64,000 nt of DNA, from NCBI GenBank assembly GCA_950097015.1, contig CATNEN010000035.1:1364001-1428000 (forward strand). Reading direction: 5' to 3'. Both the position numbers and the translations under genes were made by a program. Below are positions 1 to 64,000 of this stretch, in pieces. Source of the DNA: Macrostomum hystrix (Eukaryota > Animalia > Platyhelminthes). The stretch's first letter is position 1, and each line of letters opens with the position of its first letter. The notes beneath the pieces are model-generated. The model saw only the letters and a program-made list of their open reading frames with translations, was not told the origin of the DNA and made no database searches.

Positions 1-769
1 CTCTCTGATTGGTCAAGAATATAATCGATTGGCAACGACAAAAACCAAACGCTGCTCTCTGATTGGCCAATAATAGAATATTGACCAATTAAAAGTTTGT
101 TTATATATTTCTTAGAATACAAAGGAAAATTGTATAAATATACTTTTTTAGCTGATAGGAAGCCTTTTGGAAACTTTCCAGATGTCCTACTGTGTCATTG
201 CGCCCTGTTTTTATTGACCAAGTTTTCTGAAATCCTTGAATTTAATTTGAGGATTAAAAGCAGTTTTAAAATTTTCGGAGAGACTTCTTAACAGGGACCC
301 TGCACTCCGTGCTAACTGTACTAAAGGCTTCACTGTCTAATCAAGACTCACAGGCGGTCCACACATGTCTTCTTTTTTCGACATTTTTTTCTTTCGGTTT
401 AATCCGCTTCAGAAATTCATTTTTTTGCTTTAATTACTCGTAGTTGTGTGGGGACTTCGAGATGGATGCGGCTCGCGGAAATCTGATCCATTCTAATCCT
501 CAGATCTGACAAAGAAAATCTCGTGCGACTGCCGGCTGATGTTACTCTGAAAAAAGTTCTGTAGCAGCATGAACGACAAAGCTATTAAAAAAGTAAAAAA
601 CTACCTCATCATAAAGCCATTATTCATTCTTTGTGACAGATTTGCGAGCTAGGTGAAACACAAAGGCGAGTAATATATTGCAAATATATTATTTCAGAGA
701 AAATGCTAATTCCAGCACACTGGAAAATCTTACGATTGTTGAAGACTGGGATTTGGGATTCTCGAAGAG

Positions 770-3700
770 GCCATTGGGATAGAATTGGGATTCTTGAAGA
801 GGCCATAGGGAAAGAATTGGGATTCTTAAAGAGACCATAGGGATAGAATTGGGATTCTCGAAGAGGCCATAGGGATAGAATTGGGATTCTTAAAAAGACC
901 ATAGGGAAAGAATTGGGATTCTTAAAAAGACCATAGGGATAGAATTGGGATTCTTAAAGAGGCCATAGGGATAGAATTGGGATTCTTAAAAAGTCCATAG
1001 GGAAAGAATTGGGATTCTTAAGAAGACCATAGGGATAGAATTGGGATTCTTAAAAAGACCATAGGGAAAGAATTGGGATTCTTAAGAAGACCATAGGGAT
1101 AGAATTGGGATTCTTAAAAAGACCATAGGGATAGAATTGGGATTCTTAAAAAGACCATAGGGAAAGAATTGGGATTCTTAAAGAGGTCATAGGGAAAGAA
1201 TTGGGATTCTTAAAGAGACCATAGGGAAAGAATTGGGATTCTTAAAGAGGCCATAGGGAAAGAATTGGGATTCTTAAAAAGACCATAGGGAAAGAATTGG
1301 GATTCTTAAAGAGGTCATAGGGAAAGAATTGGGATTCTTAAAGAGACCATAGGGATAGAATTGGGATTCTTAAAGAGGCCATAGGGAAAGAATTGGGATT
1401 CTTAAAAAGACCATAGGGAAAGAATTGGGATTCTCGAAGAGGCCATAGGGAAAGAATTGGGATTCTCGAAGAGGCCATAGGGAAAGAATTGGGATTCTCG
1501 AAGAGACCATAGGGAAAGAATTGGGATTCTTAAAGAGGCCAAAGGGATAGAATTGTGATTCTTAAAAAGACCATAAGGAAAGAATTGGGATTCTTAAAAA
1601 GACCATAGGGATAGAATTGGGATTCCTAAAGACGCCATAGGGATAGAATTGGGATTCTTAAAGAGGCCAAAGGGATAGAATTGTGATTCTTAAAAAGACC
1701 ATAAGGAAAGAATTGGGATTCTTAAAAAGACCATAGGGATAGAATTGGGATTCTTAAAAAGACCATAGGGATAGAATTGGGATTCCTAAAGACGCCATAG
1801 GGATAGAATTGGGATTCTTAAAGAGGCCATAGGGAAAGAATTAGGATTCTTAAAAAGACCATAGGGAAAGAATTGGGATTCTTAAAGAGGCCATAGGGAT
1901 AGATTAGGGATTCTTCAAAAGACCATAGGGATAGAATTGGGATTCTTAAAGAGGCCATAGGGAAGGAATTGGGATTCTTAAAAAGACCATAGGGATAGAA
2001 TTGGGATTCTTAAAGAGGCCATAGGGATAGAATTGGGATTCTTAAAAAGACCATAGGGATAGAATTGGAATTCTTGAAGAGGCCATAGGGAAAGAATTGG
2101 GATTCTCGAAGAGGCCATAGGGATAGAATTGGGATTCTTTAAAAGACCATAGGGATAGAATTGGGATTCTTAAAGAGGCCATAGGGATAGAATTGGGATT
2201 CTTAAAGAGGCCATAGGGATAGAATTGGGATTCTTAAAAAGACCATAGGAAAAGAATTGGGATTCTCGAAGAGACCATAGGGAAAGAATTGGGATTCTTA
2301 AGAGGCCAAAGGGATAGAATTGTGATTCTTAAAAAGACCATAAGGAAAGAATTGGGATTCTTAAAAAGACCATCGGGAAAGAATTGGGATTCTTAAAGAG
2401 GCCATAGGGATAGAATTGGGATTCTTAAAAAGACCATAGGGAAAGAATTGGGATTCTCGAAGAGACCATAGGGAAAGAATTGGGATTCTTAAAGAGGCCA
2501 AAGGGATAGAATTGTGATTCTTAAAAAGACCATAAGGAAAGAATTGGGATTCTTAAAAAGACCATCGGGAAAGAATTGGGATTCCTAAAGATGCCATAGG
2601 GATAGAATTGGGATTCTTAAAGAGGCCGTAGGGAAAGAATTGGTATTCTTAAAGAGGCCATAGGGATAGAATTGGGATTCTTGAAGAGGCCATAGGGATA
2701 GAATTGGGATTCTTAAAAAGACCATCGGGAAAGAATTTGGATTCTTAAAAAGACCATAGGGATAGAATTGGAATTCTTGAAGAGGCCATAGGGATAGAAT
2801 TGGGATTCTTGAAGAGGCCATAGGGAAAGAATTGGGATTCTTAAAGAGGCCATAGGGAAGGAATTGGGATTCTTAAAAAGACCATAGGGATAGAATTGGG
2901 ATTCCTAAAGATGCCATAGGGATAGAATTGGGATTCTTAAAGAGGCCGTAGGGAAAGAATTGGGATTCTTAAAGAGGCCGTAGGGAAAGAATTGGTATTC
3001 TTAAAGAGGCCATAGGGATAGATTAGGGATTCTTAAAAAGACCATAGGGATAGAATTGGGATTCTTGAAGAGGCCATAGGGATAGAATTGGGATTCTTAA
3101 AAAGACCATCGGGAAAGAATTTGGATTCTTAAAAAGACCATAGGGATAGAATTGGAATTCTTGAAGAGGCCATAGGGATAGAATTGGGATTCTTGAAGAG
3201 GCCATAGGGAAAGAATTGGGATTCTTAAAGAGGCCATAGGGAAGGAATTGGGATTCTTAAAAAGACCATAGGGATAGAATTGGGATTCTTAAAGAGGCCA
3301 TAGGGATAGAATTGGGATTCTTAAAAAGACCATAGGGATAGAATTGGAATTCTTGAAGAGGCCATAGGGATAGAATTGGGATTCTTAAAAATACCATAGG
3401 GATAGAATTGGAATTCTTAAAGAGGCCATAGGGATAGAATTGGGATTCTTGAAGAGGCCATAGGGAAGGAATTGGGATTCTTAAAAATACCATAGGGATA
3501 GAATTGGGATTCTTAAAGAGGCCATAGGGAAAGAATTGGGATTCTTAAAAAGACCATAGTGATAAAATTGGGATTCTTAAAGAGGCCATAGGGATAGAAT
3601 TGGGATTCTTAAAGAGGCCATAGGGATAGAATTGGGATTCTTAAAGAGGCCATAGGGAAAGAATTGGGATTCTTAAAGAGGCCATAGGGATAGAATTGGG

Positions 3701-4535
3701 ATTCTTAAAGAGGCCATAGTGATAAAATTGGGATTCTTAAAGAGGCCATAGGGATAGAATTGGGATTCTTAAAGAGGCCATAGGGATAGAATTGGGATTC
3801 TTAAAGAGGCCATAGGGAAAGAATTGGGATTCTTAAAGAGGCCATAGGGATAGAATTGGGATTCTTAAAGAGGCCATAGGGAAAGAATTGGGATTCTTAA
3901 AGAGGCCATAGGGATAGAATTGGGATTCTTAAAGAGGCCATAGGGATAGAATTGGGATTCTTAAAGAGGCCATAGGGAAAGAATTGGGATTCTTAAAGAG
4001 GCCATAGGGATAGAATTGGGATTCTTAAAAAGACCATAGGGAAAGAATTGGGATTCTTAAAGAGGCCATAGGGATAGAATTGGGATTCTTAAAGAGGCCA
4101 TAGGGATAGAATTGGGATTCTTTAAAAGACCATAGGGAAAGAATTGGGATTCTTAAAAAGACCATAGGGAAAGAATTGGGATTCTTAAAGAGGCCATAGG
4201 GATAGAATTGGGATTCTTTAAAAGACCATAGGGAAAGAATTGGGATTCTTAAAAGACCATAGGGAAAGAATTGGGATTCTTAAAGAGGCCATAGGGATAG
4301 AATTGGGATTCTTTAAAAGACCATAGGGAAAGAATTGGGATTCTTAAAAAGACCATAGGGAAAGAATTGGGATTCTTAAAGAGGCCATAGGGATAGAATT
4401 GGGATTCTTTAAAAGACCATAGGGAAAGAATTGGGATTCTTAAAAAGACCATAGGGAAAGAATTGGGATTCTTAAAGAGGCCATAGGGATAGAATTGGGA
4501 TTCTTTAAAAGACCATAGGGATAAAATCGGGATTC
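770..4535. repeat. 32-bp minisatellite (GAATTGGGATTCTTAAAGAGGCCATAGGGATA), ~118 copies
   Basis: Directly visible tandem units; overlying ORFs repeat every 32 aa (3 units). Confidence 0.97.
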
Positions 4536-5134
4536 TTGTATACAACAACTCAGAAAATCAGGGGAAATATTTGCAAGGAACTGCGTCACAATCTCAGTTG
4601 TGACTTTGAAAATAAGTGCATCGTGCACTATTACAAGTGATTTTTTAGCCCAAATACAAAGCCACTAATGAATTTGATCCTTTCTGACGTTATCGAGTTA
4701 GAGCTGGGAAAATTATTATTGCCGCAATATGCTAGCAGGGACTACTATTGGTCATAACAAACTTGTTGCTCATTATGCCAGTATGACAGTCCCTTGAGAA
4801 TGTCAATCTAAAGGAGGGACACTGCTTGTCCATCATTCCTCTGGGACTAGATTGATGCGAGTTTTGCCGGATCCGCAAACCAACTTTACTGGCGGCCAAA
4901 GCCCTGAGCCTCAACGGCTACTGGGCGCTGTGATTGACTCGGACTTATCCATCAGCATGCTCTTCTTCTCAGGGAGAATACTCCCATCTACAGTTATGCC
5001 CGACTGCCTGCAGTCTGCAGTCATTCCCACTTCAAAGCAAAATGTCTCATTCTCACAATGCCCCTATGATTTCTGACTCTTCTCAAAGTCTGTTCAATTG
5101 TTCATAGATGGCTCATTCGCATTCCGCAGCTTCT

Positions 5135-6010
5135 CCTCTCCTCTCATCTCCTCTCATATCCTGTCCCCTCCTCTCCTGTCCTTTCCTCTCGTCTCTTCTC
5201 TTCTCCTCTTATCTCATCTCATCTCATCTTATCTCGTCTCATCTCATTTTATATTATCTCATCTCATCTCATCTTATCTCGTCTAATCTCATTTTATATT
5301 ATCTCATCTCATCTCATCTTATCTCGTCTCATCTCATTTTATATTATCTCATCTCATCTCATCTTATCTCGTCTAATCTCATTTTATATTATCTCATCTC
5401 ATCTCATCTTATCTCGTCTAATCTCATTTTATATTATCTCATCTCATCTCATCTTATCTCGTCTCATCTCATTTTATATTATCTCATCTCATCTCATCTT
5501 ATCTCGTCTCATCTCATTTTATATTATCTCATCTCATCTCATCTCATATTATCTCATCTCATCCCATCTCATATTATCTCCTCTCATCCCATCTCATCTT
5601 ATCTCGTCTCATCTCATTTTATATTATCTCCTCTCATCCCATCATATATTATCTCCTCTCATCCCATCTCATCTTATCTCGTCTCATCTCATTTTATATT
5701 ATCTCATCTCATCTCATCTCTTATTATCTCATCTCATCCCATCTCATATTATCTCCTCTCATCCCATCTCATATTATCTCCTCTCATCTCATTTTATATT
5801 ATCTCCTCTCATCTCATCTCTTATTATCTCATCTCATCCCATCTCATATTATCTCCTCTCATCCCATCTCGTCTTATCTCATTTCCTGTTATCTCATCTC
5901 CTCTCATCTCATCTCATCTCGTTTCATGTTATCTCATCTCATCTCCTCTCATCTCATCTCATCTTATCTCCTCTCATCTGATCTCATCTTATCTCATCTC
6001 CTCTACTCTC
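5135..6010. repeat. Degenerate (ATCTC)n pentamer array with a 45-bp (9x5) higher-order repeat
   Basis: The ATCTT marker recurs at 5226, 5271 and 5316. Confidence 0.93.
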
Positions 6011-6750
6011 TCTCATAATCTCTTTTGCAGCCTCCTATTTGACTCAGTTTGGTCTAACCGTCTAATCTCAATAATTTATTCACGCTCAGCGCCTTCACGC
6101 TGTCACTCAATTTAGGCACAGCTACTACTAGAGGCAAAGCTAACAGTTGGTTGCTAAGTTGGCCAGCGCCTCAGGATTTGGTGAATTTCAGTCAAGCGGT
6201 TCTACCCTCTATCCTCACTATGCTCTCCATTTCCCTCGCAAGTGCCTTGGCTTAAAAGTCTTTACTAAAATAATTCTTACTTATTCTCGTAACCCATTTT
6301 ATCTAACTCCACCAGTTCGTCGCAACCTCCGCACAATAAGTGGCCAAGCATCGCTTAGATCACTTCCATTTAGTGAGCACAAAAGAGGACACAAGATGGC
6401 TCTCCTGTCCGGTATGCTATAAGTGCCCGTGCACTTGAGCTTGCCAACCTAATTGAGCGCCAAGAAGGCCGAATGCCACAAAACTCTGCGCAATTTCAAA
6501 AGTCAGCAACCGCTGGTTGACCTTCAAAAGTACACGGGGCGCACAATGCAGCCGAGGCAGTGCTCAGCTGATGAAGTTTAATTAATGAGGGGCTTGATAG
6601 CTTTGAGTTAGGAAATGAGAAACTGACTTCCACTTTGTGGAAAGCCTTTGAACATTTTGCTAAACGTTTCTCTCTAACTCAGGCTTAAACTAACAGGAAT
6701 CCAGAGAGAGGGAGATAGGGAGAGAGAGAGAGGGGGGAGAGAGGAGAGAG

Positions 6751-6939
6751 GACACTGCCCATTGAATTTCAAAAATCTAATGTTGGAATCGATTCCGATT
6801 TGTATCGAAAAAAATGAAATCAGGATTCGAACCAAGGCAACTCCAGACGCGTTTCGCTCTTATTGGAGCTCATCAGTAGAGTCTAGCCTAGCGCTCTAGC
6901 CATTAGGCTATAGGCGCTTGTTCAAATCCAGCTTTCAAT
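6751..6939 (-). mobile_element. Hammerhead-containing tRNA-promoter element (retrozyme/SINE-like), copy 1
   Basis: Minus strand: A-box TAGCCTAATGG (6910-6900), hammerhead (6883-6839), B-box GGTTCGAATCC (6833-6823), T7 run (6814-6808), then a CT-rich tail. A near-identical copy lies at 35863-36051. Confidence 0.85.
6839..6883 (-). ncRNA. Type I hammerhead ribozyme, copy 1
   Basis: Minus strand reads GACTCTA-CTGATGA-GCTC-CAATAA-GAGC-GAAAC-GC-GTC-TGGAGTT. It has the full core, a 4-bp helix II and a 7-bp helix I; predicted GUC cleavage is between 6846 and 6845. Confidence 0.92.
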
Positions 6940-7078
6940 CTCAACATATCGTAATCGATTCGGCAGCGCCCCGCAACTCAATCCATACTCACTCAACTCC
7001 GTGGCACTGACTCGGTCGTAGGAGACGCCGGTGCTGGCCTGAGAGAGAGGGAGAGAGAGAGCGGGAGAGAGGAGAGAG

Positions 7079-7125
7079 GACATTGCCCATCGAATTTCAA
7101 AAATCGAATGTTGGAATCGATTCCC
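7079..7125 (-). mobile_element. Truncated 3' fragment of the hammerhead element (adjacent monomer, 328-bp period)
   Basis: GACATTGCCCATCGAATTTCAAAAATCGAATGTTGGAATCGATTCC matches 6751-6796 with 3 substitutions. Confidence 0.85.
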
Positions 7126-7284
7126 AGAGGGGAGAGGGATGGAGAGGGAGAGGGAGGGAGAGGGAGAGGGAGGGAGAGGGAGAGGGAGGGAGAGGGAGAG
7201 GGAGGGAGAGGGAGAGGGAGGGAGAGGGAGGGAGAGAGAGAGGGGAGAGAGGGAGAGAGAGGGGAAAGAGGGAGAGAGAGGGGT

Positions 7285-7610
7285 AGTTCGCAGGAGGGCT
7301 GCGGTCAATGGCACATCTTTTGGTGACACTAGACCCGCAGCCAGCGAGGAGGCAATTCTGCCCATTTCGCTGACTCCTGAGCACACGCGCACACAGATAC
7401 CGTGCGCAGACACACGCTCACTAATCGTCAGGCAGTGTACACTCTCACTGTGCCTTGGAGGTTGGCCCTCAAGGCCGTAAATTGCACGACAAGCCCACAC
7501 CAAGCCTTCTCTCCGCTGCTGCGCCCCAAATAAATGGGGCCTCGCCGCGGAATCGAGCTTTAGGGACCTTTGTACGAGAGGCAAACGAGTTAACCGCTCG
7601 GCCGCTCACC
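7285..7610 (-). mobile_element. tRNA-derived SINE family B, copy A (full head)
   Basis: A-box-like CGGCCGAGCGG (7604-7594) and B-box-like GCTCGATTCC (7558-7549); the body matches 29933-30230, 34987-35175 and 48728-49005. Flanked by GA/CT tracts. Confidence 0.82.
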
Positions 7611-8159
7611 CAGAGAGAGGGCTAGAGAGAGGAGAAAGGGGAGAGGGGGGTAAAGAGAGGGCTTGAGAGTGGAGAAAGGGGAGAAAGGGGTAGAGAGTGG
7701 CGGGAGGGAGGGGAGAGAAATAAAAAGGAAGTAGTGAGATAGGATAAATATTCGAAGGGAGATAAATATGGAAGGTGTCTTCCCTAAAGCCACAATGTCA
7801 GGGCTAAGCATTGAGCACACGCGCGGTGGCAATGATGCAACCAAGGCACCCACCCCAGTCCAGCCAGTTTCCTGACCATCTGATTTTGGGGTCCCGTGTG
7901 AAAATCATAAAATCTAAGAATATTCTGCAGCGGTCCAGATTTAAAATCTAAATTTTGGCAGTTTTTTACACCCAAATTTGGCAAACGAAACATGCCTATG
8001 GACTTCTCAGGGCAGGAATCTCGGGCTGAGTCACGTGGTTTTCTGCAGTAATAGAGTGAATTTAATTATGCGATCATGAAAACATGCACACACTGAGAGA
8101 GCTTTGCGGGCACAAGTTTATGTACGTGTAGGTTTAGAAATACTTTTCCCAAGGGGATC

Positions 8160-9345
8160 TCCTCCTCTCCTCTCATCTTCTCTCCTCTTCTCTCCTCTTG
8201 TCTCGTCTTCTCTCCTCTCCACTCCATTCCCCTCATCTCCTCTCCTCTTGTCTCGTCTCCTCTCCTTTCATCTCCTCTCATCTCTTCTCCTCTCCTCTCC
8301 TCTCCTCTCCTCTCCTCTCCTCTCCTCTCATCTCATCTCCTCTCCTCTCCTCTCCTCTCCTCTCCTCTCCTCTCCTCTCCTCTCCTCTCCTCTCCTCTCC
8401 TCTCCTCTCCTCTCCTCTCATCTTCTCTCTTCTTCTCTCCTCTTGTCTCGTCTTCTCTCCTCTCCTCTCTATTCCCCTCATCTCCTCTCCTTTTGTCTCG
8501 TCTCCTCTCCTCTCCTCTCCTCTCCTCTCCTCTCCTCTCTTCTCCTCTCTTCTCCTCTCCTCTCCTCTCCTCTCCTCTCCTCTCCTCTCCTCTCCTCTCC
8601 TCTCCTCTCCTCTCCTCTCCTCTCCTCTCCTCTCCTCTCCTCTCCTCTCCTCTCCTCTTCTCTCCTCTCCTCTCCTCTCCTCTCCTCTCCTCTCCTCTCC
8701 TCTCCTCTCCTCTCCTCTCCTCTTCTCTCATCTCCTCTCCTCTCCTCTTCTCTCATCTCCTCTCCTCTCCTCTTCTCTCATCTCCTCTCCTCTCATCTCC
8801 TCTCATCTCATCTCTTCTCTTCTCTCCTCTCCTCTCCTCTTCTCTCCTCTCCTCTCCTCTCATCTCCTCTTCTCTCCTCTCCTATCCTCTTCTTTCCTCT
8901 CCTCTCCTCTTCTCTCCTCTTCTCTCCTCTCCTCTCCTCTCTTCTCCTCTCCTCTCCTCTCCTCTCCTCTCCTCTCCTCTCCTCTCCTCTCCTCCCCTCT
9001 TCTCTCCTCTCCTCTCCTCTCCTCTCCTCTCCTCTCCTCTCCTCTCCTCTTCTCTCCTCTTCTCTCCTCTCCTCTCCTCTCCTCTCCTCTTCTCTCATCT
9101 CCTCTCCTCTCCTCTTCTCTCATCTCCTCTCCTCTCCTCTTCTCTCATCTCCTCTCCTCTCATCTCCTCTCATCTCATCTCTTCTCTTCTCTCCTCTCCT
9201 CTCCTCTTCTCTCCTCTCCTCTCCTCTCCTCTTCTCTCATCTCCTCTCCTCTCATCTCCTCTCATCTCATCTCTTCTCTTCTCTTCTCTCCTCGCCTCTT
9301 CTCTCCTCTCCTCTCCTCTCATCTCCTCTCCTCTCCTCTCCTGTC
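8160..9345. repeat. (CTCCT)n pentamer microsatellite
   Basis: Visible tandem CTCCT/CTCTT/CTCAT units. Confidence 0.97.
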
Positions 9346-10264
9346 GTCCCGTCCCCTTTTCTCTCACTTGCGATATGTGTCGAAAATGTTTTCTCGGTAC
9401 TAAAGACAACGGTTTATTTACGCTTTGCTTTTGAAATAGCGATGTTTTAGGTTCAATTTAGGTAATCATGGAAGATACAAAATATGTTCTGACAATATGT
9501 ACTTTTCACAACTTTACGCTTTGCTCCTGATCTCAGCTATACGCCAGCGATTCTGATGTGCTGGGGTCTGAGCAAGCCCATTCTTGAGACCCTTCCATTT
9601 TCCCATCTTTCCCTGCAGACAATGCCTGAAGCCTCTCCACGCCCTAACGGAAGGAAGAGAGTGGATTTAAAAAAGTTTTTTCATTTAACTACGCAAATCG
9701 CTTCTTCAATAGCAGATCCTCAGCAGAATTTGAGGCCCCATTTGGAACCAACAAAAATGCTGCCTTTTAGGACGCAGTCTGCAATGCGAACAGCGGCGGA
9801 TGCTTTTTTTTCTATTGGCAAACTTGACGAACTAAATAACCTAGTTCACTATTAAGGTGACGACTCATCAGACAACAACAAAAAAATAGATAGTTACTCG
9901 CGCTGTTTACTCGCAGCTTATTATTGCTTTGGTGAAAAAAACACAGTGTATTTATGTCCAGACACGAACTGAACACAAGCCAAGCCCAGGAGATGATAAG
10001 CGAAATCTTACAGTCGGGCGTGCAAATTAGTGAATGAAATTATGGCTGACGACAGCCGCTGTTCTCGTGCGGCACACTGTACTACTGAGTCCACTGCTCA
10101 CTCACAGTAAAGCTGATGAGAACTGAAAATGAGGACAGATAAGCTAAGAGACTGTGATGGCCGCGATGGGCAACCAGCCAAAGCAGAGGCGTCCAAGCTC
10201 AATTCCTCGCCGTCTCGCCGACTAAAAGGTATTTAGAGCCAAGATCGACACATCTCTCTGCTTT

Positions 10265-11945
10265 CATAGAATCTGCAGTAGATAAGACTCCAATCTGCAG
10301 TAGATAAGACTCCACTCTGCAGTAGATAAGACTCCACTCTGCAGTAGATAAGACTCCAATCTGCAGTAGATAAGACTCCAATCTGCAATACATAAGACTC
10401 CACTCTGCAGTAGATAAGACTCCAATCTGCAGTAGATAAGACTCCAATCTGCAGTAGATAAGACTCCAATCTGCAGTAGATAAGACTCCAATCTGCAGTA
10501 GATAAGACTCCAATCTGCAGTAGATAAGACTCCAATCTGCAGTAGATAAGACTCCAATCTGCTGTAGATAAGACTCCACTCTGCAGTAGATAAGACTCCA
10601 ATCTGCAGTAGATAAGACTCCAATCTGCAGTAGATAAGACTCCACTCTGCAGTAGATAAGACTCCAATCTGCAGTAGATAAGACTCCACTCTGCTGTAGA
10701 TAAGACTCCAATCTGCAGTAGATAAGACTCCACTCTGCAGTAGATAAGACTCCAATCTGCAGTAGATAAGACTCCACTCTGCTGTAGATAAGACTCCACT
10801 CTGCAGTAGATAAGACTCCAATCTGCAGTAGATAAGACTCCACTCTGCAGTAGATAAGACTCCACTCTGCAGTAGATAAGACTCCAATCTGCAGTAGATA
10901 AGACTCCAATCTGCAGTAGATAAGACTCCAATCTGCAGTAGATAAGACTCCAATCTGCTGTAGATAAGACTCCAATCTGCAGTAGATAAGACTCCACTCT
11001 GCAGTAGATAAGACTCCACTCTGCAGTAGATAAGACTCCAATCTGCAGTAGATAAGACTCCACTCTGCAGTAGATAAGACTCCACTCTGCAGTAGATAAG
11101 ACTCCAATCTGCAGTAGATAAGACTCCAATCTGCAATACATAAGACTCCACTCTGCAGTAGATAAGACTCCAATCTGCAGTAGATAAGACTCCAATCTGC
11201 AGTAGATAAGACTCCAATCTGCAGTAGATAAGACTCCAATCTGCAGTAGATAAGACTCCAATCTGCAGTAGATAAGACTCCAATCTGCAGTAGATAAGAC
11301 TCCAATCTGCTGTAGATAAGACTCCACTCTGCAGTAGATAAGACTCCAATCTGCAGTAGATAAGACTCCAATCTGCAGTAGATAAGACTCCACTCTGCAG
11401 TAGATAAGACTCCAATCTGCAGTAGATAAGACTCCACTCTGCTGTAGATAAGACTCCAATCTGCAGTAGATAAGACTCCACTCTGCAGTAGATAAGACTC
11501 CAATCTGCAGTAGATAAGACTCCACTCTGCTGTAGATAAGACTCCACTCTGCAGTAGATAAGACTCCAATCTGCAGTAGATAAGACTCCACTCTGCAGTA
11601 GATAAGACTCCACTCTGCAGTAGATAAGACTCCAATCTGCAGTAGATAAGACTCCAATCTGCAGTAGATAAGACTCCAATCTGCAGTAGATAAGACTCCA
11701 ATCTGCTGTAGATAAGACTCCACTCTGCAGTAGATAAGACTCCAATCTGCAGTAGATAAGACTCCAATCTGCAGTAGATAAGACTCCAATCTGCAGTAGA
11801 TAAGACTTCAATCTGCAGTAGATAAGACTCCAATCTGCAGTAGATAAGACTCCAATCTGCTGTAGATAAGACTCCAATCTGCAGTAGATAAGACTCTACT
11901 CTGCAGTAGATAAGACTCCAATCTGCAGTAGATAAGACTCCAATC
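10265..11945. repeat. 22-bp minisatellite (TCCAATCTGCAGTAGATAAGAC), ~76 copies
   Basis: Visible tandem units with CCAATC/CCACTC variants. Confidence 0.97.
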
Positions 11946-12857
11946 TTTGCTGCGGTAATCAATCCAGATTTTTTCGGTAGTTTAACTTCCGCACCAAAAC
12001 AAAAACTACGATGCGGTTAAAAAAATCATCCGATTCCTACAGACCAAAGGAAACTTGTGGATAATGAAATCAGACTTCCATCCCCTTCTTCCCCTTCCGT
12101 TAGCAATAAAATAACCTTTTTTCATAGATCTTTCTGTCTAGAGTTGCGATTGAGCCAGAAGTTCATCGCTGCGGGTTCATTGCAAAGGAATATCGAGAGC
12201 CATTTTCCTGTCGATTTGCATAAATTGAGCAGCCATTCAATCCGCCAAGCTATGAATTATGAGCTTCAATTCTCAGATTCTGCTTTTGTAGAAGCAGAAG
12301 TTAAAGATCTAATTAACTCTTTGCGCGCCAGTTTCTCTGTGCCAGGCAAAAGTAAGCAGTTTTCATTCCATACACTGGCCAGTCTTGTCTTGTGCTCAGG
12401 GACAGAGCGGGTTGGTTGTGGCACAGTTGTCTTCCGCCTGGATGGAACTTCTGGCTCGCCGCCTCCGCAATCTAGTGCTGCTCTACTGGGCCCAGTTTGC
12501 GGTTGGCAAGCAATCACGGCAGACTTCACTGCACTTTCACCAGCCAAGAGGTTAGAGGCAAACACACTTCAACCTCGGCCAGATCAGAACTTCTCCGGGG
12601 GAAAGGGGAGGCTTTGCTTCCCCCCCCCCCGATTAGTAAAAATGAAGCTGAATAACTGACGGACCAACTGATCGATTCGAGAGCTCAATAAGCAGTCTCG
12701 CTATGTTGTGTATTTCGGATTTTTTCAGGACAAGACAGTGCCATTTCTGCCCTATAATCTGCGTCAGCAAAAGTACAAAGTAGGTCAAACAAAGATTATA
12801 CTTCAGGCGCAGATGGCGGCTTGTCTGTCCCAGCAGTTGCACTCTGCCTAATTAGCT

Positions 12858-13426
12858 TCACTTGGTCTCGGCTGACATTCTCTGCGCACCGAACGGGTCC
12901 TCGCAGTTTCGACTACGAGAGACAGTTCTTGAAGCACCAGCGTGTCCGGCGGCGGCAGCGGCGGCGGCGGCGGCAGCGGCTGCGGCTTTGCTACTGCAGC
13001 TGCTGCCACCGCCGCCACCGCCGCCGCCTCCGCCGCCGCCGCCTCCTCCACCGGGCACTCTGTCTGCTGGTGTCCGCAGCTGCAGTCGATAGGCCGGCGC
13101 GTCGCCGCCGCCGACGTCCCTTACGGGAGAGTTCCGGGCACCACGGCGATGACAGACGACGACGCAACGGCTGCCACGGCTGCTTCGGCAGGCCTGCATC
13201 ATGGTGCTGCGGAATGCCCGACGAAACTTCAACGACATCAGGTTGTAGAGAATCGGATTGACGATGGACGAGCCAAAGAATAGCAAGCCGGAGATGTGGA
13301 ACAGGTTCTGGTTGATCCAGGTAGCCACGCAGGATTGGCAGTATGCGTCCTTGGATACCACATCGGCCAGGATGCGGGACAGGTGAAATGGCGCGTAGCA
13401 GATGAAGAAGGCCAGAACAATGCCGA
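12858..13426 (-). CDS. Neuropeptide GPCR (NMU/PRXamide-receptor-like), exon 3/3: TM6-TM7 and Gly/Ala-rich tail
   Basis: Acceptor cccacag|TC at 13426 (phase 1). Encodes VGIVLAFFICYAPFHLSR...NPILYNLMSLKFRRAF; stop at 12858. Confidence 0.9.
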
Positions 13427-14525
13427 CTGTGGGCGAGAGTGAGAGCGGAGTGGCGAGAAAAATGCAAAAAAAGCAAAACACGTACCTCCGCATTGTGGTT
13501 AAGGACAGACCGGGCCGTTGTGACGGAAGTAACAGCGAAGGAATTCAGGACCGACTCTAGGAATCTACTTGCCCCCTCTCCGCTATTCAGTTTCACCTCG
13601 TCCCCGCCTTGGTTAAAACGCAGCCATTTTTTCTAGTTCATCAGCTTCTGTCAGGTCAGACCGACGGTTGGGAACTAAATGTCCCGAAAGAATCCCCAAG
13701 TACCGCCACACGCGATTCTCCACCGTTCGTCTCCTGTGTGCCATCCTCTCCTCCTACTGCCGCCTCCTCCGTGCAATCCGAACTCTCCCTTATTAACAGG
13801 GAACGAGAAAGGAATGATGGAACATCAAGATTGAAGGCAAAATATACGTCTTGGCTTCTATTCCAGACAGACTAGTGCTTCGCCCTGTTGCTGATTTCGC
13901 CCGCTTGTTCCAGTGAAAGGTATCAAGAAAAAAGAGCAAAAAGGCTCCTATTTAGAGTGGGCAGGCATTCTAATGGAAATGGCAACATGAGAGTGTGTTT
14001 TGATGAGAAGACAGCCTTATCTTTATCTGGCTTTGAGGGCTTGATTTGGAGTATACGTTTTCTAGGAATCAGATGGCTTCCACGTCACCCACCCGCATCC
14101 TCCGATGCTTAACCTGGCGATGGCCGTCTTTCGTCACCCTGCCCCGCAATCCGTTCATCCCCACGAGGCTGTGCAGTGTGCTCTGGTGTTTCTCGTCTAC
14201 CAAGCCACTCTGCCAGGACTGCTTCCCAGGCTAGCAGGATTTGCTGTGAGAGAAAATAATCAACGATTTTTTCTACTGATTTCTTCTAGAAGTATATGAC
14301 GAATGTTCGGTTCCCGCTCAGCCTGCGTCTTGAATTGCAGCTATTTGTTTTGCTGGTGGAGGCATTTCAGCGACAACTTACTCCTGTTTGAGTCCGATCT
14401 TGAGTACACTCACTTTAACACGCCGTCAAGATTAATCTATAGGTAAGCAATGCAGCAATCCAGCGTTTGGTCTCTGGACAGGCTTCGATTGTTGGCAATC
14501 ATTAATTTGACTGGAAAGAACTTAC

Positions 14526-14820
14526 CCAGTAGTTTTAGCAGAGTTTTCCTGCCCTGAGCTTTCTGCACCGCTCGCCTGTCAAAGCTGGCATTGCTGTGGC
14601 CAGAACCGGCCGAGCCTTTGCGCTGCTTTAGCGATCGATGAACCGCGGTGCCGATGCGCACGTACATATAAAGAATGACGATCATCGGACAGACGAACAG
14701 GAGTAGAGAGGACACCAGGAATGAATAAGCGATACGCTTTGGCTTCACCACTTCGCAGATGCGGGAACTCTCCAGCACTCTGGCGCTAAACTGGGTCGCA
14801 GTGTCGTTTCGCACCAGCAC
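14526..14820 (-). CDS. Neuropeptide GPCR, exon 2/3: ECL2, TM5, ICL3
   Basis: Boundaries tcattcag|GTG and CTGG|gtaag. Encodes SFLVSSLLLFVCPMIVILYMYVRIG...RKTLLKLL. Confidence 0.9.
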
Positions 14821-15481
14821 CTGAATGAGATTATTGCATATTAAAATTTTGTATTTGGTCTAATGTTATTTTAGTATTGTTGGGTTCCAATAAGAGTACA
14901 GTTGAATTTTCGCTGATACTCCTAAGTGGTGGCAGCGATGGGATAATACGAGCGTAGCCATAACTCTATTGTGCTGCGAGAATTCCTTATCTTACTTTCA
15001 TTTCATTTACTGTCTCAGCTAAGTATGTCGTACATTACGAAGTGCTAAAAGTCTAGTGGTTTGTCAATTGTCAAAAAGAAACCTTTTTTTCTTACTAAAC
15101 TAAGCCTCCCTCTTTCTGCATCCCGCCTGTTCTTGCGAGGGACGCTCGCTCACCCAGTAGCGAAATGTAGAGAACGGTTTTTTTCTATTTCTAAATTATT
15201 AACCAACTGGTTGGGAATGGCATAAGAAAAAACGCTTGTCAGATGTCTATCAGAATGCTGTTATATTGGAAGCATACAGGGTAAATAATTCTGCAATATA
15301 ACACTGACTATACTTAAATTGATGGTTCCACAGAATCCATTCTTTAATAGACAGAGTTTGGCAGTTGAAACATGTACCGTTTAAAGTCTAATGACTTCTC
15401 AGCTCTGCTTCTTAAGTTTGATTTTATGACGGGGCCAAAATAGGATAGTTTTAAACGTGATTCAGAGACGAAACAAATCAC

Positions 15482-16012
15482 CTCAAATCCAAGCTGCGAG
15501 CTCATGACAGCCGACAGGCAGGCCGACGCCACCCAGATGCCGGCGATGATCTTCACTGGCCTGGACAGACCGCGACCTCGACGCACCTTCATCGGATGGC
15601 AGATAGCCAAGTAGCGCTCGGCAGTCAGAGCAGTGACTGTCAGCGTGGAACAATAGGTGCACATCTCAGCAAGGAAACCGGAGCCGACGCAGATGATGAG
15701 GCTGTCAGGAAACGGGTACCGGTGCCAATGTGTCAGCAGCTCGTAGGGCAGCCGAGAGACCAGCACGACCAAATCTGAGACACTCAAGTTGAACAGATAG
15801 CAGTTTGTCGCCGTCCGCATGAACTGGGTGCGCGCGATCACCAGACAGGTGATCAAATTGCCGAAGCAGCCCAGGGCAAAGATGACAGCCAGTGCGCCAG
15901 TCAGGGCGGCAAGCTGAGGCGGTGTGTAGGTAGCCGGTAGGCCCCACTGCTGCTCGATGCACTCCTTATCCGTTGCATTCTCATCGCAGGAGCACGATTG
16001 ATAAGAAATCAT
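15482..16012 (-). CDS. Neuropeptide GPCR, exon 1/3: TM1-TM4
   Basis: Motifs GNLITCLVI, MRTATNCYLFNLSVSDL and TALTAERYLAICHP match the class A NMU/capa/pyrokinin receptor type; donor GAG|gtgatt. The ATG at 16012 is assumed and an upstream exon is possible. Confidence 0.88.
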
Positions 16013-16744
16013 TAGACACTCAGCTGCCGATACCACAATCTAAGACACTGAATTGCAAGGGAAAAGCTATCCACTGCGTCACTCACAAGCACAATGCGCC
16101 TTCTCACACAAATCGTCTCTTTTTAGCCCTTTTTCGCGGAGATGCGTTGAGGTCCATTTTGATTCCCTTCAGTTCTGACAGCCAATGAGGAAGGCCAGGG
16201 AGCAGAGGATGGGGAGAAAGTGGGATAAAAGGGAGGGGGAATTCATGGTAAAAGCGCCACGGCCAGCTGGACCCCAGTTCGCCAAAAAAAATCTGGGTTC
16301 GGAAATATTTTCAAATATCCGCTCACTTTTCCTTGCTTGAGCATGCATTATTTTTCACTCTGCTATACTCCGCTTTCTCTTTCAGGCTTCAGTGAGCTGA
16401 GACTGCTGCTATGTAAAAAGGGCCTAAGGAGAAGGGGTGCTGCGGAGAAAATTCTGCATTGTCCAGCTGGACCTCCACTTCATCGTTTCTTAATGTTCCC
16501 TCCTGCGCAGCTCACTTAATCTCCCATCTTCTCTCGAGACCTCGTCCCTCTAGTCGAGCGGATGCAAGTTACAAGACTCATTACTCAACTATCCAGATCA
16601 ACCCGATAATTTTACGCTAGTCATTATAACAATAATACCGTAGCCGAACTTTTTCGCTTTGTAGTGACGTTTTGCCTCAGTGCCTCATATTATGTGTCCG
16701 TGTCTCTGGTGTCTTGACTTCAGTCTCTGATGTTTTGTCATCAA

Positions 16745-17270
16745 TGATCTCACTGATGTTTCGTCTTCAATCTCTCTGACGTCTTGTCTTCAATCCCTGT
16801 GACGTCTTGTCTTCAATCCCTGTGACGTTTCGTCTTCAATCTCTCTGACGTCTTGTCTTCAATCTCTCTGACGTTTAGTCTTCAATCTCTCCGACGTCTT
16901 GCCTTCAATCCCTGTGACGTTTCGTCTTCAATCTCTCTGACGTCTTGTCTTCAATCTCTCTGACGTTTAGTCTTCAATCTCTCCGACGTCTTGTCTTCAA
17001 TCCCTGTGACGTCTTGTCTTCAATCCCTGTGACGTTTCGTCTTCAATCTCTCTGACGTCTTGTCTTCAATCTCTCTGGCGTTTAGTCTTCAATCTCTCCG
17101 ACGTCTTGCCTTCAATCCCTGTGACGTTTCGTCTTCAATCTCTCTGACGTCTTGTCTTCAATCTCTCTGACGTTTAGTCTTCAATCTCTCCGACGTCTTG
17201 TCTTCAATCCCTGTGACGTTTCGTCTTCAATCTCTCTGACGTCTTGCCTTCAATCCCATTGACGTTTCGT
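16745..17270. repeat. 23-bp minisatellite (TGACGTCTTGTCTTCAATCTCTC)
   Basis: Visible tandem units with patterned variants. Confidence 0.93.
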
Positions 17271-19184
17271 CAGAGTCCTTGTAAAATAAGACCCAATTTC
17301 ATGGTACTAAATTAGTTTTATTTATTTCTATAGAAACACAACTAGTAGACAGCATGAAAGAATGTGAAAATCGATGTCACACCACCACTTTTGAAGTAAT
17401 GACGAACTAAGCACTAGGAAAAAAGCATGGGCAAGACGAACTAGTTCATAAAATTATCCCATATTCCGCTTTTAGTCAGTCCGTCCTTTATCTTTCTCTG
17501 GTAGCCCTCAAGCAAAGGCATACGATACCTTGTCTGTGTAAGAACACTCTAAGAGATATCTATGGATGATCTAAGATTCATCCATAGATTAAAGAATGAA
17601 TTCCGTGGCATTTTACGAGTCTATGATAATTTCCCAACCACATATAGCTAACATTATAAAAATATCAATAAGTACCTTCTAAGCAATTCCGGATCTATTG
17701 GTTGTTCAATTTTACCAGTCTACACTAGTACAAGTAACTTGACAGTAGAAAGACCAAACTATTTCCCATTGGGAAATAACACTGCCTACTTCACGATAGC
17801 TCCCAAACCGAATGACCGATTTTTGTAAAAATCCATCATATGGATAAAAATATCCCACCCTTTACGATGAACTATTCATCAAAGCTGTCCGAGTCAGCAT
17901 TGTCGAGATGTTCAGCGATCTTCGATTCTTGTCGAAGACCTTGGTGTCAAGGACAACAAAGATTGCTCTCAATAAACCTCAATGGCAAGTCCATAGGGAA
18001 AGCAGCCGTATTTGAGATCCCAATCGGGTGCTCTTGTTGATGGTCCCGACGGTCGCCGCCGATGCTCCAGACGGCGATGAAGGGGACGGTTTTTGCCACC
18101 AGACACCCCTGACGAGAATCGTTGAATATCTCAACGATGCCGGTGTTTTGTGATTCTAGAAGTTCTTTCATCGGATGGCGTGAAAAAATTAGCCCGTGTT
18201 CTGGAAAAAAATATGGTATTTGAAATGCCTCGTGTTCTTTCAACAGTTATGGAACAAAAGACCAGTTTTTAATTCCATATCTTTACTCTCTCAAGTATAT
18301 CATAACGCTTTTAGTGTTTTTTCTATGGTTACAAGTAAAAAATTTTTTCCAAAAGGAAGTTTAACTTGACCTAAGTTGAAATAAACTTATAGTAAGAGCC
18401 TGGCTACTTAAAGTAGAACGTAATGAAAAAGGAGTAAAAATGTATTCAAGAAAAAAAGTAGTGAAACAGCTAACACCAAAGTCTACCAATTATAACTGAA
18501 ATTCAATGGCAAAGCGATTCGATCGATGGTCGGTGGAAGCGAACAAATCAGTCGACTAACCAGCCGTGACAGCCAGCGTGTCTGCAGACTCATGGTCCGT
18601 GTGCGTAGCTAAACAGCTACTTTTTTGTCAGTGTCTCTGTGGGCCAGCAATCACGAAGGCCACTCACTGAGCAATGTCTTGATGCATTATGCAGCACAAT
18701 CAAGCACGCTAGGCTTTTTTTCTTCATCTGTACTAATTTTTGTTTTACTAGATCTAATTATGAATCTTTCAATATGTAGTACAAGTGACTGCGTCAGGTG
18801 AGGAGGCTCATGTCCCCGCCCACTTAATTGCAGAGAGTGAAAACCGCCAGCAACTTTAGCTGGACGCGAGCGTTGAAACGAAGAGAAAGATATTTCCTTG
18901 TTTCCTGGTTTTAAGTGATGGGAACAATGAACTGTTGGACAACAAAAGCAAGACAACTATTTTTTGTTTACATTTGTTGAGTCTGGTCGCTTAGTGCGGG
19001 TGCCAACTTAGTGTGAAAACATTATGGCCGATTGGAAACCGATGAGTGGAGGGCTGGGAGAGAAGAGAAAATAGAGGGGAGTAGGCACGGGGGAGACGGA
19101 AAAGAGGAGAAGGCAGAGGGGAGAGAGGAGAGGGGAGAGGACAATGGGGAGGGAGAGGGGCAGATGGAAGAAGGCAGAGTGGAG

Positions 19185-19330
19185 ATAACAGAGAGGAGAG
19201 AGGAGGGCAGAGGGCAGAGGGGATAGGGGAGAGGGAAGAGGGGAGAGGGCAGAGGGGAGAGGGCAGAGGGGAGAGGGCAGAGGGGAGAGGGCAGAGGGGA
19301 GAGGGGAGAGGGCAGAGGGGAGAGGGCAGA
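19185..19330. repeat. 14-bp purine repeat (GGGGAGAGGGCAGA)
   Basis: Visible tandem units. Confidence 0.85.
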
Positions 19331-20039
19331 GGTAGTGTACTATCAATAATCTACATTGTGTATCTGATGGGCTGTCTAAGAAAGTTATAAAATTGATCAA
19401 CTTTCACAAATATTCTTGCCTTGGGGTTGGCAAACTTTATGCCCCAAATTCATTTTTCCCGGCCGACGTTTAAACCGAAGCACATTCCCCCTTTAAAGAG
19501 GCCTGGTGCGTCTTGACAACGATTCGCCATAAGCTTCGAAAATTGGCCCTCACTTTCAGCCTCCCTTCAGCCGTATTCCCTGACACTAAAGCAACCCCAA
19601 AACCCGGTCTCTCAGCACATCTCATCAACTGCTGCAACCTGTTAACAAAACTGTTCCCTAGGGAGATCGCCGCCGATCGTTCAGTCGGTCTCGGATCCTT
19701 CTTAAGGAAGTTTCTCAGCTGTCTCTAGTTTTTCATTAAACTAGGAGAGAGCAGATGGCCCAGCTGCTGGCCCGACTTTTTTGGTCCATAGATTGGGCGC
19801 AGTTGAATCTCTCTGTCTCTCATCTGCTTCCTAAATCTCGGAGTCGAGCTGCGGCAGTTAATCACGCCGAACCTTTCCCTGCGCCTCATTGCTCATCATT
19901 GTGTGAGCAGCACTGCTCAAACAACTACTGAACTGCTGAGCACTAATGTTGGGAAGTCAAGTTGAGGGTAGGTAAAACAATTGAAAGCTTGAAAAGCAAC
20001 TTCAGTTTACACATTTCTAATTTGTTGGCAACGGTGGTA

Positions 20040-20905
20040 GAGTAGAGTAGGCACTGAGATTCTCGAAAGTAGTCAAGGTAGAGTAGGCACTGAGATTCTC
20101 GAAAGTAGTCAAGGTAGAGTAGACACTGAGATTATCAGAAGTAGTCAAGGTAGAGTAGGCACTGAGATTATCAGAAGTAGTCAAGGTAGAGTAGGCACTG
20201 AGATTATCAGAAGTAGTCAAGGTAGAGTAGGCACTGAGATTCTCGGAAGTAGTCAAGGTAGAGTAGGCACTGAGATTCTCGGAAGTAGTCAAGGTAGAGT
20301 AGGCACTGAGATTATCAGAAGTAGTCAAGGTAGAGTAGGCACTGAGATTCTCGGAAGTAGTCAAGGTAGAGTAGGCACTGAGATTCTCGGAAGTAGTCAA
20401 GGTAGAGTAGGCACTGAGATTATCAGAAGCAGTCAAGGTAGAGTAGGCACTGAGATTATCAGAAGTAGTCAAGGTAGAGTAGGCACTGAGATTCTCGGAA
20501 GTAGTCAAGGTAGAGTAGGCACTGAGATTATCAGAAGCAGTCAAGGTAGAGTAGGCACTGAGATTATCAGAAGCAGTCAAGGTAGAGTAGGCACTGAGAT
20601 TATCAGAAGTAGTCAAGGTAGAGTAGGCACTGAGATTCTCGGAAGTAGTCAAGGTAGAGTAGGCACTGAGATTCTCGGAAGTAGTCAAGGTAGAGTAGGC
20701 ACTGAGATTATCAGAAGTAGTCAAGGTAGAGTAGACACTGAGATTCTCGGAAGTAGTCAAGGTAGAGTAGGCACTGAGATTCTCGGAAGTAGTCAAGGTA
20801 GAGTAGGCACTGAGATTATCAGAAGTAGTCAAGGTAGAGTAGGCACTGAGATTCTCGGAAGTAGTCAAGGTAGAGTAGGCACTGAGATTATCAGAAGTAG
20901 TCAAA
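20040..20905. repeat. 36-bp minisatellite (GTAGTCAAGGTAGAGTAGGCACTGAGATTCTCGGAA), ~24 copies
   Basis: Visible tandem units in two variants, ATTCTCGGAA and ATTATCAGAA. Confidence 0.96.
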
Positions 20906-22019
20906 CCTGAGATAATAGCTCTACAATGGAGGAAACACGAGTGCTATAGTCAGTTAGGAAGGAACAATTGCTCCTCTTGTGAGGCATACCAGGCTATGAA
21001 AAATTGGCATTTTTTCTGTAGCTGATTGTCTAGCAGCAAACTGCGCTGGTCAGCTGTTTTTTTCTGGCTTTTTTAACTCACAGACAGGACTGATTGTGGA
21101 CTGGAGCCGGTGGAATTCTAATCAACTAGGAATTATAGCAATGTGACAGTCAACTAGGGGCAATGGGCAGACTTTTTTTAGAGGAAAAAAACACAGTCTC
21201 CCATCAGTGCTAGGAGATTAATTTATTATTAATTAGGCCAAGTTGGAGCGGTAAATTCAACAGTGGCTGGTTTGGGGTGGGTGAAAGTCAGGGGGAGTAG
21301 AGGAGAGGAGAGGAGAGACGCTCATTTTTATTTCCTATAAAAAAACGATTGAAATCGCGCAGCCAACTTCTGTTGCGAATTACAAAATTTCCGTGCGATA
21401 GAAAAATAATTATTGAAATTTCAGCACACGAAGTCGACAAGTCTGAATTCTTGAACACACGGCCACTCACCGCGCACTCCAACTGCAGTCTTACCAGTGG
21501 TCCAAGCCGACACGAGCCTCTTTTAGTTTGCCAACCAACCCGAAAGCGGCTAGCTCGACTCGAAGGCAAAACAGACAAGAAAAAGAGAACGAGAGGAAAT
21601 AGAGAAAGCACGATTCTTGCTAGCCGGGAAGCCAACTCAAAGCCACACAAGAAGAAATTCAAAAGAAGAATAAACTATTTTTTTCTGAATCTTCAAGCAA
21701 TCAACCATGTTAAAGAGATCTACTCGGCTTCTGTGGCTACAGCTGGTCGTTCTGTCAGCTGTCTACTTTCCAAGCATAGCAATCAATGCCGGTAAGTCGC
21801 AAATGTTTGATGGCAGTGAATAGTCAAAAGACCCTCAGGTCGAGCCTTTGAATTCCTGAGCCAACTGACTGATATCCACTCTCTGTTTGATTTTTTATCG
21901 ATTGATGATTCCGGCTTTGTCCGTGCAGTTGATTCTCTCTGGTGTATTTTTTACCGCAGGCTAGAGAAACTCGTCCAGCACCTGACCTCACATTCAAAAA
22001 CAGAATCAATTAAGAGATC

Positions 22020-23745
22020 AGGGGAGAGATTAGACTAGGGAAAGATGAGACAGATAAGAGATGAGATGAGGAGACATGAGACAGGGAATAGGTGAGATAG
22101 GGGAGAGATAAGAAAGGGGAGAGATGGGATAGGGGAGAGATAAGAGAGGAGAGAGATGAGAAAGGGTATAGATAAGACAGGGTAGAAATGAGACGGGGTA
22201 GATATGAGACGGGGTAGAGTTGAGAAAGGGGAGAGATGAGACAGGGGAGAGATAAGACAGGGTAGATATGACACAGGGAAGAGATGAGACAGGGGAGAGA
22301 TAAGACAGGGGAGAGATAAGACAGGGGAGAGATGAGACAGGGGAGAGATGAGACAGGGGAGAGATAAGACAGGGTAGAGATGAGACAGGGTAGAGATGAG
22401 ACAGGGGAGAGATAAGACAGGGTAGAGATGAGACAGGGTAGAGAAGAGACAGGGTAGAGAAGAGACAGGGTAGAGAAGAGACAGGGTAGAGAAGAGGCAG
22501 GGTAGAGAAGAGGCAGGGGAGAGATGAGACATGGTAGAGATGAGGCAGGGTAGAGAAGAGACATAAGAGAGAAGAGACAGGGTAGAGAAGAGACAGGGTA
22601 GAGAAGAGACAGGGTAGAGAAGAGGCAGGGTAGAGAAGAGGCAGGGGAGAGATGAGACATGGTAGAGATGAGGCAGGGTAGAGAAGAGACATATGAGAGA
22701 AGAGACAGGGTAGAGAAGAGACATAAGAGAGAAGAGACAGGGTAGAGAAGAGACATAAGAGAGAAGAGACAGGGTAGAGAAGAGACAGGGTAAAGAAGAG
22801 ACAGGGTAAATATGAGACAGGGTAGAGAAGAGACAGGGGAGAGAAGAGACGGGAGAGATGAGACGGGAGAGATGAGACGGGGTAGAGATGAGGTACAAAA
22901 GAAGAGGTGTACAAAAGACAGGGTAGAGAAGAGGCAGCGGAGAGATGAGACATGGTAGAGATGAGGCAGGGTAGAGAAGAGACATAAGAGAGAAGAGACA
23001 GGGTAGAGAAGAGACAGGGTAAAGAAGAGACAGGGTAAATATGAGACAGGGTAGAGAAGAGACAGGGGAGAGAAGAGACGGGAGAGATGAGACGGGAGAG
23101 ATGAGACGGGGTAGAGATGAGGTACAAAAGAAGAGGTGTACAAAAGACAGGGTAGAGAAGAGGCAGCGGAGAGATGAGACATGGTAGAGATGAGGCAGGG
23201 TAGAGAAGAGACATAAGAGAGAAGAGACAGGGTAGAGAAGAGACATAAGAGAGAAGAGACAGGGTAGAGAAGAGACATAAGAGAGAAGAGACAGGGTAGA
23301 GAAGAGACAGGGTAGAGAAGAGACATAAGAGAGAAGAGACAGGGTAGAGAAGAGAAATAAGAGAGAAGAGACAGGGTAGAGAAGAGACATAAGAGAGAAG
23401 AGACAGGGTAGAGAAGAGACATAAGAGAGAAGAGACAGGGTAGAGAAGAGACATAAGAGAGAAGAGACAGGGTAGAGAAGAGACAGGGTAGAGAAGAGAC
23501 AGGGTAGAGAAGAGACATAAGAGAGAAGAGACAGGGTAGAGAAGAGACAGGGTAGAGAAGAGACAGGGTAGAGAAGAGACATAAGAGAGAAGAGACAGGG
23601 TAGAGAAGAGACATAAGAGAGAAGAGACAGGGTACAGATGAGACAAGGTAAAGAAGAGACAGGGTAAATATGAGACAGGGTAGAGAAGAGACAGGGGAGA
23701 GAAGAGACGGGAGAGATGAGACGGGAGAGATGAGGTACAAAAGAA
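22020..23745. repeat. 16-bp purine-rich minisatellite (GAGAAGAGACAGGGTA) with internal block duplications
   Basis: Visible tandem units; ORF periodicity of 16 aa. Confidence 0.94.
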
Positions 23746-24559
23746 GAGGGGTACAGAAGGAGGAGATTGTCTCCTTATATCTAGACTGTCACACTGCTGC
23801 TAAATTTCTAGCTGTTCTACTCTGTAGCTTGTAAAACAGCCCTTTTCCATAAGCGAGATCATTTGTGCTTTCGGCTCATGAGTCTGAATTAACCAGAGCA
23901 GAGCATTTATAGATCTGCAAATGATAATATTTGGCATTGATATTTCTAGGAAAACGAATGAGCAAAATTGACCGTCTATAAAACTCGCTACTTCCTACCA
24001 TCCGCTTCTGCATATATTAAAATATTTGCTCATCTTGTTTGTTGAAAACTATTTTTTCTAGCAAAAACTTCTGCGGAATTGCTTAGTGTAGACTTGGGAG
24101 AAGCAGATTTCCTCTATGAGACTGCCAAATAGGATTTCCCAGAACATTTCCTGCCTTCCCACACTGCCTTGTGTTTAACTTTCCTTTCGGTTTCAAAGTT
24201 GGGCCAAAGCCAGATGCCACCTGTTACTGTTCCCCACACAAAAAACTGCGCTGAGTCTGTCCCGTGTTTTTGGGAGGTCACTTCCCCCAGTCCTCTTCCA
24301 GTTCGTTTATTCCCCATCCTCTATTCCCATTACCTGTAACGGCTGCATCGATACTGAAGCACAGAAAGCACACAGCTTCACGCCGAGAACTCAGACAAGA
24401 AAAATCTGAGTAGGCGTTAGCAAGGAAGAGCTGTTGAAATTCTCTGCCTTTCTTACTATGAAAGTAGGTGGCTAAGTGTCCGATAATAAGCTTTCATTTT
24501 GTGTGCAACACCTCCGCTCACCATTACACTTCTTATATTAACTCACCTACCTGTAACTC

Positions 24560-25140
24560 ACCTGCCTGTAACTCAACTCGCTCTCCCTTCTCACTGTAAC
24601 TCTCCCATCTCTCTGTAACTCTCCTCTCTCGCTCTCTCTTCTGTCCCTAACTTTCCCATCTCTCTGTCTGTAACTCTCTCCTCTCTCTGTCTGTAACTCT
24701 CCTCTCTCTGTCTGTAACTCTCTCCTCTCTCTGTCTGTAACTCTCTCCTCTCTCTGTCTGTAACTCTCTCCTCTCTCTGTCTGTAACTCTCTCCTCTCTG
24801 TCTGTAACTCTCCCCTCTCTCTGTCTGTAACTCTCTCCTCACTCTGTCTGTAACTCTCTCCTCTCTCTGTCTGTAACTCTCTCCTCTCTCTGTCTGTAAC
24901 TCTCTCCTCTCTCTGTCTGCAACTCTCTCCTCTCTCTATCTGTAACTCTCTCCTCTCTCTGTCTGTAACTCTCTCCTCTCTCTGTCTGTAACTCTCTCCT
25001 CTCTCTGTCTGTAACTCTCTCCTCTCTCTGTCTGTAACTCTCTCCTCTCTCTGTCTGTAACTCTCCCCTCTCTCTGTCTGTAACTCTCTCCTCTCTCTGT
25101 CTGTAACTCTCTCCTCTCTCTGTCTGTAACTCTCTCCTCT
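24560..25140. repeat. 23-bp minisatellite (TGTCTGTAACTCTCTCCTCTCTC)
   Basis: Visible tandem units. Confidence 0.95.
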
Positions 25141-25599
25141 CGCTCTCAAAAGCTTTTCGAATTGATCTTAAAAATTGCACAGTGCAGTATAACAAGTGAC
25201 AACTGAGATTTTGAAAATACATTCTTGCTAACATGAGCAGGCTCTATAGGTCCTAAGCTTGACCCAAATGCACTAAGGAATTTCTCTATAGAAAAGCTGT
25301 CAATCGATGCCAATGAATCTTTCAATTTCATCTGTTGCTCCTCAATTTCGAGTAGAGATTTGCCAATCGATATTTTTTTCATTTAACTCTCTCGCACAAT
25401 GCGATAGTCGATAAAACAGGCAGACATTTGGATGTGACTAAGTTAGGCGTCTAAAAAAGTTCAATCAACTATCAGGGACAGCTAAAACCCTTTAGTGTTA
25501 GTTGCTTCAGTGGTTTAATTGCCCCAGTAAATTATTTTATGATAAAGTATACTTCAAAAAAAACAAAATTAACACTACGAGCTATTAAGGAGTGGTAAG

Positions 25600-28500
25600 A
25601 AGTAGATAAATAGTGAGAAGTAGATAGACAGTGAGAAGTAGATGGACAGTGAGAAGTAGATGGACAGTGAGAAGTAGAGGACAGTGAGAAGTAGATGGAC
25701 AGTGAGAAGTAGATAAACAGTGAGAAGTAGATAGACAGTGAGAAGTAGATGGATAGTGAGAAGTAGATGGACAGTGAGAAGTAGATGGACAGTGAGAAGT
25801 AGATGGACAGTGAGAAGTAGATGGACAGTGAGAAGTAGATGGACAGTGAGAAGTAGATGGACAGTGAGAAGTAGATAAACAGTGAGAAGTAGATAGACAG
25901 TGAGAAGTAGATAGACAGTGAGAAGTAGATGGATAGTGAGAAGTAGATGGACAGTGAGAAGTAGATGGACAGTGAGAAGTAGATGGACAGTGAGAAGTAG
26001 ATGGACAGTGAGAAGTAGATGGAGAGTGAGAATCCATGAGAAGTAGATGGAGAGTGAGAATCCATGAGAAGTAGATGGATAGTGAGAAGTAGATGGACAG
26101 TGAGAAGTAGATGGACAGTGAGAAGTAGATGGACAGTGAGAAGTAGATGGACAGTGAGAAGTAGATGGACAGTGAGAAGTAGATGGACAGTGAGAAGTAG
26201 ATGGACAGTGAGAAGTAGATGGACAGTGAGAAGTAGATGGACAGTGAGAAGTAGATGGACAGTGAGAAGTAGATGGACAGTGAGAAGTAGATGGACAGTG
26301 AGAAGTAGATGGAGAGTGAGAATCCATGAGAAGTAGATGGAGAGTGAGAATCCATGAGAAGTAGATGGATAGTGAGAAGTAGATGGACAGTGAGAAGTAG
26401 ATGGACAGTGAGAAGTAGATGGACAGTGAGAAGTAGATGGACAGTGAGAAGTAGATGGACAGTGAGAAGTAGATGGACAGTGAGAAGTAGATGGACAGTG
26501 AGAAGTAGATGGACAGTGAGAAGTAGATGGACAGTGAGAAGTAGATGGACAGTGAGAAGTAGATGGACAGTGAGAAGTAGATGGACAGTGAGAAGTAGAT
26601 GGACAGTGAGAAGTAGATGGACAGTGAGAAGTAGATGGACAGTGAGAATCCATGAGAAGTAGATGGATAGTGAGAAGTAGATGGACAGTGAGAAGTAGAT
26701 GGACAGTGAGAAGTAGATGGAGATTGAGAAGTAGATGGACAGTGAGAAGTAGATAAACAGTGAGAAGTAGATAGACAGTGAGAAGTAGATGGACTGTGAG
26801 AAGTAGATGGAGAGTGAGAATCCATGAGAAGTAGATGGACAGTGAGAAGTAGATGGACAGTGAGAAGTAGATGGACAGTGAGAAGTAGATGGACAGTGAG
26901 AAGTAGATGGACAGTGAGAAGTAGATGGACAGTGAGAAGTAGATGGACAGTGAGAAGTAGATGGACAGTGAGAAGTAGATGGAGAGTGAGAATCCATGAG
27001 AAGTAGATGGACAGTGAGAAGTAGATGGACAGTGAGAAGTAGATAGACAGTGAGAAGTAGATGGACAGTGAGAATCCATGAGAAGTAGATGGATAGTGAG
27101 AAGTAGATGGATAGTGAGAAGTAGATAGACAGTGAGAAGTAGATAAACTGTGAAAATTAGATGGACAGTGAGAAGTAGATGGACAGTGAGAAGTAGATGG
27201 ACAGTGAGAAGTAGATGGACAGTGAGAAGTAGATGGAGAGTGAGAAGTAGATGAATAGTGAGAAGTAGATAGACAGTTAGAAGTAGATAGACAGTGAGAA
27301 GTAGATGGACAGTGAGAAGTAGATGGAGAGTGAGAATCCATGAGAAGTAGATAGACAGTGAGAAGTAGATGGAGAGTGAGAAGTAGATGGACAGTGAGAA
27401 GTAGATGGAGAGTGAGAATCCATGAGAAGTAGATGGACAGTGAGAAGTAGATGGACAGTGAGAAGTAGATGGACAGTGAGAAGTAGATGGACAGTGAGAA
27501 GTAGATAGACAGTGAGAAGTAGATGGACAGTGAGAAGTAGATGGACAGTGAGAAGTAGATGGAGAGTGAGAATCCATGAGAAGTAGATGGACAGTGAGAA
27601 GTAGATGGACAGTGAGAAGTAGATGGACAGTGAGAAGTAGATGGAGAGTGAGAATCCATGAGAAGTAGATGGACAGTGAGAAGTAGATGGACAGTGAGAA
27701 GTAGATAGACAGTGAGAAGTAGATGGACAGTGAGAAGTAGATGGACAGTGAGAAGTAGATGGACAGTGAGAAGTAGATGGACAGTGAGAAGTAGATGGAG
27801 AGTGAGAATCCATGAGAAGTAGATGGACAGTGAGAAGTAGATGGACAGTGAGAAGTAGATGGACAGTGAGAAGTAGATGGACAGTGAGAAGTAGATAAAC
27901 AGTGAGAAGTAGATGGACAGTGAGAAGTAGATGGACAGTGAGAAGTAGATGGACAGTGAGAAGTAGATGGAGAGTGAGAAGTAGATGGACAGTGAGAAGT
28001 AGATGGAGAGTGAGAATCCATGAGAAGTAGATGGACAGTGAGAAGTAGATGGACAGTGAGAAGTAGATGGACAGTGAGAAGTAGATGGACAGTGAGAAGT
28101 AGATAGACAGTGAGAAGTAGATGGACAGTGAGAAGTAGATGGACAGTGAGAAGTAGATGGACAGTGAGAATCCATGAGAAGTAGATGGACAGTGAGAATC
28201 CATGAGAAGTAGATGGACAGTGAGAAGTAGATGGACAGTGAGAAGTAGATGGACAGTGAGAAGTAGATGGACAGTGAGAAGTAGATGGACAGTGAGAAGT
28301 AGATAGACAGTGAGAAGTAGATGGACAGTGAGAAGTAGATGGACAGTGAGAAGTAGATGGACAGTGAGAAGTAGATGGACAGTGAGAAGTAGATAAACAG
28401 TGAGAAGTAGATGGACAGTGAGAAGTAGATAGACAGTGAGAAGTAGATGGACAGTGAGAAGTAGATGGACAGTGAGAAGTAGATAGACAGTGAGAAGTAG

Positions 28501-28670
28501 ATGGACAGTGAGAAGTAGATGGACAGTGAGAAGTAGATGGACAGTGAGAAGTAGATGGACAGTGAGAATCCATGAGAAGTAGATGGACAGTGAGAATCCA
28601 TGAGAAGTAGATGGACAGTGAGAATCCATGAGAAGTAGATGGATAGTGAGAAGTAGATGGATAGTGAGAT
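25600..28670. repeat. 18-bp minisatellite (AGTGAGAAGTAGATGGAC) with a recurrent 10-nt AATCCATGAG-type insertion
   Basis: Visible tandem units. Confidence 0.97.
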
Positions 28671-29528
28671 CTATTGAGAGTGGTAGATAAGAATCCTGAG
28701 AAGTAGATCGATAGTGGGAGACATTGAAAGGGGTGGGTGGGAAGACGGTGAATCAGATCGATAGTGATCGATAATGAAAAGCAGAGACAGAGAGAGAAAC
28801 GTTGCAAATAGAAGTGGATCGATGATAAAGAATTTGAAAGATCAACAGTGGGACAAGCGTTAGTTGGGTTCAATTGGGAGCAGTCTAGTGCTCAAGTTCG
28901 GCAGGTGGGATTGCCTTCCCGTTTTTGCCTTAGAGTCTGGGGCAGCACTAAAAGCAGGTAAAGACGGAGAAAGTTAAGCCATTGCATGGGAAAAGTATAA
29001 AGATACACACTGGGGGTTATGGAGGCCATGAGGGGCTAGGACTATGGGCAAACAAGACTCAAATCTAGCTTTGAGGAATGGGACTGCAGGGGGGTTAATG
29101 GGCGGAGACGCCTGGCAGGTGAATGGATGGCTAGAGGCGCTACCGAAGCAACCAATTGTCTAGGGATCCATCAGCACCCACCCCACGGGGCTCGGCTGCT
29201 GCCCCATCTCCCAAAACAGTTTCACCTTCCGCCATCTCCCGGTCTATCCAGCCATCCCCTTTCCCTCTTCTCTTTCCTCCTCTGGGTGTGTGTCAGTGTT
29301 GTGTGTGTGCCCCGACCCCTGCCATCGTCCTATCATCAGGAGCTTTTTATTGCAGCAGGAATCTGTTCCCAGCAACCGTCTCCCCCTTCGAACGGGTCGC
29401 GCTGCGCCTACTCAAAAGCTTCTAGCTCGGCCGAGTCATTCAAGATCGTCCCTTCCAGCCCCTTCATTCCCGTGAAATTCTAGTCCGAGTTTCGTACAAA
29501 ATTCTATGACATTGAGCAGTGCTCAGAA

Positions 29529-29841
29529 ATGCCTCTGGTTGGTGTAATGATTGTGACCAGCTTAGCAGCTTGTGCCCTGGCAGTCTCTGCATCAGTGGCA
29601 ATCGCCATGATTTCATCCAGAGCCGACATTCCCGACGCTCTAGAAGGCCTTGGCGAGCCGATTAAGATTGGCAACCGGTACTATTTTGCAGGCGACAGCA
29701 GCGGTTGCCGAAGCCCCGGCGAGGCCTGCTCGCAGCCAGCCGGCGGCATCTGTGCCACCTCTGGCTCCAAGATCGCATGCGAGTGCCCGAAGGACAAGAC
29801 GCTGACGACCCACGGGAGCGGAGAGAAGTTCTGTCAGAGCA
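29529..29841 (+). CDS. EGF/EB-ZP transmembrane protein, exon 1/13: signal sequence and first Cys-rich module
   Basis: ATG at 29529, hydrophobic N-terminus, CRSPGEAC...GGIC...ACECP...FC; donor A|gtgagt (phase 1). Confidence 0.8.
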
Positions 29842-29932
29842 GTGAGTAACTATCGCACTAGCTTGAAATTAATTTGAGTTCTCAGACTTATTCCAGAGGT
29901 CCAGTTTTAGTCCACGGACTGGCGACCATCTC

Positions 29933-30230
29933 ACCTGAGTTCGATTCCGCGGCGAAGCCGCATTAAACTGGGGCACAGCCACGGAGATAAGGCTCGGGGG
30001 CTTGTCATGCAGTTCACGACTTTGAGGGCCAACCTCCAGGGCACAGTGACAGTGTGCACTGCCTGACGATGAGAAAGTCAGAGCAGATGTTCAAACCCTG
30101 TGTGAGCGTATGCCTGCGTACAGTATCTGTGTGCGTGTGTGCTCAGGAGTCAGCGGAATGGGCAGAATTGCCTCCTCGCTGGCTGCAGGTCTAGTGTCAC
30201 CAAATGATGTGCCATTGCCTGCAGCCCTCC
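29933..30230 (+). mobile_element. SINE family B, copy B (5'-truncated, intron 1)
   Basis: B-box GTTCGATTCC at 29939-29948; body matches the reverse complement of 7285-7560. Confidence 0.85.
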
Positions 30231-31339
30231 AGCTATTATTATTTTTAGCACCAGTTGCGTAAGCAGCAGCAACGGTAATAGCATCAGAAGTACTAGTGAC
30301 AGCAGCAGCAGCAGCAGCAGCAGAGGTGGCAGCAAGAGCCGTAAGAGGAACAGGTCTAGCTCCGTAGCAGTATTTTAGAAAAGCAATGTCTGCAAGTCAA
30401 TGCGCTTTTTTGTTTAGTTCTCCAATTATGGAATTCGCATCGACCGTCTCCAAAGCTTTTGTACGAGTAGAAAGAGATTTTTTAGGTGAAGGGCAAAAAA
30501 ACAGAAAGACCATTTCAATATAGTGGGAGAGCAAAGGATATTGAGAGTGAGTGGAGAGCAGAGCAGCGGGCAGGTCATGCCGGCAGCAACCATATGACTG
30601 ACTGACTGACTGACAATGACTGTCGATATGTCGAGCTCAGCCAGCTAATCAACCAGATGAAAGGTGCATGCATGAATAGTAGGAAGAGGAGGTTAGAGAA
30701 GCTAATTCAAAACACTAAAAAATCAGGGCCGGATGGATAAGTGAATGGGGAATGATGAGTTTGGAAATGAGCCATAAAAGGCAGTCATTTGGTTGCCTAT
30801 CCATCTAAAGGGATAGTAAAATATAATTACTGCTTTTAGAATTCTCAGTTTGTAAGACTAAAAATGTAGATTTCCAATTTTAGTGTCCATAAATATGTTT
30901 CAAAATGGTCGTGGTGTTATATTCTGCTGGCGATAATTTCGGGAAAAAATTCATCAATTTTCATACCCTGGGACATAATAAAAAGGGCCTTCAATTTCCA
31001 CCTCGGAAAGCACTTTTACACCTTGAGAAACAAAAAAACGATTCGCAACTAAGAAAGCAAACAATGAGCTGGAAACTGCTAAATTGTAGTCCCTCACACA
31101 GTTATTCGATGTCCTCGTATCGACGCGTGATCGTGTGTACTCAAAGCCTTTGACAATATGCCTTCCTGAGGAACAATGGAGCCCCTTTGTCAGTGACACT
31201 GCATCGGACTTGGCCTGTGTTTGCCAGCTTGAAGACTAGAGCCAGAGAGAGGACTTCGGCGGATGCCAAAGATTTCAAGATAGCTTTCAAACTGGAAAAC
31301 AGCTTCTTCCAGTCTGTCAGTGTCCCTGTCTTTGTGTCT

Positions 31340-31340
31340 T

Positions 31341-31375
<35 letters not shown>

Positions 31376-31392
31376 GCCTGACTGTCTGTCTA

Positions 31393-31431
<39 letters not shown>

Positions 31432-31556
31432 GCCTGTCTGTCTGTCTGTCTGTCTGTCTGTCTGCCTGTCTGTCTGTCTGTCTGTCTGTCTGTCTGCCTG
31501 ACTGTCTGTCTGTCTGTGTGTCTGTCTGTCTGTCTGTCTGGGTATCTGTGTGTCTC

Positions 31557-31603
<47 letters not shown>

Positions 31604-31654
31604 GCCTGACTGTCTGTCTGTCTTTCTTTCTGTCTGTCTGTCTGTCTGTCTGCC

Positions 31655-31695
<41 letters not shown>

Positions 31696-31706
31696 GTCTG
31701 TCTGCC

Positions 31707-31791
<85 letters not shown>

Positions 31792-31830
31792 GCCTGTCTG
31801 TTAACCTGTCTGTCTGACTGTCGTCTGTCT
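31340..31830. repeat. (TCTG)n microsatellite
   Basis: Visible. Confidence 0.97.
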
Positions 31831-32499
31831 TCCTCTCTGTATGTCCCATCTCCAACCGGGACAGGCATTGATTCCTCTCTCACTACCTATCATAGCAGTG
31901 TTTCGTTATTTTCTAAAAAAAATTCTTCCCAAGCCCGCAACTTTTTCACCCCCCCCTGTGGCAAGCAGGAAAAAGCCAGCAGCAGAAAACTGCTGGGCCA
32001 TTGTTACTCAACCAGGTGAAACGGCTAATGCTGGTTATGAAAATATGAGAACTGTTATAAAAAGCTTTCAATTCTAGTAAAAACATTTTTAAAATAAGAA
32101 ATCTGTTCCTTTAAAAACGCAGGGAAAAATGTAGAATGAAAAATATGGAATTTCTATTTCGACATGGCAAAACAATTTCAAGGGCGGAGCAGGCGAGAAA
32201 TCTACATTATTTAAGATTCTGCTTTCTAATTAATGCAGAAACATTCAGTAGACAATTTTGCTATCTTAAATAGGCGAGAAAATAATAGCGAGCCTTGTTA
32301 ACATGTGGGATCCCTGTTGAGTTCTTAGGATAGGATTAAATCATTTTTACAGCTAGCTTACAATCAACTCGTCTGCTTACTCTTAAGAATTACACTGAGA
32401 ACGATAAAATATTGAAATTTGTTAATAATATAAGATAAAGAGGTGTTACAGAGATGGAATTAATGTGAGATAATAGCGTGTTAGACTGAAGCAGGGTGT

Positions 32500-32970
32500 T
32501 AGACAGGGAATAGAGGTGTTAGAACATGGAATAGATGTGTTAGACAGGGAATAAAAGTGTTAGACAGGGAATAGCACGGTGTTAGACGGAATAGCTGGGT
32601 GTTAGACAGGGAAAAGAGGTGTTAGACAGGGAAAAGAGGTGTTAGACAGGGAAAAGAGGTGTTAGACAGGGAATAGTTGGGTGTTAGACAGGGAATAGCG
32701 GGGTGTTAGACAGGGAAAATAGGTGTTAGACAGGGAATAGCAGGGTGTTAGACAGGGAAAAGAGGTGTTAGACAGGGGAAAGAGGTGTTAGACAGGGAAA
32801 AGAGGTGTTAGACAGGGAATAGTTGGGTGTTAGACAGGGAATAGCAGGGTGTTAGCCAGTGAAAAGAGGTGTTAGACAGGGAATAGCAGGGTGCTAGACA
32901 GGGAATAGCTGGGTGTTAGACAGGGAAAAGAGGTGTTAGACAGGGAATAGCCGAGTGTTATACAGGCTAG
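32500..32970. repeat. 20/22-bp minisatellite (GGTGTTAGACAGGGAA core)
   Basis: Visible tandem units. Confidence 0.92.
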
Positions 32971-33434
32971 ACTTCCTAAATGTTATTGCAAGCGGATCCC
33001 AATAAGAAGAAATTCCATTGCTCAACCCACTGGCAGGATACTGTTATCAATAATAATCAGAAGACGTTTCCCTATTAGCTTCGAAATCAATCCTCGCGAG
33101 CTACTATCCCACCTCCCAATCGACAAATGACTCCGCGATGTCCATATTTAAGCATTGCTTTTAATACGTTAATCGAAGACAGGCATCAATGGGACCCAGG
33201 AAATTTGATCAGTCAGTTGGATTGCTGAAATATGCGTGAATAATCGGCTACACGTAGTTCCAAGCAGAACTGAATGATTTCAACTTCATGTGCCGCCAAC
33301 GCACTTCTTGTCAGAGCAAGAATCTTCGCTGTAAAAAAATGCGGCATTTTGACTCTCAAAAGTACATCAACGAGATAATCTCGTTGACATCTCGCAAACA
33401 ACGAGCTTCAATAAAAAATACCCACAACTTCCAG

Positions 33435-33569
33435 AGCTGCTCGATGTCGCCTGCAGTCGCGACAGCGACGCCGCCTGCCAGCTGGTGAAGGACAGCGTGT
33501 GCACTGCGCACGAGGCCCGCTGCATCTGCCTGCCCTACTTTACCTACGTGCCGCACAGGCATCAGTGCA
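33435..33569 (+). CDS. EGF/EB-ZP protein, exon 2/13 (EB-like module)
   Basis: ttccag|AG ... TGCA|gtgagt; encodes LLDVACSRDSDAACQLVKDSVCTAHEARCICLPYFTYVPHRHQC. Confidence 0.85.
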
Positions 33570-33599
33570 GTGAGTGCCAAAGCACTTTTAGGGCATGGT

Positions 33600-34380
33600 T
33601 TTCTGGGCTTATCAGTGAGGGGGATGGTGTTCTGGGCTTATCAGTGAGTGGGATGGAGTGCTGGGCTTATCAGTGAGTGGGATGGAGTGCTGGGCTTATC
33701 AGTGAGTGGGATGGGGTGCTAGGCTTATCAGTGAGGTGGATGGTGTTCTGGGCTTATCAGTGAGTGGGATGGGGTGCTAGGCTTATCAGTGAGGTGGATG
33801 GTGTTCTGGGCTTATCATTTAGTGGATGGGGTGCTGGGCTTATCAGTGAGGTGGATGGTGTTCTGGGCTTATCAGTGAGTGGGATGGAGTGCTGGGCTTA
33901 TCAGTGAGTGGGATGGAGTGCTGGGCTTATCAGTGAGTGGGATGGGGTGCTAGGCTTATCAGTGAGGTGGATGGTGTTCTGGGCTTATCAGTGAGTGGGA
34001 TGGGGTGCTGGGCTTATCAGTGAGTGGGATGGGGTGCTAGGCTTATTAGTGACGGGGATGGGGTGCTGGGCTTATCAGTGAGGGGGATGGGGTGCTGGGC
34101 TTATCAGTGAGGGGGATGGGGTGCTGGGCTTATCAGTGAGGGGGATGGGGTGCTGGGCTTATCAGTGAGGGGGTGGTGTTCTGGGCTTATCAGTGAGGGG
34201 GATGGTGTTCTGGGCTTATCAGTGAGGGGGATGGGGTGCTGGGCTTATCAGTGAGAGGGATGGGGTGCTGGGCTTATCAGTGAGGGGGATGGGGTGCTGG
34301 GGCTTATCAGTGAAAGGGGATGGGGTGCTGTGGCTTATCAGTGAGGGGATGGGGTGCTGGGCTTATCAGTGAGGGGGGTG
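33600..34380. repeat. 29-bp minisatellite (GGGCTTATCAGTGAGTGGGATGGGGTGCT), intron 2
   Basis: Visible tandem units. Confidence 0.95.
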
Positions 34381-34452
34381 AGCTCATTCTTACAAGGTAA
34401 TCAAGGCTTCCTGACCGACAGCCTCAGTTAAAATTGACTGTACGCTATTCAG

Positions 34453-34546
34453 AGCCAATCTACACGAAGAAATCGCCACACAGACTCTACTGTAAAGCGT
34501 GCGAGGACGAGGGTGGCATTTGTGTCAAGGAGGACGACTTAAACGA
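34453..34546 (+). CDS. EGF/EB-ZP protein, exon 3/13
   Basis: ttcag|AG ... GA|gtgagc; encodes PIYTKKSPHRLYCKACEDEGGICVKEDDLN. Confidence 0.8.
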
Positions 34547-34621
34547 GTGAGCTGACCGAGTTGTTATTTGTTACCCCCTAGCAACAGCCTCGCAACCTAC
34601 TCACTACCTTCCCCATTCCAG

Positions 34622-34752
34622 GAGCAACGGTGAGCTGATAACGGAGGACAGACAGACATTCCGGTTGAGCTGCTCATGCCCGGCTGGCAAAGGGGTGCCC
34701 CGGCTCGGACCTGAGGGCAAGTGGGCCGCCCAGGTGTGCTCAACTAGGCTGC
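34622..34752 (+). CDS. EGF/EB-ZP protein, exon 4/13
   Basis: ttccag|G ... C|gtaagt; encodes SNGELITEDRQTFRLSCSCPAGKG...QVCSTRL. Confidence 0.8.
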
Positions 34753-34986
34753 GTAAGTGCTCAAAAAGACAAACTGGGTGTCGATTCTATCAAGAGATAA
34801 GAGTTCTTTAGGAAGCAATTCTGTCCGTTTTGCTGACCCCAGAGCACATGCTCACAGGCACACTCTCAAATTGCGAATCTACTTAGTATAGTGGACTAGC
34901 AATTTCGCTCCCCTCTGAATCATAATCCCGTGGTAACAAAGTGGTTACATATGAAAATGGAAGGTAGGATATAAATGCCTTTGTGA

Positions 34987-35175
34987 TCTCGCACCAAAAG
35001 GTCCCTGAGCTCGATTCCGCGTGACCTTATGAATTTGGGGCGCACGCAGCCGCGGAGAGAAGGCTTGGGGGCTTGTCATGCTTATTACGATGAGGGCTAA
35101 ACCCCTAGTGCACAATGAGAGTTTAAACTGCCTGACGATAAGAAAGGCAGGGCGGATGCGCGCACATGTTTGAGC
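34987..35175 (+). mobile_element. SINE family B, copy C (diverged, intron 4)
   Basis: AAGGTCCCTGAGCTCGATTCCGCG...CTGCCTGACGAT is shared with the other copies. Confidence 0.78.
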
Positions 35176-35259
35176 ACACGAAATAGTGCTCCAGTGCCCA
35201 CAGCCCCCTTGGAATTAATTTGAATAGTTTATCAAATCAAAAAACTTCGCCACCCCCAG

Positions 35260-35418
35260 GTGACATTGACGAGCTGTGCGACGACTCCAGCCTGTTGTGC
35301 CGAAGCAAGCACGCAGTCTGTCGGCGACCGCGCGACGTGGAGACCGACTTCAAACGGTGCCAATGCCCGGATAGATTTGTGCCAGTCTACCAGCCCTGGC
35401 TGAAGTACTACGAGTGCT
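35260..35418 (+). CDS. EGF/EB-ZP protein, exon 5/13 (EB-like module)
   Basis: ccccag|GT ... T|gtgagc; encodes DIDELCDDSSLLCRSKHAVC...RCQCPDRFVPVYQPWLKYYEC. Confidence 0.85.
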
Positions 35419-35862
35419 GTGAGCCTGAGTTCGCTGGGCTCTTGGGCAGGGGACAAGAAAATAGGAGAGAAAGAGGCGATTGGAAAGGAAGGAAGAATGA
35501 GTAGAGGAAAGAGGGGTAGAAGGGGAAGAGGGGAGAGGAAGTGAGAAGGGCAAGAGGGGAGAGGAAGAGAGAAGAGCAGCAAGAGGTGAGAAGAAGGGAG
35601 AGGAAGAGGGGAGAGGAAGAGGGAGAGGAAGAGGGAGAGGAAGAGGGGAGAGGAAGAGGGAGAGGAAGAGGGGAGAGGAAGAGGGAGAGGAAGAGGGAGA
35701 GGAAGAGGGGAGAGGAAGAGGGAGAGGAAGAGGGAGAGGAAGAGGGAGAGGAAGAGGGAGAGGAAGAGGGAGAGGAAGAGGGAGAGGAAGAGGGAGAGGA
35801 AGAGGGAGAGGAAGAGGGGAGAGAAGGAGAGAGGGAGAGAGAGAGCGGGAGAGAGGAGAGAG

Positions 35863-36051
35863 GACACTGCCCATTGAATTTCAAAAATCTAATGTTGGAA
35901 TCGATTCCGATATGTATCGAAAAAATTGAAATCAGGATTCGAACCAAGGCAACTCCAGACGCGTTTCGCTCTTTTTGGAGCTCATCAGTAGAGTCTAGCC
36001 TAGCGCTCTAGCCATTAGGCTTTAGGCGCTTGTTCAAATCCAGCTTTCAAT
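35863..36051 (-). mobile_element. Hammerhead-containing tRNA-promoter element, copy 2 (intron 5 of the ZP gene, antisense)
   Basis: Colinear with 6751-6939 (offset 29112) with only a few substitutions. Confidence 0.85.
35951..35995 (-). ncRNA. Type I hammerhead ribozyme, copy 2
   Basis: GACTCTA-CTGATGA-GCTC-CAAAAA-GAGC-GAAAC-GC-GTC-TGGAGTT; differs from copy 1 only in loop II. Predicted cleavage is between 35958 and 35957. Confidence 0.92.
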
Positions 36052-37089
36052 TTCAAAAATTGAAGAGGCGAGAGGAAGAGGGAGAGGAAGAGGGAGAGGA
36101 AGAGGGAGAGGAAGAGGGAGAGGAAGAGGGAGAGGAAGAGGGGAGAGGAAGAGGGGAGAGGAAGAGGGGAGAGGAGAGCTTGCACGCACAAATTCTTTGT
36201 CAGCAGGCATATCTTTTAATTGTGTCTGAGTTGATAATTTATAATGTCAGACTTATGCCACACCGAATCAGGTTATTGTTTGCCCTTTGCACTTTGAGTT
36301 GGAGGCTGTTGTGAGCGGATGGATTCTGCGCCGACAATTTATTAAATTCAGATGGATCCTGAAAAAATGATTTAGGCTACACCAGACTTCAGGGGTTCGC
36401 TCGGAGTCTAAAAACTTGCTCAAGCAGGGTCTTGGACTCCAGTAGCTGGAAGAAATGTGCTCAAATGTGTGTGCTCCGCCAGCAATTCCCCTAGCTCTCG
36501 GAAACTTTTTGCCCCCCATTGTTCCAGGCAAGGCGTCAGAGCTGTAGGCGAAGGGGGGTCGCTAAAAGCTGAAGTGGCCCTCGTAAGCCTTGCAATTCTA
36601 AGGTGGATATTAGAAATTCATCGATTTTAATTTTCTCCAGGCCAATGCAGAACGATCAGATCTGCTAGGGGCAGAAATTAAACAAGTGAAAAGCTCAACC
36701 TAAAGACACTGCGGAAAAATTTGGCCACTGAAAGAAGCTGGATCATTGTGAGATGAAAGATTGACAGCTGAGTGACAGATGAGAGTGGAGATCAAGCCAG
36801 TACTGATTTTAGCTTCTCTTAGAGAGAGACAGTGAGGGCCTACTCAACACGCTGCCGCTCTGCTGATGTTGATGTATGCTATTCAGCCAGTGATTAACAA
36901 GTGCTCTCGATCATACCATAATAGCCCACAGAGCATAAGATCTGCGTCCTAAATTATCATCGGCTCTGAGAAAGTGTAGGAAATATTTTTGCATTTATTT
37001 TAAAGCCATGTTAATTGTTTTATAGTTGCTTTGAAACACCGCATTGCAGCACTAATTCTCAAGAATAGCAATTTATGATCAAAACACAA

Positions 37090-37580
37090 TCTACTCCCGC
37101 TGCCGTGTCTACCCTAACTAATCTACTCCCACTGCCTTGTCTACCCTAACTAATCTACTCCCGCTGCCGTGTCTACCCTAACTAATCTACTCCCACTGCC
37201 TTGTCTACCCTAACTAATCTACTCCCGCTGCCTTGTCTACCCTAACTAATCTACTCCCGCTGCCGTGTCTACCCTAACTAATCTACTCCCACTGCCTTGT
37301 CTACCCTAACTAATCTACTCCCGCTGCCGTGTCTACCCTAACTAATCTACTCCCACTGCCCTGTCTACCCTAACTAATCTACTCCCGCTGCCGTGTCTAC
37401 CCTAACTAATCTACTCCCGCTGCCGTGTCTACCCTAACTAATCTACTCCCACTGCCTTGTCTACCCTAACTAATCTACTCCCACTGCCTTGTCTACCCTA
37501 ACTAATCTACTCCCGCTGCCCTGTCTACCCTAACTAATCTACTCCCACTGCCCTGTCTACCCTAACTAATCTACTCCCAC
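37090..37580. repeat. 32-bp minisatellite (CTACTCCCGCTGCCGTGTCTACCCTAACTAAT) abutting the exon 6 acceptor
   Basis: Visible tandem units. Confidence 0.95.
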
Positions 37581-37598
37581 TACCCCTCTCACTCGCAG

Positions 37599-37781
37599 TT
37601 GAGAGGCTGTACAACTCTGAGAAGTGCGGCAACTGCGGCTCAGCCGACTCATTCGGCATCTGCTACGCAGCCAGCAACGGCAGCGAGCCGGGTTGCCTCT
37701 GTCCGCGTCGCATGTCCACTCCGATGGCATCGAATGGCGGTCGAGAACCGGTCTGGGGCAGCCCCTGCAGCAAGCGGCACG
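37599..37781 (+). CDS. EGF/EB-ZP protein, exon 6/13 (Cys-rich module)
   Basis: ctcgcag|TT ... G|gtgagc; encodes ERLYNSEKCGNCGSADSFGICY...GCLCP...SPCSKRH. Confidence 0.85.
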
Positions 37782-37939
37782 GTGAGCGGCATGCAAATTT
37801 TCTCCGAAATTCCCAGATCGTCATTAGGGATTTCGCACTTAGTGTTACTAAATCCCGAATTTGTGTCAGAAATCCTAAATTAGTGTCAGAAAAATCCTAT
37901 TCGTGTCAAGATTCTGTTTTTAGTGTCGGTAATTCTTGT

Positions 37940-38680
37940 TTGTCTTAGAGAATCCCAATTAGTCTTAGAGAATCCCAATTAGTCTAGGAGAATCCCAATT
38001 AGTCTTAGAGAATCCCAATTAGTCTTAGAGAATCCCAATTAGTCTAGGAGAATCCCAATTAGTCTAGAAGAATCCCAATTCGTCTAGGAGAATCCCAATT
38101 AGTCTAGAAGAATCCCAATTAGTCTTAGAGAATCCCAATTAGACTAGGAGAATCCCAATTAGTCTAGAAGAATCCCAATTAGTCTTAGAGAATCCCAATT
38201 AGACTAGGAGAATCCCAATTATTCTTAGAGAATCCCAATTAGTCTTAGAGAATCACAATTAACCTAGGAGAATCCCAATTAGTCTTGGGGAATCTCAATT
38301 AGTCTAGAAGAATCCCAATTCGTCTAGGAGAATCCCAATTAGTCTAGAAGAATCCCAATTAGTCTTAGAGAATCCCAATTAGACTAGGAGAATCCCAATT
38401 ATTCTTAGAGAATCCCAATTAGTCTTAGAGAATCACAATTAACCTAGGAGAATCCCAATTAGTCTTGGGGAATCTCAATTATTCTAGGAGAATCCCAATT
38501 AGTCTTAGAGAATCACAATTAACCTAGGAGAATCCCAAATAGTCTCGGAGAATCCCAAATAGTCTCGGAGAATCCCAAATAGTCTCGGAGAATCCCAATT
38601 AGTCTCGGAGAATCCCAATTAGTCTTGGGGAATCTCAATTATTCTAGGAGAATCCCAATTATTCTAGGAGAATCCCAATT
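37940..38680. repeat. 20-bp minisatellite (AGAATCCCAATTAGTCTTAG)
   Basis: Visible tandem units. Confidence 0.95.
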
Positions 38681-39194
38681 AGTCGAGTGGCTCGATATTC
38701 GCTGTTACTTTTGTGCGAATTTCGAGGCCTTTATCTAAAATTGACACCTCAGGAAATGTGTTTAGAATTGAGACACTAATGTTTACTCAGCTAAACAACA
38801 GTCGTGAGTTGAAAGTACTCAGACTGTTCTAGAATATTCCCTGTTTTAAAAACTGTAAGACGAGAAACTGTTTTGCCCATAATTTGTTTGTCAGTGGACT
38901 AGGGTCCTTGCTTGCTGACCCTGGGTAAAACAAAAATGAAAGACAGGCAAGACAAAAGATTTTCCTCGCTGCAAAAAAGCAGTTTAAGTTCCAGTTTCAG
39001 GCTAATATATGCCTTTAATTTCTGTCTGCCTTCGCCATGTCTGTCCATTATCAGAAAGCAGCAGAAGCAATCACATTGTGACACTTTGGACACTCCAGAC
39101 ATTCGCGCGCACAATTGTGTTGCCTTGCACGATCATGGGAGTGTCTAGTCATGTCTGTCAACTGTACCGACGCATTGACTATACTCATAAGTCT

Positions 39195-40160
39195 ACTCAT
39201 GTGTCCACTCTACTCATGTGTCTACTCTACTCGTGTGTCTACTCTACTCATGTGTTTACTCTACTCGTGTGTCTACTCTACTTATGTGTCTACTCTACTC
39301 ATGTGTCTACTCTACTCATGTGTCCACTCTACTCGTGTGTCTACTCTACTTATGTGTCTACTCTACTCATGTGTCTACTCTACTCATCTGTCTACTCTAC
39401 TCATGTGTCTACTATACTCATGTGTCTACTATACTCATCTGTCTACTCTTCTAATGTGTCTACTCTTCTAATGTGTCTACTCTACTCGTGTGTCTACTCT
39501 ACTCATGTGTCTACTCTACTCATCTGTCTACTCTTATAATGTGTCTGCTCCACCCATGTGTCTACTCTACTCATGTGTCTACTCTACTCATCTGTCTACT
39601 CTTATAATGTGTCTGCTCCACCCATGTGTCTACTCTACTCATGTGTCTACTCTACTTTTGTGTTCACTCTACTCATGTGTCTACTCTACTTATGTGTCTA
39701 CTCTACTCATGTGTCTACTCTACTCATGTGTCTGCTCTACTCATCTGTCTACTCTTATAATGTGTCTACTCTACTCATGTGTCTACTCTACTCATGTGTC
39801 TACTCTACTCATGTGTCTACTCTACTCATGTGTCTACTCTACTCATGTGTCTGCTCTACTCATCTGTCTACTCTTATAATGTGTCTACTCTACTCATGTG
39901 TCTACTCTACTCATGTGTCTGCTCTACTCATCTGTCTACTCTTATAATGTGTCTACTCTACTCATGTGTCTACTCTACTCATGTGTCTGCTCTACTCATC
40001 TGTCTACTCTTATAATGTGTCTACTCTACTCATGTGTCTACTCTACTCATGTGTCTACTCTACTCGTGTGTCTACTCTACTCATGTGTCTACTCTACTCA
40101 TGTGTCTACTCTACTCATGTGTCTACTCTACTTATGTGTCTATTCTACTCATGTGTCTAC
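39195..40160. repeat. 17-bp minisatellite (CTACTCATGTGTCTACT)
   Basis: Visible tandem units. Confidence 0.95.
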
Positions 40161-40295
40161 CCATTGTGTCAAAGCTACTCAGTAGACCATTGTGTCAAAG
40201 CTACTCAGTAGACCATTGTGTCAAAGCTACTCAGTAGACCATTGTGTCAAAGCTACTCAGTAGATCATTGTGTCAAAGCTACTCAGTAGACCATT
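40161..40295. repeat. 26-bp repeat x5 (CCATTGTGTCAAAGCTACTCAGTAGA)
   Basis: Visible; directly follows the 17-bp array. Confidence 0.92.
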
Positions 40296-40358
40296 GCATG
40301 TACTCTAGTCCCTTGAGCGCATCTAGCCTGAGGCTGATCAAACTCTCTCTCACCACAG

Positions 40359-40612
40359 TGACTGTGAGCTGCCAGCCGAACCAGATGACCGTGACATTTG
40401 ATCCCGGCTACCCAAGCGTGCCCTACAGCGAGCTGCCAGAACGCCTGCGCGCCAACGCCTCCGCGGCATTCGTTGAAGGCAGTCCCGGAGTGTCCGGCAG
40501 CTCCGGCCGAGCCTGTCGACTCGTTGAATCTGCTGGAAGCGGGCTGTACAAGGTCACCCTGAATGCCAACTCAGACTCCGTCTGCGGTCGGCGAACCATT
40601 GAAGTGATACAA
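40359..40612 (+). CDS. EGF/EB-ZP protein, exon 7/13 (ZP-N start)
   Basis: ccacag|TG; encodes VTVSCQPNQMTVTFDPG...ACRL...YKVTLNANSDSVCG. Donor at 40612, with an in-frame alternative at 40603. Confidence 0.85.
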
Positions 40613-40687
40613 GTGGGTGCCATCAACTATATAGACTAAAGAAGGTTGAGCAGAACTGGTTGAGAACGATCTCAAATCATATTTCAG

Positions 40688-40848
40688 AGCCAAGAAGACA
40701 CTCAGGTTCTCAAAGCCACTCTAGCGGTGCTGTGGAATAAGGATTTCTACTCATTTCCCGACATCATTGTGGCGCTCATGTGCCGGGTGACAGCTCCGGG
40801 GATCAATTCAAAAAAACTGCTGGCGGTGGACACTGTTTCTGAGACCAG
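40688..40848 (+). CDS. EGF/EB-ZP protein, exon 8/13 (ZP-N end)
   Basis: tttcag|AGC ... AG|gt; encodes SQEDTQVLKATLAVLWNKDFYSFPDIIVALMCRV. Confidence 0.8.
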
Positions 40849-40914
40849 GTCTGTGGGCTTTCATTATGGACAGAGTGATTCATTAGAATTCTGGGCTAGT
40901 GGCTAAAGGGTTGA

Positions 40915-41110
40915 TAGATCTGGTCTAGTAGCTGAAGGTTTGATAGATCTGGGCTAGTAGCTGAAGGTTTGATAGATCTGGGCTAGTAGCTGAAGGTTTG
41001 ATAGATCTGGGCTAGTAGCTGAAGGTTTGATAGATCTGGGCTAGTAGCTGAAGGTTTGATAGATCTGGGCTAGTAGCTGAAGGTTTGATAGATCTGGTCT
41101 AGTAGCTGAA
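40915..41110. repeat. 29-bp minisatellite (ATAGATCTGGGCTAGTAGCTGAAGGTTTG)
   Basis: Visible tandem units. Confidence 0.93.
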
Positions 41111-41233
41111 GAACTGAGCGGTCGCACGTTAATATAATCAGTGTTTTGAGCTCTAATTATATATTTTTAATGTCATGACGTGTCATTAGGGCCCTAATTA
41201 AAGACCCTAAGAAAAATTAACGCCTAATTCCAG

Positions 41234-41388
41234 GAATCCGGAGGTCGGAAGTTCGAATCTTCAGCCACCAGCCGGCGTATCCTCGGTGCGCGTGTCTCTA
41301 CACGCCTTGAACACGGAGGGCAGGTCGATGCGCGAGACCCTGGAGGGCGAGTTCATCAGGCTGGACATCCTGTTGGACGATCCTTCAG
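41234..41388 (+). CDS. EGF/EB-ZP protein, exon 9/13 (ZP-C start)
   Basis: ttccag|G ... G|gtgaat; encodes VRVSLHALNTEGRSMRETLEGEFIRLDILLDDPS. Confidence 0.8.
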
Positions 41389-41494
41389 GTGAATATGCGT
41401 CAATTGAACTGGTTCATTACCCACACATCCTGGTTTGCCCCCACTCATTCAGTGAGTCAGTGATACATTGCGGCTGTTGCAATTCGCATTCCAG

Positions 41495-41558
41495 GTGGCT
41501 ACACTCACATGCTGGTGGAACAGTGCACAGTTTCCAGCGAACTCACTTCAGCCTCTAG

Positions 41559-41590
<32 letters not shown>

Positions 41591-41639
41591 CAGCTACAAG
41601 TGGCGGCTTGCAGGTCATCAAACTGATCGACTGTGGCGG
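41495..41639 (+). CDS. EGF/EB-ZP protein, exon 10/13 (ZP-C, poly-Gln loop)
   Basis: ttccag|GT ... GG|gtgaga; encodes GYTHMLVEQCTVSS...Q9...VIKLIDCG. Confidence 0.8.
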
Positions 41640-41849
41640 GTGAGATCAAAGAGCACTAGAATCACTGAGTTTTTATGACGATATCACACATTTTCATTGA
41701 GTGATTTAATCTATTGTAATTTAAAGAGATTAAATATCAGCTAAAATCTAATTCTCTGCTAATCCAATTCTTAAATAGTAATCTACTAAAAACTTCGAGT
41801 AGCTTAGGGAAACCTGAAACCTGTAAAACCTACGGAAGATCCCTTTCTA

Positions 41850-44800
41850 TGAAATCTACTGGAAAATACCCTTCTATGAAATCTACTGAAGATTCAATTC
41901 TTAGAAATCTACTGAAGATCCCATTCTCAAAAATCTACTGAAGATCCGCTTCTTAGAAATATACTGAAGATCCTATTCTTAGAAATCTACTGAAGATTCA
42001 ATTCTTAGAAATATTCTGAAGATCCCATTTTTAGAAATCTACTGAAGATTCAATTCTTAGAAATCTACTGAAGATCCTATTCTTAGAAATCTACTGAAGA
42101 TCCTATTCTTAGAGATCTACTGAAGATCCCATTCTTAGAAATCAACTGAAGATCCTATTCTTAGAGATCTACTGAAGATCCCATTCTTAGAAATCTACTG
42201 AAGATCCCCTTCTTAGAAATCTAATGAAGATAATATTCTTAGAAATCAACTGAAGATCCCATTCTTAGAAATATACTGAAGATCCTATTCTTAGAAATCT
42301 ACTGAAGATTAAATTCTTAGAAATATTCTGAAGATCCCATTTTTAGAAATCTACTGAAGATTCAATTCTTAGAAATCTACTGAAGATCCTATTCTTAGAA
42401 ATCTACTGAAGATCCTATTTTTAGAGATCTTCTGAAGATCCCATTCTTAGAAATCAACTGAAGATCCTATTCTTAGAGATCTATAGAAGATCCCATTCTT
42501 AGAAATCTACTGAAGATCCCCTTCTTAGAAATCTACTAAAGATAATATTCTTAGAAATCTACTGAAGATCCCATTCTTAGAAATCTACTGAAGATCCCAT
42601 TCTATAAAATCTACTGAAGATCCGCTTCTTAGAAATCTACTGAAGATCCCCTTCTTAGAAATCTAATGAAGATAATATTCTTAGAAATCAACTGAAGATC
42701 CCATTCTTAGAAATATACTGAAGATCCTATTCTTAGAAATCTACTGAAGATTCAATTCTTAGAAATATTCTGAAGATCCCATTTTTAGAAATCTACTGAA
42801 GATTCAATTCTTAGAAATCTACTGAAGATCCTATTCTTAGAAATCTACTGAAGATCCTATTTTTAGAGATCTTCTGAAGATCCCATTCTTAGAAATCAAC
42901 TGAAGATCCTATTCTTAGAGATCTATTGAAGATCCCATTCTTAGAAATCTACTGAAGATCCCCTTCTTAGAAATCTACTAAAGATAATATTCTTAGAAAT
43001 CTACTGAAGATCCCATTCTTAGAAATCTACTGAAGATCCCATTCTATAAAATCTACTGAAGATCCGCTTCTTAGAAATCTACTGAAGATCCCATTTTTAG
43101 AAATCTACTGAAGATTCAATTCTTAGAAATCTACTGAAGATCCTATTCTTAGAAATCTACTGAAGATCCCATTCTCAAAAATCTACTGAAGATCCGCTTC
43201 TTAGAAATCAACTGAAGATCCTATTCTTAGAGATCTATTGAAGATCCCATTCTTAGAAATCTACTGAAGATCCCCTTCTTAGAAATCTACTAAAGATAAT
43301 ATTCTTAGAAATCTACTGAAGATCCCATTCTTAGAAATCTACTGAAGATCCCATTCTATAAAATCTACTGAAGATCCGCTTCTTAGAAATCTACTGAAGA
43401 TCCCATTCTTAGAAATCTACTGAAGATCCTATTCTTAGAAATATACTGAAGATCCTATTCTTAGAAATCTACTGAAGATCCGCTTCTTAGAAATCTACTG
43501 AAGATCCTATTCTTAGAAATCTACTGAAGATCCTATTCTTAGAAATCTACTGAAGATCCCAGTCTATGAAATCAACTGAAGATCCCATTCTTAGAAATCT
43601 ACTGAAGATCCCAGTCTATGAAATCAACTGAAGATCCCATTCTTAGAAATCTACTGAAGATCCTATTCTTAGAAATATTCTGAAGATCCCATTTTTAGAA
43701 ATCTACTGAAGATTCAATTCTTAGAAATGTACTGAAGATCCTATTCTTAGAAATCTACTGAAGATCCCAGTCTATGAAATCAACTGAAGATCCCATTCTT
43801 AGAAATCTACTGAAGATCCCATTCTATAAAATCTACTGAAGATCCGCTTCTTAGAAATCTACTGAAGATCCCCTTCTTAGAAATCTAATGAAGATAATAT
43901 TCTTAGAAATCAACTGAAGATCCCATTCTTAGAAATATACTGAAGATCCTATTCTTAGAAATCTACTGAAGATTCAATTCTTAGAAATATTCTGAAGATC
44001 CCATTTTTAGAAATCTACTGAAGATTCAATTCTTAGAAATCTACTGAAGATCCTATTCTTAGAAATCTACTGAAGATCCTATTTTTAGAGATCTTCTGAA
44101 GATCCCATTCTTAGAAATCAACTGAAGATCCTATTCTTAGAGATCTATTGAAGATCCCATTCTTAGAAATCTACTGAAGATCCCCTTCTTAGAAATCTAC
44201 TAAAGATAATATTCTTAGAAATCTACTGAAGATCCCATTCTTAGAAATCTACTGAAGATCCCATTCTATAAAATCTACTGAAGATCCGCTTCTTAGAAAT
44301 CTACTGAAGATCCCATTTTTAGAAATCTACTGAAGATTCAATTCTTAGAAATCTACTGAAGATCCCATTCTCAAAAATCTACTGAAGATCCGCTTCTTAG
44401 AAATCAACTGAAGATCCTATTCTTAGAGATCTATTGAAGATCCCATTCTTAGAAATCTACTGAAGATCCCCTTCTTAGAAATCTACTAAAGATAATATTC
44501 TTAGAAATCTACTGAAGATCCCATTCTTAGAAATCTACTGAAGATCCCATTCTATAAAATCTACTAAAGATCCGCTTCTTAGAAATCTACTGAAGATCCG
44601 CTTCTTAGAAATCTACTGAAGATCCCATTCTTAGAAATCTACTGAAGATCCTATTCTTAGAAATATACTGAAGATCCTATTCTTAGAAATCTACTGAAGA
44701 TCCGCTTCTTAGAAATCTACTGAAGATCCTATTCTTAGAAATCTACTGAAGATCCTATTCTTAGAAATCTACTGAAGATCCCAGTCTATGAAATCAACTG

Positions 44801-45700
44801 AAGATCCCATTCTTAGAAATCTACTGAAGATCCCAGTCTATGAAATCAACTGAAGATCCCATTCTTAGAAATCTACTGAAGATCCTATTCTTAGAAATAT
44901 TCTGAAGATCCCATTTTTAGAAATCTACTGAAGATTCAATTCTTAGAAATATACTGAAGATCCTATTCTTAGAAATCTACTGAAGATCCGCTTCTTAGAA
45001 ATCTACTGAAGATCCTATTCTTAGAAATCTACTGAAGATCCTATTCTTAGAAATCTACTGAAGATCCCAGTCTATGAAATCAACTGAAGATCCCATTCTT
45101 AGAAATCTACTGAAGATCCCAGTCTATGAAATCAACTGAAGATCCCATTCTTAGAAATCTACTGAAGATCCTATTCTTAGAAATATTCTGAAGATCCCAT
45201 TTTTAGAAATCTACTGAAGATTCAATTCTTAGAAATGTACTGAAGATCCTATTCTTAGAAATCTACTGAAGATCCCAGTCTATGAAATCAACTGAAGATC
45301 CCATTCTTAGAAATCTACTGAAGATCCCATTCTTAGAGATCTACTGAAGATCCCATTCTTAGATATCTACTAAAGATAATATTCTTAGAAATCTACTGAA
45401 GATCCCATTCTTAGAAATCTACTGAAGATCCCAGTCTATGAAATCAACTGAAGATCCCATTCTTAGAAATCTACTGAAGATCCCATTCTTAGAGATCTAC
45501 TGAAGATCCCATTCTTAGATATCTACTAAAGATAATATTCTTAGAAATCTACTGAAGATCCCATTCTTAGAAATCTACTGAAGATCCCAGTCTATGAAAT
45601 CAACTGAAGATCCCATTCTATAAAATCTACTGAAGATCCGTTTCTTAGAAATCTAGTGAAGATCCCATTCTTAGAAATCTACTGAAGATCCCATTCTAGA
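41850..45700. repeat. 26-bp minisatellite (TTCTTAGAAATCTACTGAAGATCCCA), ~148 copies, with higher-order blocks
   Basis: Visible; the TAATG variant recurs at 42222, 42664 and 43886. Confidence 0.97.
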
Positions 45701-46459
45701 ATCCTAGAATTTAGACACCAGATTTTGAAACGCAGGATCAAATGAAATGATAAGTACTATTCGATGCACTCACTGGTGTTTGCAAAGTCAGAGTACAGTG
45801 CAAGCTAATGTAGCAGAAAGTTTCGACTCATTTCGTCGCCATCATCGAAATGAGGCATAATGTGAGGCATAATACAACACTGAGCAATGTAACTGGATAT
45901 CTTCCATTAAAGGAATGAAGCTTGCCCCAGACCAGGTCGGACTAGAGGCTCGCCTTACGCTTTGCTCATGCGGCCCAATGACATATAGAGTCTTGCGGGT
46001 ACAGCTGCTGGGGGTGGGCCAGGGGGGACCAGAGTCGAGCGCGGGACCCTCCATTGACTCTCCCACCCCCCAAGGGGCCAGCCGGGGCAGCAGAGTTTGC
46101 ATTAATTAATAATTAATCTCATTTCTCCAGCGGGCGTGGCTCGTTCGCCTCCTTTTTTTATTTCTGCAGCGGCTATTTAGCTACTCTGGTTGGTGATTTG
46201 CTTCAGACTTTTTTTTGCCTAAAAAACCCAAGTTCTTACGGGTAGCTTCTCTGTGAGTCTGAGCACTCCTCATCTCATTTGCCTGCCAAGGTTAGGCTGC
46301 TGGCTCTCTAACTTAACAAAATTAGAACGGTTTTTATAAACTTATACTGTACTCAGAACATGTCGCTTTCAGCAGTTGGGACTGCACTGCCAAATACTTT
46401 GCCTATCGACTTCTAATATAATAATTTGGCCTCTCAACACCTTATCCTAATCATATAGC

Positions 46460-47195
46460 TCTCACTTTAACTCGCTTCCTCTCACTCTAACTCTCTTCCT
46501 ATCACTCTACCTCGCTTCCTCTCACTCTAACTCTCTTTCTCTCACTCTAACTCTCTTCCTATCACTCTACCTCTCTTCCTCTCGCTCTAACTCTCTTCCT
46601 CTCACTCTAACTCTCTTCCTCTCACTCTAACTCTCTTCCTCTCACTCTAACTCTCTTCCTCTCACTCTACCTCGCTTCCTCTCACTCTAACTCTCTTCCT
46701 CTCACTCTACCTCTCTTCCTCTCACTCTACCTCGCTTCCTCTCACTCTACCTCGCTTCCTCTCACTCTAACTCTCTTCCTCTCACTCTACCTCTCTTCCT
46801 CTCACTCTACCTCGCTTCCTCTCACTCTACCTCTCTTCCTCTCACTCTACCTCGCTTCCTCTCACTCTAACTCTCTTCCTCTCACTCTAACTCTCTTCCT
46901 CTCACTCTAACTCTCTTCCTCTCACTCTACCTCGCTTCCTCTCACTCTAACTCTCTTCCTCTCACTCTACCTCTCTTCCTCTCACTCTACCTCGCTTCCT
47001 CTCACTCTACCTCGCTTCCTCTCACTCTAACTCTCTTCCTCTCACTCTACCTCTCTTCCTCTCACTCTACCTCGCTTCCTCTCACTCTACCTCTCTTCCT
47101 CTCACTCTACCTCGCTTCCTCTCACTCTAACTCTCTTCCTCTCACTCTAACTCTCTTCCTCTCACTCTACCTCGCTTCCTCTCACTCTACCTCTC
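46460..47195. repeat. 20-bp minisatellite (CTCTCTTCCTCTCACTCTAA / CTCGCTTCCTCTCACTCTAC)
   Basis: Visible tandem units. Confidence 0.95.
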
Positions 47196-48104
47196 CCCAC
47201 CCTATACTTCCCCCAGGGGCCGGTATAACAGAACAAGCATTTCATGTGGGAAGCCAGTGAAAATTGATGACAATTTGCAGGGGCACAGAACTCGCGCATA
47301 TTATCTTAAAAGTCATGCCATAATTACACGGTTCGTGCAAAAGTATTATTTCTTAGCTAGCTGCGCTGCTCACACAACTAACTCACCTGCGCCCCTGAGT
47401 GTACACACGGCAGGGAAGATTTTTCAAACTGCCCTGGCCTGAGCCCCGCTCAAACAATGGCCTTTGAGTATACGGCCAGGGCGAGATAGCTTGGGCATAA
47501 ATGGAGGCGGGCATAGCCTGGAGATAGCAGACGGGGAAAAGTAAGAATAATCTGATCCTCAAAAGAAGCCGAATTTACCTTTCTAGGCCCGCGTTTGTCT
47601 CCTAGAAGACAGGGGGGACCTGCAGTTAGAGCGGCTTGTCAGAAGTTTGTCAGAGGAAATGAGCCTAAATATACTATCCGTGAGCCTTAAGGCATGGCTG
47701 TGTATAACGAAATATACCTATGATTTGTCCATACGAGGTGAGGTGAGGCTTTGCAGAACGTGTGCAATCGACAAATTGTCGAATGCATAATTTGAGGTCA
47801 ATATCGCTTAACTTAATTTTCTATGTGGTACACGTAAACTTGTACACCTTGAAGCTTAGACAAAGGACCCTCACTTGAAGAAGCACTTTATAATTGTCTT
47901 TTTATTGTCTGAAAAGGTGTAAAGATAGCTCTTGCGCTAGGCCTTATAATTGAGTAACTAGTAACTATACGTTTCATAGACTACCTTGAATGTTACATAA
48001 TCTCGTATGTGTGAGCTAAGGGATAATAGTGATTAGACCTGAAGAAAGGGTTTGAGAATTACGAGGCATAATCGATTTCTGGCCGCTAAAATTGGCCAGA
48101 TCTT

Positions 48105-48320
48105 GAGCATGACCTTGAATGGATGACCTTGAGGTTGACCTTGGAAGAACGACCTTGAGGTTGACATTGGAAGAACGACCTTGGAGTTGACCTTGGAAGA
48201 ACAACCTTGAGGATGCCCTTTTTAATTGGTAGACTTTTAGGATGACCATGGGTGCATGACCTTGAGGATGACCTTGGGTAGAAGACCTTGAGTGTATGAC
48301 CTTTAGAATGACCTTGGGAG
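48105..48320. repeat. Degenerate GACCTTG-core repeat
   Basis: Recurrent GACCTTGAGG/GACCTTGGAAG. Confidence 0.7.
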
Positions 48321-48444
48321 GAAGACCTGTGGTGGAAGACTATCTGGAGTATGAAGTAATTGAAATAGATCTTTGCGGAGCCACATGAAAGAGCGTGAAC
48401 GTTGACTTAAACTCGATCACGGATTTGCTCGCAACACCCGCCAG

Positions 48445-48622
48445 GACGGCTCACGCAGACTCGGGCCTCACCGGTGTCAGCTTCTACTCGACCAGGAGTG
48501 GCGACACGAGCCATCAGCAGACTGGCGGCTTCCCGGCATTCCGTCTGGCCAACCTGCCGTCTCTGTACTTCACCTGCTCTGTGCGGTTGTGCAAGGACGT
48601 CGACTCGAAGTTCTGCCTCAAG
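48445..48622 (+). CDS. EGF/EB-ZP protein, exon 11/13 (ZP-C end)
   Basis: Encodes GFPAFRLANLPSLYFTCSVRLC, the typical ZP-C end motif. Phase-2 acceptor ccgccag|G is inferred; donor AAG|gtgcga. Confidence 0.82.
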
Positions 48623-48727
48623 GTGCGACTTGGCCCCGAGCCAAATTAATTCTGTTGTGCGGATGGACAAACATTTTAAACCTCTTATAATGCTAGATAT
48701 CGGGAGCTGAGTGCCAGAGAGCAGTCT

Positions 48728-49005
48728 AACACGTCTGCCTCTCGCACCAAGGTCCCTGAGCTCGATTCCGCGGCGAGGCCGCATTCATTTAGGGCGCAGC
48801 CGCGGAGAGAAGGTTTTGGGGGCTTGTCGTGCGATTTATGCAGTTGAAGGCCAACATCCAAGGCACAGTGAAGTGTACACTGCCTGACGATGAGGAAGTC
48901 AGGGCAGATGTACACACCTGTGTGAGCGTATGCCTGCGTACAGTATATGTGTGTGTGTGTGCTCAGGAGTCTGCGAAATGGACAGAATTGCCACCTCACT
49001 GTCAA
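48728..49005 (+). mobile_element. SINE family B, copy D (intron 11)
   Basis: Colinear with copies A-C. Confidence 0.83.
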
Positions 49006-49077
49006 ATTATGTGCCCGAAACACCTCACACAATTAGTATTATGCTAAATATCCAAAACGCAAATTCTTTACTTGTAG

Positions 49078-49195
49078 GAAACTGCCTGCAGGGACACCAA
49101 GATGTTTAAACGAAGTCCCAACGACGGCATCAAGCTGGTGGACAGCTGGGTTCACATCGTTGTCACGGCAACAGCCAACAGACGCACCGAGAGAT
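49078..49195 (+). CDS. EGF/EB-ZP protein, exon 12/13 (dibasic cleavage site and hydrophobic patch)
   Basis: ttgtag|GAA ... T|gtgagt; encodes ETACRDTKMFKRSPNDGIKLVDSWVHIVV. Confidence 0.82.
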
Positions 49196-50018
49196 GTGAG
49201 TTCTCAGTCTATAGTGACTGTTATATAGCACATTCTTTACACAAGACGGCATTTTTATAACCATGTCTCTTTGGCACTAGTTCTTTTAAAATTTGTTTTA
49301 GTTTGTTGGCTTATAAACAGTTCTTTGTTGAACTAAGGACCTGTGTTTTACTTGTGCGTTGATAGTCCGTTGTTAAATCGTGTTGGAAGAACATTACGGA
49401 TTCAGGCGGGATTTCATGAAGGAACATAAGTGAAATGGTTTCTTAAATGGAAAATTGTACGTCTACATGCGGACCTAAATTATTTTTGTCAAGGATAGCC
49501 ACTGACAAATTTTAGTAATTTACCTGTCATGCCGCCATGTAATCACTTGAATTGCTTTGCTTTATCGTTAACAGTAGAACTAACAAGGGGGAATTCCCCT
49601 GACCATTTTTTGCTGCACCCGAACGGAGCAAGACGGGGCCAACGTTTTGTTGCGCATCTTCTGAAACAAGAATCAAGTCGCCAGCTCTTCAGACCGTCGA
49701 GATATTCAATAGTTCTGGCCGAAGGTCTGATTTTCCCATAAGCGCTAGCTTACAAGCGTACCTCTAGACACGAATTAGCACTGGGCCTGAGTGCGGCCTT
49801 GCCGGGCCTTCAAAATTTATCAGCATGTCACCCGAATGTGCCTGCATCATCTCCGTCTTCGGTGGTCACCTACTTTTATCTAGACGGACTGCTGATTCAG
49901 CTAATTCAGTTGACCAGCTGTAAAATGTACCAGTATTTATAGATGCTGGTCTTGATTTTACCTTAGTATTGTGCATCCTGGCTAACCGCCTGTCATTTGT
50001 ATTCTTTTTACACCGCAG

Positions 50019-50629
50019 ACACCTGCGAGTACAGCATGTGTCTGAGCACCGGTCAGGTGGTGGTCATCATCCTGATCCTGCTGGTGATGCTGGCCCTCGT
50101 CAGCGGCCTCATTGTGGTTGTCTATCGGCGCAGACTGCTGCTCGCCGCTCACAGACTACGCCTGGAAACCAACAACGATGACGACACGCCAACGCAGACA
50201 CCAGTCGACGCGCATTGCAAGGGCTCTCTGATGCAGCAGCAGCGATACCAGCATCATCAGCAGTACCATCAGTATCATCAGCAGCTGCAGCATGCGGCCT
50301 CCGGTCACTGCTCGCTGCCACGGCGAGCCAGTCCAGGCAGTACTTATCGCGCCGCTGCCGCAGCTGCAGCGGGCTCCGACGTGGCAACTGCCGCAGCGGC
50401 AGTCGACGGAGCGATGAGGGCCTATGCCACGCTGCCAATCATTGATCGACGCAATCCTAAAGACGTTGCTAGCAGTAGGCACTCCGACCATCTGCTGAAT
50501 CAGCATCAGCAGCAGCAGCATCATAGGCTGTGCCAGGCTGCGGCGGCCCTGTTAGACAACAGACCAGACGTGTGCACCTGCGACCGGTCCATTCACAGCT
50601 CTTACTCCATCACCTCATCGCAGGTTTAA
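50019..50629 (+). CDS. EGF/EB-ZP protein, exon 13/13 (TM helix and Q/H/A-rich tail)
   Basis: ccgcag|AC; encodes VVVIILILLVMLALVSGLIVVVYRRR; TAA at 50629. The 13 exons total 2637 nt in frame. Confidence 0.85.
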
Positions 50630-51164
50630 ACGTCACTGACTTTTAGTTTCACCTGTTCTCATGCAATGCATATGCTCGTATACCTATTTGCCGATGATTG
50701 TAATGTACAATTTATGCCTAACTTTCATTCATTCATATTCTTTTGTCGCCTGCAAGTGTTCCTAGAAGATTATATATATAACTGCATGCCCTTAACTATC
50801 GCTTCCCTAGAATTTAGTGTTCCCCCTTGGCTGCCCTCGGCGCAACCGACCTCTGTCGTTGCAAGTTGCTCAGCTAACAAGCGTTTGCAATGCTACGTTA
50901 TGTTTGTAACTAATAGACACCCATTGTCTAGAGAATTAGCATTATTCATGTAGTTAATAGCTACACTTTGTATACTATGTATCAAAGCAATCTCAAGTTT
51001 ACTAGCTTGAAGGAATCCTTGCGTACCCGTTAAGTCACATTGTAACGTGATAACATAATGCCGAAAGCTTTACTCCCATGAAATATATGCCTCATTACGG
51101 CGAAACCTCATCGACTCCTGAAGTCTCATTCTCATCGAAGCCGCCAGGTATGCCCGCTCCCTAG

Positions 51165-53570
51165 AAACCAAATCTCCTCCCTGGAAGCTACACCTCCTCC
51201 CTGGAAGCTACACCTCTTCCTTGGAAGCTACACCTCTTCCTTGGAAGCTACACCTCTTCCTTGGAAGCTGCACCTCCTCCCTGGAAGCTACACCTCCTCC
51301 CTGGAAGCTACACCTCCTCCCTGGAAGCTACATTTCCTCCCTGGAAGCTACATTTCCTCCCTGGAAGCTACACCTCCTCCCTGGAAGCTACACCTCCTCC
51401 CTGGAAGCTTCACCTCTTCCTTGGAAGCTACACCTCCCTGGAAGCTACACCCCTCCCTGGAAGCTGCACCTCCTCCCTGGAAGCTACACCTCCTCCCTGG
51501 AAGCTACATTTCCTCCCTGGAAGCTACATTTCCTCCCTGGAAGCTACACCTCCTCCCTGGAAGCTACACCTCCTCCCTGGAAGCTTCACCTCTTCCTTGG
51601 AAGCTACACCTCCCTGGAAGCTACACCCCTCCCTGGAAGCTACACCTCTTCCTTGGAAGCTACACCTCTTCCTTGGAAGCTACATCGCCTCCCTGGAAGC
51701 TACACCTCCTCCCTGGAAGCTACACCTCCTCCCTGGAAGCTTCACCTCTTCCTTGGAAGCTACACCTCCCTGGAAGCTACACCCCTCCCTGGAAGCTACA
51801 CCTCTTCCTTGGAAGCTACACCTCTTCCTTGGAAGCTACACCTCTTCCTTGGAAGCTACATCGCCTCCCTGGAAGCTACACCTCCTCCCTGGAAGCTACA
51901 TCGCCTCCCTGGAAGCTACACCGCCTCCCTGGAAGCTACACCTCCTCCCTTGAAGCTACACCTCTTCCTTGGAAGCTACACCGCCTCCCTGGAAGCTACA
52001 CCGCCTCCCTGGAAGCTGCACCTCCTCCCTGGAAGCTACACCTCCTCCCTGGAAGCTACATTTCCTCCCTGGAAGCTACATTTCCTCCCTGGAAGCTACA
52101 CCCCCTCCCTGGAAGCTACACCGCCTCCCTGGATGCTGCACCTCCTCCCTGGAAGCTACACCTCTTCCTTGGAAGCTACACCTCTTCCTTGGAAGCTACA
52201 CCTCTTCCTTGGAAGCTACATCGCCTCCCTGGAAGCTACACCTCCTCCCTGGAAGCTACATCGCCTCCCTGGAAGCTACACCGCCTCCCTGGAAGCTACA
52301 CCTCCTCCCTTGAAGCTACACCTCTTCCTTGGAAGATACACCCCCTCCCTGGAAGCTACACCGCCTCTCTGGAAGCTACACCTCTTCCTTGGAAGCTACA
52401 CCTCTTCCTTGGAAGCTACATCGCCTCCCTGGAAGCTACACCTCCTCCCTGGAAGCTACATCGCCTCCCTGGAAGCTACACCGCCTCCCTGGAAGCTACA
52501 CCTCCTCCCTTGAAGCTACACCTCTTCCTTGGAAGATACACCCCCTCCCTGGAAGCTACACCGCCTCTCTGGAAGCTATACCTCTTCCTTGGAAGCTACA
52601 CCCCTCCCTGGAAGCTACACCGCCTCTCTGGAAGCTACACCGCCTCCCTGGAAGCTACACCTCCTCTCTGGAAGCTACACCCCCACCCAGGAAGCTACAC
52701 CTCCTCCCTGGAAGCTACACCTCCTCCCTGTAAGCTACACCTCCTCCCTGGAAGCTACACCGCCTCCCTGGAAGCTACACCGCCTCCCTGGAAGCTACAC
52801 CTCCTCCCTGGAAGCTACACCGCCTCCCTGGAAGCTACACCGCCTCCCTGGAAGCTACACCTCCTCCCTGTAAGCTACACCTCCTCCCTGGAAGCTACAC
52901 CGCCTCCCTGGAAGCTACACCGCCTCCCTGGAAGCTACACCGCCTCCCTGGAAGCTGCACCTCCTCCCTGGAAGCTACACCTCCTCCCTTGAAGCTACAC
53001 CTCTTCCTTGGAAGATACACCCCCTCCCTGGAAGCTACACCGCCTCTCTGGAAGCTATACCTCTTCCTTGGAAGCTACACCCCTCCCTGGAAGCTACACC
53101 GCCTCTCTGGAAGCTACACCGCCTCCCTGGAAGCTACACCTCCTCTCTGGAAGCTACACCCCCACCCAGGAAGCTACACCTCCTCCCTGGAAGCTACACC
53201 TCCTCCCTGTAAGCTACACCTCCTCCCTGTAAGCTACACCTCCTCCCTGGAAGCTACACCGCCTCCCTGGAAGCTACACCGCCTCCCTGGAAGCTACACC
53301 GCCTCCCTGGAAGCTGCACCTCCTCCCTGGAAGCTACACCTCCTCCCTGGAAGCTACATTTCCTCCCTGGAAGCTACATTTCCTCCCTGGAAGCTACACC
53401 TCCTCCCTGGAAGCTACACCGCCTCCCTGGATGCTGCACCTCCTTCCTGGAAGCTACACCTCCTCCCTGGAAGCTACACCCCTCCCTGGAAGCTACACCT
53501 CTTCCTTGGAAGCTACATCGCCTCCCTGGAAGCTACACCTCCTCCCTGGAAGCTACATCGCCTCCCTGGA
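51165..53570. repeat. 20-bp minisatellite (CTGGAAGCTACACCTCCTCC), ~120 copies
   Basis: Visible tandem units. Confidence 0.97.
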
Positions 53571-54874
53571 AATTTTACCATCTAGATAAAAGCCACGTCT
53601 CTTTAGAAACTGTCCTCACCAAAGTGACACGGTTAATTTGGAAGTCTCAGTTTCTCCTTCCGGAAATATTAATGCTTCTATGGATGTCTACCTGCCTGCC
53701 CGGAAGCCACCAAGCCTTTCTCAGCTTAGTTATTTCGAGTAGACTGCATTTGAAGTATATTTTTAAGTCTGTGTATCATTCAATTCTATACTTTTATTTT
53801 TTGGCACCTCATCATTTTTTCTTACCCAACACAATTCTTAGTTATTGGGTTATGTTACAAAAACATTTGATCTTGTAACTCGTTTAATCCAGTGTACTAT
53901 TTTGTTCACCAATTCAAAGTACTTTAGCATAGCTGATATTGAGATAGAAGTATTTTAAGTGAAGCACTCTTTAGTGTCTACCACATATAGAGCATACAGG
54001 CGCTGTTTCATAGTCCAACAAAATTCTAACTGTTATTCATGGGTTTGAACTAACAGGCCCTCCAACAAGGATCTATCATAAATATCTAAGCTACTAGGAG
54101 TATATTAAAACAGCAAAAAGCCATTTTAAAGCTACTTGATAGCTACGGTCAATACTCGGGTGTGGCTGATGGCACCAAATCTCACATCTGATTGACAGGT
54201 TGTTGAAATGTTAGAGATAATGGCCTTGATTTAGCGTAATGCAGAATTTATACCTTTTATAGACTGTTGTTAAAAACTCTAATAAAAACTGTTACTTGTT
54301 ACTTGTAATTTGTTTTTTTTCTAAAGTACATTGTTTAGTAAATATCACCCGTAAAGTGTTTGAATGTAAATTTATTTAATTATAGCCTTGCACAGTAAAC
54401 GAACTAGAACTATTCAAAAAACAAAGAAAAAGCTAGTCCTTGCAATTTTGTTATACCACTGTACTGTTTGCTTAGGAAACAAGAGGAAAAACGATTAGCA
54501 TTCTCTTCATACTACTTACGGCAACAGAAGCAACATCAAACATAGATAAATAGTCAAGTAGTATGAAGCGAATGCGGCGCATTGGTTTCAACTTCTCTCA
54601 CGAGTAAACCTCGAGTAAGGTTAACTTACTGCACAAATAAGAAATAAATTCAACTATCCGATTATTCGTGCTAGGCTGAATAAAAAATCTTAGGCCATAA
54701 AGACTAGGCAATACAGTAGAATTTAAGGAGTACACAAGGGTACATGTGTATGGCATCCTCATATATGGCTAGCAAAGAATAAATCAATTAAATTGTTTTG
54801 TCATGAATCTTTTGCAATACCAGCAAAACACTAAATAGCTTTTGAAAGCTTTTAACTGCTTAGCTTTAATAAAA

Positions 54875-55160
54875 GATGTACTTTTATTGTATCTCCGCTG
54901 AGAACTGCCCATGATTTATGTACTTTAGTGAGTTACCGCTGAGAATAGCCGATGTACTTTAATTATATCTCCGCTGAGAACTGCCCATGATGTACTTTAT
55001 TGAGTTACCACTGAGAATAGCCGATGTACTTTTATTGTATCTACGCTGAGAACTGCCCATGATGTACTTTAGTGAGTTACCGCTGAGAATAGCCGATGTA
55101 CTTTTATTGTATCTACGCTGAGAACTGCCCATGATGTACTTTATAGAGTTACCGCTGATA
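54875..55160. repeat. Alternating ~35-40-bp repeat (GATGTACTTT...GCTGAGAA)
   Basis: Visible, about 7 units in two alternating variants. Confidence 0.85.
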
Positions 55161-55316
55161 TCCTAATTTCAAATTATCCCATATGTTATATTATTCTACT
55201 CGAAAATCAAACATTCAAACAATAAAACATCAAACGGCATTCAAAAACTGCAGCTGCAGAAGAAGCTAGGCTAAATTAGACACGCGATCTGGTCCGTCAG
55301 ACACGGGGCAACTCAT

Positions 55317-55643
55317 TTACTGCTCCGAGGGCTTGTCGTCAACACTGGCAGCGCTAGCCAGACTTTGAAGCGCGGCGCGAACCTCTTCAACGCAGCTGGA
55401 TCGATCAATGAGTCGCTCCTCGCGACTGGCGGTCAATCGCAGCTTGACTTTGTTATCTCGAAGCTCAGACTCGCCCAGAATGAGGGCGACTGGCACGCCG
55501 GTCTCTTCGCAGTATTGAAACTGAGTCAGCAGCTTGGGATTCTTGCGCAACGAATGGGCGGCGCGAACACCGCCGCGCCACAGCTGGCCGCACAGGCGGA
55601 GGCGCTCATCGAGCAGGTTCTTCTGGGCGCTGCACACGTACAC
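55317..55643 (-). CDS. HARS: Histidyl-tRNA synthetase, exon 4/4 (anticodon-binding domain)
   Basis: ctag|GTG; encodes VYVCSAQKNLLDERL...QFQYCEETGVPVALILGESEL; stop at 55317. Confidence 0.93.
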   Translation of the reverse strand: MYVCSAQKNLLDERLRLCGQLWRGGVRAAHSLRKNPKLLTQFQYCEETGVPVALILGESELRDNKVKLRLTASREERLIDRSSCVEEVRAALQSLASAASVDDKPSEQ

Positions 55644-55669
55644 CTAGATTGCACGGCATGGGCGGCATG

Positions 55670-58021
55670 TGGGTGGGGTAGACAGAGGATGTGGGTGGGG
55701 TAGACAGAGGATGTGGGTGCGGAGGATGGAGGATATGGGTAGGGTAGATTTGAGTATGTAAGTGGGGATGTGGGGATGATTTGAGTATGATTGAGGATGT
55801 GGGTGGGGTAGACTAAGGATGTGGGAGGGGTAGACTGAGGATGTGGGTGGGGTAGACTAAGGATGTGGGAGGGGTAGACTGAGGATGTGGGTGGGGTAGA
55901 CTGAGGATGTGGGAGGGGTAGACTGAGGATGTGGGAGGGGTAGACTAAGGATGTGGGTGGGGTAGACTAAGGATGTGGGAGGGGTAGATTGAGGATACGG
56001 GAGGGGTAGATTGAGGATACGGGAGGGGTAGATTGAGGATGTGGGTGGGGTAGATTGAGGATGTGGGAGGGGTAGATTGAGGATACGGGAGGGGTAGATT
56101 GAGGATGTGGGAGGGGTAGATTGAGGATGTGGGAGGGGTAGATTGAGGATGTGGGAGGGGTAGATTGAGGATGTGGGTGGGGTAGACTAAGGATGTGGGA
56201 GGGGTAGATTGAGGATACGGGAGGGGTAGATTGAGGATACGGGAGGGGTAGATTGAGGATGTGGGAGGGGTAGATTGAGGATGTGGGAGGGGTAGATTGA
56301 GGATACGGGAGGGGTAGATTGAGGATGTGGGAGGGGTAGATTGAGGATGTGGGAGGGGTAGATTGAGGATGTGGGAGGGGTAGACTAAGGATGTGGGAGG
56401 GGTAGACTAAGGATGTGGGTGGGGTAGACTAAGGATGTGGGAGGGGTAGACTGAGGATGTGGGAGGGGTAGACTGAGGATGTGGGTGGGGTAGACTAAGG
56501 ATGTGGGAGGGGTAGACTGAGGATGTGGGTGGGGTAGATTGAGGATGTGGGTGGGGTAGACTGAGGATGTGGGAGGGGTAGATTGAGGATACGGGAGGGG
56601 TAGATTGAGGATACGGGAGGGGTAGATTGAGGATGTGGGAGGGGTAGATTGAGGATGTGGGAGGGGTAGATTGAGGATGTGGGAGGGGTAGATTGAGGAT
56701 ACGGGAGGGGTAGATTGAGGATGTGGGAGGGGTAGATTGAGGATGTGGGAGGGGTAGATTGAGGATGTGGGAGGGGTAGATTGAGGATGTGGGTGGGGTA
56801 GATTGAGGATACGGGAGGGGTAGATTGAGGATACGGGAGGGGTAGATTGAGGATGTGGGTGGGGTAGATTGAGGATGTGGGTGGGGTAGATTGAGGATAC
56901 GGGAGGGGTAGATTGAGGATGTGGGAGGGGTAGATTGAGGATGTGGGAGGGGTAGATTGAGGATACGGGAGGGGTAGATTGAGGATGTGGGAGGGGTAGA
57001 TTGAGGATACGGGAGGGGTAGATTGAGGATACGGGAGGGGTAGATTGAGGATACGGGAGGGGTAGATTGAGGATGTGGGAGGGGTAGATTGAGGATACGG
57101 GAGGGGTAGATTGAGGATACGGGAGGGGTAGATTGAGGATGTGGGAGGGGTAGATTGAGGATACGGGAGGGGTAGATTGAGGATACGGGAGGGGTAGATT
57201 GAGGATGTGGGAGGGGTAGATTGAGGATGTGGGAGGGGTAGATTGAGGATACGGGAGGGGTAGATTGAGGATGTGGGAGGGGTAGATTGAGGATGTGGGA
57301 GGGGTAGATTGAGGATGTGGGAGGGGTAGATTGAGGATGTGGGTGGGGTAGATTGAGGATACGGGAGGGGTAGATTGAGGATGTGGGTGGGGTAGATTGA
57401 GGATGTGGGTGGGGTAGATTGAGGATACGGGAGGGGTAGATTGAGGATGTGGGAGGGGTAGATTGAGGATGTGGGAGGGGTAGATTGAGGATACGGGAGG
57501 GGTAGATTGAGGATGTGGGAGGGGTAGATTGAGGATGTGGGAGGGGTAGATTGAGGATACGGGAGGGGTAGATTGAGGATGTGGGAGGGGTAGATTGAGG
57601 ATGTGGGAGGGGTAGATTGAGGATGTGGGAGGGGTAGATTGAGGATGTGGGTGGGGTAGATTGAGGATACGGGAGGGGTAGATTGAGGATGTGGGAGGGG
57701 TAGATTGAGGATGTGGGTGGGGTAGATTGAGGATACGGGAGGGGTAGATTGAGGATGTGGGAGGGGTAGATTGAGGATGTGGGAGGGGTAGATTGAGGAT
57801 ACGGGAGGGGTAGATTGAGGATGTGGGAGGGGTAGATTGAGGATGTGGGTGGGGTAGATTGAGGATGTGGGAGGGGTAGATTGAGGATGTGGGAGGGGTA
57901 GATTGAGGATGTGGGAGGGGTAGATTGAGGATACGGGAGGGGTAGATTGAGGATGTGGGAGGGGTAGATTGAGGATACGGGAGGGGTAGATTGAGGATGT
58001 GGGAGGGGTAGATTGAGGATC
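55670..58021. repeat. 22-bp G-rich minisatellite (GAGGATGTGGGAGGGGTAGATT), ~100 copies, HARS intron 3
   Basis: Visible tandem units. Confidence 0.97.
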
Positions 58022-58058
58022 TGACAGTCCAAGAGATGGCAAGCCCAGTTCCACTCAC

Positions 58059-58385
58059 CTCGGTGGTAGTGGTCCTAATCTTCTGTTTAGACTTTTGCAT
58101 CTGTTCCAGTATGGTGAAGAGGCGTTCAACGCCGATGCTCAGCCCAACGCAGGGAATGTCCTTCTTAGTGAACATGCCGACTAATTTATCGTACCGACCA
58201 CCGCCGGCAACGCTGCCGACGGTGACGCTGCAGTCGGGCGTTGGCTCCAGCACAGCTTCGTAGATCAGGCCGGTGTAATAGTCGAGGCCGCGGGCCAGAC
58301 TCAGGTCGAATCGGACTCGATCGGGACAGCCAATCAGTTGCAGGTAGTGAAACAGCAGCTTCATATCGTCTAGGGCTTGCGTCAC
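58059..58385 (-). CDS. HARS: Histidyl-tRNA synthetase, exon 3/4
   Basis: ctcag|GTG ... GAG|gtgagt; encodes [33 protein letters not shown] and [11 protein letters not shown]. Confidence 0.96.
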
Positions 58386-58539
58386 CTGAGCGGATGCGGT
58401 AGATTGAGGATCAATCAAAGAAGAGTAATCGATTCGCCCGAGTTGCGAATCTGAAGTACTGATGAAGTTTAGTCTAATCCATAGAGCCGATCAATCACAA
58501 ACACACACCATATATTATTAAGCCCATGCTGACCAATCA

Positions 58540-60170
58540 CAGACCACACAATCTTAAACCTAATCTGACCGATCAGAAACAGTATATTGCGAAACCAATT
58601 CTGACAAATCAGAAACAGTGTATTGCGAAACCTGATCTGACCAATCAGAAACAGTGTATTGCGAAACCTGATCTGACCAATCAGCAACAGTGTATTGCGA
58701 AACCAATTCTGACAAATCAGAAACAGTGTATTGCGAAACCTGATCTGACCAATCAGAAACAGTGTATTGCGAAACCAATTCTGACAAATCAGAAACAGTG
58801 TATTGCGAAACCTGATCTGACCAATCAGAAACAGTGTATTGCGAAACCAATTCTGACAAATCAGAAACAGTGTATTGCGAAACCTGATCTGACCAATCAG
58901 AAACAGTGTATTGCGAAACCTGATCTGACCAATCAGAAACAGTGTTTTGCGAAACCTGATCTGACCAATCAGAAACAGTGTATTGCGAAACCCAATCTGA
59001 CCAATCAGAAACAGTGTATTGCGAAACCTGATCTGACCAATCAGAAACAGTGTATTGCGAAACCAATTCTGACAAATCAGAAACAGTGTATTGCGAAACC
59101 TGATCTGACCAATCAGAAACAGTGTATTGCGAAACCAATTCTGACAAATCAGAAACAGTGTATTGCGAAACCTGATCTGACCAATCAGAAACAGTGTATT
59201 GCGAAACCTGATCTGACCAATCAGAAACAGTGTATTGCGAAACCTAATCTGACCAATCAGAAACAGTGTATTGCGAAACCTGATCTGACCAATCAGAAAC
59301 AGTGCATTGCGAAACCTGATCTGACCAATCAGAAACAGTGTATTGCGAAACCCAATCTGACCAATCAGAAACAGTGTATTGCGAAACCTGATCTGACCAA
59401 TCAGAAACAGTGTATTGCGAAACCAATTCTGACAAATCAGAAACAGTGTATTGCGAAACCTGATCTGACCAATCAGAAACAGTGTATTGCGAAACCTGAT
59501 CTGACCAATCAGAAACAGTGTATTGCGAAACCTGATCTGACCAATCAGAAACAGTGTATTGCGAAACCTGATCTGACCAATCAGAAACAGTGTATTGCGA
59601 AACCTGATCTGACCAATCAGAAACAGTGTATTGCGAAACCTGATCTGACCAATCAGAAACAGTGTATTGCGAAACCTGATCTGACCAATCAGAAACAGTG
59701 TATTGCGAAACCTGATCTGACCAATCAGAAACAGTGTATTGCGAAACCAATTCTGACAAATCAGAAACAGTGTATTGCGAAACCTGATCTGACCAATCAG
59801 AAACAGTGTATTGCGAAACCTGATCTGACCAATCAGAAACAGTGCATTGCGAAACCCAATCTGACCAATCAGAAACAGTGTATTGCGAAACCTGATCTGA
59901 CCAATCAGAAACAGTGTATTGCGAAACCTAATCTGACCAATCAGAAACAGTGCATTGCGAAACCTAATCTGACCAATCAGAAACAGTGCATTGCGAAACC
60001 TAATCTGACCAATCAGAAACAGTGCATTGCGAAACTCAATCTGACCAATCAGAAACAGTGCATTGCGAAACTCAATCTGACCAATCAGAAAACGTACATC
60101 TCTAAACGCAATCTGACCAATAAAAAAACTATTATGCCTAAACACATTCTGACCAATCAGAAAACGTGCA
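58540..60170. repeat. 36-bp minisatellite (TATTGCGAAACCTGATCTGACCAATCAGAAACAGTG), ~45 copies, HARS intron 2
   Basis: Visible tandem units. Confidence 0.97.
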
Positions 60171-60207
60171 TTAAAAAGTTACTAGAAAAGCACAGAGCGC
60201 GAATTAC

Positions 60208-60693
60208 CATTTTATTTCCAGCTAGAGTCTGATTGGTCCGCAGCTGGTCAACAAGATCGGCACCGCCGCTAGGTATCAGCACCAGCTGCTTGATCTGTTC
60301 AATTGGCTCTGGACTGAGGCCTTTGTCGGACATCTCTTTGGCCACCTCTTCCCAGGTGCTCTTGTCTAGCTTGTCCACAGCCGAACAGATAGGCCTAAAT
60401 AGAGACTCGGGTACGCCGCAGCATTGAAATATGCCGTCCAATAGGAGGCGATGATTAACCCTGACGGTATAGTTGGACAATCCCAAGCTGGACAGTACCT
60501 CGGTTACTATCAGGACACACTCGGAGTCCGCAAGCATCGGCTCCGACTCTCCGGCAATATCGAAATCGCACTGGTAAAATTCTCGATAGCGGCCCCGAGT
60601 CATGGCCGGCTGGTCGCGCCTGTAGACCGCGCCAATCTGGTAGCGGCGCATCGACTGCAGCTTGTTCATGGCCACGTAGCGAGCGAATGGCAC
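60208..60693 (-). CDS. HARS: Histidyl-tRNA synthetase, exon 2/4
   Basis: cgcag|GTG ... ATG|gtaatt; encodes VPFARY...YRRDQPAMTRGRYREFYQCDFDIAG and VNHRLLLDG...AVDKLDK. Confidence 0.96.
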
Positions 60694-60759
60694 CTGCGCG
60701 TTGGATGCCACGATTCTCACGGGATTAACTAATGCACAATGTTGGGATTATCAAGTTGA

Positions 60760-61305
60760 TTAACAGGATGTTAGGTTGTCAACTTGATCTTGTGATGGGA
60801 TTGTCAACTTGATTCTTGAGGATTCTAATGAGATTGTCAACTTCATTCCTGAGGATTCTAATGAGATTGTCAACTTGATTCTTGAGGATTCTAATGGGAT
60901 TGTCAACTTGATTCCTGAGGATTCTAATGGGATTGTCAACTTGATTCCTGAGGATTCTAATGGGATTGTCAACTTGATTCCTGAGGATTCTAATGAGATT
61001 GTCAACTTCATTCCTGAGGATTCTAATGAGATTGACGACTTGATTCCTGAGGATTCTAATGGGATTGTCAACTTGATTCCTGAGGATTCTAATGGGGATT
61101 GTCGACTTGATTCCTGAGGATTCTAATGAGATTGTCAACTTGATTCTTGAGGATACTAATGGGATTGTCAACTTGATTCCTGAGGATTCTAATGAGATTG
61201 TCAACTTGATTCCTGAGGATTCTAATGAGATTGTCAACTTGATTCTTGAGGATACTAATGGGATTGTCAACTTGATTCCTTAGGATTCTAATGGGATTGT
61301 GAAGT
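60760..61305. repeat. 33-bp minisatellite (GAGGATTCTAATGGGATTGTCAACTTGATTCCT), HARS intron 1
   Basis: Visible tandem units. Confidence 0.95.
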
Positions 61306-61367
61306 TGGTCTTGGGGATTTAGTTGCGAATAATCTTTGAGGATCTAATGAAACTATTGCCAGCTCAC

Positions 61368-61709
61368 AGTGAGATCGTATCGCAGACTGAGCAGCTCTCC
61401 GCCCTGATCAGCGATGTCGTAGATGAGCTTGGAATCTTCTCCGTATTTTCCAGTGAGGACCTCCTTCAATTCGGCGCCAGGCGTTTCAAGACACTCAGCG
61501 TCGTGACTTTTGAATATGCGAACAATTTTTTGCAGCACATCCTCCCTCACTGCCATCTGTACAGGCGTGCGATCCTGCATTCCTTTTGGCACTTTCAGTA
61601 CAATCTTAGGGCGCGACTGCTGCTGCTGTTGATGCTTATCCTTATCGACAGCTGCGGCGCGCGGCGCCACCTGAGCCTCATTAGCTTCAGCTACTGCGTC
61701 GCTAGACAT
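61368..61709 (-). CDS. HARS: Histidyl-tRNA synthetase, exon 1/4
   Basis: ATG at 61709; encodes LKVPKGMQD...[28 protein letters not shown]; donor ACT|gtgagc. Total 1482 nt, 493 aa. Confidence 0.93.
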
Positions 61710-61884
61710 TGCTCGTCGAAAAAAAGTATTTAAATTTAACGAAGTCGACGGTCCTACAAATCTATATGTGATGACCGCCTTGCTGAGCAGGCTAGATAGG
61801 CTCAGTGTTTTAGCTATAATTGCTGAAATATTGAAACAAATGCATTGATTGTTAACCAATTTATGTGATTTATTATGCTTTTCA

Positions 61885-62040
61885 GGATCTGGGGGTAGGA
61901 TGCCTCACCTGAGAATCTGGGAGTAGGATGCCTCACCTGAGAATCTGGGAGTAGGATGCCTCACCTGAGGATCTGGGAGTAGGATGCCTCACCTGAGGAT
62001 CTGGGAGTAGGATGCCTCACCTGAGGATCTGGAAGTAGGA
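61885..62040. repeat. 28-bp repeat (GGATCTGGGAGTAGGATGCCTCACCTGA)
   Basis: About 5 visible units. Confidence 0.92.
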
Positions 62041-62059
62041 TGACTCAACTAATGATTTG

Positions 62060-63180
62060 AGATGGTTCTTGGATCATCCTGAGGATCTGGGATGGTTCTT
62101 GGATCATCCTGAGGATCTGGGATTGTTCTTGGATCATCCTGAGGATCTGGGATGGTTCTTGGATCATCCTGAGGATCTGGGATGGTTCTTGGATCATCCT
62201 GAGGATCTGGGATGGTTCTTGGATCATCCTGAGGATCTGGGATGGTTCTTGGATCATCCTGAGGATCTGGGATGGTTCTTGGATCATCCTGAGGATCTGG
62301 GATGGTTCTTGGATCATCCTGAGGATCTGGGATGGTTCTTGGATCATCCTGAGGATCTGGGGTGGTTCTTGGATCATCCTGAGGATCTGGGATGGTTCTT
62401 GGATCATCCTGAGGATCTGGGATGGTTCTTGGATCATCCTGAGGATCTGGGGTGGTTCTTGGATCATCCTGAGGATCTGGGATGGTTCTTGGATCATCCT
62501 GAGGATCTGGGATGGTTCTTGGATCATCCTGATGATCTGGGATGGTTCTTGGATCATCCTGAGGATCTGGGATGGTTCTTGGATCATCCTGAGGATCTGA
62601 GATGGTTCTTGGATCATCCTGAGGATCTGGGATGGTTCTTGGATCATCCTGAGGATCTGGGATGGTTCTTGGATCATCCTGAGGATCTGGGGTGGTTCTT
62701 GGATCATCCTGAGGATCTGGGATGGTTCTTGGATCATCCTGAGGATCTGGGATGGTTCTTGGATCATCCTGAGGATCTGGGGTGGTTCTTGGATCATCCT
62801 GAGGATCTGGGATGGTTCTTGGATCATCCTGAGGATCTGGGATGGTTCTTGGATCATCCTGAGGATATGGGATGGTTCTTGGATCATCCTGAGGATCTGA
62901 GATGGTTCTTGGATCATCCTGAGGATCCGGGATGGTTCTTGGATCATCCTGAGGATCTGGGATGGTTCTTGGATCATCCTGAGGATCTGGGATGGTTCTT
63001 GGATCATCCTGAGGATCTGGGATGGTTCTTGGATCATCCTGAGGATCTGGGATGGTTCTTGGATCATCCTGAGGATCTGGGATGGTTCTTGGATCATCCT
63101 GAGGATCTGGGATGGTTCTTGGATCATCCTGAGGATCTGGGATGGTTCTTGGATCATCCTGAGGATTTTAGGTGCTTCTT
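62060..63180. repeat. 30-bp minisatellite (GGATGGTTCTTGGATCATCCTGAGGATCTG), ~37 copies
   Basis: Highly homogeneous tandem units. Confidence 0.97.
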
Positions 63181-63413
63181 AGATATACCATTTGTCTAAA
63201 ATAACAAAGACAAACAAAACAGAAATTCCAATCCGCCGCGAAGCTCTACACACAGAACTCTTTAACTTCTTTTGTTGCTTTTTTTGCCAATCTTTTGCAA
63301 AACGATTCGTTTACTTTAATGCTAAAACATTTTGCTATTGTTTTAGCCAGCGCGTTTTTTTTAAAACAGTTTGCAGCGAATAAAATTTATCAATCAAATG
63401 ACTGATCGATCGA

Positions 63414-63662
<249 letters not shown>

Positions 63663-64000
63663 TTAATGCCTTACTAGGTTGACAAAATATGTCAGACTAA
63701 AGAGTAATAATTTGACTATACTAGCACTAAAGATCTATGAATTGCAAATTAATACTGTTAATGATAGTTCTATAAGCCTCTGTATTAATAATAAAATTAT
63801 TCACGCTTTTGCTTATTATTAGAGAAATACTGGACTTTCATGATCACAACTTACTATTTGCTTTTGCTACATCAAACTGCATTGAAAAAAAACTTATATG
63901 CACATTAAAAAGCTGTGCAATCTTAAAAGATTTTAGCAAAAAGCTATTCATCAATATAAATAAACTGGTCACCTCTTGCTGATTCTGACAAGTTTTATAA

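What the first reader, a model, noticed from the sequence alone, without database searches (positions are those of the whole stretch)
6808..6917. Hammerhead ribozyme embedded between the A- and B-boxes of a tRNA-like Pol III unit
Seen (minus strand): GCGCCTA-TAGCCTAATGG (A-box)-CTAGAGCG-CTAGGC-TA-GACTCTA-[CTGATGA GCTC CAATAA GAGC GAAAC GC GTC]-TGGAGTT-GCCTT-GGTTCGAATCC (B-box)-TGATTTCA-TTTTTTT. Helix I extends past a UA bulge (AGGC/GCCU), so the ribozyme sits where a tRNA anticodon arm would be. Established: CUGANGA/GAAA/NUH is the hammerhead core; A-box, B-box and oligo-T form a type 2 Pol III unit; hammerhead cleavage leaves 2',3'-cyclic phosphate and 5'-OH ends, the ends RtcB ligates. Schistosome Sm-alpha also combines a tRNA-like promoter with a hammerhead, but as I recall its ribozyme lies downstream of an intact tRNA-like head. 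Inference: a ~110-nt Pol III RNA that cuts itself into ~72 and ~36 nt pieces, separating its own promoter halves. It could be a new retrozyme/SINE architecture whose promoter is restored only by ligation, circularisation or tandem copies.
Basis: partly seen in the sequence, partly recalled or inferred. Interest (0 to 1): 0.93.

Follow-up and report, generated by a model that had tools for sequence, protein, structure and literature searches.

The report
Hammerhead ribozyme inside tRNA-derived repeat
A self-cutting RNA motif (hammerhead ribozyme) really does sit between the two promoter boxes of a decayed tRNA gene here, but it is the core of a very abundant ~328-bp mobile repeat of a known general kind (retrozyme / Sm-alpha-like element), not a stand-alone small RNA gene.

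Summary
On the minus strand, 6917-6808 holds an A box, a complete type I hammerhead, a perfect B box and a T7 run. Rfam's HH9 model gives the only credible RNA matches in the window, below its gathering score. A 97% identical second copy lies at 36056-35864.

- **Size of the unit:** it is the centre of a ~328-bp element (7041-6714). Its word depth in a probable DNA run (kind guessed by the tool) is in the thousands.
- **Copies:** three copies here share one 3' end and differ at the 5' end. A full copy follows a truncated one, and they sit in CT microsatellite. This is the Penelope-like insertion style.
- **T run and B box:** the T run is internal to the mobilised unit. The B box and T run pair with sequence upstream of the proposed start in a 176-nt hairpin (z -6.2).
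- **Helix III:** it is the palindrome ACGCGU, the dimer-type metazoan hammerhead.
- **AGGC/GCCU extension:** it covaries in coral and other hammerheads, so it belongs to the ribozyme, not to a tRNA anticodon stem.
- **tRNA fold:** no cloverleaf is detectable.

The A box-ribozyme-B box order differs from Sm-alpha, and I found no paper describing it. I file it as a new variant of a known kind. Pol III transcription is plausible but unshown. First readers of this scan noted the same architecture at three other places in this genome.

The parts
6714..7041 (-). Full-length copy of the ~328-bp repeat (copy A). It comprises a 5' region, the hairpin cassette, a tail and a CT-rich 3' end. CT repeat continues to about 6703.
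   Evidence: blastn of the element against the window; 328-bp direct-repeat spacing; alignment with copy B; word depth of 3,000-47,000 in run X1.
7042..7124 (-). 5'-truncated upstream copy (last ~45 nt of the body plus the CT-rich end), abutting the full copy head-to-tail.
   Evidence: Direct repeat D3, 62 nt, 95% identical, spacing 328; blastn match of element positions 246-290 to 7124-7080.
6786..6961 (-). 176-nt imperfect hairpin cassette with the hammerhead at its tip and the D-arm-like hairpin as a side branch.
   Evidence: Inverted repeat I1, 18 nt, 89% complementary. Folds: -69.5 kcal/mol, z -6.2 on the minus strand; -59.1 kcal/mol, z -4.5 on the plus strand.
6890..6917 (-). tRNA-derived 5' piece (acceptor-like 7 nt plus a D-arm-like region) containing the A box at 6910-6900.
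   Evidence: Sequence; A/B box co-occurrence 1 observed against 0.005 expected. The D-arm resemblance rests on my knowledge of tRNA consensus; no cloverleaf was found.
6835..6889 (-). Type I hammerhead module: closing stem (A)GGC/GCC(U), UA bulge, 7-bp helix I, core, 4-bp helix II with loop CAAUAA, and palindromic helix III ACGCGU. Predicted cut between 6846 and 6845.
   Evidence: cmscan HH9 38.7 bits; covariation of helix I and the closing stem across 10 hammerheads.
6823..6833 (-). B box GGTTCGAATCC, an 11/11 match to consensus. In the hairpin fold it pairs with GGATTTGAAC at 6929-6920.
6808..6814 (-). T7 run (T6 in the family majority). It looks like a Pol III terminator, is internal to the repeat, and pairs with 6945-6936 in the fold.
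   Evidence: (variant at 6814).
35864..36056 (-). Copy B: 5'-truncated copy (element positions 98-290, 97.4% identical) inside a CT-rich minisatellite. Hammerhead 36001-35947, B box 35945-35935, T6 35925-35920. The first base of its A box is mutated T to A.
   Evidence: HH9 40.1 bits; A-box pattern not matched.

Best explanation
The finding is the core of a very high-copy, ~328-bp, non-coding retroelement of the hammerhead-bearing class. That class includes the metazoan non-LTR retrozymes and the schistosome Sm-alpha-like SINEs.

**Anatomy.** A canonical invertebrate type I hammerhead module replaces the anticodon arm, variable loop and 5' T-stem of a tRNA-derived segment. The A box therefore lies upstream of the ribozyme, and the B box and an oligo-T run lie downstream. 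The whole is embedded in a 176-nt hairpin within a highly self-paired 328-nt unit.

**Shown here.**
- The motif, its statistical significance and its high copy number.
- The element's boundaries.
- Copies with a shared 3' end and different 5' ends.
- The partial-tandem arrangement in CT microsatellite.
- The stable fold.
- The dimer-type helix III.

**Inferred.**
- The element is transcribed as RNA that runs through the T run. This could be host read-through, Pol II, or leaky Pol III.
- Two hammerhead copies, from adjacent units or two molecules, pair through the ACGCGU palindrome and cut after GUC. [quoted passage not shown]
- Unit-length RNA may be circularised by RtcB, as shown for other animal retrozymes.
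- New copies are made by a Penelope-like or LINE reverse transcriptase from uncut or religated RNA.
- The intact A and B boxes are either a working internal Pol III promoter that makes a separate short (~110 nt) ribozyme-bearing RNA, or a recent inheritance from a tRNA-SINE ancestor. I put Pol III activity at about 1 in 3.
For: **The hammerhead is real.**
- HH9 matches are the only credible RNA-family matches in 64 kb.
- The core pattern occurs twice against 0.03 expected.
- Helix I and the closing stem covary across coral and other invertebrate hammerheads. Seven of 10 pairs show compensatory changes, and 92.5% of cells are paired against 20-46% in slid controls.

**It matches the canonical metazoan form.** Helix lengths and the palindromic helix III fit the description in PMC4209133.

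**It is a high-copy family.** 49 contigs were laid, with summed word depth of 3,000-47,000 in X1, a probable DNA run of organism A (kind guessed by the tool). A 332-nt contig in X2 spans the whole stretch.

**Element limits and copy pattern.** define these. A full copy preceded by a truncated copy, and insertion in microsatellite, fit the Penelope-like insertion features described in bioRxiv 10.1101/2021.04.23.441226.

**The fold is stable.**
- The circular 328-nt fold is -110.5 kcal/mol, 68% paired, z -3.5, and 13.6 kcal/mol better than the opposite polarity.
- The hairpin cassette has z -6.2.

**It fits the retrozyme description.** Type I hammerhead, 150-450-bp repeats, GC below 50%, highly self-paired RNA, and co-occurrence with Penelope-like elements (PMC7229834).

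**The boxes are beyond chance**.
Against: - Only a 1.25-mer tandem is seen here, not a long array.
- No circular junction was seen. Only assembled contigs were available, and they cannot show one.
- No cleavage, transcript ends or polymerase were tested.
- GC is 49%, at the edge of the retrozyme description.
- The contigs from runs labelled as probable RNA are not proof of transcription; the tool warns that DNA can be present.
- In X10, a probable RNA run, one contig ends exactly at the last T of the T run (6808). This would fit Pol III termination and so favours the rival. However, the same contig starts 47 nt upstream of the tRNA-like +1, and a contig in another run crosses the T run.
- Penelope-like elements in this genome are known to me only from unchecked first-reader notes.
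Confidence: 0.62

Rival explanations
1. The 110-nt stretch is an autonomous type 2 Pol III gene. TFIIIC binds the A and B boxes, Pol III starts near 6922-6928 and stops in the T run. The ~110-nt RNA cuts itself into ~72 and ~38 nt pieces. The promoter halves are reunited only in ligated, circular or tandem forms.
For: - The A and B boxes are perfect, 66 nt apart, and followed by T6-7 a few nt after the tRNA-like 3' end. One such pair is seen against 0.005 expected.
- The boxes are intact although the cloverleaf pairing is lost, as in SINE heads under promoter selection.
- The 157-nt contig of X10, a probable RNA run, ends exactly at the last T, 6808.
- The segment 6822-6861 (the 3' half of the ribozyme plus the B box) has 3-4 times the word depth of its neighbours. 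It is therefore the part most widely shared among copies.
Against: - The mobilised unit includes 125 nt upstream and ~95 nt downstream of this stretch, across the T run.
- The B box and T run are paired with upstream sequence that such a transcript would mostly lack.
- The 110-nt RNA alone folds no better than shuffles.
- The dimer-type helix III makes cis cleavage of a lone monomer inefficient (PMC4209133).
- The X10 contig starts 47 nt upstream of +1, and an X9 contig crosses the T run.
- Copy B has lost the first A-box base.
Confidence: 0.22
2. A foldback or MITE-like DNA transposon. The 176-nt cassette with ~18-45-bp imperfect terminal inverted repeats is the mobile unit, and the ribozyme and boxes are passengers.
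For: Inverted repeats at 6786-6803 and 6944-6961, plus inner complementary arms. A first-reader note elsewhere in the genome describes the cassette 'inside 18-bp inverted repeats'.
Against: - Copy B lacks the outer 5' arm yet shares the downstream tail. All three copies share a 3' end well outside the cassette.
- I saw no target-site duplication at the cassette ends; this was an inspection by eye only.
- The minus-strand RNA fold is about 10 kcal/mol better than the plus-strand fold, owing to G-U pairs. This is a weak pointer to structure at the RNA level.
Confidence: 0.05
3. An intron-containing tRNA gene or pseudogene whose intron happens to be a hammerhead, processed like tRNA introns (TSEN cleavage and RtcB ligation, as for tricRNAs).
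For: The insert sits roughly where tRNA introns lie. The boxes and terminator are present.
Against: - There is no acceptor stem, and the T stem has 2-3 pairs by inspection.
- ARAGORN with introns allowed finds nothing consistent, and nothing after deleting the ribozyme.
- The Rfam tRNA model gives no hit.
- The unit is part of a repeat with thousands of copies.
Confidence: 0.03

Closest known systems
Metazoan non-LTR retrozymes (Cervera & de la Pena 2020, PMC7229834)
   Same: - Canonical type I hammerhead. The 26-nt core, helix II and loop 2 are identical to hammerheads on 36 metagenome contigs, whose source organisms are not given by the tools.
- The same GC-UA-7-bp helix I layout.
- A repeat unit within 150-450 bp.
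- No ORF, LTR, PBS or PPT seen.
- A highly self-paired predicted circle.
- High copy number.
   Different: - The ribozyme is flanked by tRNA-type A and B boxes and an oligo-T run. A 2020 review states that retrozymes seem to have no promoters (PMC7761336).
- None of the 36 hammerheads fetched from metagenomes has the boxes.
- Only a partial tandem is seen here.
- Circular RNA is not shown.
Sm-alpha / Sj-alpha SINE-like elements of schistosomes (Ferbeyre 1998, known to me only through the reviews cited here)
   Same: - About 330-bp, high-copy, tRNA-related element with Pol III boxes and a type I hammerhead with a minimal helix III.
- Tandem and dispersed copies.
   Different: - In Sm-alpha a complete tRNA-Gln-like head (A box, anticodon arm, B box) lies upstream of the ribozyme (PMC6765202; PMC2770079; monomer sequence). 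Here the ribozyme replaces the anticodon arm and splits the boxes.
- Here the tRNA-like part starts at position 125 of the element, not at its 5' end.
- The helix II and loop 2 sequence differs from Sm-alpha.
Amniote HH9 and amphibian/newt satellite hammerheads (Rfam RF02275)
   Same: Best Rfam model. Helix II/loop 2 is the same as the HH9 consensus in copy B and one base off in copy A. The internal loop of helix I lies in the same place.
   Different: - HH9 has a stable helix III and is a single conserved intronic locus.
- This one scores below the gathering cut-off because helix III is cut down to a palindrome.
Penelope-like elements with hammerheads in their terminal repeats (PMC4209133; bioRxiv 10.1101/2021.04.23.441226)
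   Same: - Insertion style: 5' truncation, a full copy preceded by a truncated copy, and microsatellite targets.
- Dimer-type hammerhead logic.
- They are the likely source of the reverse transcriptase.
   Different: - There is no ORF here.
- The ribozyme is the canonical form with loops, not the minimal Penelope form.
Pr77/L1TcRz of Trypanosoma cruzi L1Tc (PMC3383444, title and abstract only) and engineered tRNA-scaffold or Tornado constructs (from my own knowledge)
   Same: One short stretch serves both as an internal promoter (as DNA) and as a self-cleaving ribozyme (as RNA). Engineered tRNA scaffolds insert RNA at the anticodon position under Pol III.
   Different: The ribozyme class (HDV-like) and promoter type differ. 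The engineered systems are artificial. Dual function here is unproven.

Membership tests
Hammerhead ribozyme, type I (Rfam clan CL00010) | Conserved core CUGANGA ... GAAA ... UH cleavage triplet in the right order | tested here: met
   CTGATGA, GAAAC and GTC read directly; the pattern occurs twice against 0.03 expected.
Hammerhead ribozyme, type I (Rfam clan CL00010) | Helices I and II flanking the core, with the open end in helix I; support from covariation | tested here: met
   Helix II is 4 bp with G10.1-C11.1. Helix I is 7 bp plus a 3-4-bp closing stem. Seven of 10 helix I pairs covary across 10 sequences.
Hammerhead ribozyme, type I (Rfam clan CL00010) | Score at or above the Rfam gathering threshold | tested here: not met
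   38.7 and 40.1 bits against 52 for HH9. The shortfall comes from the missing helix III. E is about 1e-6 for the whole window.
Hammerhead ribozyme, type I (Rfam clan CL00010) | Stable helix III in the monomer | tested here: not met
   Only A-U and C-G around a 2-nt 'loop'. ACGCGU is a palindrome, the dimer-type described in PMC4209133.
Hammerhead ribozyme, type I (Rfam clan CL00010) | Mg2+-dependent self-cleavage | not testable with these tools
   Needs in vitro transcription of monomer and dimer constructs.
Metazoan non-LTR retrozyme | Type I hammerhead inside short (150-450 bp) tandem repeats present in many copies | tested here: inconclusive
   328-bp period, but only a 1.25-mer here. Very high word depth in X1. 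Array sizes elsewhere are unknown.
Metazoan non-LTR retrozyme | Non-coding, no LTR/PBS/PPT, GC below 50%, highly self-paired unit-length RNA | tested here: met
   No ORF above 53 aa within the element. GC is 49.4%, the circular fold is 68% paired, z -3.5.
Metazoan non-LTR retrozyme | Expressed as linear and circular RNA of unit length | not testable with these tools
   Only assembled contigs were available and no joints were reported. This shows neither presence nor absence.
Type 2 RNA polymerase III unit (tRNA-type) | A box, B box at a tolerated distance, and an oligo-T terminator on the sense strand | tested here: met
   TAGCCTAATGG, then 66 nt, then GGTTCGAATCC, then 8 nt, then T7.
Type 2 RNA polymerase III unit (tRNA-type) | Transcription by Pol III from these boxes | not testable with these tools
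   One contig end at the T run is suggestive only.
tRNA gene / tRNA-like structure | Cloverleaf with acceptor, D, anticodon and T arms | tested here: not met
   ARAGORN finds nothing, with introns or with the ribozyme removed. No Rfam tRNA match at E up to 10. The acceptor strands are not complementary by inspection.
Sm-alpha-type tRNA-derived SINE | Complete tRNA-like promoter head at the 5' end of the element, with the hammerhead downstream of it | tested here: not met
   The head starts at element position 125 and the ribozyme lies between the boxes. Sm-alpha layout from PMC6765202 and the monomer.

The most novel reading that the evidence does not exclude
The element is a retrozyme that carries its own Pol III promoter wrapped around its ribozyme. 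TFIIIC and Pol III would make a tRNA-scaffolded hammerhead RNA. Because the cut falls between the A and B boxes, only RNA that stays uncut or is religated by RtcB (linear or circular) can seed promoter-competent daughter copies. In that case RNA ligation, not just reverse transcription, decides which copies remain active. Alternatively, the short Pol III RNA is the trans partner that completes the dimeric ribozyme on long transcripts.
Probability: 0.17. Interest if true: 0.8.

Novelty: new variant of a known kind. Interest (0 to 1): 0.5.

Why it matters
How animal retrozymes are transcribed is an open point. The field's own review says they seem to lack promoters and depend on read-through (PMC7761336).

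This family offers a concrete, testable candidate for an internal promoter, because a canonical retrozyme-type hammerhead is framed by perfect tRNA-type A and B boxes and a terminator. It is also a natural counterpart of engineered tRNA-scaffolded ribozymes. It shows that the hammerhead module has been grafted into a tRNA-derived element in a different way from Sm-alpha.

If the boxes prove inactive, it is simply one more abundant retrozyme/SINE family with an unusual origin.

Tried and rejected
- **Rfam at gathering threshold:** nothing. The match appears only at the E-value threshold.
- **ARAGORN:** run plain, with introns, with lowered thresholds, and on four ribozyme-deleted constructs. 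No consistent tRNA was found. The low-threshold calls differed between the two copies, so I treated them as noise.
- **Collection scans:**
  - The hammerhead core in viral contigs gave 0 hits.
  - In metagenome contigs it gave 36 loci, all other hammerhead families, with no member of this family and no boxes.
  - The ribozyme/B-box junction in prokaryotic genomes and in viral contigs gave 0 hits.
  - I therefore could not obtain further copies of the family for a conservation test.
- **tRNA genes in the fetched loci, to trace the tRNA ancestor:** none found. My guesses at an ancestor (Ala/Lys-like D arm, Ser/Leu-like) come from memory only and were dropped.
- **Organism identification through a protein-atlas search of an N4BP1-like ORF:** uninformative. 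Run names are coded, so the species stays unknown. It is an animal, judged from GPCR and N4BP1-like exons.
- **RNAcofold of two units:** it did not recover the expected helix III duplex and was not used as evidence.
- **G-U against A-C asymmetry between strands:** real but small, so only a weak pointer to selection at the RNA level.
- **Short ORFs over the element as handles to fetch more copies:** too short to be useful.
- **Ferbeyre 1998 and two hammerhead surveys:** not held in the library.

Full report

- The hammerhead core CTGATGA lies at 6876-6870.
- It is followed by a 4-bp helix II (GCTC/GAGC) with loop CAATAA, then GAAAC, two bases, and GTC. The predicted cut lies between 6846 and 6845.
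- Upstream is TAGCCTAATGG (A box, 6910-6900).
- Downstream are GGTTCGAATCC (B box, 6833-6823) and a T7 run (6814-6808).

At its gathering thresholds Rfam reports nothing in the window. With E-value reporting, the Hammerhead_HH9 model matches here at 38.7 bits and at a second site at 40.1 bits. These are the only credible RNA-family matches in 64 kb (E about 1e-6 for the whole window). The gathering score of 52 is missed because helix III is almost absent.

The core pattern occurs twice against 0.03 expected. An A box followed within 25-100 nt by a B box occurs once in the window on both strands, against 0.005 in simulated sequence. The motif combination is therefore real and not chance.

**2. 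What surrounds it.**

A second copy lies at 36056-35864 on the same strand. It is 97.4% identical over 193 nt.

blastn of the region against the window defines an element that begins at 7041 and runs to a conserved CT-rich end near 6714.
- Copy B corresponds to element positions 98-290.
- A third fragment at 7124-7080 corresponds to positions 246-290. Together with its own CT-rich end, it abuts the full copy head-to-tail (direct repeat of 62 nt, 95% identical, spacing 328).

So three copies share one 3' end and have three different 5' ends. A full copy is preceded by a truncated one. Both loci lie in CT/GA-rich simple repeats. Craig et al. list exactly this pattern for insertions made by Penelope-like elements: strong 5' truncation, partial tandems and microsatellite bias (bioRxiv 10.1101/2021.04.23.441226).

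Laying public contigs on 6752-7042 gave these results.
- In X1, a probable DNA run of the same organism (kind guessed by the tool), 49 contigs were laid with summed word depths of 3,000-47,000.
- In another run, a 332-nt contig spans the whole stretch.
- Two further runs, of related organisms and labelled as probable RNA, hold the element at about 99% and 90% identity.

The family is thus very abundant. Only two positions differ from the window in 10% or more of the depth, and both match copy B. One of them turns T7 into T6.

**3. The unit is part of a larger structure.**

The 110-nt stretch alone folds no better than shuffled sequence (z -1.05). Extending it changes this.
- The 157 nt from 6964 to 6808 give z -3.9.
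- The 187 nt from 6966 to 6780 give -69.5 kcal/mol, z -6.2.

In that fold the B box pairs with GGATTTGAAC at 6929-6920. The T run pairs with a purine-rich stretch near 6940. An 18-nt inverted repeat (6786-6803 with 6944-6961) closes the stem. The hammerhead sits at the tip, and the D-arm-like hairpin is a side branch.

The opposite strand folds about 10 kcal/mol less well, partly because of G-U pairs. This is only a weak pointer.

A 328-nt unit folded as a circle is 68% paired. It gives -110.5 kcal/mol, z -3.5, and is 13.6 kcal/mol better than the other polarity. This is the 'highly self-paired' look described for retrozyme RNAs (PMC7229834).

**4. The ribozyme itself.**

A scan of metagenome contigs for the 26-nt core plus helix II returned 36 loci.

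I aligned this window's two copies with eight of these from three other families. All share the layout: a 3-bp GC-rich closing stem, a UA bulge, 6-7 bp of helix I, then the core.

Counting pairs on that alignment gave these figures.
- 92.5% of cells are paired, against 20-46% when partners are slid.
- 7 of the 10 helix I and closing-stem pairs show changes on both sides.
- The outermost closing-stem pair (alignment columns 4 and 60) appears as G-C, C-G or U-A.

Helix III is A-U and C-G around two bases, and ACGCGU is a palindrome. Cervera and de la Pena describe this as the canonical metazoan type I form. It is unstable as a monomer and active when two copies form a double hammerhead (PMC4209133). 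The amphibian retrozyme ribozymes behave this way (PMC7229834, abstract).

**5. How tRNA-like is it?**

The 28 nt upstream of the module (6917-6890) resemble an acceptor strand plus a D arm; that resemblance rests on my knowledge of tRNA consensus. The B box is a perfect T-loop match. Nothing else of a tRNA survives.
- The acceptor strands are not complementary.
- The T stem has 2-3 pairs.
- ARAGORN finds no tRNA with introns allowed or after removing the ribozyme.
- The Rfam tRNA model gives no match at E up to 10.

This is the state typical of SINE heads, with the boxes kept and the fold lost. But here the head starts 125 nt inside the element.

**6. Mechanism.**

Shown:
- the motifs and their significance;
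- the element's limits and abundance;
- the insertion pattern;
- the predicted folds;
- the dimer-type helix III.

Inferred:
- The RNA that gives rise to new copies spans both sides of the cut site and runs through the T run. It is therefore not a Pol III transcript ending there, and it is uncut or religated when copied.
- Cutting needs two ribozyme copies.
- The ends would be 5'-OH and 2',3'-cyclic phosphate (established hammerhead chemistry). RtcB could join them, as shown in vitro for axolotl and mussel retrozymes (PMC7229834).
- A Penelope-like or LINE enzyme does the copying.

Whether the boxes drive Pol III is open.
- For it: their perfection, their spacing, the terminator, a contig from a probable RNA run that ends exactly at the last T, and a 3-4-fold depth peak over the 3' half of the ribozyme plus the B box.
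- Against it: the points in sections 2 and 3, the same contig starting 47 nt upstream of the tRNA-like +1, another contig crossing the T run, and copy B having lost the first A-box base.

I give Pol III activity about one chance in three.

**7. Comparison with what is known.**

The closest kinds are the metazoan non-LTR retrozymes and the schistosome Sm-alpha/Sj-alpha elements.

Against Sm-alpha:
- A review states that the promoter is followed by the ribozyme, and that cleaved monomers carry the promoter only at their 3' end (PMC6765202).
- Sm-alpha copies are called complete tRNA-Gln(TTG) genes by tRNAscan-SE (PMC2770079).
- An Sm-alpha-like monomer printed in a supplement of PMC8490949 shows, by my reading, a B-box-like motif about 45 nt upstream of the ribozyme.
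- Here the ribozyme splits the boxes.

Against retrozymes:
- The field's review says they seem to have no promoters (PMC7761336).
- None of the 36 other hammerheads fetched has the boxes.

Seven full-text searches and several papers read found no description of a natural hammerhead between A and B boxes. This is not proof of absence. Ferbeyre 1998 and two surveys were not available, and repeat databases could not be consulted.

**8. Verdict.**

This is a new variant of a known kind: a retrozyme/Sm-alpha-like repeat whose hammerhead has been grafted into a tRNA remnant between the promoter boxes.

Interest is moderate. It offers a testable candidate for a retrozyme promoter, but the evidence here leans towards the boxes not being the engine of mobilisation.

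First readers of this scan noted the same architecture at three other places in this genome, and also noted the 328-bp repeat and the second copy in this window. I confirmed the two window-level notes and the inverted repeats. I did not check the notes from other places.

Noticed in passing
window 6822-6861: In run X1 the summed word depth over the 3' half of the ribozyme plus the B box is 3-4 times that of the rest of the element (33,000-47,000 against about 10,000). Contigs diverge just upstream, at 6853, 6854 and 6860. One of them continues as a snap-back-like palindrome around the GCGTCTGG segment. A second, more abundant family may share this 40-nt piece.
   Followed up: partly
window 6780-6795, 6946-6961, 7108-7123: A 16-nt motif (ATGTTGGAATCGATTC and a variant) recurs every 162-166 bp. 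The first ~40 nt after it are similar in both halves. The 328-bp unit may therefore be an old, diverged dimer of a ~164-bp unit.
   Followed up: partly
window 12858-13493 and 15344-16036, minus strand: Two ORFs match the rhodopsin-family 7TM receptor profile. They cover the C-terminal and N-terminal halves, so they are probably two exons of one GPCR gene about 6 kb from copy A.
   Followed up: no
window 62045-63157, minus strand: An ORF with a match to the N4BP1 UBA-like domain (E 2.5e-26), embedded in low-complexity sequence.
   Followed up: no
window 1-4000, 8000-12000, 20000-28000, 32000-36000, 56000-60000: Long purine/pyrimidine-skewed simple repeats (GC skew up to +/-0.49) fill much of the window and create many spurious long ORFs in all frames. 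Both copies of the element sit at or in such arrays.
   Followed up: partly
L032:150-315, L028:617-825, L007:1714-5872: Some metagenome contigs carry two hammerheads. Two have them in opposite orientation about 120-150 nt apart (L032, L028), and one has them in the same orientation about 4.1 kb apart (L007). The last resembles the flanking repeats of a Penelope-like element.
   Followed up: no
window 36012-36022: Copy B has A instead of T at the first A-box position. The family majority keeps T, as no variant was reported at the matching place.
   Followed up: yes
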